From Bacteroidales bacterium (lineage in GTDB: Bacteria > Bacteroidota > Bacteroidia > Bacteroidales > VadinHA17), in contig JBAVOD010000343.1 in the NCBI GenBank assembly GCA_049691735.1, forward strand, positions 1-42,024: a stretch of DNA of 42,024 nt. Direction: 5' to 3'. The notes under the pieces were generated by a model. It ran no database searches, was not told the origin of the DNA, and saw only the letters and a program-made list of their open reading frames with translations. This document shows, in pieces, positions 1 to 42,024 of this stretch. A program made the translations under genes and the position numbers. How positions within the stretch are numbered: position 1 is the first letter of the stretch; each line of letters starts with the position of its first letter.

Positions 1-280
1 TCCCTGAGCTGTCGAAAAGGGTGCCGTCGACACCAAATGTCGTGACCGTAACCCCGGCAACATCTTCAGCCCTGATATTGCTCAGCACCCTGCGTGATGC
101 TTTGCACATCTTGTCCCAGATCTCGCCTGTGTCCCATATCCTGTAAGTTGGGTAATCAGGATCGGGCCTGGTATTGTTTGAATAAGATTCGGAGGCGACG
201 ATCTCTCCCCTGGGGTTTATGGCTATCGCCCTGACATTGGTGGCTCCGCAGTCGAATACTATCACAATACTTTTTGACAT
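1..280 (-). CDS. fucK: L-fuculokinase (FGGY carbohydrate kinase), N-terminal part; the gene continues past the window edge
   Basis: Reverse-strand ATG at 278-280. My translation is MSKSIVIVFDCGATNVRAIAINPRGEIVASE...VTVTTFGVDGTLFDSSG. The DCGATNVRAIA and TTFGVDG motifs match my recollection of the E. coli FucK N-terminus, and the gene lies downstream of fucI. Confidence 0.8.
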   Translation of the reverse strand, partial: MSKSIVIVFDCGATNVRAIAINPRGEIVASESYSNNTRPDPDYPTYRIWDTGEIWDKMCKASRRVLSNIRAEDVAGVTVTTFGVDGTLFDSSG

Positions 281-301
281 CCTGAATGAATTAATGCGGC
301 A

Positions 302-748
302 TCACCCGCCTTTCAGAAATGACATGGTTGCACCGGCAGCGATCAGAGCAATGAAATAGACTAACAGGGCAACTATGATGAGTATCCCGATGTATGCAAA
401 ATACATTCTGAGGTTCCTGAATGCCCTTTCAAACTTCCGGGTATTTGTGTCCTGTATGGCATCCCGTATATTCCTTGAAAAACGAAAAAGGAAAAAGACA
501 GGAAAAAAATAGACGACAGCTGTAATTATGAATATGAGTATCATCAGTGTCTCCGGTATTCCGAGATTGACTTGCCTGGTTTTGAAGGCACTCAGAAAAG
601 TGCTGGTTACCAGGCCAATGCCAACCAGCAGTCCGAAGAAAATAAATCCCAGGACTGACAGGAACATTGCCCATTTCCAGGTGGCATTCAGATTTTTAAG
701 GGCGTCGGGACCGATTTCGATCTTTCTGGTTTCCTGGTTATTCTCCAT
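302..748 (-). CDS. Small integral membrane protein of unknown function, with 3-4 predicted TM helices
   Basis: 148-aa ORF with long hydrophobic stretches (WAMFLSVLGFIFFGLLVGIGLV, LMILIFIITAVVYFFPVFFLF, IGILIIVALLVYFIALIAAG). It sits between fucI and fucK on the same strand. Confidence 0.6.
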   Translation of the reverse strand: MENNQETRKIEIGPDALKNLNATWKWAMFLSVLGFIFFGLLVGIGLVTSTFLSAFKTRQVNLGIPETLMILIFIITAVVYFFPVFFLFRFSRNIRDAIQDTNTRKFERAFRNLRMYFAYIGILIIVALLVYFIALIAAGATMSFLKGG

Positions 749-844
749 AAGATTTATGTTAACCGATTCAGCTGGGCGACAAAGTAATAATCGGATGCGA
801 TCAAGATCTGCATACCATTATAAAGGTAATAATATTAACGCACT

Positions 845-2647
845 CTACCTATAAAGTGCACCATAAGTTGTACATGCCCTGTAGTCAGCGCTCTCCTTAT
901 TCATACCGAAGGCATTCCATGAGCTTGGCCTGAATATATATTCCTCCGGAACGTTGTGCATGCAAACCGGAATTCTCAGCATCGATGCCAGGGTGATCAG
1001 ATCAGCCCCTATATGTCCGTAGCTCGACGAGGAATGATTTGCACCCCAGTTTGCCATCACTGAATATACATCGGCAAAGGGCCCCGATCCTGTGAGGCGG
1101 GGTGTAAACCAGGTGGTGGGCCATCCCGGATCGGTTCTGTCGGTCAGTATCTTGTTCATGCTCTCAGGAAGATCAACTGTCCATCCTTCGGCCAGCTGCA
1201 AAACCGGTCCCAGTCCTTTTACCAGATTTACCCTTGAAATGGTCACCGGCATCACTGTTTCTGTAGTGAACTGCGAGGAAAAGCCACCTCCCCTGAAATA
1301 GCCCGAATTTGCGGGCGACCACATGGTTGCATTAAGGCATGCCTCTACATCTTCTGAAGATATTTCCCAGAATGGTTTAATGCATGCTTTCCCCTTTTTT
1401 GTCTGCCTGCCTGAAAAATCAAGAGCTGAAGCACCTGAATTTATGAGGTGTATAATTCCGTTAGCCGCCAAACCTTCGGGAGCGGTTCCTGTAACCCTCT
1501 TAATGGCAGCAGGACTCCAGTAAGTCCGGATGTCAGAGAACATTTGTGCAGTATTTGTAAGAAGGTAACCCAGCAGCATTGCTACCCCGTTCAATGCGTC
1601 GTTTTCGGTCGCCACCAGGTAAGGCGGTCTTATCCCGTTCCAGTCAAACGATGAACAAAGGATAGCTTCAAGAAAATCAGCGTTCGGCATATGGTCGGTC
1701 CATTGCCTCTGCCCCTGAAAGCCTGAGAGAATTGCATTATGACCAAGTGATTCCTCGCCGAACCCAAGCTTTTTGAGTTCGTCATTCCCAACCATAAGAT
1801 CCCGGGCAATGAGGGCCATTTTGACAACTATCTCCCATTCCATGTTTTTCCTTGCCCGTGATGAGGGCTTCTTGTTCAGATCTGTTCCCTCCCGGCAGTA
1901 TTTTTTTGTCCATGCGAGAGCTTTAACATATTCCTCTTTGTCAAATATTTCCTCATCCAGCCTCCTGGTGAACTCGCTCATATCCACATATTCGTTCCTC
2001 ATGCCGAGATATTCCTGGAAGAAATCCTCCCTTACTATTGATCCGGCAATCCCCATCGAGACAGATCCCATCGACAGATATGACTTACCTTTCATAATTG
2101 AGGCGGCCAGTCCGGCACGAACAAACCGGAGAATTTTCTCACTCACATCACCCGGGATCTCGTGTTCACCGGCATCCTGGACGTCATGCCCGTAAATGCT
2201 GAATGCCGGGAGCCCTTTCATGGTGTGGCCCGCAAGGGCAGCAGCCAGATAAACGGCACCTGGCCTTTCGGTTCCGTTAAAGCCCCATATTGCTTTTGGC
2301 AACTGTAGGTCCATATCGATTGTTTCACTTCCGTAGCACCAGCATGGGGTAACGGTAAGGCTTACGCCCACGCCGTTCTTTCTGAATTTCTCAGCGCAGG
2401 AAGCTGCTTCTGCAACCCCACCGATGCATGTGTCTGATATAATGCATTCGACAGGGCTGCCGTCAGGATATTTCAGGCTCCCCGATATCAGCCCGGCAGC
2501 CGATAATGCCATGCCCATGGTTTGATTCTCAAGAGATTCCCTGACACCCCTTTCCCTGCCGTCGATTACCGGCCTGATGCCAACTTTCGGAAATTCGCCA
2601 ATGACCGTCCTGTAATTACGGTTCATTTTCAGTTCATTTTGAGCCAT
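845..2647 (-). CDS. fucI: L-fucose isomerase
   Basis: Near full-length similarity to E. coli FucI as I recall it ([86 protein letters not shown]). I chose the start at MAQNELK (ATG 2645-2647) rather than the ORF-track start at 2713. Confidence 0.95.
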
Positions 2648-2688
2648 ATCTGAGTATTTTGAGTTTTGGATTAAGTATTGTCGGTGGG

Positions 2689-2696
2689 CAAATATA
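2689..2696 (-). promoter_or_regulatory. Candidate Bacteroidota -7 promoter box (TATATTTG) for fucI
   Basis: On the minus strand it reads TATATTTG, an exact match to the Bacteroides TAnnTTTG consensus, 42 nt upstream of the fucI ATG. I saw no clean -33 TTTG. Confidence 0.35.
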
Positions 2697-2795
2697 AACC
2701 TTTTTAAACTCAATCCTGTATGATTTATCTCAGAGTTCCCGGCTGGTGGGCTACCGGTGAATTATTTTGTACCTTTGACAATTCAAAATCCATAG

Positions 2796-3650
2796 ATGCA
2801 GAGGGAGAGAAGGTTACCGGAATGGCTGAAAATGCAGCGGGCGAACGGGGAAAATTATTCCAGGGTAAAACACCTTATCGAAAAAAACAATCTTCACACA
2901 ATTTGTACATCAGGCAACTGCCCTAATATCGGCGAATGCTGGAATGCCGGAACAGCAACATTCATGATCCTCGGCGATATTTGCACCCGTGCATGTAAGT
3001 TCTGTGCAACCCTGACAGGCAAACCGTTTCCTCCCGATCCCGCCGAACCGGAATCACTTGCTGAAGCGGTACGGGCTCTTGGACTGAAGCACTGTGTTGT
3101 GACCTCTGTCGACCGTGATGATCTTCCGGATAAGGGTTCAGGTTTCTGGGCACAGGCGATCAGGACCATAAAAGATCTCAACCCGGGGATAACCATCGAA
3201 TCGCTGATACCTGATTTTGACGGAAATACATTATTTATCGACAATGTAATTGATGCGGGTCCCGATGTGATTTCCCACAATATGGAAACCGTCAGACGCC
3301 TGACTCCGGTGATCAGGTCGCGGGCACGATATGAAACCAGCCTGGGCGTGCTCCGGCACATCGCTTCTAAAGGCAAAACCGCAAAATCGGGGTTTATGCT
3401 GGGACTCGGAGAAACAGAGACTGAGGTGGAAGAAACGATACACGATCTTCGTGATGCCGGCTGCAGAGTGCTTACCATCGGTCAGTATCTCCGGCCGACA
3501 ATGAAACATATGGAAGTTGTGAGTTATGTCCGGCCTGAAAAGTTCGCCATATATGAAAAACTGGCGCTCGATGAAGGTTTCACATTTGTTGAATCCAATC
3601 CTCTGGTGAGGTCATCATTTAGAGCTGAAAAACACGTCGCAACCGGATAA
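2796..3650 (+). CDS. lipA: Lipoyl synthase (radical SAM)
   Basis: PEWLK start motif, CPNIGECW, and the radical-SAM cysteine triad in CTRACKFCA. The length of 284 aa is typical. Confidence 0.95.
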   Translation: MQRERRLPEWLKMQRANGENYSRVKHLIEKNNLHTICTSGNCPNIGECWNAGTATFMILGDICTRACKFCATLTGKPFPPDPAEPESLAEAVRALGLKHCVVTSVDRDDLPDKGSGFWAQAIRTIKDLNPGITIESLIPDFDGNTLFIDNVIDAGPDVISHNMETVRRLTPVIRSRARYETSLGVLRHIASKGKTAKSGFMLGLGETETEVEETIHDLRDAGCRVLTIGQYLRPTMKHMEVVSYVRPEKFAIYEKLALDEGFTFVESNPLVRSSFRAEKHVATG

Positions 3651-3689
3651 AATAGTTATATTGCCACAATATAATGCTGGAAAAGGCAG

Positions 3690-4397
3690 TTGAGTTATAG
3701 AGTTGTATATCAGGATTTAGGTAATAAAGGGTACAAAGAGACCTGGGACTTGCAGGAGCAAATTTTCAGGAATCTTGTAGAGAGCAAATTTCACTTTAAA
3801 GAAGGTTTGGTACAGGGAAGCCGGCCCGAACCCGGAACATTGATTTTCGTAGAACACAACCACGTGTATACTCTTGGCAAGAGCGGTTCGGAAAGTAACC
3901 TGCTTGTTGATAATGCCCGCCTGAAGGAAAGCAATGCGGAGTTTTACAGGACCGACAGGGGGGGAGATATAACGTATCACGGTCCGGGTCAGATCGTAGG
4001 ATATCCGATATTCGACCTTGAACAAATCGGGATCAGCCTTAAAGAGTACATTTACAGGCTTGAAGAGGTGATCATAGTAACCATTGGAGACCTGGGGCTG
4101 AAAGGGTCGAGGTCAGCGGGTGCAACCGGGGTCTGGCTCGATCCGGATACCGAAGGAAAGGCAAGGAAGATCTGTGCCATCGGTGTTAAAGCCAGCAGGT
4201 TCGTGACAATGCATGGATTTGCTTTTAATGTGAATACCGACCTGCGGTATTTTAATAGTATAAATCCCTGCGGATTGACTGGCCGGGGGGTTACCTCGCT
4301 TGCGAAGGAGCTTGGAGGATTACAGGATTTTGAAAAAGTTAAGCTCCTTGTAAGGAAGAATATTCAACAGATTTTTGATTTGAACTGGGTTAATTAA
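3690..4397 (+). CDS. lipB: Octanoyl/lipoyl transferase
   Basis: RGGDITYHGPGQ motif, CAIGVK (catalytic Lys region) and NPCG. It starts with TTG and lies immediately downstream of lipA. Confidence 0.9.
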   Translation: MSYRVVYQDLGNKGYKETWDLQEQIFRNLVESKFHFKEGLVQGSRPEPGTLIFVEHNHVYTLGKSGSESNLLVDNARLKESNAEFYRTDRGGDITYHGPGQIVGYPIFDLEQIGISLKEYIYRLEEVIIVTIGDLGLKGSRSAGATGVWLDPDTEGKARKICAIGVKASRFVTMHGFAFNVNTDLRYFNSINPCGLTGRGVTSLAKELGGLQDFEKVKLLVRKNIQQIFDLNWVN

Positions 4398-4403
4398 GGC
4401 CGA

Positions 4404-6146
4404 ATGGAAAAAAGATGGGTAATCAGAGAGAAGGGCGACACCGGTGTAGTGAGGCAGCTGTCGAAAGAGCTTAATATATCGGATGCCCTGTCGAACCTGA
4501 TGGTGCAGAGAGACATCACCACGCCTGATGAAGCGATGGCATTCTTTGAGCCTGATCTGGGTTATCTTCATGATCCTTTCCTTATGAAGGACATGAACAT
4601 AGCTGTCGAAAGGATATCAACGGCTATTAAGAAGAACGAGAAGATACTTGTCTATGGCGATTATGACGTTGACGGTACCACAGCTGTTGCAATGATGTAT
4701 TCATTCCTCAAGGAACAGTTCTCGAATGTTGAATATTATATACCCGACAGGTACAGTGAAGGTTATGGCGTATCATTCCAGGGTATTGATTTTGCCTATC
4801 AGAACAACTGTAAGGTTATGATCACTCTCGACTGCGGGATCAAGGCGGTTGAAAAAGTAAAATACGCCCGCAGCAGGGGTTTGGATGTTATAATCTGCGA
4901 TCATCACTACCCCGGGAATGAAATACCAAAGGCAGTTGCAGTGCTTGACCCCAAGCAACCGCATTGTTCATATCCGTACAAGGAGCTTTCGGGATGCGGC
5001 GTCGGGTTTAAGCTGGTCCATGCCTTTTCAAGGGTCCATGGAATTCCCTTCAGTAAGATATCCGGTTACCTCGACCTGGTTGCCGTGAGTATTGCATCTG
5101 ATATTGTGCCGCTTACGGGTGAGAACAGAGTGTTGGCGTACTTTGGTCTCAAACAGCTTAATGAATCGCCCAGGATGGGACTGAAAGAGATTATCCGCGA
5201 AGCTGAAGTCTGCCGTACTCTGACAATCGAGGATGTCGTTTTCAAGATCGGCCCGCGTATCAATGCAGCCGGCAGGATGGAATCGGGCGGCAAAGCTGTC
5301 GAGCTGCTGATTTCGAACGACAACAGGCTTGCTACTGGAATCAGCAAGGAAATCAACAGTTTCAATATCGAACGGCGGAGTGTCGACCGGATCATAACAA
5401 CCGAGGCAATGAGGATGATCTCGGAAGACGAGAGAACTGTAAATGCCAGGACCACAGTGCTCTATAATCCTTCATGGAAGAAGGGAGTCATCGGAATTGT
5501 TGCCTCAAGGCTCATCGAGACATACTACCGGCCCACCATCATACTCACTGAATCGAACGGATTTGCCACCGGCTCTGCACGGTCAGTCCAGGGTTATGAC
5601 CTTTACCAGGCAATCGAAGCATGCAGCGACCTGCTCGAAAGTTTCGGGGGACACATGTTCGCAGCAGGGCTGACCCTCAGGAAGGAGAATATAAAACCTT
5701 TCATGGAGAGGTTTGAGCAGTATGTCAATGAGACCATTACTGAAGAACAGCTGGTACCCAGGGTCTTTATCGATTCAGAGTTGCCGTTCTCGGAAATTAA
5801 TGAGTCATTTTTCAACTTCCTTAACAAGTTCCAGCCATTCGGGCCCGATAACATGCCGCCGGTCTTTGTGTCAAGGAATGTTCATGATTCGGGCACGGGA
5901 AGGATGGTGGGATCGAGCGGCGAACATCTCAAGCTTGACCTCTGCCAGGAAATGACATGTTCAAGGACATTCCCTGCCATTGCATTTAACCAGGCCGATC
6001 ATTTTGAGTACATAAAAGGCCGGAATCCCATTGATATCTGTTATTCGGTTGAAATGAACGAATTCAGGGGAAACAGGAACCTGCAGCTGAATATCAAGGA
6101 TATCAAGATCGCTGAGTCGTGCGATCACAATGTCTCAAAACCATAG
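4404..6146 (+). CDS. recJ: Single-stranded-DNA-specific exonuclease RecJ
   Basis: DHH-family motifs GDYDVDGTT, DCG and ICDHHYP, plus the DHHA1-like GGHMFAAG. The length is 580 aa. Confidence 0.93.
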   Translation: MEKRWVIREKGDTGVVRQLSKELNISDALSNLMVQRDITTPDEAMAFFEPDLGYLHDPFLMKDMNIAVERISTAIKKNEKILVYGDYDVDGTTAVAMMYSFLKEQFSNVEYYIPDRYSEGYGVSFQGIDFAYQNNCKVMITLDCGIKAVEKVKYARSRGLDVIICDHHYPGNEIPKAVAVLDPKQPHCSYPYKELSGCGVGFKLVHAFSRVHGIPFSKISGYLDLVAVSIASDIVPLTGENRVLAYFGLKQLNESPRMGLKEIIREAEVCRTLTIEDVVFKIGPRINAAGRMESGGKAVELLISNDNRLATGISKEINSFNIERRSVDRIITTEAMRMISEDERTVNARTTVLYNPSWKKGVIGIVASRLIETYYRPTIILTESNGFATGSARSVQGYDLYQAIEACSDLLESFGGHMFAAGLTLRKENIKPFMERFEQYVNETITEEQLVPRVFIDSELPFSEINESFFNFLNKFQPFGPDNMPPVFVSRNVHDSGTGRMVGSSGEHLKLDLCQEMTCSRTFPAIAFNQADHFEYIKGRNPIDICYSVEMNEFRGNRNLQLNIKDIKIAESCDHNVSKP

Positions 6147-8102
6147 CCTTACCTGCAATCTGAAATCCTGGACATTTTTTGACGATTCCGCCGACTGTAC
6201 CGATTCTGTATCCGAATATTTTAATCGCAGATCAAACCGTTTTGCTTTCCACGACAGCATAAGGCAGCTTCGGCTGCCTTCACCTGATAACGCGGGTACA
6301 CTGAAGCTGTAAAGAAGGTCATTTTCGTACGCATAGATCCTTGAATCCCAGTCACCGGTAAGGAACAGACAATGTCTGGCCCACAATGTGAGGGGAATAC
6401 CGCCAAACCTGAAGCTTATATCCTGTAAAAACAGGACTCCTGTGCTCCCGGAAGGGTCAACGTGTTTATAATCAAGTCGTGTCCTGAGCGTAAGTCTGTC
6501 AGAGGCCTTATATTGGACCATCAATTTAAATGAACGGGTAACAATTTCTTCCTGCTTTCTTATCCCAACTGATTCCGGATCATTCAAAACAGCAGACCGG
6601 TAATTGTAAGCAGCCTCGGCTGCCAGTTTTCCTGGAGGAATGTACTTAATTTTCGTCTCCATGCTCCTGGCGATCGAAGGCGCACTGCACCGGTATTTCA
6701 TCCACGGATAATGCCTCAGGTCACATCCTGCCGAAAGGAAGGTGTATTTTGCAGCTTCAAGGCTGAAATTGGCAAATACTCCCGTCACGTTATCTCCGGA
6801 TGAACTGCTGAAAGGGCCTTTCCCATGAAAGCTAATGAATCCCGGATCATATTTTCTCAGAAGGAGGTTGATGCCCAGCCTGTCCGACGGTCTGAATGCA
6901 AGTCCCTGGACAATTGCCAGCTTTCCCGGGGCTGAAAATGATGCTTCGCCATAAAACACCCCCCTTCCCGCAATCGCTTTGTAGTATGCTGAGGCCACAT
7001 AATTCCTGTCTCCGGTGAATTCACGAAGGTCTTCAGGTTTATCGGAAGAATTAAGGACAGGAATGGAAAACCTGTTTCCTGTCAGGGCTACTCCGGCCCT
7101 GAAGTTCTTAAAATCATGCGAAACGTGAATGCCGATGCTGTATTCAACCACTGCATCTTTTTTACCTAATGATGATGAATCGGAATGAAGTCCTGAAATG
7201 TAGAAAGATTCAATGTATCTGCGGGAAGAATCCTCCTGTAAAGAGGTTGATGCATCTATCCTGTGTACCGAGCCGAATGCCGACACCGATGTTTTACCAA
7301 GCTGGATCAATGCGGCTGCGCCCCTGAAGTATCTGTTCTCCTCCGTTGAGGTGTAGGGTCTGATCTCATCCCCGCCCGACATGTACCCAGGTGCAGTAAG
7401 CGACAATCCTGTTCTTACGCCCGAGCTGACATTGGTACCCAGACCGTACCGCGCACTGAAATCCCCGAGTACCACTTTTTTCAAAATCATGTTTCCGGTG
7501 AATGAAATGTATCCTGAAAGAAAATCGGGAAGGGGTGGCTTTCCCTCAAAAAGCTTTTCGCCGCTGTCTTTTTCAGAGGTGAATCCGCATGATATTTTCC
7601 GATAACCGGCCTTATACCGGATCAGCATTTTCAGTGGAGAACCGGCTGATGAATCTGTCGATGCCGGCTGCTTTAATGCGAAATTTGAAAGCAGGGTCTG
7701 GTTGAACCGGGCCGAATCGGATGGTGCTCGCTCCCTGTCGTCGATGGTTATGAAAAGACTGAGCCTTTCTGCAAGTTGCCTGTCGAATCCCGGAATGTTG
7801 GCGATTTCAAAAATTGAGTAAACCCGGCCTGATGAGTGAACATAATCAGCAAGTGATTTTACCTGGAAATCGGTGAGGAAGAAGAGGCGCGAAAGTTCGG
7901 CTTCGTCTGAGGAATTGACTCTTACGGGCTTTTCGGTAAGCTCGTAGAGTCTCTCGGTATAGGCTGCCACTGCCTCCTGATCCGATTCGTCATCTGCCAG
8001 TTCCTCTGCAACAGCTTCGATGACTTCCGATACTTCCACTTCCTGAGCCAGCAATGGAACTGATGCAAAAACCAGAATTAATATCTGAATTAATCTACTC
8101 AT
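6135..8102 (-). CDS. Secreted protein with a ComEA-like helix-hairpin-helix segment and a large predicted outer-membrane beta-barrel; function unknown
   Basis: Signal peptide MSRLIQILILVFASVPLLAQ, then an acidic linker and an HhH-like stretch (LSRLFFLTDFQVKSLADYVHSSGRVYSIFEIANIPGFDRQLAERL). About 500 aa of alternating beta-strand-like sequence follow, ending in the aromatic ...RLQVRLWF. Confidence 0.6.
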   Translation of the reverse strand: MSRLIQILILVFASVPLLAQEVEVSEVIEAVAEELADDESDQEAVAAYTERLYELTEKPVRVNSSDEAELSRLFFLTDFQVKSLADYVHSSGRVYSIFEIANIPGFDRQLAERLSLFITIDDRERAPSDSARFNQTLLSNFALKQPASTDSSAGSPLKMLIRYKAGYRKISCGFTSEKDSGEKLFEGKPPLPDFLSGYISFTGNMILKKVVLGDFSARYGLGTNVSSGVRTGLSLTAPGYMSGGDEIRPYTSTEENRYFRGAAALIQLGKTSVSAFGSVHRIDASTSLQEDSSRRYIESFYISGLHSDSSSLGKKDAVVEYSIGIHVSHDFKNFRAGVALTGNRFSIPVLNSSDKPEDLREFTGDRNYVASAYYKAIAGRGVFYGEASFSAPGKLAIVQGLAFRPSDRLGINLLLRKYDPGFISFHGKGPFSSSSGDNVTGVFANFSLEAAKYTFLSAGCDLRHYPWMKYRCSAPSIARSMETKIKYIPPGKLAAEAAYNYRSAVLNDPESVGIRKQEEIVTRSFKLMVQYKASDRLTLRTRLDYKHVDPSGSTGVLFLQDISFRFGGIPLTLWARHCLFLTGDWDSRIYAYENDLLYSFSVPALSGEGSRSCLMLSWKAKRFDLRLKYSDTESVQSAESSKNVQDFRLQVRLWF

Positions 8103-8113
8103 CTTATGCAGAT

Positions 8114-8255
8114 AAAGCCTCTTGCCAGCACTTTTTTGCCGCCCTCTCGGGGGGGCTTTAAGGGGGTCGATTAAAGCTCTTGCCAGCCCGCAAAGCCTCT
8201 TGCCGGCACTAATATACCCCCCTCCCAGAGGGGCTTGGGGGGTAGTTAAATGCTT
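8114..8255. repeat. Intergenic GC-hairpin/G-tract repeat locus 1, with two units and three short direct repeats
   Basis: AAAGC(C)TCTTGCC(A/G)GC occurs at 8114-8129, 8173-8187 and 8192-8207. The cores are gccctctcgggggggctttaaggggg (8141-8166) and ccccCCTCCCAGAGGGGCTTGGGGGGTAGTTAAATGCTT (8217-8255). The GTTAAATGCTT tail is identical to 27364-27374. Confidence 0.8.
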
Positions 8256-9079
8256 TTCCGAGTGCCTATCTTAAAGATCACCGACGCCACCGAAGTAATC
8301 CCCAGCCTTTCGTGGCTTGCTGCGGCAAAGTCAACAATAATCGATTTTACCCTGTATCCGACACCGAAGCTGAACGATGTACTTTCAGTGCAGAAACCGC
8401 CCCTGACCTGAAGGTTTTCTCCGATCCTGTATTCCATTCCGGTCCTTAAATCCGGCCGCCTGCCCGTACTCATTGTCACTTCAGCTGTAACAAAGAGTGA
8501 TTTGCTGAGTCCGGCTCCGACGCCCGCCCTGATTGAAGACGGGAGCCTTGTCTTCCTGATTGATCCGGGAAGAGGGTTAAACAGGTGGATCCCGAATCTG
8601 ACTTTTTCTGACGAAGATATCAGCACTCCAGCCTCGAACGTGAGCAACTGTTTTGCGCCATATTCACCCCACGTCTTTTCCGAAAGGTAATCTATCTGGA
8701 TTCCTCCGGCGATCTTTGCTGTAATCGGCATTCCGCAGGCGACACCTGCTGATAACCGCCTGAAATCGCGGTACCCCGAATGGCTGAAGATCCCTCCCAC
8801 AGCGGCTCTCCCGGATGGCATGATGATAGCTGCCGATCTTGTTCCCAGCTCGCTGATGCCAAACCTGTTAATATAGCTGATGCCGGCAGCTGAGTACCGG
8901 ACTTCTCCAAGGATCGCCTGATTATGGAATGCTGCCCAGAAACCTGATCCTGCCACGCATGAATAGCCCATCCCGGCTTCGGCTGCCCCTGCGGGTAAGA
9001 AATAAGGATCACCACCCGAGGCAGTCAATGAAAGGAAAACAAGTAAAAGCGAAACAGATATTTTACGCAGCGAGCACAA
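8246..9079 (-). CDS. Predicted outer-membrane beta-barrel protein, PorV/PorQ-like (tentative)
   Basis: TTG start, the only in-frame start after an upstream stop. Signal peptide RKISVSLLLVFLSLTASG. The N-terminal pattern FLPAGAAEAGMGYSCVA...HNQAIL resembles the PorV/PorQ/FadL-like family, followed by alternating strand pattern. The family assignment is from memory only. Confidence 0.45.
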   Translation of the reverse strand: MCSLRKISVSLLLVFLSLTASGGDPYFLPAGAAEAGMGYSCVAGSGFWAAFHNQAILGEVRYSAAGISYINRFGISELGTRSAAIIMPSGRAAVGGIFSHSGYRDFRRLSAGVACGMPITAKIAGGIQIDYLSEKTWGEYGAKQLLTFEAGVLISSSEKVRFGIHLFNPLPGSIRKTRLPSSIRAGVGAGLSKSLFVTAEVTMSTGRRPDLRTGMEYRIGENLQVRGGFCTESTSFSFGVGYRVKSIIVDFAAASHERLGITSVASVIFKIGTRKSI

Positions 9080-9182
9080 ACTGTTTCATTTATTCCGTAT
9101 GCAATATAAACAAAAGATTTTGATTCCTTACCCGCAAACGGAAAATATTTTTGGGGTGCCGAAATGGGAATCAGTTTCTTAG

Positions 9183-9206
9183 CCCCCCTTCAGGGGGGTT
9201 GGGGGG
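9183..9206. repeat. Intergenic GC-hairpin/G-tract repeat locus 2, single unit
   Basis: CCCCCCTTCAGGGGGGTTGGGGGG lies 7 nt beyond the purE stop. The upstream flank cagtttctt resembles the flank at 27453-27460. Confidence 0.75.
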
Positions 9207-9212
9207 CTGCAA

Positions 9213-9719
9213 TCAGTCCGTCTTATACGGGTACTTCACCTTCTTCAGCTCCTCATTTGCCTCCACGATCTTTTCCTTCAGCTTTTCCTTGTAGTCCGAA
9301 ACTGCTTTCATTACCTTTTCATCGCCCGTCCCGATGATCTGAGCCGCGAGGATCGCGGCATTCTGTGCTGCATTGATCCCTACGGTGGCAACCGGGACCC
9401 CCGGGGGCATCTGGAGGATCGACAGGATTGAATCAAGTCCTTCAAGCGATGCTTTTATCGGTACCCCTATCACAGGAAGGGGAGTTAATGCTGCTATCAC
9501 ACCCGGAAGATGAGCTGCCATACCTGCGGCTGCAATAATCACCTTTATCCCCCTTGGCGCCGCATTCCTTGCAAATTTTCCGACTTCCTCCGGGGTTCTG
9601 TGAGCCGAAAGGGCATTCATCTCAAAAGGTATCCTGAACTCATTGAGTATCTGAGCAGCTTTTTCCATGACTGGCAGGTCGGTAGTACTGCCCATAATAA
9701 TGCTAACAAGTGCTTCCAT
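9213..9719 (-). CDS. purE: 5-(carboxyamino)imidazole ribonucleotide mutase
   Basis: IIMGSTTDLPVM, SAHRTPE, AAAGMAAHLPGV and VIGVPI are classic PurE motifs. The length is 168 aa. Confidence 0.93.
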   Translation of the reverse strand: MEALVSIIMGSTTDLPVMEKAAQILNEFRIPFEMNALSAHRTPEEVGKFARNAAPRGIKVIIAAAGMAAHLPGVIAALTPLPVIGVPIKASLEGLDSILSILQMPPGVPVATVGINAAQNAAILAAQIIGTGDEKVMKAVSDYKEKLKEKIVEANEELKKVKYPYKTD

Positions 9720-9811
9720 CCGGGTAAATTTAATTTAGCCAGCCGGCATAAACAAAAGTAAGCTATTATTTTCATATTTTCGCACAGCATTGTATTTCAA
9801 CAATCAGCACA

Positions 9812-10348
9812 ATGAAAGAAATCAAGATCCTCGATAAAACATTCAGGGAATACCTTTCCGCTGAACAAATCCAGAAAAAGATAATTGAATTAGCTGAAAC
9901 CATTAACAGGGATTATGCCGGACAGGAAGTGATGTTCGTCGGGATTCTGAACGGTGCTTTCATGTTCGCCTGTGATCTTTTCAAAAGGATCAATCTGAAG
10001 GCACGGATCACATTCATTAAGCTGGCGTCTTACCAGGGAACCAGCTCCTCAGGTGCAATAAGGGAGCTGATAGGGTGGAACGAGGATCTGAGCCAGAAGA
10101 TGGTTATAATCATAGAAGATATTGTTGATACCGGCAGCACGCTTGAATATACAGTCGAGAACCTTGTGATCAGAAATGTAAAAAGCGTCAGGATAGCAGC
10201 CCTGCTCCTCAAGCCGGCTGCGTATAAGAAAAGCATTCCCATCGACTACCTGGGCTTTGAAATACCCAATGATTTCGTGATTGGTTACGGCCTCGATTAT
10301 GACGGGTTCGGCCGCAACCTGCCTTCAGTTTATAAATTAGTAGTTTAA
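9812..10348 (+). CDS. hpt: Hypoxanthine phosphoribosyltransferase
   Basis: PRPP-binding loop VIIIEDIVDTGSTL and the C-terminal GYGLDYDGFGRNLP motif. The length is 178 aa. Confidence 0.9.
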   Translation: MKEIKILDKTFREYLSAEQIQKKIIELAETINRDYAGQEVMFVGILNGAFMFACDLFKRINLKARITFIKLASYQGTSSSGAIRELIGWNEDLSQKMVIIIEDIVDTGSTLEYTVENLVIRNVKSVRIAALLLKPAAYKKSIPIDYLGFEIPNDFVIGYGLDYDGFGRNLPSVYKLVV

Positions 10349-10364
10349 TAAAAAGTTTTGTTTT

Positions 10365-10940
10365 ATGGTAAATTTCCTGATTTTTGGCCCTCCCGGTTCG
10401 GGTAAGGGAACCCAGTCAGTCAGGCTGGCTGAGAAATTCAATCTGACACATCTTTCAACGGGCGATATGCTTCGGGCTGAAATCGCATCAGGCACTGACC
10501 TCGGAAAAAGGATGAGTTCAATCATGTCGACGGGTGAACTTGTCCCCGATGAGGTTGTTATTGAAATGATTGCCTCCCGGATTGACGGTTCAGGGAAAAC
10601 CTCCGGATTTCTCTTTGACGGATTCCCGAGAACTGTGGCACAGACTATTGCACTTGAAAAGATGCTTAACGAGAGGGGAATGAAGATCGACAGCATGCTT
10701 GTACTGGATGTCAGTCATGTCGAGTTGGTCAAAAGACTGGCCCTGAGGGCTGACCAGTCGGGCAGACCTGATGACCGCGATCCGGCGGTGATTGAGAACA
10801 GGATAGAGGTGTACAGGGCAAAGACGGAACCGATAATCGAATATTGCACGAAGAGGGGTATTTACCAGCCTGTTAATGGGATGGGTACAATTGACGAGAT
10901 ATTTGAAAGGCTTTCGGATTTCATAAAGAAATTCCTTTAG
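10365..10940 (+). CDS. adk: Adenylate kinase (short-lid type)
   Basis: P-loop GPPGSGKGTQ, LSTGDMLR and DGFPRTVAQ. Confidence 0.95.
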   Translation: MVNFLIFGPPGSGKGTQSVRLAEKFNLTHLSTGDMLRAEIASGTDLGKRMSSIMSTGELVPDEVVIEMIASRIDGSGKTSGFLFDGFPRTVAQTIALEKMLNERGMKIDSMLVLDVSHVELVKRLALRADQSGRPDDRDPAVIENRIEVYRAKTEPIIEYCTKRGIYQPVNGMGTIDEIFERLSDFIKKFL

Positions 10941-10974
10941 CCTGCCGGCGCCGGAGTATAAGAAATATTAATAA

Positions 10975-11967
10975 ATGGCAGGATCGAATTTTGTTGATTA
11001 TGTAAAGATTTACTGCCGCTCGGGAAAGGGCGGTGCGGGATCGGCGCATCTGCGAAGGGAGAAGTTCATCCCTAAAGGCGGACCTGACGGCGGCGACGGC
11101 GGAAGGGGAGGACATGTGATCCTAAGGGGCAACAGTCAGATGTGGACTTTACTCCACCTCCGGTACCGTCGCCATATCTTTGCAGAGAACGGCAAACCGG
11201 GAGGTCGCCAGCAATCCACTGGTGCCGATGGGAACGATGTGATCGTTGATGTTCCCCTGGGCACCGTTGCAAGGGATGAATTGACAGACGAGGTATTGTT
11301 CGAGATAACGGCCCACGATGACGAAAAGATACTTGCAAAAGGAGGGCGTGGCGGACAGGGCAATACCCATTTCAAGTCACCCACCAACCAGACCCCCCGG
11401 TATGCCCAGCCGGGCGAGCCGGGCATAGAGGGCACATTCATCCTTGAGCTGAAAATACTTGCCGATGTGGGACTTGTCGGATTCCCGAACGTCGGAAAAT
11501 CAACCCTCCTTTCAGTTGTATCGGCTGCAAAACCAAAAATCGCAGACTATCCCTTTACTACTATGGTGCCTTCCATCGGGATTGTCCCCTACCATGGTGA
11601 AAAATCATTCATAATGGCCGACATTCCGGGCATTATTGAAGGTGCGCACGAAGGAAAAGGGCTGGGCCTCAGGTTTCTGAGGCATATTGAAAGGAATTCG
11701 ATGCTGCTGTTTGTTATTCCTGCGGACAGCAAAAATATTTCTGAGGAATACAACATCTTACTTAACGAGCTTAGAATATATAATCCCGAACTCCTTGACA
11801 AGCTGAGAGCACTTGCTATCTCGAAATCAGATCTGCTCGACGAGGAGCTTAAGGAAGAAATCAGAAAGGAACTGCCTCCCTTATCCTATGTATTCATCTC
11901 TTCAATAACAGGCCAGGGCATTCCAAAACTTAAGGAGGTGATCTGGAAAATGCTTAACAACTACTGA
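10975..11967 (+). CDS. obg: GTPase Obg/CgtA
   Basis: Obg-fold glycine-rich N-terminus ([14 protein letters not shown]) and the G-domain motifs [20 protein letters not shown] and SKSD. Confidence 0.95.
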
Positions 11968-12560
11968 TGACCATGCTTGAAAACGCCGAACACCTCGACC
12001 AGCAGATTTTTTTATTCATCAATTCAGCCCATTCGCCAATCTGGGACAAAATCATGAGTTTTATGAGCCTTATAAGTGTATGGGTGCCACTCTATCTGGC
12101 GATACTCATTTATCTGGGCTTCAGATACAGAAGGAAATTCCTAATAATTATCCTTTTTATTGCAGTGGCCATTACCCTATCCGACCAGATCTCAGTTCTT
12201 ATAAAGAACAGCGTCGACCGCCTCCGGCCATGTCATGATCCTGAATTGCAGGGACTCGTACATATTGTTAACGGCACCTGTGGAGGATTGTACGGTTTTG
12301 TATCGTCTCACGCTGCAAATACGTTCAATGTCGCTATGCTGACTCTTCTCCTGATCAGAAGAAGGTGGTATTCGGTGTTTATGATCATCTGGGCTGCGGT
12401 CATCAGTTACAGCAGGGTTTATCTTGGTGTACACTATCCCGGAGATGTGCTTTTCGGCTCGCTCGTGGGACTCCTCCTTGGCTGGACAATGTATAAACTT
12501 TATGAATTGACCGACAGGAAGGTGCTTCAGCACAGGGCATATTTTAACCCGGCACACTGA
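11967..12560 (+). CDS. PAP2-family membrane phosphatase (undecaprenyl-diphosphatase-like)
   Basis: Acid-phosphatase motifs KNSVDRLRP, SSHAAN and SRVYLGVHYPGDV, with multiple TM helices. The start shares one nucleotide with the obg stop (TGATG). Confidence 0.85.
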   Translation: MTMLENAEHLDQQIFLFINSAHSPIWDKIMSFMSLISVWVPLYLAILIYLGFRYRRKFLIIILFIAVAITLSDQISVLIKNSVDRLRPCHDPELQGLVHIVNGTCGGLYGFVSSHAANTFNVAMLTLLLIRRRWYSVFMIIWAAVISYSRVYLGVHYPGDVLFGSLVGLLLGWTMYKLYELTDRKVLQHRAYFNPAH

Positions 12561-12639
12561 GCAGGTGCAACTCCGCTGTTTCCGGTTCTCTCACCGGCGT
12601 AGCCGTTGATGGATTATTAAAGATTTCGGCAAAGTAGAA

Positions 12640-13674
12640 ATGTACTGCATCAGCCTCGAAACTACAGACCCGTTTTTCAACCTTGCGGTTGATCAGTTCC
12701 TGCTTGAAAATACAACTGATGAATTCCTGATCCTCGGAGTAAATGAAAGCTCGGTCATAATTGGTAAGCACCAGGTAGCTCACAGGGAAGCAGATACAAG
12801 GTTCATTTCCGCCCATAATATACCTCTTCTTCGCAGGATCTCCGGAGGAGGCGCTGTGTACCACGACAGGGGCAACCTGAATTTTTCGTTCATAATGAAC
12901 AGTCAGCCGGGAAAGCAGATCGATTTCAGTAAATACACCCAACCGGTGATGGCTTTCCTGTCTTCGCTTGGCATTCAGGCAGTTTTTGAAGGCAAGAACG
13001 ATCTTACGGTCGGCGGACTGAAGATCTCAGGAAATGCCGAACATATTTACAGGAACAGGGTACTGCATCATGGTACCTTATTATTTGACACAGATCTTGA
13101 AATGATGCGGCGCGCCCTGAGGCGCGACACCTCCGGATACCATACAAGGGCCGTGGCATCAAATCCGTCACGGGTTGTGAACCTTGCAGATGTTATCGGC
13201 AACGTGGTTAAAAACGTTGGAGACAACGTAGGAAGCAACGTAGAAAGCTATGTAGGAAGCTATGTAGGAAGCTATGTAGGAAGCAACGTTGCAAACATTT
13301 CCGGTTTTAAAACCGTTATGATGAACTGGCTCCTGGAAAATACCCCCGGAGCCTCCGTGGCGAACCTTACCGGAGAACAGTTGACAGCTGCCGGAGCACT
13401 GGCTCAATCGAGATATGCAACATGGGAATGGAATTATGGATACGGGCCGGAGTACCATTTTGAAAACAGCTTCAAATATAAGGGTCACACATCGGAATGC
13501 ACCATGTTCGTCAAAGACGGGATCATATGGGAGTGCTCCGTCAATGAACCCGCTGAGCTGGCATCAGCCGCGAAAAAGCTGATAGGATGCAGGCATATGG
13601 TGGAGGATATCTGGAAGGTTCTGCTTAACGAAAATATAAGGGAAGAGGAACTTGATGTTTTTGAATTCTTCTGA
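12640..13674 (+). CDS. lplA: Lipoate-protein ligase A, with an internal tetrapeptide-repeat insert
   Basis: LplA/BPL_LplA_LipB features are present: NLAVDQFLL, VIIGKHQ, RRISGGGAVYHDRGNLNFSF, KISGNAEH and HHGTLLFD. A C-terminal LplA-type domain follows. Confidence 0.85.
   Translation: MYCISLETTDPFFNLAVDQFLLENTTDEFLILGVNESSVIIGKHQVAHREADTRFISAHNIPLLRRISGGGAVYHDRGNLNFSFIMNSQPGKQIDFSKYTQPVMAFLSSLGIQAVFEGKNDLTVGGLKISGNAEHIYRNRVLHHGTLLFDTDLEMMRRALRRDTSGYHTRAVASNPSRVVNLADVIGNVVKNVGDNVGSNVESYVGSYVGSYVGSNVANISGFKTVMMNWLLENTPGASVANLTGEQLTAAGALAQSRYATWEWNYGYGPEYHFENSFKYKGHTSECTMFVKDGIIWECSVNEPAELASAAKKLIGCRHMVEDIWKVLLNENIREEELDVFEFF
13201..13296 (+). repeat. In-frame degenerate 12-bp tandem repeat (about 8 units) inside lplA
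   Basis: The units are aacgtggttaaa, aacgttggagac, aacgtaggaagc, aacgtagaaagc, tatgtaggaagc x3 (perfect copies) and aacgttgcaaac. They encode NVVK NVGD NVGS NVES YVGS YVGS YVGS NVAN. Confidence 0.9.
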
Positions 13675-13706
13675 TATTTGCGGTTAGAGGGGAGACTTCC
13701 GATATT

Positions 13707-13875
13707 GGAATGGACCACCCCCTATGATCCCCCTGGGAGGGGGATGGGTGCGGAAATGATATTCAGTAGCTCAGCCCCCCTCCGGGGGGGTTGGGGGGTA
13801 GACAAAGCTGGGGGTTGGGGGGAATGGACCACCCCCTATGATCCCCCTGGGAGGGGGATGGGTGCGGAAATGATA
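13707..13875. repeat. Intergenic repeat locus 3: two perfect 55-bp direct repeats flanking a C-run/G-tract core
   Basis: 13707-13761 and 13821-13875 are identical (ggaatggaccaccccctatgatccccctgggagggggatgggtgcggaaatgata). The core at 13775-13822 is CCCCCCTCCGGGGGGGTTGGGGGGTAGACAAAGCTGGGGGTTGGGGGG. Confidence 0.9.
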
Positions 13876-13888
13876 AACAAAGTGGTTT

Positions 13889-14623
13889 ATGGATCTGTTT
13901 AAATCAATAATCGTCTGGCTGATTGGCATTACCTGGGTAATTGTGCTCTTTCCGCTGACCTTTATCATCTGGCTGTTAGTACTGCCTTTCGATCATGAAA
14001 GACGACTGATTCACTGGCTGCTGATGTATCAGAGTTTTTTCCTGTGCCGGCTGATCCCGATCTGGACCATCCGCATCGAGGGAAGGGGAAAAGCACTGAA
14101 GAATACTACCTATGTCATTATATCCAACCATCAGTCGATGCTCGACATTCTTATGATCAACTGCCTCCGCTACCGTTTTAAATGGGTATCGAAGATCGAG
14201 AACATGAAAGTCCCGGTTCTTGGATGGTATTTGAGAATGGCAAAATATATCATTGTTGACCGGGACAACACGGAGAGTAGGGAAGAAATGCTTGAAATTT
14301 CATACATGCATCTTAAAAAAGGCATGTCAGTGATGCTGTTCCCTGAAGGTACAAGGTCACAGGATGGCGAATTAGGATTTTTTAAAAGAGGAGCTTTCCA
14401 GCTTGCACTTGAAACCGGCCGGCCTATCCTGCCGATCCTTATTGATGGTACCGGGAGCGTTCTGCCAAAACATGGATTTGTTTTCAAAACAGGGCATAAC
14501 ATAATGATCAGGGTACTGGATCCTGTGCTTCCCCGCAATTTTGGCACGGGCGATCCGGATGCGCTTGCGGCGGTTTTCAAAAAGAGGATGGGCGACATTC
14601 TGCATGATATACGCAAACAGTAA
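13889..14623 (+). CDS. 1-acyl-sn-glycerol-3-phosphate acyltransferase family protein (PlsC-like)
   Basis: Acyltransferase motifs NHQSMLD (HX4D) and FPEGTRS, with an N-terminal TM helix. Confidence 0.85.
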   Translation: MDLFKSIIVWLIGITWVIVLFPLTFIIWLLVLPFDHERRLIHWLLMYQSFFLCRLIPIWTIRIEGRGKALKNTTYVIISNHQSMLDILMINCLRYRFKWVSKIENMKVPVLGWYLRMAKYIIVDRDNTESREEMLEISYMHLKKGMSVMLFPEGTRSQDGELGFFKRGAFQLALETGRPILPILIDGTGSVLPKHGFVFKTGHNIMIRVLDPVLPRNFGTGDPDALAAVFKKRMGDILHDIRKQ

Positions 14624-14627
14624 AAGA

Positions 14628-15404
14628 ATGACCTCCAACGTCTCATACAGGCTTATGCTCCACAGGATGGGATATTATGATTACCAGCAGGGGCTTATAT
14701 ATCGTCACCTGAATCAGGAAGGAGGATGGAGCAGCCACCTTGAAAACTGCAGGAAATTTATACTTGACGCCGCTGACATTATCAAACCATCGGTGATAAC
14801 AGTGCTGGGGAGCGGCTGGTTGCTGGATGTCCCGTTAACGGAACTTGCTGAGCGCGCTACTACCGTCAACCTTGTTGATATTGTCCATCCGCCGGAAGTT
14901 AAAAGCCAGGTTGCCGGACTAAAGAATGTGATTTTAAGGGAGGATGATGTTACGGGAGGGTTGATTTCGGAGGTCTGGAAAAAAGCAGGACACCGGACAT
15001 TCCTGAATAAGCTGCGGACCTTCGGATCGATTGATGTCAGCGAATATCAGCCGCAGTACGATCCTGGCATGGTGGTCTCGCTTAACATCATTACCCAGCT
15101 CGAAACAATACCGTTAAGGTTGCTCAGGAAAAAGTCTTCTGCAGATATGTCTGCAATTACAGGGTTCAGGAAACTAATTCAGGAGAAGCACCTTTCCTTT
15201 CTGTTGAAACACCGGTCGGTCCTGATTTCCGACATTGCTGAAGTGGAGACTGAATCGTCCGGGAGGATAAATGAGATCAGATCGCTGCTGGCAGAACTTC
15301 CTGAATCGGAACACACAATGAGCTGGACCTGGAATTTTGAGACCAGGGCCCCGGATTTTTATACAAAAAAATCGGTTTTCAGAGTAACTGCATTAATTAT
15401 CTGA
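14628..15404 (+). CDS. Hypothetical protein, possibly a class I SAM-methyltransferase-like Rossmann fold
   Basis: I chose the start at ATG 14628 (MTSNVSY...), which avoids overlap with the plsC-like gene. Weak motif series: VITVLGSGWLLD (motif I-like), VNLVDIV, ILREDDV and MVVSLNIITQL. The fold call is an inference. Confidence 0.45.
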   Translation: MTSNVSYRLMLHRMGYYDYQQGLIYRHLNQEGGWSSHLENCRKFILDAADIIKPSVITVLGSGWLLDVPLTELAERATTVNLVDIVHPPEVKSQVAGLKNVILREDDVTGGLISEVWKKAGHRTFLNKLRTFGSIDVSEYQPQYDPGMVVSLNIITQLETIPLRLLRKKSSADMSAITGFRKLIQEKHLSFLLKHRSVLISDIAEVETESSGRINEIRSLLAELPESEHTMSWTWNFETRAPDFYTKKSVFRVTALII

Positions 15405-15405
15405 T

Positions 15406-17202
15406 ATGACCCAGGAAGAAATAAGAAAGACCTATAATGACCTTAAGTCAGGTTATGAAAAGCAACTTGCCCTTCTAAAAAAACATCAGCTGGCAGTTTC
15501 ACTGCTCAGGCTTCTGGCATTTGCCGGGGGAGGCATCCTGACTGCCGTTGCATTCGGTCATTCTTTAATTTCAGGGATCCTGCTCCTGTTGGTGACAATC
15601 GTTTCATTTCTTTTTCTTGTAAGAAGATCGCATCAGTATGCTGAAAAAATTGCAGTCACCGAAAATCTGATCAACATCAACAGCAACGAAATAAATAGCC
15701 TGAATGGCGATAATACCGCATTTGACGGGGGCACGGACTTCATCGATCCGGATCATGATTTTTCAGGTGACATCGACCTGTTCGGGCAGGATTCGTTATT
15801 CAGGTACATTAACCGGACTGTGACGGGCTGGGGCAGGGCGATCCTTGCAGAATGGCTTTCCGATCCTTACAGCATCAGAAATGAGATCCATTCGAGGCAG
15901 GAAGCAATAAGGGATCTTTCCTCCAGGCTCCAGTGGCGCCAGCAGTTCATGGCGTACGGTATGAACAAAAAACTTGACGAGGAAACGATCGGAAGCCTCA
16001 GGGAATGGCTTAAAGAAGATGAAATGTTCTTAACTGCGGGTCTTTTCAGGCTGTTATCGTTCATGTTGCCGTCAGCAACTCTGATCAGCCTTATTCTTGT
16101 GATCGCAGGACTGCTTCCGGTTAATTTATTCCTTTTATTGTTTATTGTCAATCTCAGTCTGATCGGAGTTTTTTTGAAAAAGATAAACAAAATACATCTC
16201 AGGGTTTCACAGAAGCACCTTCTCCTGTCGTCTGTGGGCCATCTCGCAGGCTCCTTTGAAAAGGAGGAGTTCGAATCTTCGCTCATGGCCGGGATCAGGA
16301 AGAAGATCTGGGCAGACAACGATTCAGTAGTGGGAAAGATCAGAGCGCTGGAGCGGATCATACAGGCATTCGACAGCAGGCTCAACCTGTTTGTGGGATT
16401 GATCCTGAACGGGCTGTTCCTGTGGGATTTCCACTGTATCCGGAGGCTTGAAGAATGGAGGTCTTCTGCAGCTTCTGACCTTCCGGTCTGGCTAAATCTT
16501 TTAGGAGTTACCGATGCTCTCAACAGTTTAGCTAATTATGCATTTAATGATCCGGATTATTGTTATCCCCGAATAACCGACGGCAGCCTGGTACTTGAGG
16601 CTGTAAAAATGGGCCACCCGCTTTTGAGGAGAGGGGTAAGGATTGATAATGATTTCACAATTGGCGAGGGCAGGGTTGTCATCGTTACCGGTGCCAATAT
16701 GGCAGGCAAGAGCACATTCCTGCGCACTGTTGCCGCAAATATGATCCTGGGCATGGCCGGTGCCCCGGTATGCGCTGAAAAGATGAATCTGAGACCCGCA
16801 AAACTTTTCACAAGCATGCGTACAACAGACTCGCTCAGCCAGAACGAGTCGTATTTCTATGCTGAGCTGAAGAGGCTTAAGGTCCTTAAGGAGAGGCTTG
16901 AAAAGGGCGATAACATACTTTTCATACTCGATGAAATCCTGAAGGGCACCAATTCAACAGATAAAAGTATGGGATCAAAGCTTTTCCTCAGACGGGTAAT
17001 TGATGCCGGAGCAACAGGCCTTATTGCCACGCATGATATATCACTTGGGGAGATGGAAAATGAATTTCCCCTCAATGTGGTGAATAAGTGTTTTGAAATA
17101 GAGATTGACGGGGAAAAGATCATGTTCGATTATATCCTTCGCGACGGGATTACCCATAAAATGAATGCGGCTCTCCTTATGAAGCAAATGGGCATTGCCT
17201 GA
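15406..17202 (+). CDS. Membrane-anchored MutS-related ATPase, with MutS domain V and no mismatch-binding domain
   Basis: C-terminal MutS ATPase motifs GANMAGKSTFLR (Walker A), SLSQNESYFYAE, FILDEILKGTNS (Walker B) and ATHD. The N-terminal half has about 4 hydrophobic helices (residues about 30-75 and 205-260) and no MutS domain I. Confidence 0.8.
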   Translation: MTQEEIRKTYNDLKSGYEKQLALLKKHQLAVSLLRLLAFAGGGILTAVAFGHSLISGILLLLVTIVSFLFLVRRSHQYAEKIAVTENLININSNEINSLNGDNTAFDGGTDFIDPDHDFSGDIDLFGQDSLFRYINRTVTGWGRAILAEWLSDPYSIRNEIHSRQEAIRDLSSRLQWRQQFMAYGMNKKLDEETIGSLREWLKEDEMFLTAGLFRLLSFMLPSATLISLILVIAGLLPVNLFLLLFIVNLSLIGVFLKKINKIHLRVSQKHLLLSSVGHLAGSFEKEEFESSLMAGIRKKIWADNDSVVGKIRALERIIQAFDSRLNLFVGLILNGLFLWDFHCIRRLEEWRSSAASDLPVWLNLLGVTDALNSLANYAFNDPDYCYPRITDGSLVLEAVKMGHPLLRRGVRIDNDFTIGEGRVVIVTGANMAGKSTFLRTVAANMILGMAGAPVCAEKMNLRPAKLFTSMRTTDSLSQNESYFYAELKRLKVLKERLEKGDNILFILDEILKGTNSTDKSMGSKLFLRRVIDAGATGLIATHDISLGEMENEFPLNVVNKCFEIEIDGEKIMFDYILRDGITHKMNAALLMKQMGIA

Positions 17203-17350
17203 GCCTGTCATTTATCAACAAAAATATACCGGATGTAATTATCAACTAATCAGATAAATATTACGGAACATCTTTTTGCGTCTGTTTTCAGGTGCTCATA
17301 ATTCTCCTTCGTTGTTGAAAAATTTAGAAACCTGAACTTGCGTAAATGAC

Positions 17351-17358
17351 TATATTTG
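17351..17358 (+). promoter_or_regulatory. Candidate -7 promoter box (TATATTTG) for parE
   Basis: Exact TAnnTTTG match 17 nt upstream of the parE ATG, at the end of a 172-bp AT-rich spacer. The -33 element is unclear. Confidence 0.35.
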
Positions 17359-17374
17359 CGCAAAATTCTGCAAA

Positions 17375-19222
17375 ATGTCGGTTGTTGGATATTCTGAAGA
17401 ACATATCAAGACCCTTGAATGGCGTGAGCATATCAGGCTGAGGCCGGGTATGTACATCGGGAAGCTGGGTGACGGTTCATCGCAGGATGACGGCATATAT
17501 GTGCTGATTAAAGAGGTGATGGATAATTCGATCGATGAACACATGATGGGTTTCGGGAAGAAGATTGATGTCTCGATCAATGGCCAGGAGGTAAGGATCC
17601 GCGATTACGGAAGAGGTATTCCTTTAGGAAAAGTGACAGAGGCTGTTTCGCGGATGAATACCGGGGCAAAGTACGATTCGAAGGCGTTCAAGAAATCAGT
17701 GGGCCTTAATGGAGTCGGAGTGAAAGCCGTTAACGCCCTGTCGAGCCGGTTTGTCATCAGGTCGGTGCGTGATGGACAGATCAAGTTCAGCGAGTTTGAA
17801 CACGGGATCACTGTAAAGGACTATCCCATAACGCCGACAACGGAGGAGAACGGAGTGGAGGTCATCTTTCAGCCTGACGAATCAATGTTCGGGAACTATT
17901 TCTATATTTCGGAATACGTTGATTCGATGCTGAAGAACTACGTATACCTGAATGCGGGACTTGTAATTTATTTTAACGGAAACAAATTCTTTTCAAAGAA
18001 TGGCCTTGCTGACCTGCTGAATGACAACATGAACAAGGAAGGCATTTATCCGGTTGTCCATCTGAAAGGCGAGGATATTGAGGTTGCATTTACCCATGGG
18101 CTGCAGTACGGCGAAGACTATTACAGTTTCGTGAACGGCCAGAATACAACCCAGGGCGGCAGCCACCTGATTGCATTCAAGGAGGCCTTCGTGAAAACCA
18201 TCAGGGATTTCTACAAGAAAGACTACGATCCGTCCGATATCAGGTCATCAATAATCGCCGCCATCGCTATCAAAGTCGAAGAACCGATCTTTGAATCCCA
18301 GACAAAGACCAAGCTGGGATCTAAGGATATGGGACCTGAGGGGCCGTCTGTCAGGAACTTCATTAATGAATTCATCAAAAAACAGCTGGATGATTATCTT
18401 CATAAAAATCCGGAAACTGCCAGGATAATTCTCAAAAAGATACAGGACTCTGAAAAGGAACGGAAAGCCATTTCATCAATACAGAAACTCGCCAGGGACA
18501 GGGCAAAGAAGGTCAGTCTGCACAACAAAAAGCTGAGGGACTGCAGGATACATTATAATACAAATGATGCCCGAAAGCTTGAATCCACCATCTTCATTAC
18601 AGAGGGAGATTCGGCAAGCGGCTCGATAACCAAGTCGCGTGATGTGGAGACTCAGGCCGTATTCAGCCTGAGAGGCAAGCCCCTCAACTCGTTCGGCCTG
18701 ACAAAGAAAATTGTTTATGAGAATGAGGAGTTCAACCTGCTTCAGGCTGCTCTCAATGTTGAGGACGGGATAGATGACCTCAGGTACAATAACGTTGTGA
18801 TTGCCACTGACGCAGATGTTGACGGAATGCATATCCGGTTGCTTCTGCTGACATTCTTCCTTCAGTTCTTCCCCGATCTCGTTAAGAAGGGCCATGTTTA
18901 TATACTTCAGACTCCGCTTTTCAGGGTAAGGAATAAGAAGGAAACACGATACTGCTACTCTCCTGATGAAAGAGCAAAGGCTATCAAAGCCCTTGGTCCT
19001 GATCCGGAAATAACAAGGTTCAAAGGCCTTGGAGAAATATCTCCTGATGAATTCGGGCATTTCATCGGTAAGGACATGAGGCTCGAACCGGTAAGGATGA
19101 AGAAAAATGATGCGGTGAACGGCTACCTCGAATTTTACATGGGAAAGAACACTCCTGACAGGCAGGACTTCATTATCGAAAACCTGAGGGTTGAAGAAGA
19201 CCTTGTTACGGAAGAGAAATAA
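17375..19222 (+). CDS. parE: Type IIA topoisomerase B subunit, most likely topoisomerase IV ParE
   Basis: GHKL ATPase motifs ([15 protein letters not shown]) and Toprim motifs ([22 protein letters not shown]). The 615-aa length and adjacency to a ParC-type A subunit favour ParE over GyrB. Confidence 0.8.
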
Positions 19223-19248
19223 CCCAGTTTAAGGATGCAGGTTAAGTT

Positions 19249-21858
19249 ATGGAAGATCAGGAACTTGATATAAATAATCCCGAGGGTATTGAGGATACTC
19301 CCCATGGTCCTGCTGCCCTTCATTCGGTAACGGCATTGTCGGGAATGTACCAGGATTGGTTTCTCGATTATGCTTCATATGTAATACTCGAGCGTGCCGT
19401 TCCGCACCTGAATGACGGGCTTAAACCAGTCCAGCGCCGTATCCTTCACTCAATGAGAAGGATGGATGACGGACGCTACAACAAGGTGGCAAACATCATA
19501 GGCCATACAATGCAGTTTCACCCGCACGGTGATGCATCAATCGGTGATGCCCTTGTTCAGCTTGGACAAAAAGATCTTCTTGTTGATGCCCAGGGTAACT
19601 GGGGCAACATACTTACCGGCGACGGCGCTGCGGCACCGAGATACATTGAGTCGAGGCTTTCTAAATTTGCCCTTGAAGTGGTTTTCAATCCGAAAACAAC
19701 AGAATGGAAACTATCCTACGACGGCCGGAACAAGGAACCTGTTACATTGCCGGTTAAATTCCCGCTTCTCCTCGCCCTTGGTGTTGAGGGAATTGCTGTG
19801 GGTCTCGCTTCAAAGATCCTTCCTCATAATTTCAATGAGATCATTGATGCGTCAATCGACTACCTTATGGGCAAGGATTTCTTTCTTTATCCTGATTTTC
19901 CTACCGGCGGAATGATAGATGTTTCGAGATACAATGACGGCCAGAGGGGAGGTGTGGTAAAGGTACGTGCCAAAATAGAAAAGATCGACAAGAAGGCGCT
20001 GGTAATCACCGAGATCCCTTATGGCAAAACCACACCGAGCCTGATCGAGTCGATCATTAAGGCGAATGACAAGGGAAAGATCAAGATAAAGAAAATAGAC
20101 GACAACACTTCGGCAAACGTTGAAATAGTTGTCTATCTGATGCCCGGTGTTTCGCCCGACAAGACTATCGATGCACTTTATGCCCTTACCGACTGCGAAT
20201 ACTCCATTTCGCCGAATACCTGTGTAATATCGGGCAGTAAACCTTCCTTCATGGGAGTCAGCGATATCCTTCGCTTTTCAACCGACAATACTGTAAAGCT
20301 GCTTACCACTGAGCTGGAGATCAGGCTGAAGGAACTGGGGGAGGAATGGCACCTCTCATCCCTCGAAAAGATCTTCATCGAGGAAAGGATATACAGGGAT
20401 ATTGAGGAATGCGAAACCTGGGAAGCGGTGATCAGCGCCATCGATGAAGGGCTCCGGCCTTTTAAAAAGAGATTGCTGCGCGAAGTAACAAGGGACGATA
20501 TCATCAGGCTGACCGAGATAAAGATAAAGAGGATATCGAAATATGACGCTAAAAAAGCTGATGAGCATATCAAAGGCATTGAGACAGAGCTGGAAGAAGT
20601 AAAGAACCATCTCCGGAACATCATACCCTTTTCCATAAATTATTTCAGACAGATCAAGAAAAAATACGGCAGGGGAAAAGAACGGAAAACGGAGATCCGC
20701 AGCTTTGATACAATACTTGCCACTAAAGTGGTTGCCAACAATGCGAAGCTTTATATCAATTATAAGGAAGGTTTTTTGGGAACAGGCCTGAAAAAGGACG
20801 AGTTTGTGTGCGAATGTTCAGATATTGATGATATTATAGTTATCAGGAAGGATGGGGGATATCTTATTACCAAAGTGGCTGACAAGGTCTTTGTGGGCAA
20901 TGATATTGTCTATGCCCGGGTATTCCTCAAAAATGATGAGCGCACCATATATAATATCGTCTACCAGGATGGTAAAGATGGTCCGATGATGGTAAAGCGT
21001 TGTTCAATCACAGGTCTTACCCGTGATAAGGAATATAATCTTACACATGGGACCGCAGGCTCGAAAATTGTTTATTTCAGCGCTAATCCCAACGGTGAGG
21101 CCGAGGTAATAAAGGTACACCACAAGCCGAAGGCAAGGCTCAAGAAGATGGTCTTCGAGTTTGATTTCGGCCAGCTTGCCATTAAGGGAAAATCGTCGAT
21201 GGGGAATATCCTGACCAAAAATCCCGTGCAACGGATAAGTCTTAAGGAAAAAGGACTTTCAACCCTTGGCGGAAGAAAGATCTGGTTCGATGATGCAGTA
21301 TTCAGGCTCAATGTTGACGGGAGAGGATTATTCCTCGGAGAGTTCAGTGCTGACGACAAGATACTTGTAATCACAAAGAACGGATACTTCAGGGTGACTG
21401 GATTTGATCTCTCGAATCATTTTGAAGACAACATACTGATAATTGAAAAGTATCGTCCAGGGACTGTTTATTCAGTGCTTTACTGGGATGACGAACAGCA
21501 ATATCACTATATTAAACGGTTCATAATTGAGGAATCCGAAAAGCCTCTGTGCTTTATCAGCGAAAGTCCCGAATCGAAGCTGTTAAGTATCACTGAAGTT
21601 GAGTACCCCCGGTTCGAGATACATTTTGGCGGCAAGCACAAGGACCGTGAAAATGAGATCATTGAGGTTGCCGAATTCATCGGGATAAAAAGCTATAAGG
21701 CGAAGGGCAAGCGGCTTACCAGTTACATGGTTGACAATATTGAGGAGATCGGGCCGGTAGTAAAGAAGGAAGCGCCCCCGCCCCCTGACGAAGAAAAGGA
21801 AGAACCGCCTTCAAGAGGAATCCGGTCCGACCCTGCACAAATGACATTGGAGCTTTGA
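19249..21858 (+). CDS. parC: Type IIA topoisomerase A subunit, most likely topoisomerase IV ParC
   Basis: ERAVPHLNDGLKPVQRRIL, HPHGD and the active-site Tyr region AAPRYIESRL. The length is 869 aa with a Pro/Glu-rich tail. It lies immediately downstream of parE. Confidence 0.8.
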   Translation: MEDQELDINNPEGIEDTPHGPAALHSVTALSGMYQDWFLDYASYVILERAVPHLNDGLKPVQRRILHSMRRMDDGRYNKVANIIGHTMQFHPHGDASIGDALVQLGQKDLLVDAQGNWGNILTGDGAAAPRYIESRLSKFALEVVFNPKTTEWKLSYDGRNKEPVTLPVKFPLLLALGVEGIAVGLASKILPHNFNEIIDASIDYLMGKDFFLYPDFPTGGMIDVSRYNDGQRGGVVKVRAKIEKIDKKALVITEIPYGKTTPSLIESIIKANDKGKIKIKKIDDNTSANVEIVVYLMPGVSPDKTIDALYALTDCEYSISPNTCVISGSKPSFMGVSDILRFSTDNTVKLLTTELEIRLKELGEEWHLSSLEKIFIEERIYRDIEECETWEAVISAIDEGLRPFKKRLLREVTRDDIIRLTEIKIKRISKYDAKKADEHIKGIETELEEVKNHLRNIIPFSINYFRQIKKKYGRGKERKTEIRSFDTILATKVVANNAKLYINYKEGFLGTGLKKDEFVCECSDIDDIIVIRKDGGYLITKVADKVFVGNDIVYARVFLKNDERTIYNIVYQDGKDGPMMVKRCSITGLTRDKEYNLTHGTAGSKIVYFSANPNGEAEVIKVHHKPKARLKKMVFEFDFGQLAIKGKSSMGNILTKNPVQRISLKEKGLSTLGGRKIWFDDAVFRLNVDGRGLFLGEFSADDKILVITKNGYFRVTGFDLSNHFEDNILIIEKYRPGTVYSVLYWDDEQQYHYIKRFIIEESEKPLCFISESPESKLLSITEVEYPRFEIHFGGKHKDRENEIIEVAEFIGIKSYKAKGKRLTSYMVDNIEEIGPVVKKEAPPPPDEEKEEPPSRGIRSDPAQMTLEL

Positions 21859-22382
21859 TGGAGCATTTTGACAAAATATTCCTGATAGGATTCATGGGCA
21901 GCGGCAAATCGACCACAGCAAAGAAGCTTGCGTCAAAGCTGGGATGGACTTTCATTGATCTGGATCAAAAAATTGAGGAAAAAGCAGGAAAAAGAATAAC
22001 TCAGATCTTTTCAGGCGAGGGGGAAGACTGGTTCCGCCGGCTTGAATCCGAAACTCTGCGTGAAGCGATCAGTGCCGAACATGCTGTTATATCAACCGGC
22101 GGCGGCACTCCATGCTATTCAGTGAACATGGACCTTATGGTCAGCAGCGGCCTGACTGTCTATCTTAAAATGACTCCTGAACAACTCCGGAACAGATTGT
22201 CTCATTCAACAAGTACGCGGCCCCTGCTGAAGGGTATGAAGGAAGATGAGTTGCTGGGATTTATTGAAAGGAAACTGGATGAACGGGAAAAATGGTACCT
22301 GAAAGCCAGGATTATCGCTGATCCGTCAGTCGGGGGTATGGCTGATTTGTATTCAGAAGTCAGGAAACATGTGGATGGGTGA
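21858..22382 (+). CDS. aroK: Shikimate kinase
   Basis: P-loop GFMGSGKST, DLD, the FRRLE motif and STGGG. ATG 21858 overlaps the parC stop (TGATG). Confidence 0.9.
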   Translation: MEHFDKIFLIGFMGSGKSTTAKKLASKLGWTFIDLDQKIEEKAGKRITQIFSGEGEDWFRRLESETLREAISAEHAVISTGGGTPCYSVNMDLMVSSGLTVYLKMTPEQLRNRLSHSTSTRPLLKGMKEDELLGFIERKLDEREKWYLKARIIADPSVGGMADLYSEVRKHVDG

Positions 22383-22434
22383 ATATTGATTTTAATTTCT
22401 TAATTTAGGATGATCATTTAATACTTCCGGTCCT

Positions 22435-24183
22435 ATGGCAAACAAGCCTCTGACACTCCCCGTTCAAAAGAAAGAAGTATTAACCACATCAGCAGAATGG
22501 GGAAATTTGAAAAGCAGGTTTTCAGGAAAAACCCTTTTCAGGACTAATCTCTACCACCTGATAACCGGAAATCTTTCAGTTCTGGACAATATCTCCAACA
22601 AATGGTTCTTCAGCGAATTATTTGAATATTCCCGCATCACCCACGACATCAACATGCTCCCCGTACTTGGGAAGATCACGGCAAATTCTGGCTTGAGTGA
22701 AAGCCTCCGGCAGAAAGCTTCGGAAGCAGCCGAGACCATTGAGGAATGGCCGCCATCAGGCACCAGGGCAGGTGTTTCATCTGAACAGGAAAAAGCATTG
22801 GAAGCCAGGAAGATACTTGCAGGAGCAAGATTCCCCCAGACAACTGAGATACTCCGGCTGTTGCGTGATAAATCTATCATAATTAAACGGTTGGCACTCT
22901 TTCTTATAGCCAAATTCAAATTGGCCGACATGTCACAGGAGGTCTGCGAATGCCTTAATATCCCGGGTCTGGAGGAAGATGCCATTAATGCTCTGGAAGC
23001 ACTGGGCAGTTCAGCAATTAAGGAGATAAACAGATTTTATCTCAGATCTTCAGGTAATATTAATACGTCAATAGCAGTTCTCAGGCTTTTTTCAAGGACC
23101 TGCCCAAAAGAGAACATGTCATTCCTGGTTGAACGGCTCGGGTCAAATTCAAGGCAGATAAGGGAAGTAGGGGCATGTGCACTTGTTAAATGCGGTTACG
23201 GTCCGAATGATCAGGAAAGAGAGCATCTGCACGACATTATTTTCGGGGTATTCGAGACCCTGACATGGATAAATTCGGGGAAAATCACCCTTGAGATGAA
23301 TAATGAACCTCGCCTGCTGAAGGAAATGGACAAGGAATATAACAGATGGAAAGATTACCTTTTAAACCTCCTGCACATTGTCTACGGCCAGGGAGACAAC
23401 GCAGCATCAAAAGCCGGGCATGACCTTGTAAGCAAGGCTATACCTGAGCTTACTCAACTGATATTTGGTAACAGTTCAAACCACGGGAAAGAGAATATGT
23501 CCCGAGCCATTGCAGAAAAAAGGATAAACAAAAAGCTTCAGCATTATTTTCCCATGGATATCCCCGGTTACAGGGACCTGCTTGAAGACATAATTAACTG
23601 TGATTATAACCTGTTGGGCATCTGGACAAAATCGAGCGCTCTCAGGATCGTTCCGGGAATAGAGACCAGGGAGCTTGGCGAATCGGTTGCGGCGCTTTTA
23701 TTCAGTCCCGAAGAAATTCTGCGGGAGGAGGCAACCAGGCTCATGGCGCGCTCGGGCATAAGCCTTTATAAAACTACATCGGACCGCATACCCGAATCCT
23801 CAAAGAGAAAGCTTGACGGAATCATTTCAGGGGAAACAGACAGCAATGAGCTGCTTTATGAAAAAACGCGGTTCCTTGCCTCATGCTTTGACAGGATCAT
23901 CGAGGATGAATTACTTGTGCTGGCTGAAAGCCTTGAGTTCTCGAGGGATTTGAGGGGCATCCCCGAACGCGCCGACGATGGTTCGATAATCTGGACAGTT
24001 GGTCCAGGAAAGGAAATGTCGGTTAAGGTGATTTATAAAGATTCCGGCAGGAGAGAACATACTGAACCGAAGGGCGAATCGTTCTTTTATGAACTGCCCC
24101 TCAGTGCAGTCAGGGAATTCAACACGATGTACCCCGGTAGCTCATTCGGGTTATTCGGATATATTGACGAACATGAGGAATAA
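22435..24183 (+). CDS. Hypothetical protein, mostly alpha-helical HEAT/ARM-like repeats with a beta-rich C-terminal domain
   Basis: Repeated helical units resemble HEAT repeats (LLRDKSIIIKRLALFLIAKF, ERLGSNSRQIREVGACALVKCG, LLFSPEEILREEATRLMARSG). The C-terminal roughly 110 aa (ELLYEKTRFLASCFDRIIEDELLVLAE...) weakly resemble the start of a cNMP-binding-like barrel. I recognised no catalytic motif. Confidence 0.5.
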   Translation: MANKPLTLPVQKKEVLTTSAEWGNLKSRFSGKTLFRTNLYHLITGNLSVLDNISNKWFFSELFEYSRITHDINMLPVLGKITANSGLSESLRQKASEAAETIEEWPPSGTRAGVSSEQEKALEARKILAGARFPQTTEILRLLRDKSIIIKRLALFLIAKFKLADMSQEVCECLNIPGLEEDAINALEALGSSAIKEINRFYLRSSGNINTSIAVLRLFSRTCPKENMSFLVERLGSNSRQIREVGACALVKCGYGPNDQEREHLHDIIFGVFETLTWINSGKITLEMNNEPRLLKEMDKEYNRWKDYLLNLLHIVYGQGDNAASKAGHDLVSKAIPELTQLIFGNSSNHGKENMSRAIAEKRINKKLQHYFPMDIPGYRDLLEDIINCDYNLLGIWTKSSALRIVPGIETRELGESVAALLFSPEEILREEATRLMARSGISLYKTTSDRIPESSKRKLDGIISGETDSNELLYEKTRFLASCFDRIIEDELLVLAESLEFSRDLRGIPERADDGSIIWTVGPGKEMSVKVIYKDSGRREHTEPKGESFFYELPLSAVREFNTMYPGSSFGLFGYIDEHEE

Positions 24184-24209
24184 ACTTCCGGCATAATTTT
24201 AAACAGCCT

Positions 24210-27200
24210 ATGGCTTCAGAGACAAAAGACGAAAATTTCAATCCTTTCCCCGGATTGCGACCGTATACTCCCGGTGATGCCGATTTCTTTTTTGGCCGGC
24301 AGGGAGAAAGCGAAGAGATCGCCAGGAAGGTGATTGAGAACCGGTTCGTGGCACTGATAGGGGCGTCGGGAACCGGCAAATCGTCACTGATCCGATGCGG
24401 ATTGATCCCGGCGATCAGGAAATTGTCGCAGGAGGATTTCCAGTCATGGAAAATTGTAATGATGAATCCCGGCCGTAATCCGTTTGACAGCCTGGCTGAA
24501 GCAATTTCCGTAGCGTTTCCGGATAATGAATATAAAGGCACTATAAGGGGATTACTGAAAGAGAGTACAAAAGGTATCCCGGATATTCTTTCTCTTCTGC
24601 ACCTGAAAAAGGATTCAAAAATATTGCTGGTGATTGACCAGCTTGAGCAGTTGTTCAGATATGGTCAGCCCGAAACAGGTACAGGGCTCAACAGGGAAAC
24701 ACCGGCATTCCTGAATCTTCTGACCCGGGCAATCCTTGATTCTGCCCCGGGGTTTTACCTTGCAGTGGCCATCAGGTCTGACCTCCTGGCTGAGTGTGCT
24801 CATCATAAGGGATTTACGCAGATCATTAACAATTCGAATTACCTTTTACCCAAAATGACCCGCGACAATGTGCGCGAAGTCATTGAGGGTCCGGTAAAAA
24901 GGGCAGGAGCTGCTATCGACCCGGCGCTCGTTGCCCATATGACGGATGAAGTCATTGACGTGGTCGAACAATTGCCCTTGCTCCAGCATGCCCTGATGAG
25001 GACATGGGAAAGCTGGAAGGAGCTTGATGAGCCGGGCAGGCCTATCGGATTCGATGACTATAATTCAATAGGAACAGTGAAGGGCGCTATTTCGCGCCAT
25101 GCTGACGAGATATATGGGTCATTGTCGAATGGATCAAAAGTGATCTGTGAGAAGCTATTTAAGATCATCACCGGAAAGGGTTCAGATAACAAAGGGATAA
25201 GGTATCCTTCAAACGTCAGGACTATAAGATCAGCCATCCACTGCACCGGGGAGGAACTTTTTGAGGTAATTGACAAATACAGGGATCCGTCAATCTTTCT
25301 ACTTAACCCCGACAGCACTGTTGCACTTAATGATGATTCAATTATCGACCTTTCCCATGAAAGCCTGATCACCCTGTGGGACCGGCTTAAAATGTGGGTG
25401 AACGAGGAGAACCAGTCTGTAGAATTATATCTGCATCTGTCAGAGGCTTCTGCATTGTATCAGCAGGGGAAAACAGGTTTGCTTAAACCACCCGACCTTC
25501 AGCTTGCCATCGACTGGCGCGAAAAGAACAATCCTGACCTGTGGTGGGCTCAGAAATACAATCCTGCCTTTGAAAGGGCAATGGTTTACCTTCGCACAAG
25601 TGAAAAGGAATTCGCTGAAGCGGAAGAAAGAAAAGCACGCCAGCAAAGGTGGAGGCTCAGGAGAACAAGGATCTTTACTTCGATCACAGGAGGATTGGCA
25701 GTAATTACTGCACTGATCACAATCGGTGCCCTGGTGTCGAAATTTTCGGCCGACAACCGGAGGCGGATGGCTGAAAGAATGATGGAGGAAATTACAGCCG
25801 AGAAGGATGCTGCCGGTCATTATGCAACAATCGCTATCAAACGATCTGTCGAATCGGATTCTATTGCAAGCGAAGCCACCAGGAAGCAAAACCAGGAAAG
25901 GCTGCTGCGCGAAAAAGCTGAACAGGACTATCAGGCAGCTGAAAGGGAGGCAATGACAGCCCACGCTGAATCGGAAACCGCAATTAAGACAGCCAGATCG
26001 GTAGCTGAGGCAAAGGATGAAATGCAGCGCCAGCGGATGCTGTCGATCTCAAAATCTATGTCGCTGAGGTCGCTGCAGATGAAAGGAGAGAAGGATCTTC
26101 AGGCCCTCCTTGCTTACCAGGCATATCTCTTCAACAGGAACAATAGGGGCAAAACCAACGACCCCGATATATACGAAGGCATGTATAACCTCGCAAAGCT
26201 TAATGGAAGCGCTCTCCTCAGGAGTTTCACCGGTTATTCGGGACAGGTCAGCAGCATAGCCTTTGTACCGGGAAAGAAAGAATTTTTTACAGCTGATTCC
26301 GAGGGGAAGGTCCTTAAATGGGATCTCGACAGCAAGGCAAATAGCTTCCAGGTCGTTTATTCGAATTCTGAAGTGATCGATGTACTTGCAGTAAGTCCTG
26401 ACGCCGGCTGGCTTGCATGCGGAGGTGAAAGTGCAGGGATTAAAATGATACCTCTTCAGGGCAGCATTCCAGAATATGAACTTAAGGGGCATTCAGGTAA
26501 GATCAGATCTCTCGTCTTCTCCTTTGATGGCAGGTACCTGTATTCAGCGGCGCTTGACGGAAAGGTGCTAAAGTGGGATCTCTCAACCAAAGCATCCGTC
26601 GAATTGACGACAACTATGGCAAAGGTGACCTCGATTGATCTCTCGTCTGATAACAGGTATATTGCAGGAGTTGGCAGCAACGGGCAGGCAGTGGTCTGGA
26701 ATCCTGGGCAGAATGCTGAGCGGTTTACAATCGGTTCGGAGGGAAGGACCATCAGGACAATCAGGTTCAAGCCCGGAGAGGAGGAGGTTGCAGTAGGTTA
26801 CGATGACGGAATGGTCGAGCTCTGGGATGCCGGATCAAAATCAATGATCTCGGAATTCCGAGCCCATCCTGGCGAAGTCAGCAATATACGTTTTAACAAC
26901 AGGCAGAAGCAGATGGCCACTTCAGGCAGTGATGGCACGCTGAAACTGTGGGACACCGGTGATCTGACGAGCCTGCCTGTCAGCTTTGGAAACAATAACG
27001 GGCTGGTGGTTACCTTCGAATTCAGTCCCGACGGCGAAGTGATTTTATCGGCTGGTATAGAGGGAAAACCGGAGATCCGGAGGCGGCCTGCTTATGCTGA
27101 CCTATTCGCAGCCGATGGATGCTCGTATGTCACAAGGAACTTTACTCCGGAGGAATGGATTGCTTATGTCGGCCGCGATATCGCATACGAGAAAACCTGC

Positions 27201-27242
27201 CCTGAATCGGATTTCAAGATCATCATCAGGGAAATCAGGTAA
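24210..27242 (+). CDS. STAND-type P-loop NTPase with a hydrophobic helix, a coiled coil and a 7-bladed WD40 propeller
   Basis: N-terminal signature NPFPGLRPYTPGDADFFFGRQGE, Walker A GASGTGKS (nt 24360-24383) and Walker B ILLVIDQLE (nt 24621-24647). Also an R-rich flanked hydrophobic helix, a charged coiled coil, seven WD40-like blades and the C-terminal cap FTPEEWIAYVG..YEKTCPE. Confidence 0.85.
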   Translation: MASETKDENFNPFPGLRPYTPGDADFFFGRQGESEEIARKVIENRFVALIGASGTGKSSLIRCGLIPAIRKLSQEDFQSWKIVMMNPGRNPFDSLAEAISVAFPDNEYKGTIRGLLKESTKGIPDILSLLHLKKDSKILLVIDQLEQLFRYGQPETGTGLNRETPAFLNLLTRAILDSAPGFYLAVAIRSDLLAECAHHKGFTQIINNSNYLLPKMTRDNVREVIEGPVKRAGAAIDPALVAHMTDEVIDVVEQLPLLQHALMRTWESWKELDEPGRPIGFDDYNSIGTVKGAISRHADEIYGSLSNGSKVICEKLFKIITGKGSDNKGIRYPSNVRTIRSAIHCTGEELFEVIDKYRDPSIFLLNPDSTVALNDDSIIDLSHESLITLWDRLKMWVNEENQSVELYLHLSEASALYQQGKTGLLKPPDLQLAIDWREKNNPDLWWAQKYNPAFERAMVYLRTSEKEFAEAEERKARQQRWRLRRTRIFTSITGGLAVITALITIGALVSKFSADNRRRMAERMMEEITAEKDAAGHYATIAIKRSVESDSIASEATRKQNQERLLREKAEQDYQAAEREAMTAHAESETAIKTARSVAEAKDEMQRQRMLSISKSMSLRSLQMKGEKDLQALLAYQAYLFNRNNRGKTNDPDIYEGMYNLAKLNGSALLRSFTGYSGQVSSIAFVPGKKEFFTADSEGKVLKWDLDSKANSFQVVYSNSEVIDVLAVSPDAGWLACGGESAGIKMIPLQGSIPEYELKGHSGKIRSLVFSFDGRYLYSAALDGKVLKWDLSTKASVELTTTMAKVTSIDLSSDNRYIAGVGSNGQAVVWNPGQNAERFTIGSEGRTIRTIRFKPGEEEVAVGYDDGMVELWDAGSKSMISEFRAHPGEVSNIRFNNRQKQMATSGSDGTLKLWDTGDLTSLPVSFGNNNGLVVTFEFSPDGEVILSAGIEGKPEIRRRPAYADLFAADGCSYVTRNFTPEEWIAYVGRDIAYEKTCPESDFKIIIREIR
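25671..25739 (+). other. Predicted transmembrane or hydrophobic helix inside the STAND-WD40 protein
   Basis: IFTSITGGLAVITALITIGALVS (residues 488-510) is preceded by RKARQQRWRLRRTR and followed by KFSADNRRRMAERMMEE. Confidence 0.6.
26214..27070 (+). other. Seven WD40-like blades forming a beta-propeller domain of the STAND protein
   Basis: Seven units of about 41 aa end in WD-like dipeptides: KVLKWDL, GIKMIPL, KVLKWDL, AVVWNP, VELWDA, LKLWDT and a terminal degenerate blade. Confidence 0.8.
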
Positions 27243-27246
27243 GACT

Positions 27247-27281
27247 GAAGCACGAAGCCCGAAGCCGGAAGACCGAAAAGT
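27247..27281. repeat. Degenerate heptamer tandem repeat (GAAGCNN, about 5 copies)
   Basis: The units are gaagcac, gaagccc, gaagccg, gaagacc and gaaaagt, starting 5 nt after the STAND gene stop. Confidence 0.7.
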
Positions 27282-27304
27282 ACCATTATAAGGCTCCCTA
27301 TAAA

Positions 27305-27520
27305 GGCAGAAAAGCCAAACAGAATGCACTGATATGCCCCCCTCACAGGGGGGTTGGGGGGTTGTTAAATGCTTATAGACAAATGTAAACTACCCCCTGG
27401 GAGGGGGACAAAAAAGAGTGCCATTATTAAAATCCCGGGTTAAACAGAATGCAGTTTCCTGCCCCTCTCTCAGGGTGGTTGGAGGGTCGTTAAATGTTTA
27501 TCGGCAAATTTGACTACTTT
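27305..27520. repeat. Intergenic repeat locus 4: composite of three GC-hairpin units with conserved flanks
   Basis: The 5' flank ggcagaaaagccaaacagaatgcactg (27305-27331) matches 29133-29159 at 25 of 27 positions. The cores are CCCCCCTCACAGGGGGGTTGGGGGG (27337-27361), CCCCCTGGGAGGGGG (27393-27407) and the degenerate gcccctctctcagggtggttggagggt (27461-27487). GTTAAATG(C/T)TT tails are present. Confidence 0.85.
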
Positions 27521-27591
27521 TGAGGCCGAAAATTTATTGACCCACGAACAAGGACTGATTAATTTCTGTTTAACAATTGAATAATTTGAAA

Positions 27592-29112
27592 ATGAAAAAT
27601 AAGAAAACCCTGTTAATGATCCTCGACGGCTGGGGAATAGGTGACGGATCAGTTGCCGATGTCATAAGCCAGGTACCGACCCCCAACATCACTTCATTCA
27701 AAAAAAAATATCCGAATTCCAGGCTTCACGCTTCGGGCGAGGATGTCGGCCTTCCTGAAGGACAGATGGGAAATTCGGAAGTCGGGCATCTCAATATCGG
27801 AGCAGGCAGGATCATTTACCAGGATCTTGTCAAGATAAACAAAGAATGCAAAAACGGAGCTATTAATAAGAACAAGGTGCTGACCGATGCCTTCTCGTAC
27901 GCAAGGGACAATAACAAGCAGGTCCATTTTTTCGGGCTTCTGTCCGATGGGGGCGTCCATTCACTTGACAAGCATCTTTATTACCTGTGTGACATGACCG
28001 GTGACTATGATCTTAAAAAGGTGTTCATTCACGGTTTCGGCGATGGAAGGGATACCGATCCGCGGAGTGGCGTCGGTTATATGCAAAACCTTATCGAACA
28101 TCTAAAAACATCCCACGCGAAAGTAGCATCGTTCGTAGGCAGATATTATGCGATGGACAGGGACAAAAGATGGGAAAGAATAAAGGAAGCTTATGATCTG
28201 ATAGTTAACGGAAAGGGAACCCCGACCACTGACATAGTATCGGCAATGCGGGAATCATACGACAATGAGGTTACCGACGAATTCATGAAACCGATTGCAG
28301 TCGTTGACGGGAAAGGCGAAGCCATCGGAAAGCTTAAGGAAGGCGACGTTGTAGTTTTTTTCAACTTCAGGAACGACAGGGCCAAAGAGCTTACAATTGC
28401 GCTTACCCAAAAAGATATGCCTGAATTCGGAATGAAAACGATGCCTCTGTACTATTGCACTATGACGCCCTATGATGCCACCTTCAAAGGTATGCATGTA
28501 ATCTATCCTAAGGATAACGTTGATAATACAATAGGGGAGATCCTCTCGGCCAAAGGAAAAACTCAGCTCAGAATTGCCGAGACTGAAAAATACGCTCACG
28601 TTACTTTCTTCTTTTCGGGAGGCCGTGAAGAGGTCTTCAAAAATGAGGACAGGATCCTGATCCCTTCGCCCAGGGTTGCAACATATGATCTTCAACCTGA
28701 GATGAGCGCCTACGGTGTAAAAGAGGCTGTGATCAAAGCAATAAACTTGGGAAAGTATGACTTTATCTGCCTTAATTTCGCAAATGGCGATATGGTTGGC
28801 CATACAGGGGTATATGAAGCTATAAAGAAGGCGATAGCAGTAGTGGATGAATGTGCAGGTGCCGTGGCAAATGCTGCCAGAAACATGGGGTATGATGTCC
28901 TTATAATTGCCGATCACGGTAATGCGGATAAGGCTCTTAATGAAGACGGGACACCCAATACGGCACACTCGCTCAACCCGGTACCCTGCATATTGTTAAC
29001 AGATGATTACACTTCGATCAGGGAAGGCATCCTCGCGGATGTGGCTCCGACGCTGCTTACAATAATGGGGATAGAGGTACCGAAAGAGATGACAGGTAAG
29101 GCGCTGGTTTGA
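27592..29112 (+). CDS. gpmI: 2,3-bisphosphoglycerate-independent phosphoglycerate mutase
   Basis: [33 protein letters not shown] and ADHGNA motifs. I preferred ATG 27592 (MKNKKTLL) to the TTG at 27577. Confidence 0.93.
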
Positions 29113-29132
29113 AGGTTTTAGCTTCCGATGCA

Positions 29133-29344
29133 GGCACAAAAGACAAACAGAATGCACTGGCCTGCCCCCCACCACAATCCACCCCTGCAGGCTGGCTCCT
29201 TCTCAGCCAGCTGGCGGACCACCAGGCATTTTCTTAACGCTCGGCCCCCCTGGGAGGGGGGTAAAAGAGTGCTTGAATTAGACATTAAGCGACCCCCCGG
29301 CCCCCCTGGGAGGGGGGTAAAGAGTGCCTGAATTTGACATTAGG
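29133..29344. repeat. Intergenic repeat locus 5: shared 5' flank, a 7-bp-stem hairpin and two tandem units of about 46 bp
   Basis: ggcacaaaagacaaacagaatgcactg lies at 29133-29159. The hairpin is GCTGGCT-ccttctc-AGCCAGC (29191-29211). The tandem units ggCCCCCCTGGGAGGGGGGTAAA(A)GAGTGC(T/C)TGAATT(A/T)GACATTA(A/G)G lie at 29243-29289 and 29299-29344. Confidence 0.85.
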
Positions 29345-29358
29345 ATAATATCAGTTTC

Positions 29359-29940
29359 ATGATTCGAATAGGCGATATAATTTTCAGTCTTGATATTCTT
29401 GAAAAGAAATTCAAATGTGACCTTCATCATTGCCTTGGAAGCTGTTGCCGCTATGGCGATTCAGGGGCCCCATTGACTGACGATGAAGTAACTCTCCTTG
29501 AACAGATATGGCCGGATGTAAGGCCCTATCTGCGGCCGGAAGGAATAAACTCGGTCGAAAGGGAAGGCACAAGTGTGAAGGATTTTGAAAATGAAAATGT
29601 TACACCTCTGATAAACAACGAGGAGTGTGCCTACACATTAATCGAGGGCAATATATATATGTGCGGTATAGAAAAAGCATGGAAGGACGGCAAAACCGCA
29701 TTCCGGAAACCCGTTTCATGTCACCTGTTTCCTGCGAGAGTTAAGCAATTTGCAGGTTTTAAGGCGGTTAACTACCAGGAATTGACTATATGCCAATCGG
29801 CAAAGGACTGCGGAAACACCGAAGGGATCTATGTATATGAATTCCTAAAAGCCCCCCTGATCAGAGTATTCGGCGAAGATGTCTATGCTGAACTATGCAT
29901 CGCTGCCACAAACTTTAAAGAAGGCAGTACAAAAAAATAG
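29359..29940 (+). CDS. Cys-rich conserved hypothetical protein (DUF3109-like)
   Basis: 193 aa. The N-terminal pattern FSLDILEKKFKCDLHHCLGSCCRYGDSGAPLTDDE matches my recollection of the Bacteroidota DUF3109 family. The assignment is from memory. Confidence 0.55.
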   Translation: MIRIGDIIFSLDILEKKFKCDLHHCLGSCCRYGDSGAPLTDDEVTLLEQIWPDVRPYLRPEGINSVEREGTSVKDFENENVTPLINNEECAYTLIEGNIYMCGIEKAWKDGKTAFRKPVSCHLFPARVKQFAGFKAVNYQELTICQSAKDCGNTEGIYVYEFLKAPLIRVFGEDVYAELCIAATNFKEGSTKK

Positions 29941-30059
29941 AATCTTATCCATGCCCTATGGGCACCGGCGGATTCAAAAAAGATTCGAATTTTTTGGCTT
30001 TGTCGGAATTATATTATAATTTGGCCGCGTGTTTTGAACTAACCTAAAACAAATATCTT

Positions 30060-33000
30060 ATGAAGAAACTATTACTATTGGTCACACTGTTTGTGTACGT
30101 GGGGTGTTTCTCCCTTTTTGCACAGACAGTACAAATCACTGGTACGGTTACTTCCTCTGTAGAAGGGGAGGGATCGATCCCGGGTGTTACTGTTCAGGTA
30201 AAGGGTACCACGATCGGAACCCTGACCGATGCGCAAGGAAAATATTCACTTAAAGTACCCGCAAGTGCGACTACTCTGGTATTTTCATATATCGGAATGA
30301 AAACACAGGAAGTGCCTATTAGTGGCCGGACAGTGATTGATGGAGTGATGGAGCCTGATATTCTTGGTCTGTCTGAGGTTGTTGTAACAGCACTGGGAAT
30401 TTCAAGGGAGAAAAGATCTCTCGGTTACTCGGTCCAGGAAGTGACTGGAGCTAACTTAAGCAAAACAAGGGAAGCTAACTTCGTAAATTCACTTTCAGGT
30501 AAAGTCGCAGGAGTTCAGATCAAGCAATCCAATACAATGGGAGGGTCTGCAAACATCCTCATCAGAGGCAATAAATCCCTGATGAATAATAACCAGGCAA
30601 TGTTTGTTGTGGACGGAGTTCCGATTGACAATAGTATTACTAATACGTCTGCCCAGGTTCAGGCTGGCGGAGGTTATGACTATGGTAATGCTGCAGCCGA
30701 CATTAACCCTGACGATATTGAGTCGATGACAGTCCTGAAAGGTTCAGCTGCCACAGCACTTTATGGTTCCAGGGCTGCAAATGGGGTCATTATGATAACC
30801 ACAAAGAAAGGTACTTCAAGAAAAGGTATCGGTGTTACTTTAAATGCAGGTCTTACATTCAGCAAAATTGATGAAGCAACGCTGCCGAAGATACAAAAAG
30901 AATATGGCGGAGGTTATGGACAGTATTATGATGATCCGTCAGGATATTTCTGGTACGCCGATCTTACAGGTGACGGTGTTAAGGATCTGATAGTTCCTAC
31001 ATCCGAAGATGCTTCGTGGGGTGGGAAATTTGACCCGTCAATACAGGTAATTGACTGGGTTGGCTTTGAACCGAGCGACGAAAAAAATTATCTGAGGAAA
31101 GTTCCATGGGTTGCTGGCAAGAATGATATCCGCACTTTTTTTGAGACCGGACTTAAACAAACTTACAATGTCGCATTTGATGGCGGCAACGATAAGGGAA
31201 CATTCAGATTATCCTATACTAATCTGGGAGAGACTGGCATATTGCCAAATAGTAAACTGCAGAAGAATACGATTAATTTTGATGGTTCATATAACCTTTC
31301 CGACAGGCTCACCGCAGAAGCGAACGTAACTTATATCCATGACAAGAATAAAGGCCGTTATGGTACAGGGTATGATCCGGGCAACCCGATGCAATCACTT
31401 GGCCAGTGGTTCCAGACCAATGTAGATATCAGTGATCTGAGAAAGTACTGGATTACTCCTGACCGCATGCAGAGGACATGGAACTATAGATATTATAATA
31501 GTTTAGAGGTTCCAATATTTCATAACAATATTTACTGGACCCGTTATATGAACTACCAGAATGATGGAAGGGACAGACTATTTGGATTTGGAATGCTTCA
31601 CTATCAAATTACTCCATGGTTCACTCTTGAAGGACGTGCTTCGACCGACACTTATTCGGAATTCCAGGAAGAGCGGGTTGCACTGTTCAGCAATCAGACG
31701 TCCGGTTACGATAAATACCTCAGGAACTTTACCGAGACTAACTTTGACCTGATAGCCAGGTTCCAGAAAACTTTCAATGATTTCTCGATTAACGGCATCC
31801 TTGGTTCCACACGGCGACTGACAACCGTTAAATCTACTGAAGTTACAACAGTTGGCGGTTTAGTTGTGCCTGAGCTGTACACTACCCTTAATTCGGCTTC
31901 TCCTATTACAACTAGTGAATCAGAAAGAATATCGGGAGTGAACAGTGTATATGGAAACGTTTCAGTGGGGTTCAAGAATATGGTGTACCTTGATCTGTCC
32001 GGCCGCAATGATGTATCTTCAACATTGCCCAAAAGCAATAACAGTTACTTTTATCCTTCAGCATCAGCAAGCTTTGTGTTTTCGGAATTACCTGGTCTGA
32101 AAGGATCAAATACTTTCTCGTTTATCAAATTGAGACTTAATTATGCAGAAGTAGGTAATGATGCACCGGTTTATAGTTTAAAGTCAACTTATGTTCAGGG
32201 AACCAGCTGGGGATCAAACACCAGATTCAGGCTTAATACAACTCTGGCAAATGCAGACCTTAAACCGGAAAGGACGAAAAGCAAGGAAGTCGGACTTGAG
32301 GCAAAATTCTTCAATAACAGACTGGGATTAGATTTTTCGCTTTACCAGACGAACTCAATTGATCAGATAATGCCGGTTAATATCAGCCGTTCTTCAGGTT
32401 TTGCCCAGAGATATGTGAATTCCGGTGAAATTGAAAACAAAGGGATTGAACTGGCTGTTAATGGCACAATTATAAACAGAGCCGGATTTACATGGGACAT
32501 GCAGGTGAACTGGTCAAAGAATAAAAATAGTGTTCTCAGCCTTTATGAAGGAGTCGATAATATCCTTTTAAGTTCACAATGGGATATCAGCACCAACATT
32601 GTCAAAGGGATGTCTTATGGGCAGTTGCGTGGTACTGATTTTGTCTATACCAATGGAAAACGAACAGTTGATGCTGATGGTTATTACCTTTTCTCGGATG
32701 CGACGGATGCGCTTCTTGGTTCAACACTTCCCGACTGGAATGCAGGTATTACCAATGTTTTTTCATTTAAGGGATTTATGCTTTCAGGACTTATAGATAT
32801 TTCTCAAGGAGGCCATCTTTATTCAACTGATTTGAAATATGGTCGGGCTACAGGGCTCTTTGCTGAAACCGCGGGGCTAAATGCCAAGGGCAATCCACAG
32901 CGTGATCCGGTAGAGACTGGAGGCGGGATGATCTATTCAGAGGCTGTCACCGAAGATGGGAAACCTAATACTTCATACATTTGGGCCGGGGACTATTACA

Positions 33001-33290
33001 GCGGATGGTTGTATGATTATCTGCCCACAAAAGAATATGTTTATGATGCTTCTTATATCAAGCTTCGTGAAATCTCTTTTGGCTACTCCCTTCCCTCGAA
33101 ATTTCTTGCCAATACACCCGTTGCAAGGGTTACACTCTCCATTGTGGGACGAAACCTGTGGATTATTCATAAGAATATGCCCTATTATGATCCTGAAGCT
33201 AGCCTGAGTGCGGGTAATATCCAGGGTTATGTCGATGGTGCCTATCCATCAACCAGAACACTTGGTTTTAATTTAACAGTAGGATTTTAA
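30060..33290 (+). CDS. SusC/RagA-family TonB-dependent outer-membrane transporter
   Basis: Signal peptide, then a carboxypeptidase-regulatory-like domain (ITGTVTSS..GSIPGVTVQVKGTTIGTLTDAQGKYSL). The plug has a TonB-box-like region (VVVTALGI) and the C-terminus is ...LGFNLTVGF. The length is 1076 aa. Confidence 0.92.
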   Translation: MKKLLLLVTLFVYVGCFSLFAQTVQITGTVTSSVEGEGSIPGVTVQVKGTTIGTLTDAQGKYSLKVPASATTLVFSYIGMKTQEVPISGRTVIDGVMEPDILGLSEVVVTALGISREKRSLGYSVQEVTGANLSKTREANFVNSLSGKVAGVQIKQSNTMGGSANILIRGNKSLMNNNQAMFVVDGVPIDNSITNTSAQVQAGGGYDYGNAAADINPDDIESMTVLKGSAATALYGSRAANGVIMITTKKGTSRKGIGVTLNAGLTFSKIDEATLPKIQKEYGGGYGQYYDDPSGYFWYADLTGDGVKDLIVPTSEDASWGGKFDPSIQVIDWVGFEPSDEKNYLRKVPWVAGKNDIRTFFETGLKQTYNVAFDGGNDKGTFRLSYTNLGETGILPNSKLQKNTINFDGSYNLSDRLTAEANVTYIHDKNKGRYGTGYDPGNPMQSLGQWFQTNVDISDLRKYWITPDRMQRTWNYRYYNSLEVPIFHNNIYWTRYMNYQNDGRDRLFGFGMLHYQITPWFTLEGRASTDTYSEFQEERVALFSNQTSGYDKYLRNFTETNFDLIARFQKTFNDFSINGILGSTRRLTTVKSTEVTTVGGLVVPELYTTLNSASPITTSESERISGVNSVYGNVSVGFKNMVYLDLSGRNDVSSTLPKSNNSYFYPSASASFVFSELPGLKGSNTFSFIKLRLNYAEVGNDAPVYSLKSTYVQGTSWGSNTRFRLNTTLANADLKPERTKSKEVGLEAKFFNNRLGLDFSLYQTNSIDQIMPVNISRSSGFAQRYVNSGEIENKGIELAVNGTIINRAGFTWDMQVNWSKNKNSVLSLYEGVDNILLSSQWDISTNIVKGMSYGQLRGTDFVYTNGKRTVDADGYYLFSDATDALLGSTLPDWNAGITNVFSFKGFMLSGLIDISQGGHLYSTDLKYGRATGLFAETAGLNAKGNPQRDPVETGGGMIYSEAVTEDGKPNTSYIWAGDYYSGWLYDYLPTKEYVYDASYIKLREISFGYSLPSKFLANTPVARVTLSIVGRNLWIIHKNMPYYDPEASLSAGNIQGYVDGAYPSTRTLGFNLTVGF

Positions 33291-33299
33291 TTCTAAAAA

Positions 33300-34760
33300 A
33301 TGAAGAAAATGAAAAAAAATATTTTCTACTTGATACTTGCCCTGGTAATTCTTGTGACTTCCTGTGAACTGCCGAACAATATTGACCCAAAGGGTGCAAC
33401 TGTAGTTCCTGCGGGATCACAATTTCTCCAGGGGCATATAAGCCTGGTAAACCAGGTTGGCAGCATCAATGTTAATACCAATATATCCAGATTGTTAACT
33501 CAATATCAATCAGAAGTTACCTATCTAACGGAAAGCCGCTACAACTTTTCTGACAGGCAGATCCCTGACACATATTCATCGAATATCTACAACGGCGTTC
33601 TTATGAACCTGAAAGATTGCAAGTTGAATATTGAAGCTAAAGCTGTCGGAGGTGTGGCTGCCACCAATCAGAAAAAGAATCAGCTCGCTATTCTTGAAAT
33701 CCTCTCTGTTTACGGCTACCAGCTTCTTTTAGATAACTTCGGTAACGTGCCGTATACAGAGTCACTTCTTGGGGCAGACAACAGCCGTCCGGTATATGAT
33801 GATGCCCTGACAATCTATAAGGACCTTGTTACGCGGCTCGATAATGTCCTTTCCAGTATCGAAGTTGGTAACTCCGGCTTTGGTGCAGACGATATCCTCT
33901 ATTCTGACGATATGTTGTTATGGAAAAAATTTGCTGCTTCCCTTAAGCTGCGTATTGGTATGAGGCTTGCTGATGTTACTGAAGCCAATCCAGCTACTAT
34001 TGTATCACAGGCAATTGCATCCGGAGTTTTCACATCACAGGCTGAGAGTGCAATTCAATTTTACATAGGAATTTCTCCATATGTGAACTCATATTATTCA
34101 GAGTTTGTTCTGTCGGCACGTTCAGATTACTGTCCTACAAACACTCTTGTTAATATGATGACAACTCTTAATGATCCACGCAGGGCAATATGGTTCACCC
34201 AGTACCCCGCTGGGGTCTATACCGGTTTGCCTTACGGGCTCAAGGCTGCAAGCAACTATAACAGTTTTTCACATTTCGCCGATTTGATCAGGATTACTCC
34301 TGCCTATCCTGTCAATTTATGTGATTATGTTGAGGTTGAGTTCCTTCTTGCAGAAGCTGCCGAAAGAGGCTTTGCCGGAACACCTGCCGATGCAGAAGGT
34401 CATTATAACAATGCCATTCTTGCAAGCATGAGTTACTGGGGTGTTTCTGATGCTGATGCTGCAGCATATCTTGCTCAGCCTGCGGTTGCATATACGACTG
34501 CCGCAGGTACATACAAACAGAAAATCGGCACCCAGAAATGGCTTGGGTTGTTTGACAGAGGTGACGAATCATGGTCTGAATGGAGAAGACTTGATTTTCC
34601 GATCTTTAATCCGCCTGAAGGAATGACGTATGCTGATATTCCAATGAGAATGCCTTACCCCTACAACGAAAATAAGATGAATAAGGTAAATTATGATGCG
34701 GCTGCTGCTGCAATAGGAGGTGACCAGGCTACTACAAAATTATTCTGGGATAAATTCTGA
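33300..34760 (+). CDS. SusD/RagB-family outer-membrane lipoprotein
   Basis: Lipoprotein signal with a lipobox (ILVTSC). The length is 486 aa. It starts 9 nt after the SusC-like gene, which is the canonical pairing. Confidence 0.8.
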   Translation: MKKMKKNIFYLILALVILVTSCELPNNIDPKGATVVPAGSQFLQGHISLVNQVGSINVNTNISRLLTQYQSEVTYLTESRYNFSDRQIPDTYSSNIYNGVLMNLKDCKLNIEAKAVGGVAATNQKKNQLAILEILSVYGYQLLLDNFGNVPYTESLLGADNSRPVYDDALTIYKDLVTRLDNVLSSIEVGNSGFGADDILYSDDMLLWKKFAASLKLRIGMRLADVTEANPATIVSQAIASGVFTSQAESAIQFYIGISPYVNSYYSEFVLSARSDYCPTNTLVNMMTTLNDPRRAIWFTQYPAGVYTGLPYGLKAASNYNSFSHFADLIRITPAYPVNLCDYVEVEFLLAEAAERGFAGTPADAEGHYNNAILASMSYWGVSDADAAAYLAQPAVAYTTAAGTYKQKIGTQKWLGLFDRGDESWSEWRRLDFPIFNPPEGMTYADIPMRMPYPYNENKMNKVNYDAAAAAIGGDQATTKLFWDKF

Positions 34761-34781
34761 TCAGATTCTTTTATAAGAAGA

Positions 34782-34811
34782 GGGTGTCCCAGAAGGGCAC
34801 CCTTCTTTTTT
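34782..34811 (+). terminator. Rho-independent terminator after the SusD-like gene
   Basis: The stem is GGGTG(T)CCC-AGAA-GGGCACCC (34782-34802), followed by TTCTTTTTT (34803-34811). It begins 22 nt after the stop codon. Confidence 0.7.
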
Positions 34812-34965
34812 GATGTAAAAGGCTATTAGTCTGCCGGTTGACTACATGACAACATAATATTTCATTTTATTATTTTTGAGGCTGTACAAATGATGACTGA
34901 CAAATTAATTCATCTTATTGATAAATGTTGTAGTTTTATCTGATTAAATACGGCAATAAACATTT

Positions 34966-35649
34966 ATGAAAAAAATATTTGGAATTTTTGTTGTATTGAT
35001 ACTCTGCTCGCTGTTATCCCTATCGTCAGCACAGACATCATGCAGGGTTTTAAAACCGCAAATTGACGGATCCTATACCGGGGAATGCAGGAACGGTCTG
35101 GCGGAAGGAAAAGGTGAAGCAACCGGAGTTGATTTCTACAAAGGAGATTTCGTGAAAGGTCTGCCGGACGGGAAGGGTGTTTATATATGGAAGAATGGCG
35201 CTACTTATGATGGTCAGTGGAAAAAAGGTCTGAGAGATGGCACCGGTACTTATTCGCATAAAACCGACGGGGGGAAAGATACAGTACTGACCGGAAAATG
35301 GAAGAAAGACGAATATCTCGGAAATCCTAACAGTCCCAGGTACTCGTTTGAATACAGGAACAGCATCTCAAGGGTTTCCGTCGTGAAAGTTGGCGACAGG
35401 CCCTACATCCAGTATAAGTTCTCGAGGAACGGCAAAGAATCAAATAACATATCCAACCTCCTTATGCAGGGAAGCTCAGGAACTGAAACAAGTCTGCCTT
35501 CATTCACCGGATTTGAGAGGGTATCATTCCCCTTTAAGGGCAAGCTGACCTTCAATGCACCGAATGCATTCCAGACAGCAAGTATGAGCTGTGAACTCAG
35601 GTTTACCATCTATGAGCCGGGAGCCTGGATTGTCACATTGTACTATTAG
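34966..35649 (+). CDS. Secreted MORN-repeat protein
   Basis: Signal peptide, then MORN-type repeats (YTGECRNGLAEGKGE, YKGDFVKGLPDGKGVY, YDGQWKKGLRDGTGTY). Confidence 0.8.
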   Translation: MKKIFGIFVVLILCSLLSLSSAQTSCRVLKPQIDGSYTGECRNGLAEGKGEATGVDFYKGDFVKGLPDGKGVYIWKNGATYDGQWKKGLRDGTGTYSHKTDGGKDTVLTGKWKKDEYLGNPNSPRYSFEYRNSISRVSVVKVGDRPYIQYKFSRNGKESNNISNLLMQGSSGTETSLPSFTGFERVSFPFKGKLTFNAPNAFQTASMSCELRFTIYEPGAWIVTLYY

Positions 35650-35669
35650 CGATGTGAGGCGGTCATACT

Positions 35670-36926
35670 TTAATCAATTTTCAGGTTCACCAGCTCCAAC
35701 CGGGTTGGGGTCACCCGCAATACCCTGAAAACAAAATTTTTAATCCGGATAACCTCGTTGGCTACCGGGATACTACCGTGATGGTATAGAATGAGGCCGG
35801 CGAGTGTTTCATAATCATCCTCTTCGGGCAGGCTGAGATTGTATTTTTCATTCAGGTAATCAATCTCCAGCCTGCCTGAAAAAACATATTCACCCGGCCC
35901 TATAATCTTTTCGGTTAATTCATTAATATCATGCTCATCTTCGATATTCCCGACAATTTCTTCAAGGACATCCTCCATTGTTACCATTCCGGATGTCCCG
36001 CCGAATTCATCAACCACCAGGGCTACATTCTTCCTTTCATTAAAAAATAACTGCAGCAGCTTGTTGGCGGCCATGGTTTCCGGCACAATCACAACCTTAC
36101 GGACTCCCGATATAATATCAGGAGGATCCTTGAAGATCTCCTTCAGCTCGAAATATCCAATTATGTTATCAATGCTGTTCTGATAAACAAGAATCCTGGA
36201 GTGCCCTGTTTCAATCAGCCTTTCCTTGAGCTCGGCGATTGAGCTGCGTGCTTCAATTGCATCAATCTCTGTCCTTGGGACCATACACTCCCTTACCTTT
36301 ACCTTTGAAAGGTCAAGCGCATTCCTGAAGAACCTTATATTATGATGGTATTTTTCAGTCTCTTCTTCGTTCTGCCGGTTAAGGTTAACAAAGTGATCGA
36401 GGTCGACCTTGCTGAAAACACGGTTCTCCTGTTCCTCCCTGTCGCTTTTTATACCGAAGAATCTCAGAAAAAGATTTGAAGCTGCCAGAGTGAACTTGCT
36501 GACAGGATAAAAAAGATAGTAGAAGATCATTGCCGGGACACTCAGGGCTTTCAGAAAGAAATTTGGAGATATAACAAAAACAGTTTTGGGCAGGAATTCT
36601 GCTACAAGGAGAATGATTGCTGTGGAGATCATCGTATTTACTATCAGCACTATAAGATCTGAACCGAACAGGGGCGTAAGTAACGGTGCCAGCAACTTTG
36701 AAATAAAGAGACCGTAAATAACGAGGGCAACATTATTTCCGATAAGCATTGTGGCAATGTACTGTCCCGGATTGCCGGTGAATACCTTAATGAACCGCGA
36801 GCTGAACGCCCCCTGCTTCCTGTCAAGCTCGATCCTCAGCTTGTTGGCTGAAACAAATGCAATCTCCATACCCGAAAAGAAGGCAGAGAAAATAATTGTA
36901 AGCAATATTACAAGCATCCCGTTCAT
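35670..36926 (-). CDS. CNNM/hemolysin-family membrane protein (DUF21, CBS pair and CorC_HlyC domains)
   Basis: The N-terminal TM domain (DUF21-like) is followed by a CBS-pair region (VRECMVPRTEI..., DNIIGYFELKEIF) and a C-terminal CorC/HlyC-type domain (ETLAGLILYHHGSIP). It could be the GldE orthologue, but I did not verify that. Confidence 0.85.
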   Translation of the reverse strand: MNGMLVILLTIIFSAFFSGMEIAFVSANKLRIELDRKQGAFSSRFIKVFTGNPGQYIATMLIGNNVALVIYGLFISKLLAPLLTPLFGSDLIVLIVNTMISTAIILLVAEFLPKTVFVISPNFFLKALSVPAMIFYYLFYPVSKFTLAASNLFLRFFGIKSDREEQENRVFSKVDLDHFVNLNRQNEEETEKYHHNIRFFRNALDLSKVKVRECMVPRTEIDAIEARSSIAELKERLIETGHSRILVYQNSIDNIIGYFELKEIFKDPPDIISGVRKVVIVPETMAANKLLQLFFNERKNVALVVDEFGGTSGMVTMEDVLEEIVGNIEDEHDINELTEKIIGPGEYVFSGRLEIDYLNEKYNLSLPEEDDYETLAGLILYHHGSIPVANEVIRIKNFVFRVLRVTPTRLELVNLKID

Positions 36927-36935
36927 GAGCCTTAT

Positions 36936-37493
36936 CTACTTTTGCTCCTTTATATAAATTGTTGCACTCAGATTTTTAATTTTCCGCTTAGAGAGCCTTG
37001 TATCAGACTCCAGTCCGTAACCCTGCACTATCTGATCTTCAGTCGTTATCTTGACAAACCTGTCGGTATAGATCAGGTCTTTTTTCTGATCCCAGTACAG
37101 CAGCTCTGTTTCAAGCTTTTCGCCGGCTTCATTTATGGCTACGACGCTGTCTTTCAGCTCCCACAGATTCTTGTTGTTAATGAACTTTGCATACCTGGCC
37201 GTCACCGATCCCACAGGTTCCTTATGTCCCTGGTAGAAAAGCACCTTAATACCTTCAGGGAATTCAGAATACGGGTCACTTGTTCTTGTATAGCTTTCCA
37301 TAACCGGTGCGTATAGCTCAAGCTGGATCTTTCCCGAATCGGTGTAAACTGTTTTTATTCCTTTTCCCTCAGAGGAAGGCAGGGTGAGAATGTCGATTTT
37401 CTGTACCATCATATTTTTCTTCTCACACGATATCATGAGGGCAGTCAGTATAAGAAAAAGAGCAATTTTAATTCTTCCCGGCATTGTATTCAA
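36936..37493 (-). CDS. LptC-like (OstA-fold) lipoprotein
   Basis: Lipoprotein signal (LTALMISC). The 185-aa beta-rich sequence has an LptC-like pattern (GKIQLELYAP..., NLWELKDSVVAINEAGEKLETELLYWDQKKDLIYTD). It sits in the conserved coaX-lptC-CNNM neighbourhood. Its 5' end overlaps the coaX 3' end. Confidence 0.6.
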   Translation of the reverse strand: MNTMPGRIKIALFLILTALMISCEKKNMMVQKIDILTLPSSEGKGIKTVYTDSGKIQLELYAPVMESYTRTSDPYSEFPEGIKVLFYQGHKEPVGSVTARYAKFINNKNLWELKDSVVAINEAGEKLETELLYWDQKKDLIYTDRFVKITTEDQIVQGYGLESDTRLSKRKIKNLSATIYIKEQK

Positions 37494-38199
37494 GTATATA
37501 ATTTAACCCGTCGAGCACCAGATCGGGCATATAGGTGACTATATGTGCGATCCTTTCCCTTAAATAACCGCTATCGCCTCCTGTCATGATGACTTCGCAG
37601 CTACTGTCAGCATTGAATCTTTCGATATATTCGTTTATCTCAAAAATGAGACCATTAATAACCCCGGCTGTTATAGCTTCAAGAGTATTTTTCCCCGGGG
37701 CCGACACTTTTTCTGTAGTTGAGACCAGCGGCAGACGTCGGGTAAAATGGTGCAGCGCCCTGAATCTCATGCTGAGGCCGGGTGAGATGTTCCCTCCTTT
37801 GAAAGCATTATCTGAAAGATAATCATAAGTAACTGCACTCCCTGCATCTATTACCAGTATATTTTTCTCCTGAAAAAGATGGAACGCCCCTGCTATGGCA
37901 GCGATCCTGTCAGTACCAAGGGTTTCCGGCGTTTCATATTCGTTCCTGAACGGAAGCCTGGTGACGTGTGAGAGAACCTGAACATTCGGTATGCCGTGAG
38001 TGGCAAGATCGATGACAAATTCCGGGGTATCCCTGACGGTTGACACTATGCACCTGTCAAGCTTTTCGGTGTAAGGAGCAAGCATTTCCCTTAACTTATC
38101 CCAGCTGAATTGTTTGGTTCTGAGAGAGATAACCTTTTCAAATCCTTCGTATACCGCAACCTTAGTGCTGCTATTGCCAATGTCAATTATAAAGTTCAT
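37468..38199 (-). CDS. coaX: Type III pantothenate kinase
   Basis: IDIGNSSTK phosphate-1 motif, LGTDRIAA and VIDAGSAVTYD. I preferred ATG 38199 (MNFIIDIGNS) to the TTG at 38217. Confidence 0.9.
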   Translation of the reverse strand: MNFIIDIGNSSTKVAVYEGFEKVISLRTKQFSWDKLREMLAPYTEKLDRCIVSTVRDTPEFVIDLATHGIPNVQVLSHVTRLPFRNEYETPETLGTDRIAAIAGAFHLFQEKNILVIDAGSAVTYDYLSDNAFKGGNISPGLSMRFRALHHFTRRLPLVSTTEKVSAPGKNTLEAITAGVINGLIFEINEYIERFNADSSCEVIMTGGDSGYLRERIAHIVTYMPDLVLDGLNYILEYNAGKN

Positions 38200-38214
38200 T
38201 GCGTCAATAAAATA

Positions 38215-38222
38215 CAAAGTTA
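38215..38222 (-). promoter_or_regulatory. Candidate -7 promoter box (TAACTTTG) for coaX
   Basis: On the minus strand it reads TAACTTTG, an exact TAnnTTTG match, 16 nt upstream of the coaX ATG. Confidence 0.35.
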
Positions 38223-38250
38223 GGAAATCCTGCCGTAATCAGCAACCTAA

Positions 38251-38344
38251 CCCCCGTTTCGGGCTTATCCCCAACCCCCCGTATCGGCTTACCCCCAACC
38301 CCCCGGAGGGGGCCTTAAAAATGTGCAGTCATCAAAGTCCCCCC
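38251..38344. repeat. Intergenic repeat locus 6: C-tract array (G-tracts on the minus strand) plus a hairpin unit
   Basis: Plus-strand C-tracts lie at 38251-55, 38269-72, 38275-80, 38292-96 and 38299-38304, followed by GGAGGGGG. The minus strand reads CCCCCTCCGGGGGGTTGGGGGTAAGCCGATACGGGGGGTTGGGGATAAGCCCGAAACGGGGG. The tail ccttaaaaatgtgcagtcatcaaagtcccccc resembles the locus 5 units. Confidence 0.8.
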
Positions 38345-38353
38345 ACGAGGAAT

Positions 38354-41300
38354 TTAGAGGTGTTCACCGCGTGACGCCTCAAGAATTTTGTTCAGTAACG
38401 ATATGGCTTCATCAACCGACATTACCCCGGTGATTGTCAGGCTCAGCCTGGATTCTTTCTGTTTCACGTGCATCTTACCCTGATGCCGGTTCACATAGTT
38501 CATGATGGATACGAAAAGAGGTCCGCGATAAAAACCTGAGTCGGGATCTGATATGAAATTTGCTATCAGAAGGTCATTCTTAAGAAGGATCTTCTCTATC
38601 CCCAGCTTTATTGCAATCCATTTAACCCTCACTATTCCGAGAAGGGCTTTTGCCTGATAAGGAAGCGGTCCGAACCTGTCAGTCAGCCTTGCTTCAAATG
38701 CTTCGAGTGCCTCTTCGGTCTCAATTTCATTCAGCTCCTTGTACAGCCTGATCCTTTCTGATATGTTTGATACATATTCATCGGGAAACATAATTTCAAG
38801 ATCAGTATCTATCTGAAAATCTGATACAAAGGATTTTGGCTTTTCTTCCTTCCTTGCCTCTTCAGAATTTAGGCCTTCAACGGACTCCCCGGCCATTTCT
38901 GTCTCCTTCAGTTCAGCAAGTGCTTCATTCAGGATCCTCTGATATGTTTCAAACCCGACATCGGCAATAAAACCGCTCTGCTCACCTCCAAGAAGGTTAC
39001 CCGAGCCTCTGATATCAAGATCCTGCATTGCAATATTCAGTCCGCTTCCCAGCTCGGAAAACTCCTCAATAGCCTTCAGGCGCCTCCTGGCTTCGTGCGT
39101 CAGGTTGTCGAAGGGCGGCGCCAGCAGATAGCAGAATGCCTTTTTGTTTGAACGTCCGACCCTGCCCCTTAACTGGTGAAGTTCTGAAAGTCCGAAATGA
39201 TGCGCATCGTTTATGAAGATCGTATTGGCATTGGGGATATCAAGCCCCGATTCGATGATTGTGGTGGCGATCAGGACATCATAATCTCCCTGGATAAAAT
39301 CAAACATGACATTTTCAATATCCTTTCCTTCCATTCTGCCATGAACGACAGCGGTTTTTACATTGGGACAGATACGGCCGATCTTTTGCTGGAACTCCCT
39401 GATGTTCTCGACCCTGTTATGAATAAAAAAGACCTGGCCGCCCCGTGATACCTCGTATTCGATGCCCTCCTTTATGATCTCTTCATTAAAGCCATGGATT
39501 TCGGTAACTATCGGCATCCTGTTTGGTGGGGGTGTATTAATTACGGAAAGATCACGGGCTCCCATAAGTGAAAACTGCAATGTACGCGGGATAGGAGTGG
39601 CAGTAAGAGTGAGAGTGTCGACATTAGTCCTGAACTTTTTCAGCTTTTCCTTGGTAGAAACGCCAAACCTCTGCTCTTCATCAATTATGAGGAGGCCGAG
39701 TTCCTTGAATTTTATATTATCACTTACCAGCTTATGTGTGCCGATTATTATATCAATTTTGCCTTCAGCCAGTTCCTTTATTATCTTCTTCTGATCGGCA
39801 GGTTTACGGTGCCTTGAAATATAGTCAACGTTGCACGGGAACCCCTTCAGACGTGATGTGAAAGTTTTGTAATGCTGAAAGGCAAGGATAGTGGTCGGAA
39901 CAAGAACGGCCGTCTGTCTGCTGTCGGCTGCCGATTTGAAAGCAGCCCTGATTGCAACCTCTGTCTTACCGAATCCGACATCCCCGCAAACAAGCCTGTC
40001 CATCGGGTGAGGAGCCTCCATATCCTTCTTTACCGCAATTGTGGCATTAAGCTGGTCGGGAGTATCCTCATATATAAAGGATGCTTCCAGCTCTCTCTGA
40101 AGGTATGAATCGGGAGTAAATGAATAACCGGGCGATGCCATTCTCTTTGCATAGAGCTGGATCAGGTCTTTCGCAATATCCTTGACTCTCCTTTTTGTCG
40201 ATTGTTTCAGCTTCTGCCAGGCCCCTGAACCCAGCTTATAGATCTTCGGCTCCGATCCGTCCTTTCCCTTGTACTTTGAAATCCTGTAAAGCGAATGAAT
40301 TCCAACATAAAGGATATCATTGTCCTTGTAAACCAGCTTGATCGCCTCCTGAACCTTCCCGTTGACCTCAATTTTCTCAAGTCCTCCGAACCTGCCGATC
40401 CCGTGATCGATATGGACCACATAATCACCGGGATTGAGGCCTGTTAATTCTTTAACAGAGATGCTTTCCTTATGCGTAAAATATCCCCGGATCCTGAATT
40501 TATGATACCTGTCAAATATCTGATGATCGGTGAATATTGATATACGCAGGTCATGATCGGTGAATCCGCCATGAAGGCTCAATAACAGGGCTGTGAACTG
40601 GACTCCGGGATTGATCTCAGCAAATATGTCCCTCAGCCTGTCGATCTGCGACTGGCTTTCAGAGACAATGAAGGTCAGGTAACCATCAAGGGTATTCGAA
40701 ACAAGCTTTTCAGAAAGCAGTTCGAAATTCTTGTTGAAAACAGGCTGAGGTTCGGTTCTGAATGTAACGTTTACAGAGGGGGAATAGACGCTTTGCCTTC
40801 CAAGGCAGACTATCCTGAAGCTTTCACAGTACTCCAGGAATCCGTTGCCTGTCATTACAGTTTCCTTCTTCCCTGAGATCTGGCCTGCGTCTTCTCTCTG
40901 TCCGGTCTGGGAATAGATACTGTTCATTTTATCCCTTACATAGGCAGGGTCTTCTATCCAGATCACAGAGGATGGAGGCAGGAAATCGGTGAACGAATCC
41001 TTCACCGATTCTATCGAAATGTCCTGGATATTTGGTATTACCGAAATCTGATCAAGAACATTCACCGACAGCTGGTCATCGGTATTAAAAGTTCTGAGCG
41101 AGTCGACTTCTTCACCGAAAAAATCAATTCTGTAGGGAAGGTCGGCAGAATAGGAAAAGACATCGACAATGCTGCCCCTGACAGAATACTGACCGGGTTC
41201 ATAAACAAAGTCGACCCTCTCAAATTTATATTCATTGAGCATCTCTTCCAGGAATTCAGGCGAGAGCCTTTCACCCTTCTTTATCTGGAATGTATTCTTT

Positions 41301-41719
41301 TTGAGATTCTTACGGCTGATCACCTTCTCCATCAGGGCTTCAGGATAGGAAACAATGACTGATTTTCTTTTTCCTGAAGCAAGGTGGTTCAGCACTTCAG
41401 TCCTCAGGACAATATTTGCCGGCTCTGTCTGCTCATACTGAACCGAACGCTTGTATGTTGACGGGAAGAAGAATACATTATCGTCCCCGGCAAGTGCCGC
41501 CACGTCGTTATAAAAGTATGCAGCATCCTCCTTTTCAGGAATAATGACAAGATGAGATGTCTGCAACCGGCTGAAAACTGTTTCGAGCAGAAGAGCTTTT
41601 GCAGAGCCTGCCAGACCATCGGCCTGTAATTTACCTGTTGAATTATTGTCCAGGAAATCAAGCAACTGCAACGTCCCGGGATGCTCCCGGTATAGTTCCG
41701 CTATCTCAACCTTTTTCAT
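38354..41719 (-). CDS. mfd: Transcription-repair coupling factor
   Basis: The CarD-like region is followed by superfamily-2 helicase motifs (CGDVGFGKTEVA, IIDEEQRFGV, TLTATPIPRTL, QLRGRVGRS) and a C-terminal TRCF domain. I preferred the start at ATG 41719 (MKKVEIAELY). The 41785 start would overlap fbp and the candidate -7 box. Confidence 0.95.
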   Translation of the reverse strand: MKKVEIAELYREHPGTLQLLDFLDNNSTGKLQADGLAGSAKALLLETVFSRLQTSHLVIIPEKEDAAYFYNDVAALAGDDNVFFFPSTYKRSVQYEQTEPANIVLRTEVLNHLASGKRKSVIVSYPEALMEKVISRKNLKKNTFQIKKGERLSPEFLEEMLNEYKFERVDFVYEPGQYSVRGSIVDVFSYSADLPYRIDFFGEEVDSLRTFNTDDQLSVNVLDQISVIPNIQDISIESVKDSFTDFLPPSSVIWIEDPAYVRDKMNSIYSQTGQREDAGQISGKKETVMTGNGFLEYCESFRIVCLGRQSVYSPSVNVTFRTEPQPVFNKNFELLSEKLVSNTLDGYLTFIVSESQSQIDRLRDIFAEINPGVQFTALLLSLHGGFTDHDLRISIFTDHQIFDRYHKFRIRGYFTHKESISVKELTGLNPGDYVVHIDHGIGRFGGLEKIEVNGKVQEAIKLVYKDNDILYVGIHSLYRISKYKGKDGSEPKIYKLGSGAWQKLKQSTKRRVKDIAKDLIQLYAKRMASPGYSFTPDSYLQRELEASFIYEDTPDQLNATIAVKKDMEAPHPMDRLVCGDVGFGKTEVAIRAAFKSAADSRQTAVLVPTTILAFQHYKTFTSRLKGFPCNVDYISRHRKPADQKKIIKELAEGKIDIIIGTHKLVSDNIKFKELGLLIIDEEQRFGVSTKEKLKKFRTNVDTLTLTATPIPRTLQFSLMGARDLSVINTPPPNRMPIVTEIHGFNEEIIKEGIEYEVSRGGQVFFIHNRVENIREFQQKIGRICPNVKTAVVHGRMEGKDIENVMFDFIQGDYDVLIATTIIESGLDIPNANTIFINDAHHFGLSELHQLRGRVGRSNKKAFCYLLAPPFDNLTHEARRRLKAIEEFSELGSGLNIAMQDLDIRGSGNLLGGEQSGFIADVGFETYQRILNEALAELKETEMAGESVEGLNSEEARKEEKPKSFVSDFQIDTDLEIMFPDEYVSNISERIRLYKELNEIETEEALEAFEARLTDRFGPLPYQAKALLGIVRVKWIAIKLGIEKILLKNDLLIANFISDPDSGFYRGPLFVSIMNYVNRHQGKMHVKQKESRLSLTITGVMSVDEAISLLNKILEASRGEHL

Positions 41720-41736
41720 TTTGCCGTTTGTGCCGG

Positions 41737-41744
41737 CAAATTTA
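41737..41744 (-). promoter_or_regulatory. Candidate -7 promoter box (TAAATTTG) for mfd
   Basis: On the minus strand it reads TAAATTTG, an exact TAnnTTTG match, 18 nt upstream of ATG 41719. The inverted repeat TTTGCCG-n7-CGGCAAA (41721-41741) lies next to the box, and its upstream arm overlaps the box at 41737-41741. Confidence 0.35.
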
Positions 41745-41765
41745 ATATCATTTTCCGTGAATTCT

Positions 41766-42024
41766 TCAGGCCAGGTAAGTCTCAAGCAATTTTATCATGT
41801 TCCTCGATCCGGCGTAAAATGGTGTTCGCTGGTGAATTGCCGACGGAACCAGATCGAGTATCCTCTTGCTGCCATTTGTGGCAGCTCCGCCTGCCTGCTC
41901 TGCCAGAAAAGCCATTGCATTGCATTCGTAAACAATGCGCAATTTGCCACCGGGATTCTTGTCATTGCCCGGATACATGAAGATCCCGCCAATAAGCAGG
42001 TTCCTGTGGAAATCGGAAACCAGC
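41766..42024 (-). CDS. fbp: Fructose-1,6-bisphosphatase class I, C-terminal part; the gene continues past the window edge
   Basis: My translation is [71 protein letters not shown]. This is the conserved FBPase C-terminal region. Confidence 0.85.

What the first reader, a model, noticed from the sequence alone, without database searches (positions are those of the whole stretch)
22435..27242. HEAT/ARM-like protein plus effector-less STAND NTPase-TM-coiled coil-WD40 giant: candidate uncharacterised sensing/conflict module
Two co-oriented genes are separated by only 26 bp, with no terminator-like hairpin between them.

The downstream 1010-aa protein has the hallmarks of a STAND-type signalling NTPase:
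- the N-terminal PGLRPY..DADFFFGR motif;
- Walker A GASGTGKS;
- Walker B LLVIDQLE;
- a long helical/winged-helix-like region;
- seven WD40 blades;
- the ..EEW..YVG...Y..TCP cap that I associate with cyanobacterial and actinobacterial WD40-NTPases.

Bacterial STAND NTPases with repeat sensors (the Avs and NACHT-like families) are established antiviral or conflict sensors. They usually carry an N-terminal effector such as a nuclease, TIR domain, protease or caspase. Here Walker A begins at residue 51, so no effector is fused. The only candidate partner is the upstream 582-aa all-helical repeat protein with a beta-rich C-terminal domain, and I recognise no catalytic motif in it.

The pair sits among housekeeping genes (parEC, aroK, gpmI) rather than in an obvious defence island. 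It is immediately followed by the repeat-rich spacer. The function, the ligand and the output of this pair are all unknown.
Basis: partly seen in the sequence, partly recalled or inferred. Interest (0 to 1): 0.75.

Follow-up and report, generated by a model that had tools for sequence, protein, structure and literature searches.

The report
Membrane-anchored STAND ATPase with HEAT partner
These two adjacent genes are a real, conserved pair: a membrane-anchored molecular-switch ATPase of unknown function and a helical scaffold protein that was once the tail of a nucleotide transporter. Together they are the stripped-down remnant of a larger, undescribed cell-envelope gene cluster found across the phylum Bacteroidota.

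Summary
GeneB (24210-27242) is a Pfam nSTAND1 NTPase (E 4.6e-86). It is followed by one transmembrane helix, a helical stalk of about 130 aa, seven WD40 blades and a conserved cap. There is no N-terminal effector.

GeneA (22435-24183) is a HEAT solenoid with a small C-terminal domain. It is not an orphan. Profile comparison shows it is the HEAT plus degenerate cNMP-binding tail of the NTT-HEAT-cNBD nucleotide-transporter fusion family, with the transporter domain deleted.

The genes are linked in 133 of 137 informative loci from Bacteroidales to Cytophagales. Fuller versions read NTT-HEAT-cNBD, sensor-HAMP-PP2C, a TIR/DUF4062-like protein, nSTAND1-TM-WD40, an outer-membrane beta-barrel and a lipoprotein. 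The window keeps only the HEAT and STAND genes, fixed between aroK and gpmI in about 50 species-level genomes.

Both genes are under purifying selection (dN/dS 0.12-0.16, like aroK). The WD40 sensor is not diversifying, and no anti-phage defence model (PADLOC) matches.

I read the pair as a reduced trans-envelope signalling switch, with the NTPase in the cytoplasm and the WD40 domain in the periplasm, not as a classical defence system. Ligand and output remain unknown. Novelty: a new variant of known kinds.

The parts
22435..24183 (+). geneA, 582 aa. It is a soluble HEAT/ARM solenoid plus a small C-terminal domain. It is a transporter-less member of the NTT-HEAT-cNBD family.
   Evidence: ORF. 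AF2 model with pLDDT 83.6. Foldseek finds only generic HEAT/ARM solenoids. hhalign of the geneA family against the full-length family gives probability 100%, E 2.9e-48, aligning to family positions 513-1055. dN/dS is 0.155.
22492..23934 (+). HEAT/ARM-like alpha-solenoid of geneA (residues ~20-500).
   Evidence: DSSP on the AF2 model shows about 28 helices and no strands. Many orthologues carry a precomputed Pfam HEAT_2 hit. This stretch aligns to the HEAT region of the full-length family, and that region matches alphaRep/HEAT structures at E 1e-26.
23935..24180 (+). C-terminal small alpha/beta domain of geneA (residues ~501-582). By position it corresponds to a cNMP-binding domain, but it is shortened and degenerate.
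   Evidence: AF2 shows four strands and two helices. hhalign places it opposite the cNBD of the full-length family, and that cNBD matches PKG and PKA-R cNBDs at E 6e-19. The geneA-family profile alone matches no cNBD.
24184..24209 (.). 26-bp intergenic gap between geneA and geneB, with no terminator-like site.
   Evidence: In 67 loci where the two genes are direct neighbours the median gap is 13 bp.
24210..27242 (+). geneB, 1010 aa: nSTAND1 NTPase, helical arm, single TM helix, helical stalk, seven-blade WD40 propeller and C-terminal cap.
   Evidence: dN/dS is 0.120.
24243..25469 (+). nSTAND1 NTPase module (residues 12-420). It includes Walker A (residues 51-58, nt 24360-24383) and Walker B (residues 139-147, nt 24624-24650).
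   Evidence: Pfam PF20703 at E 4.6e-86, 290 bits. Invariant residues are G51, G56, K57, S58, D143, Q144 and E146. The AF2 model has pLDDT 80.7. Foldseek neighbours are ORC/Cdc6, the archaeal ATPases SSO1545 and PAB2304, Apaf-1 and plant NRC NLRs.
25470..25670 (+). Conserved helical 'arm' (residues 421-487), ending in the basic stretch RQQRWRLRRTR.
   Evidence: This is the most conserved segment: 68% mean identity and dN/dS 0.075. It has many invariant residues.
25671..25739 (+). Single transmembrane helix, I488-S510.
   Evidence: KD is 2.06. A single strong TM segment is present in 115 of 119 orthologues. The flanking-charge rule favours an N-in topology in 116 of 119.
25740..26234 (+). Charged helical stalk and linker (residues 511-675), predicted to be periplasmic.
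   Evidence: G+P is 1.6%, A/E/K/R/Q is 54%, and there is 3.5-residue periodicity. The length from the TM helix to the LLAYQAY motif is conserved at 113-145 aa. The periplasmic location is inferred from topology.
26235..27089 (+). Seven-blade WD40 beta-propeller (residues ~676-960).
   Evidence: Pfam WD40 at 109.8 bits, plus many beta-propeller families spanning residues 676-952. Seven repeat units can be read from the sequence. dN/dS is 0.101.
27090..27239 (+). C-terminal cap (residues 961-1010) with ..C..RNFTPEEW..YVG.DI.YEKTC...
   Evidence: The sequence is. C, R, N, E, W, V, D, Y, E, T and C are nearly invariant in the Bacteroidales orthologues. The two Cys are absent from the Runella and Persicobacter paralogues.

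Best explanation
The pair is the minimal, vertically inherited remnant of a Bacteroidota-wide envelope signalling cluster built around a membrane-anchored STAND switch.

Shown:
- GeneB is an nSTAND1 NTPase with intact Walker motifs. It is tethered by one TM helix to a ~130-aa helical stalk and a seven-blade WD40 propeller.
- GeneA is the HEAT plus degenerate cNBD tail of an NTT-HEAT-cNBD nucleotide-transporter fusion that has lost its transporter domain.
- The two genes are co-directional neighbours in nearly all relatives, and both are under purifying selection.

Inferred:
- The NTPase faces the cytoplasm, and the stalk and WD40 domain face the periplasm.
- In fuller clusters the WD40 domain meets a co-encoded outer-membrane barrel and lipoprotein.
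- Binding of a conserved, probably endogenous, envelope ligand or partner changes the oligomeric state across the membrane. This drives nucleotide exchange and assembly of the cytoplasmic nSTAND1 modules.
- The assembled NTPase is read out by the HEAT scaffold. In the ancestor that scaffold was physically attached to an NTT transporter, so the original output was probably control of nucleotide transport. A HAMP-PP2C phosphatase and a TIR/DUF4062-like protein were accessory cytoplasmic modules.
- In this genome the HEAT protein acts as a free adaptor, and its downstream target is unknown.
For: Identity:
- nSTAND1 at E 4.6e-86 and WD40.
- Walker A, Walker B and the arm are invariant.
- The NTPase model has an AAA+/STAND fold, with neighbours ORC/Cdc6, Apaf-1 and NRC.

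GeneA ancestry:
- 1039 relative clusters were found. The distant ones are ~1000-1075 aa, with the geneA-like part at the C-terminus.
- The full-length profile hits the chloroplast NTT1 (9j3j) at 5e-14, HEAT/alphaRep structures at 1e-26 and PKG/PKA cNBDs at 6e-19.
- hhalign probability is 100%.
- The NTT-HEAT-cNBD family is described in PMC5381601.

Linkage:
- All 80 genome loci that are long enough keep geneA followed by geneB within parE-parC-aroK-A-B-gpmI.
- 133 of 137 informative loci overall keep the link, including different genomic contexts in Cytophagales.
- The median gap is 13 bp.
- The pair survives after every other cluster component has been lost.

Envelope theme:
- Co-encoded genes are a HAMP-SpoIIE phosphatase with a periplasmic sensor, an outer-membrane beta-barrel with a signal peptide, and a lipoprotein.
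- Start and stop codons are tightly packed or overlapping.

Topology:
- A single TM helix occurs in 115 of 119 orthologues.
- The N-side flank has net charge +4.6 against +0.5 on the C-side.
- The stalk length is conserved at 113-145 aa.

Selection: dN/dS is 0.155 for geneA and 0.120 for geneB, against 0.166 for aroK. The WD40 domain is at 0.10.
Against: - No direct evidence shows that the two proteins bind each other. A multimer prediction could not be run.
- The periplasmic location of the WD40 domain rests only on the positive-inside rule and on the envelope neighbours seen in other genomes. Those neighbours are absent from this 42-kb window.
- The same C-terminal cap motif is recalled from cytoplasmic WD40-NTPases of other phyla.
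- No ligand, no output and no experimental data exist for any member.
- The TIR-like protein, the cNBD and the transporter in the ancestral cluster would fit a nucleotide-signalling conflict system equally well.
- Related pairs occur on plasmids in Runella and Persicobacter, so the module is not always core-genomic.
Confidence: 0.5

Rival explanations
1. The pair is an Avs- or NLR-like anti-phage or abortive-infection system. The WD40 domain recognises an invader protein and the STAND module oligomerises. The partner then mediates cell shutdown. Ancestrally this would run through the TIR-like protein, a cyclic-nucleotide signal, the cNBD and gating of the NTT transporter to leak ATP or NAD. 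In this genome it would run through the HEAT protein.
For: - The STAND plus repeat-sensor architecture is that of known antiviral sensors.
- nSTAND1 was defined within predicted counter-invader systems (PMC8195603).
- Fuller clusters carry a TIR_2/DUF4062-like protein, a cNBD and a nucleotide transporter. These recall Thoeris and Pycsar signalling logic.
- Paralogous pairs sit on plasmids in Runella and Persicobacter, one inside a contractile-injection-system locus.
- Three uncultured phage records carry distant nSTAND1-like ORFs at 23-26% identity.
Against: - The pair is fixed at one position in a housekeeping block in about 50 species-level genomes, with no presence/absence variation seen.
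- dN/dS is 0.12-0.16, and the sensor propeller is more constrained than the NTPase. This is the opposite of arms-race sensors.
- PADLOC gives no hit for any cluster protein beyond P-loop or repeat noise.
- In the window lineage the TIR-like protein and the transporter are gone and the cNBD is degenerate, so the proposed killing arm is missing.
- If the WD40 domain is periplasmic it could not meet cytoplasmic phage proteins.
Confidence: 0.2
2. The pair is an inside-out scaffold or assembly factor. The cytoplasmic NTPase, regulated by the HEAT protein, uses ATP to organise the periplasmic stalk and propeller. That structure positions or assembles outer-membrane proteins. It would be a structural or biogenesis role, not signal reception.
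For: - The WD40 domain and the stalk length are strongly conserved.
- An outer-membrane barrel and a lipoprotein are co-encoded in fuller clusters, and in Runella a TonB-dependent receptor lies next to the STAND gene.
- Periplasmic WD40/TPR proteins exist in Bacteroidota. PorE is an example, seen in the search listing.
Against: - STAND NTPases are known as regulated switches, not motors.
- The outer-membrane partners are absent from this window, yet the pair is retained.
- The PP2C/HAMP module and the STAS/RsbW-like neighbours point to signalling.
Confidence: 0.15
3. The two genes are neighbours without a functional link, or geneA is a decaying fragment left by deletion of the transporter domain.
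For: GeneA lost about 445 N-terminal residues relative to its ancestors. Its own profile no longer detects HEAT or cNBD structures in the PDB.
Against: - Linkage holds in 133 of 137 loci across orders and in different contexts.
- GeneA is a full-length ORF in about 50 genomes, with dN/dS 0.155 in every region.
- Its AF2 model is confident.
- Gaps are tiny.
Confidence: 0.05

Closest known systems
nSTAND1 clade of STAND NTPases (Pfam PF20703; Kaur, Iyer, Burroughs and Aravind 2021, PMC8195603)
   Same: The NTPase module matches the family HMM over its full length (residues 12-420, 290 bits). It has the typical N-terminal P-G-L-R-x-F/Y...FFGR motif, Walker A and B, a winged-helix region and C-terminal WD40 repeats.
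   Different: The described nSTAND1 systems carry N-terminal adaptor or effector domains (EAD, Death-like, TIR, caspase, trypsin) and are patchily distributed conflict systems. Here there is no N-terminal domain, and a TM helix and stalk separate the NTPase from the sensor. The partner is an NTT-derived HEAT protein, and the locus lies in a conserved housekeeping gene block.
NTT-HEAT(-cNBD) nucleotide-transporter fusion family (Major et al. 2017, PMC5381601)
   Same: GeneA aligns end to end with the HEAT-cNBD tail of this family (hhalign E 2.9e-48). Full-length relatives match solved NTT1, HEAT and cNBD structures.
   Different: The window protein lacks the NTT domain altogether, and its cNBD is shortened and unrecognisable by profile. 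The paper does not report linkage to a STAND/WD40 gene.
Avs and bacterial NACHT antiviral STAND proteins; Apaf-1
   Same: The logic is the same: a NOD-type NTPase plus a C-terminal repeat sensor, with ligand-triggered oligomerisation. Apaf-1 also pairs a STAND module with WD40 propellers, and it is a structural neighbour of the model (Foldseek E 6e-6).
   Different: There is no fused effector or CARD-like adaptor, and no PADLOC match. The protein is membrane-anchored with the sensor predicted on the other side of the membrane. It is under purifying selection and inherited with its housekeeping neighbours.
Receptor Ser/Thr kinases with extracytoplasmic beta-propellers (e.g. M. tuberculosis PknD) - analogy from my own knowledge
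   Same: The topology is the same: a cytoplasmic enzymatic switch, a single TM helix and an extracytoplasmic propeller sensor.
   Different: The cytoplasmic module is a STAND NTPase, not a kinase. There is no homology.
SiaA/RsbU-type PP2C partner-switching modules
   Same: Fuller clusters encode a sensor-HAMP-SpoIIE phosphatase (NCBIfam SiaA-like, E 4e-77, below the family cut-off). The Runella paralogue sits beside STAS proteins and an RsbW-like ATP-binding protein.
   Different: None of these genes is present in the window, and their link to the STAND protein rests on gene neighbourhood only.

Membership tests
nSTAND1 STAND NTPase (PF20703) | Full-length match to the family HMM above the curated cut-off | tested here: met
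   E 4.6e-86, 290.3 bits against a cut-off of 27.1. Residues 12-420 match profile positions 1-374 of 379.
nSTAND1 STAND NTPase (PF20703) | Intact P-loop (Walker A GxxxxGK[ST]) and Walker B acidic residues | tested here: met
   GASGTGKS at residues 51-58 and LLVIDQLE at residues 139-146. G51, G56, K57, S58, D143, Q144 and E146 are invariant in 26 orthologues. Walker A is present across the 119 orthologues surveyed.
nSTAND1 STAND NTPase (PF20703) | STAND tripartite fold (P-loop NBD, helical domain, winged helix) | tested here: inconclusive
   The AF2 model (pLDDT 80.7) finds ORC/Cdc6, SSO1545, PAB2304, Apaf-1 and plant NRC at E 7e-8 to 1e-5. TM-scores are only 0.35-0.45. This fits AAA+/STAND but does not separate STAND from ORC/Cdc6. 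No solved nSTAND1 structure exists by sequence search.
nSTAND1 STAND NTPase (PF20703) | C-terminal superstructure-forming repeat sensor | tested here: met
   WD40 at 109.8 bits, with propeller families over residues 676-952. Seven blades can be read from the sequence.
nSTAND1-centred conflict systems (Kaur et al. 2021) | Fused or adjacent effector or adaptor domain (EAD, Death-like, TIR, caspase, peptidase) | tested here: not met
   Only 11 residues precede the nSTAND1 match. Walker A starts at residues 49-68 in all 119 orthologues. GeneA has no enzymatic Pfam, NCBIfam or PADLOC match. A TIR_2/DUF4062-like gene exists only in the fuller clusters of other genomes.
Anti-phage STAND defence (Avs / bNACHT type) | Match to curated defence-system models | tested here: not met
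   PADLOC gives only a repeat hit (HEAT-ARM_XIII on the WD40 part) and P-loop noise.
Anti-phage STAND defence (Avs / bNACHT type) | Accessory, patchy distribution, often in defence islands or mobile elements | tested here: not met
   The position parE-parC-aroK-A-B-gpmI is conserved in every sufficiently long locus of 80 species-level genomes. However, paralogous pairs occur on Cytophagales plasmids.
Anti-phage STAND defence (Avs / bNACHT type) | Rapidly evolving or diversifying sensor domain | tested here: not met
   dN/dS of the WD40 domain is 0.101 and of the cap 0.099, against 0.136 for the NTPase.
Anti-phage STAND defence (Avs / bNACHT type) | Protection against phage on challenge | not testable with these tools
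   This needs a wet-lab phage challenge.
NTT-HEAT-cNBD fusion family (PMC5381601) | N-terminal NTT (TLC-type) 12-TM nucleotide transporter domain | tested here: not met
   The domain is absent from the window protein. GeneA starts 52 bp after aroK, has no TM segment (maximum KD 1.39), and no NTT-like sequence occurs anywhere in the window. It is present in relatives: the profile hits NTT1 9j3j at E 5e-14.
NTT-HEAT-cNBD fusion family (PMC5381601) | HEAT-repeat domain homologous to that of the family | tested here: met
   hhalign of A1 against A3 gives probability 100%, E 2.9e-48, over 519 columns. The AF2 model is a solenoid. Orthologues carry HEAT_2.
NTT-HEAT-cNBD fusion family (PMC5381601) | C-terminal cyclic-nucleotide-binding domain | tested here: inconclusive
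   The domain is positionally homologous, but it is only ~80 aa with four strands. The geneA-family profile finds no cNBD in the PDB, and Pfam cNMP_binding is not hit. It is probably no longer a nucleotide binder.

The most novel reading that the evidence does not exclude
GeneB and its relatives are transmembrane STAND receptors: NLR-like ATPase switches whose WD40 sensor lies in the periplasm on a ~20-nm stalk. They would couple an outer-membrane or periplasmic cue to cytoplasmic NTPase assembly. Through the HEAT-cNBD tail they would also control an NTT nucleotide transporter, with PP2C and TIR-like modules as accessories. This would be a previously undescribed, phylum-wide trans-envelope signalling machine of Bacteroidota, and the window shows its irreducible two-protein core.
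Probability: 0.3. Interest if true: 0.8.

Novelty: new variant of a known kind. Interest (0 to 1): 0.6.

Why it matters
STAND/NLR-type ATPases are central to innate immunity in animals, plants and bacteria. So far they are understood as soluble cytoplasmic sensors with fused effectors.

This pair has three unusual properties:
- It has no effector.
- It is membrane-anchored, with its sensor probably on the far side of the membrane.
- It is inherited with its housekeeping neighbours and under purifying selection, not shuffled like a defence gene.

It also gives the first genomic context for the enigmatic NTT-HEAT-cNBD fusions, whose function has been open since 2017. They are systematically coupled to a STAND switch and, in fuller clusters, to a PP2C phosphatase, a TIR-like protein and outer-membrane proteins.

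The reduction series in Bacteroidales points to the HEAT-STAND contact as the core interaction. The series runs from six genes to NTT-HEAT plus STAND, then to HEAT plus STAND.

Cultured Runella and Persicobacter strains carry versions that could be tested.

Tried and rejected
- Pfam, NCBIfam and PADLOC scans of geneA found nothing usable.
- Foldseek of the geneA model against the PDB gave only generic solenoids (E >= 4e-3, TM <= 0.3).
- The geneA-family profile against PDB sequences gave nothing. The link to NTT-HEAT-cNBD emerged only through the full-length relatives.
- phmmer of the NTPase module against the PDB gave only P-loop noise.
- Pfam did not call the N-terminal membrane domain of relatives as TLC, giving only a weak MFS_1 hit. 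The PDB profile search resolved this as NTT.
A 14-sequence alignment worked.
- Rfam found no RNA family in 21800-27700.
- Literature searches for nSTAND1, NTT-HEAT, and STAND with transmembrane or periplasmic terms found no description of this cluster.
- I rejected the idea that geneA is a pseudogene remnant, because of its purifying selection and confident fold.
- I rejected the idea that the hydrophobic segment is a buried helix, because KD is 1.9-2.4 or higher and it is conserved as the only such segment in 115 of 119 orthologues.
- I did not use the conserved Cys pair in the cap as evidence for a periplasmic disulfide, because the Cytophagales paralogues lack it.
- I could not run a complex prediction for geneA with geneB.

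Full report
**1. Observation**

The window holds two co-oriented ORFs at exactly the stated coordinates. GeneA is 22435-24183 (582 aa) and geneB is 24210-27242 (1010 aa). They are 26 bp apart, with no plus-strand terminator-like site between them.

- FPGLRPYTPGDADFFFGR at residues 13-30.
- Walker A GASGTGKS at residues 51-58.
- Walker B LLVIDQLE at residues 139-146.
- Seven ~41-aa WD-type repeats between residues ~676 and 960.
- The cap TPEEWIAYVGRDIAYEKTCPE.

Composition is unremarkable relative to the flanks. The flanks are type IIA topoisomerase subunits, aroK, gpmI and a DUF3109 gene.

**2. What geneB is**

Pfam places residues 12-420 in nSTAND1 (PF20703) at E 4.6e-86, 290 bits against a cut-off of 27.1. 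Residues 676-952 fall in WD40 and beta-propeller families.

nSTAND1 was named by Kaur et al. 2021 as a novel STAND clade found in predicted counter-invader systems (PMC8195603). It also appears in DGR-diversified putative sensors (PMC10907252).

An AlphaFold2 model of residues 1-486 has pLDDT 80.7 and pTM 0.74. It shows a P-loop alpha/beta core followed by helical domains. Its closest solved folds are ORC/Cdc6, the archaeal ATPases SSO1545 and PAB2304, Apaf-1 and plant NRC NLRs, at E 7e-8 to 1e-5. That is the neighbourhood expected for a STAND module, though TM-scores are modest. No solved structure is detectable by sequence.

Residues I488-S510 form one strongly hydrophobic helix with Kyte-Doolittle hydropathy (KD) of 2.06. 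Across 119 full-length orthologues taken from fetched loci:
- 115 have exactly one such segment.
- Walker A always starts at residues 49-68, so no member has an N-terminal effector domain.
- The N-terminal flank of the TM helix carries a net charge of +4.6, against +0.5 on the C-terminal flank.
- N-in topology is favoured in 116 of 119.

The segment after the TM helix is almost free of Gly and Pro and is 54% A/E/K/R/Q. Its length is conserved at 113-145 aa, median 135. I did not run a dedicated coiled-coil predictor, so 'coiled coil' remains an inference. A long helical stalk is well supported.

**3. What geneA is**

Direct scans gave nothing. The AlphaFold2 model is confident (pLDDT 83.6, pTM 0.83). 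It shows an all-alpha solenoid over residues 20-500 and a small terminal domain of four strands and two helices. Foldseek returned only generic HEAT/ARM solenoids such as PP2A-A, AP2, karyopherins and alphaRep.

Homologue searches changed the picture.
- The close family consists of full-length 575-600-aa proteins from uncultured Bacteroidales.
- A profile search of 1.84 billion representatives found 1039 clusters. In the more distant ones, ~1000-1075 aa long, the geneA-like region is the C-terminal half, behind a ~440-aa multi-TM domain.
- A profile of these long proteins hits three kinds of solved structure. The N-terminus hits the chloroplast ADP,ATP carrier NTT1 (9j3j) at E 5e-14. The middle hits HEAT/alphaRep proteins at E 1e-26. 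The C-terminus hits cNMP-binding domains of PKG and PKA-R at E 6e-19.

This is the NTT-HEAT-cNBD fusion family described by Major et al. 2017, whose function is unknown (PMC5381601).

hhalign aligns the geneA family to positions 513-1055 of the long family with probability 100% and E 2.9e-48. GeneA is therefore the HEAT tail of that family with the transporter deleted. Its terminal domain occupies the place of the cNBD. That domain is shortened and is no longer recognisable as a cNBD.

**4. Linkage and the larger cluster**

A scan of one genome per species returned 80 loci, essentially all Bacteroidales MAGs. In every locus long enough, geneA is followed by a geneB orthologue, and the whole block parE-parC-aroK-A-B-gpmI-DUF3109 is conserved. 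ParC is 81-89% identical, geneA 38-53% and geneB 44-67% by region.

Some of these loci keep the long NTT-HEAT form. Some have an extra 660-aa gene between A and B. That gene has a periplasmic sensor, HAMP and a SpoIIE/PP2C phosphatase domain, and it is SiaA-like.

Distant full-length homologues lie in other genomic contexts, including Cytophagales and 80 metagenome contigs. They show a tightly packed co-directional cluster:
- NTT-HEAT-cNBD.
- Sensor-HAMP-PP2C (optional).
- A ~450-500-aa protein with borderline DUF4062 and TIR_2 matches (optional).
- nSTAND1-TM-stalk-WD40.
- An outer-membrane beta-barrel with a signal peptide and an N-terminal TPR-like region.
- A ~400-430-aa lipoprotein.

Overall, 133 of 137 loci with enough downstream DNA have the STAND gene co-directional downstream of the (NTT-)HEAT gene. 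The exceptions are:
- one locus interrupted after the PP2C gene by opposite-strand genes;
- one rearranged locus;
- two loci with a divergent paralogue.

Where the two genes are direct neighbours the median gap is 13 bp.

The window contains no NTT, PP2C, TIR-like, barrel or lipoprotein homologue. It represents the most reduced state. Within Bacteroidales there is a visible reduction series, from the six-gene form to NTT-HEAT plus STAND, then to HEAT plus STAND. The HEAT domain and the STAND protein are exactly the two elements that are never separated. This is the strongest argument that they work together.

**5. Selection and mobility**

I used 15 orthologue pairs with unsaturated dS:

| Gene | dN/dS |
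|---|---|
| parC | 0.041 |
| gpmI | 0.049 |
| aroK | 0.166 |
| geneA | 0.155 |
| geneB | 0.120 |

By region within geneB and geneA:

| Region | dN/dS |
|---|---|
| geneB NTPase | 0.136 |
| geneB arm | 0.075 |
| geneB stalk | 0.160 |
| geneB WD40 | 0.101 |
| geneB cap | 0.099 |
| geneA regions | 0.13-0.21 |

Nothing suggests a diversifying sensor. No cluster protein matches PADLOC defence models beyond P-loop and repeat noise.

However, tblastn against plasmids found related nSTAND1-TM-WD40 genes at 35-39% identity on secondary replicons of cultured Cytophagales.
- In Persicobacter psychrovividus pPP2, the gene follows a multi-TM-HEAT-cNBD-like gene by 11 bp, inside a contractile-injection-system locus.
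- In Runella rosea, it sits with STAS proteins, an RsbW-like ATP-binding protein, a TonB-dependent receptor and an NTT-like 'MFS transporter'.

Phage records gave only three distant hits at 23-26% identity.

**6. How it most likely works**

*Shown.* GeneB is an nSTAND1 switch with intact catalytic motifs, a TM anchor, a stalk and a propeller. GeneA is a soluble HEAT scaffold derived from a transporter tail. The two are obligately linked and under purifying selection.

*Inferred from topology rules and neighbours.*
- The cytoplasmic face would gather the NTPase and the HEAT(-cNBD) tail. In fuller clusters it would also hold the PP2C domain and the TIR-like protein.
- The periplasmic face would gather the stalk and the propeller. 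In fuller clusters it would also hold the PP2C sensor domain, the barrel's periplasmic region and the lipoprotein.

I therefore propose a trans-envelope receptor. A conserved periplasmic or outer-membrane cue alters stalk and propeller packing and drives nucleotide-dependent assembly of the cytoplasmic NTPase. The HEAT scaffold reads this out. Ancestrally the readout would gate or regulate the attached nucleotide transporter. Here it would act through an unknown target.

My confidence in the identities and the linkage is high, about 0.9. My confidence in the mechanism is moderate to low. I give 0.5 overall.

*Rivals.*
- An Avs-like defence or abortive-infection system: 0.2. It is favoured by the TIR-like protein, cNBD and transporter of the full cluster and by the plasmid-borne paralogues. 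It is disfavoured by the fixed position among housekeeping genes, the purifying selection, the loss of exactly those parts here, and the predicted periplasmic sensor.
- An inside-out scaffold for outer-membrane organisation: 0.15.
- Mere adjacency or a decaying geneA: 0.05.

**7. Comparison and novelty**

GeneB is a member of nSTAND1 by HMM, motifs and repeats. It does not meet the effector/adaptor feature of the described nSTAND1 conflict systems, nor the tested features of antiviral STANDs.

GeneA is a truncated member of the NTT-HEAT-cNBD family. The HEAT domain is present, the NTT domain is absent and the cNBD is degenerate.

In the searchable literature I found no description of three things:
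- a linkage between NTT-HEAT and a STAND gene;
- this envelope cluster;
- STAND proteins with a TM-separated, predicted periplasmic WD40 sensor.

Both component families are known, and no function has been shown. I therefore rate this as a new variant of known kinds, with interest 0.6. The most novel reading not excluded is a phylum-wide transmembrane STAND receptor machine. I give that a probability of about 0.3, and it would deserve an interest of about 0.8 if true.

Noticed in passing
window 27317-27384 and 27442-27509: The spacer after geneB holds two copies of a 68-nt direct repeat at 81% identity, 125 nt apart. Each contains a G/C hairpin (CCCCCC-N5-GGGGGG type). The core motif occurs nowhere else in the window, and no Rfam family matches.
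   Followed up: partly
L166 (Persicobacter psychrovividus pPP2, NZ_AP025294.1) 6801-13000: A paralogous pair lies between divergent operons of a contractile injection system (sheath, baseplate, PAAR, tape measure, DUF4255). The pair is a multi-TM-HEAT-cNBD-like gene and an nSTAND1-TM-WD40 gene, 11 bp apart. This could be a regulatory link or a coincidence.
   Followed up: partly
L165 (Runella rosea plasmid NZ_CP030852.1) 6522-19295: An nSTAND1-TM-WD40 gene is flanked by two STAS/anti-sigma-antagonist genes, an RsbW-like ATP-binding protein, a TonB-dependent receptor, a GNAT and a 962-aa NTT-like 'MFS transporter'. This partner-switching context echoes the PP2C gene of the main cluster.
   Followed up: partly
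L081 13377-14783; L108 13267-14772; L124 13157-14608: The ~450-500-aa cluster protein has a central DUF4062 match (E down to 2e-6) and a sub-threshold TIR_2 match, plus a TIR-like VFINY start. Whether a catalytic Glu is conserved was not examined.
   Followed up: partly
L094 15311-23129; L139 and L149: These are the exceptions to the linkage. In L094 the cluster stops after the PP2C gene, where large opposite-strand genes follow, possibly an insertion. L139 and L149 carry a divergent NTT-HEAT paralogue with no STAND gene nearby.
   Followed up: partly
P0103, L077, P0384: Some records with Bacteroidota-type genes carry improbable organism labels: 'Dolichospermum sp.', 'Chloroflexota bacterium' and 'Hyphobacterium sp. 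CCMP332'. These are probably contamination or mis-binning.
   Followed up: no
window 21855-21858 and 22383-22434: aroK overlaps the end of parC by 4 bp, and geneA starts 52 bp after aroK. This would allow parE-parC-aroK-geneA-geneB to be one long transcription unit. No promoter analysis suited to Bacteroidota was possible.
   Followed up: no
window 29359-29940: The DUF3109 (PF11307) gene downstream of gpmI is conserved in synteny in nearly all related loci. Its function is unknown.
   Followed up: no
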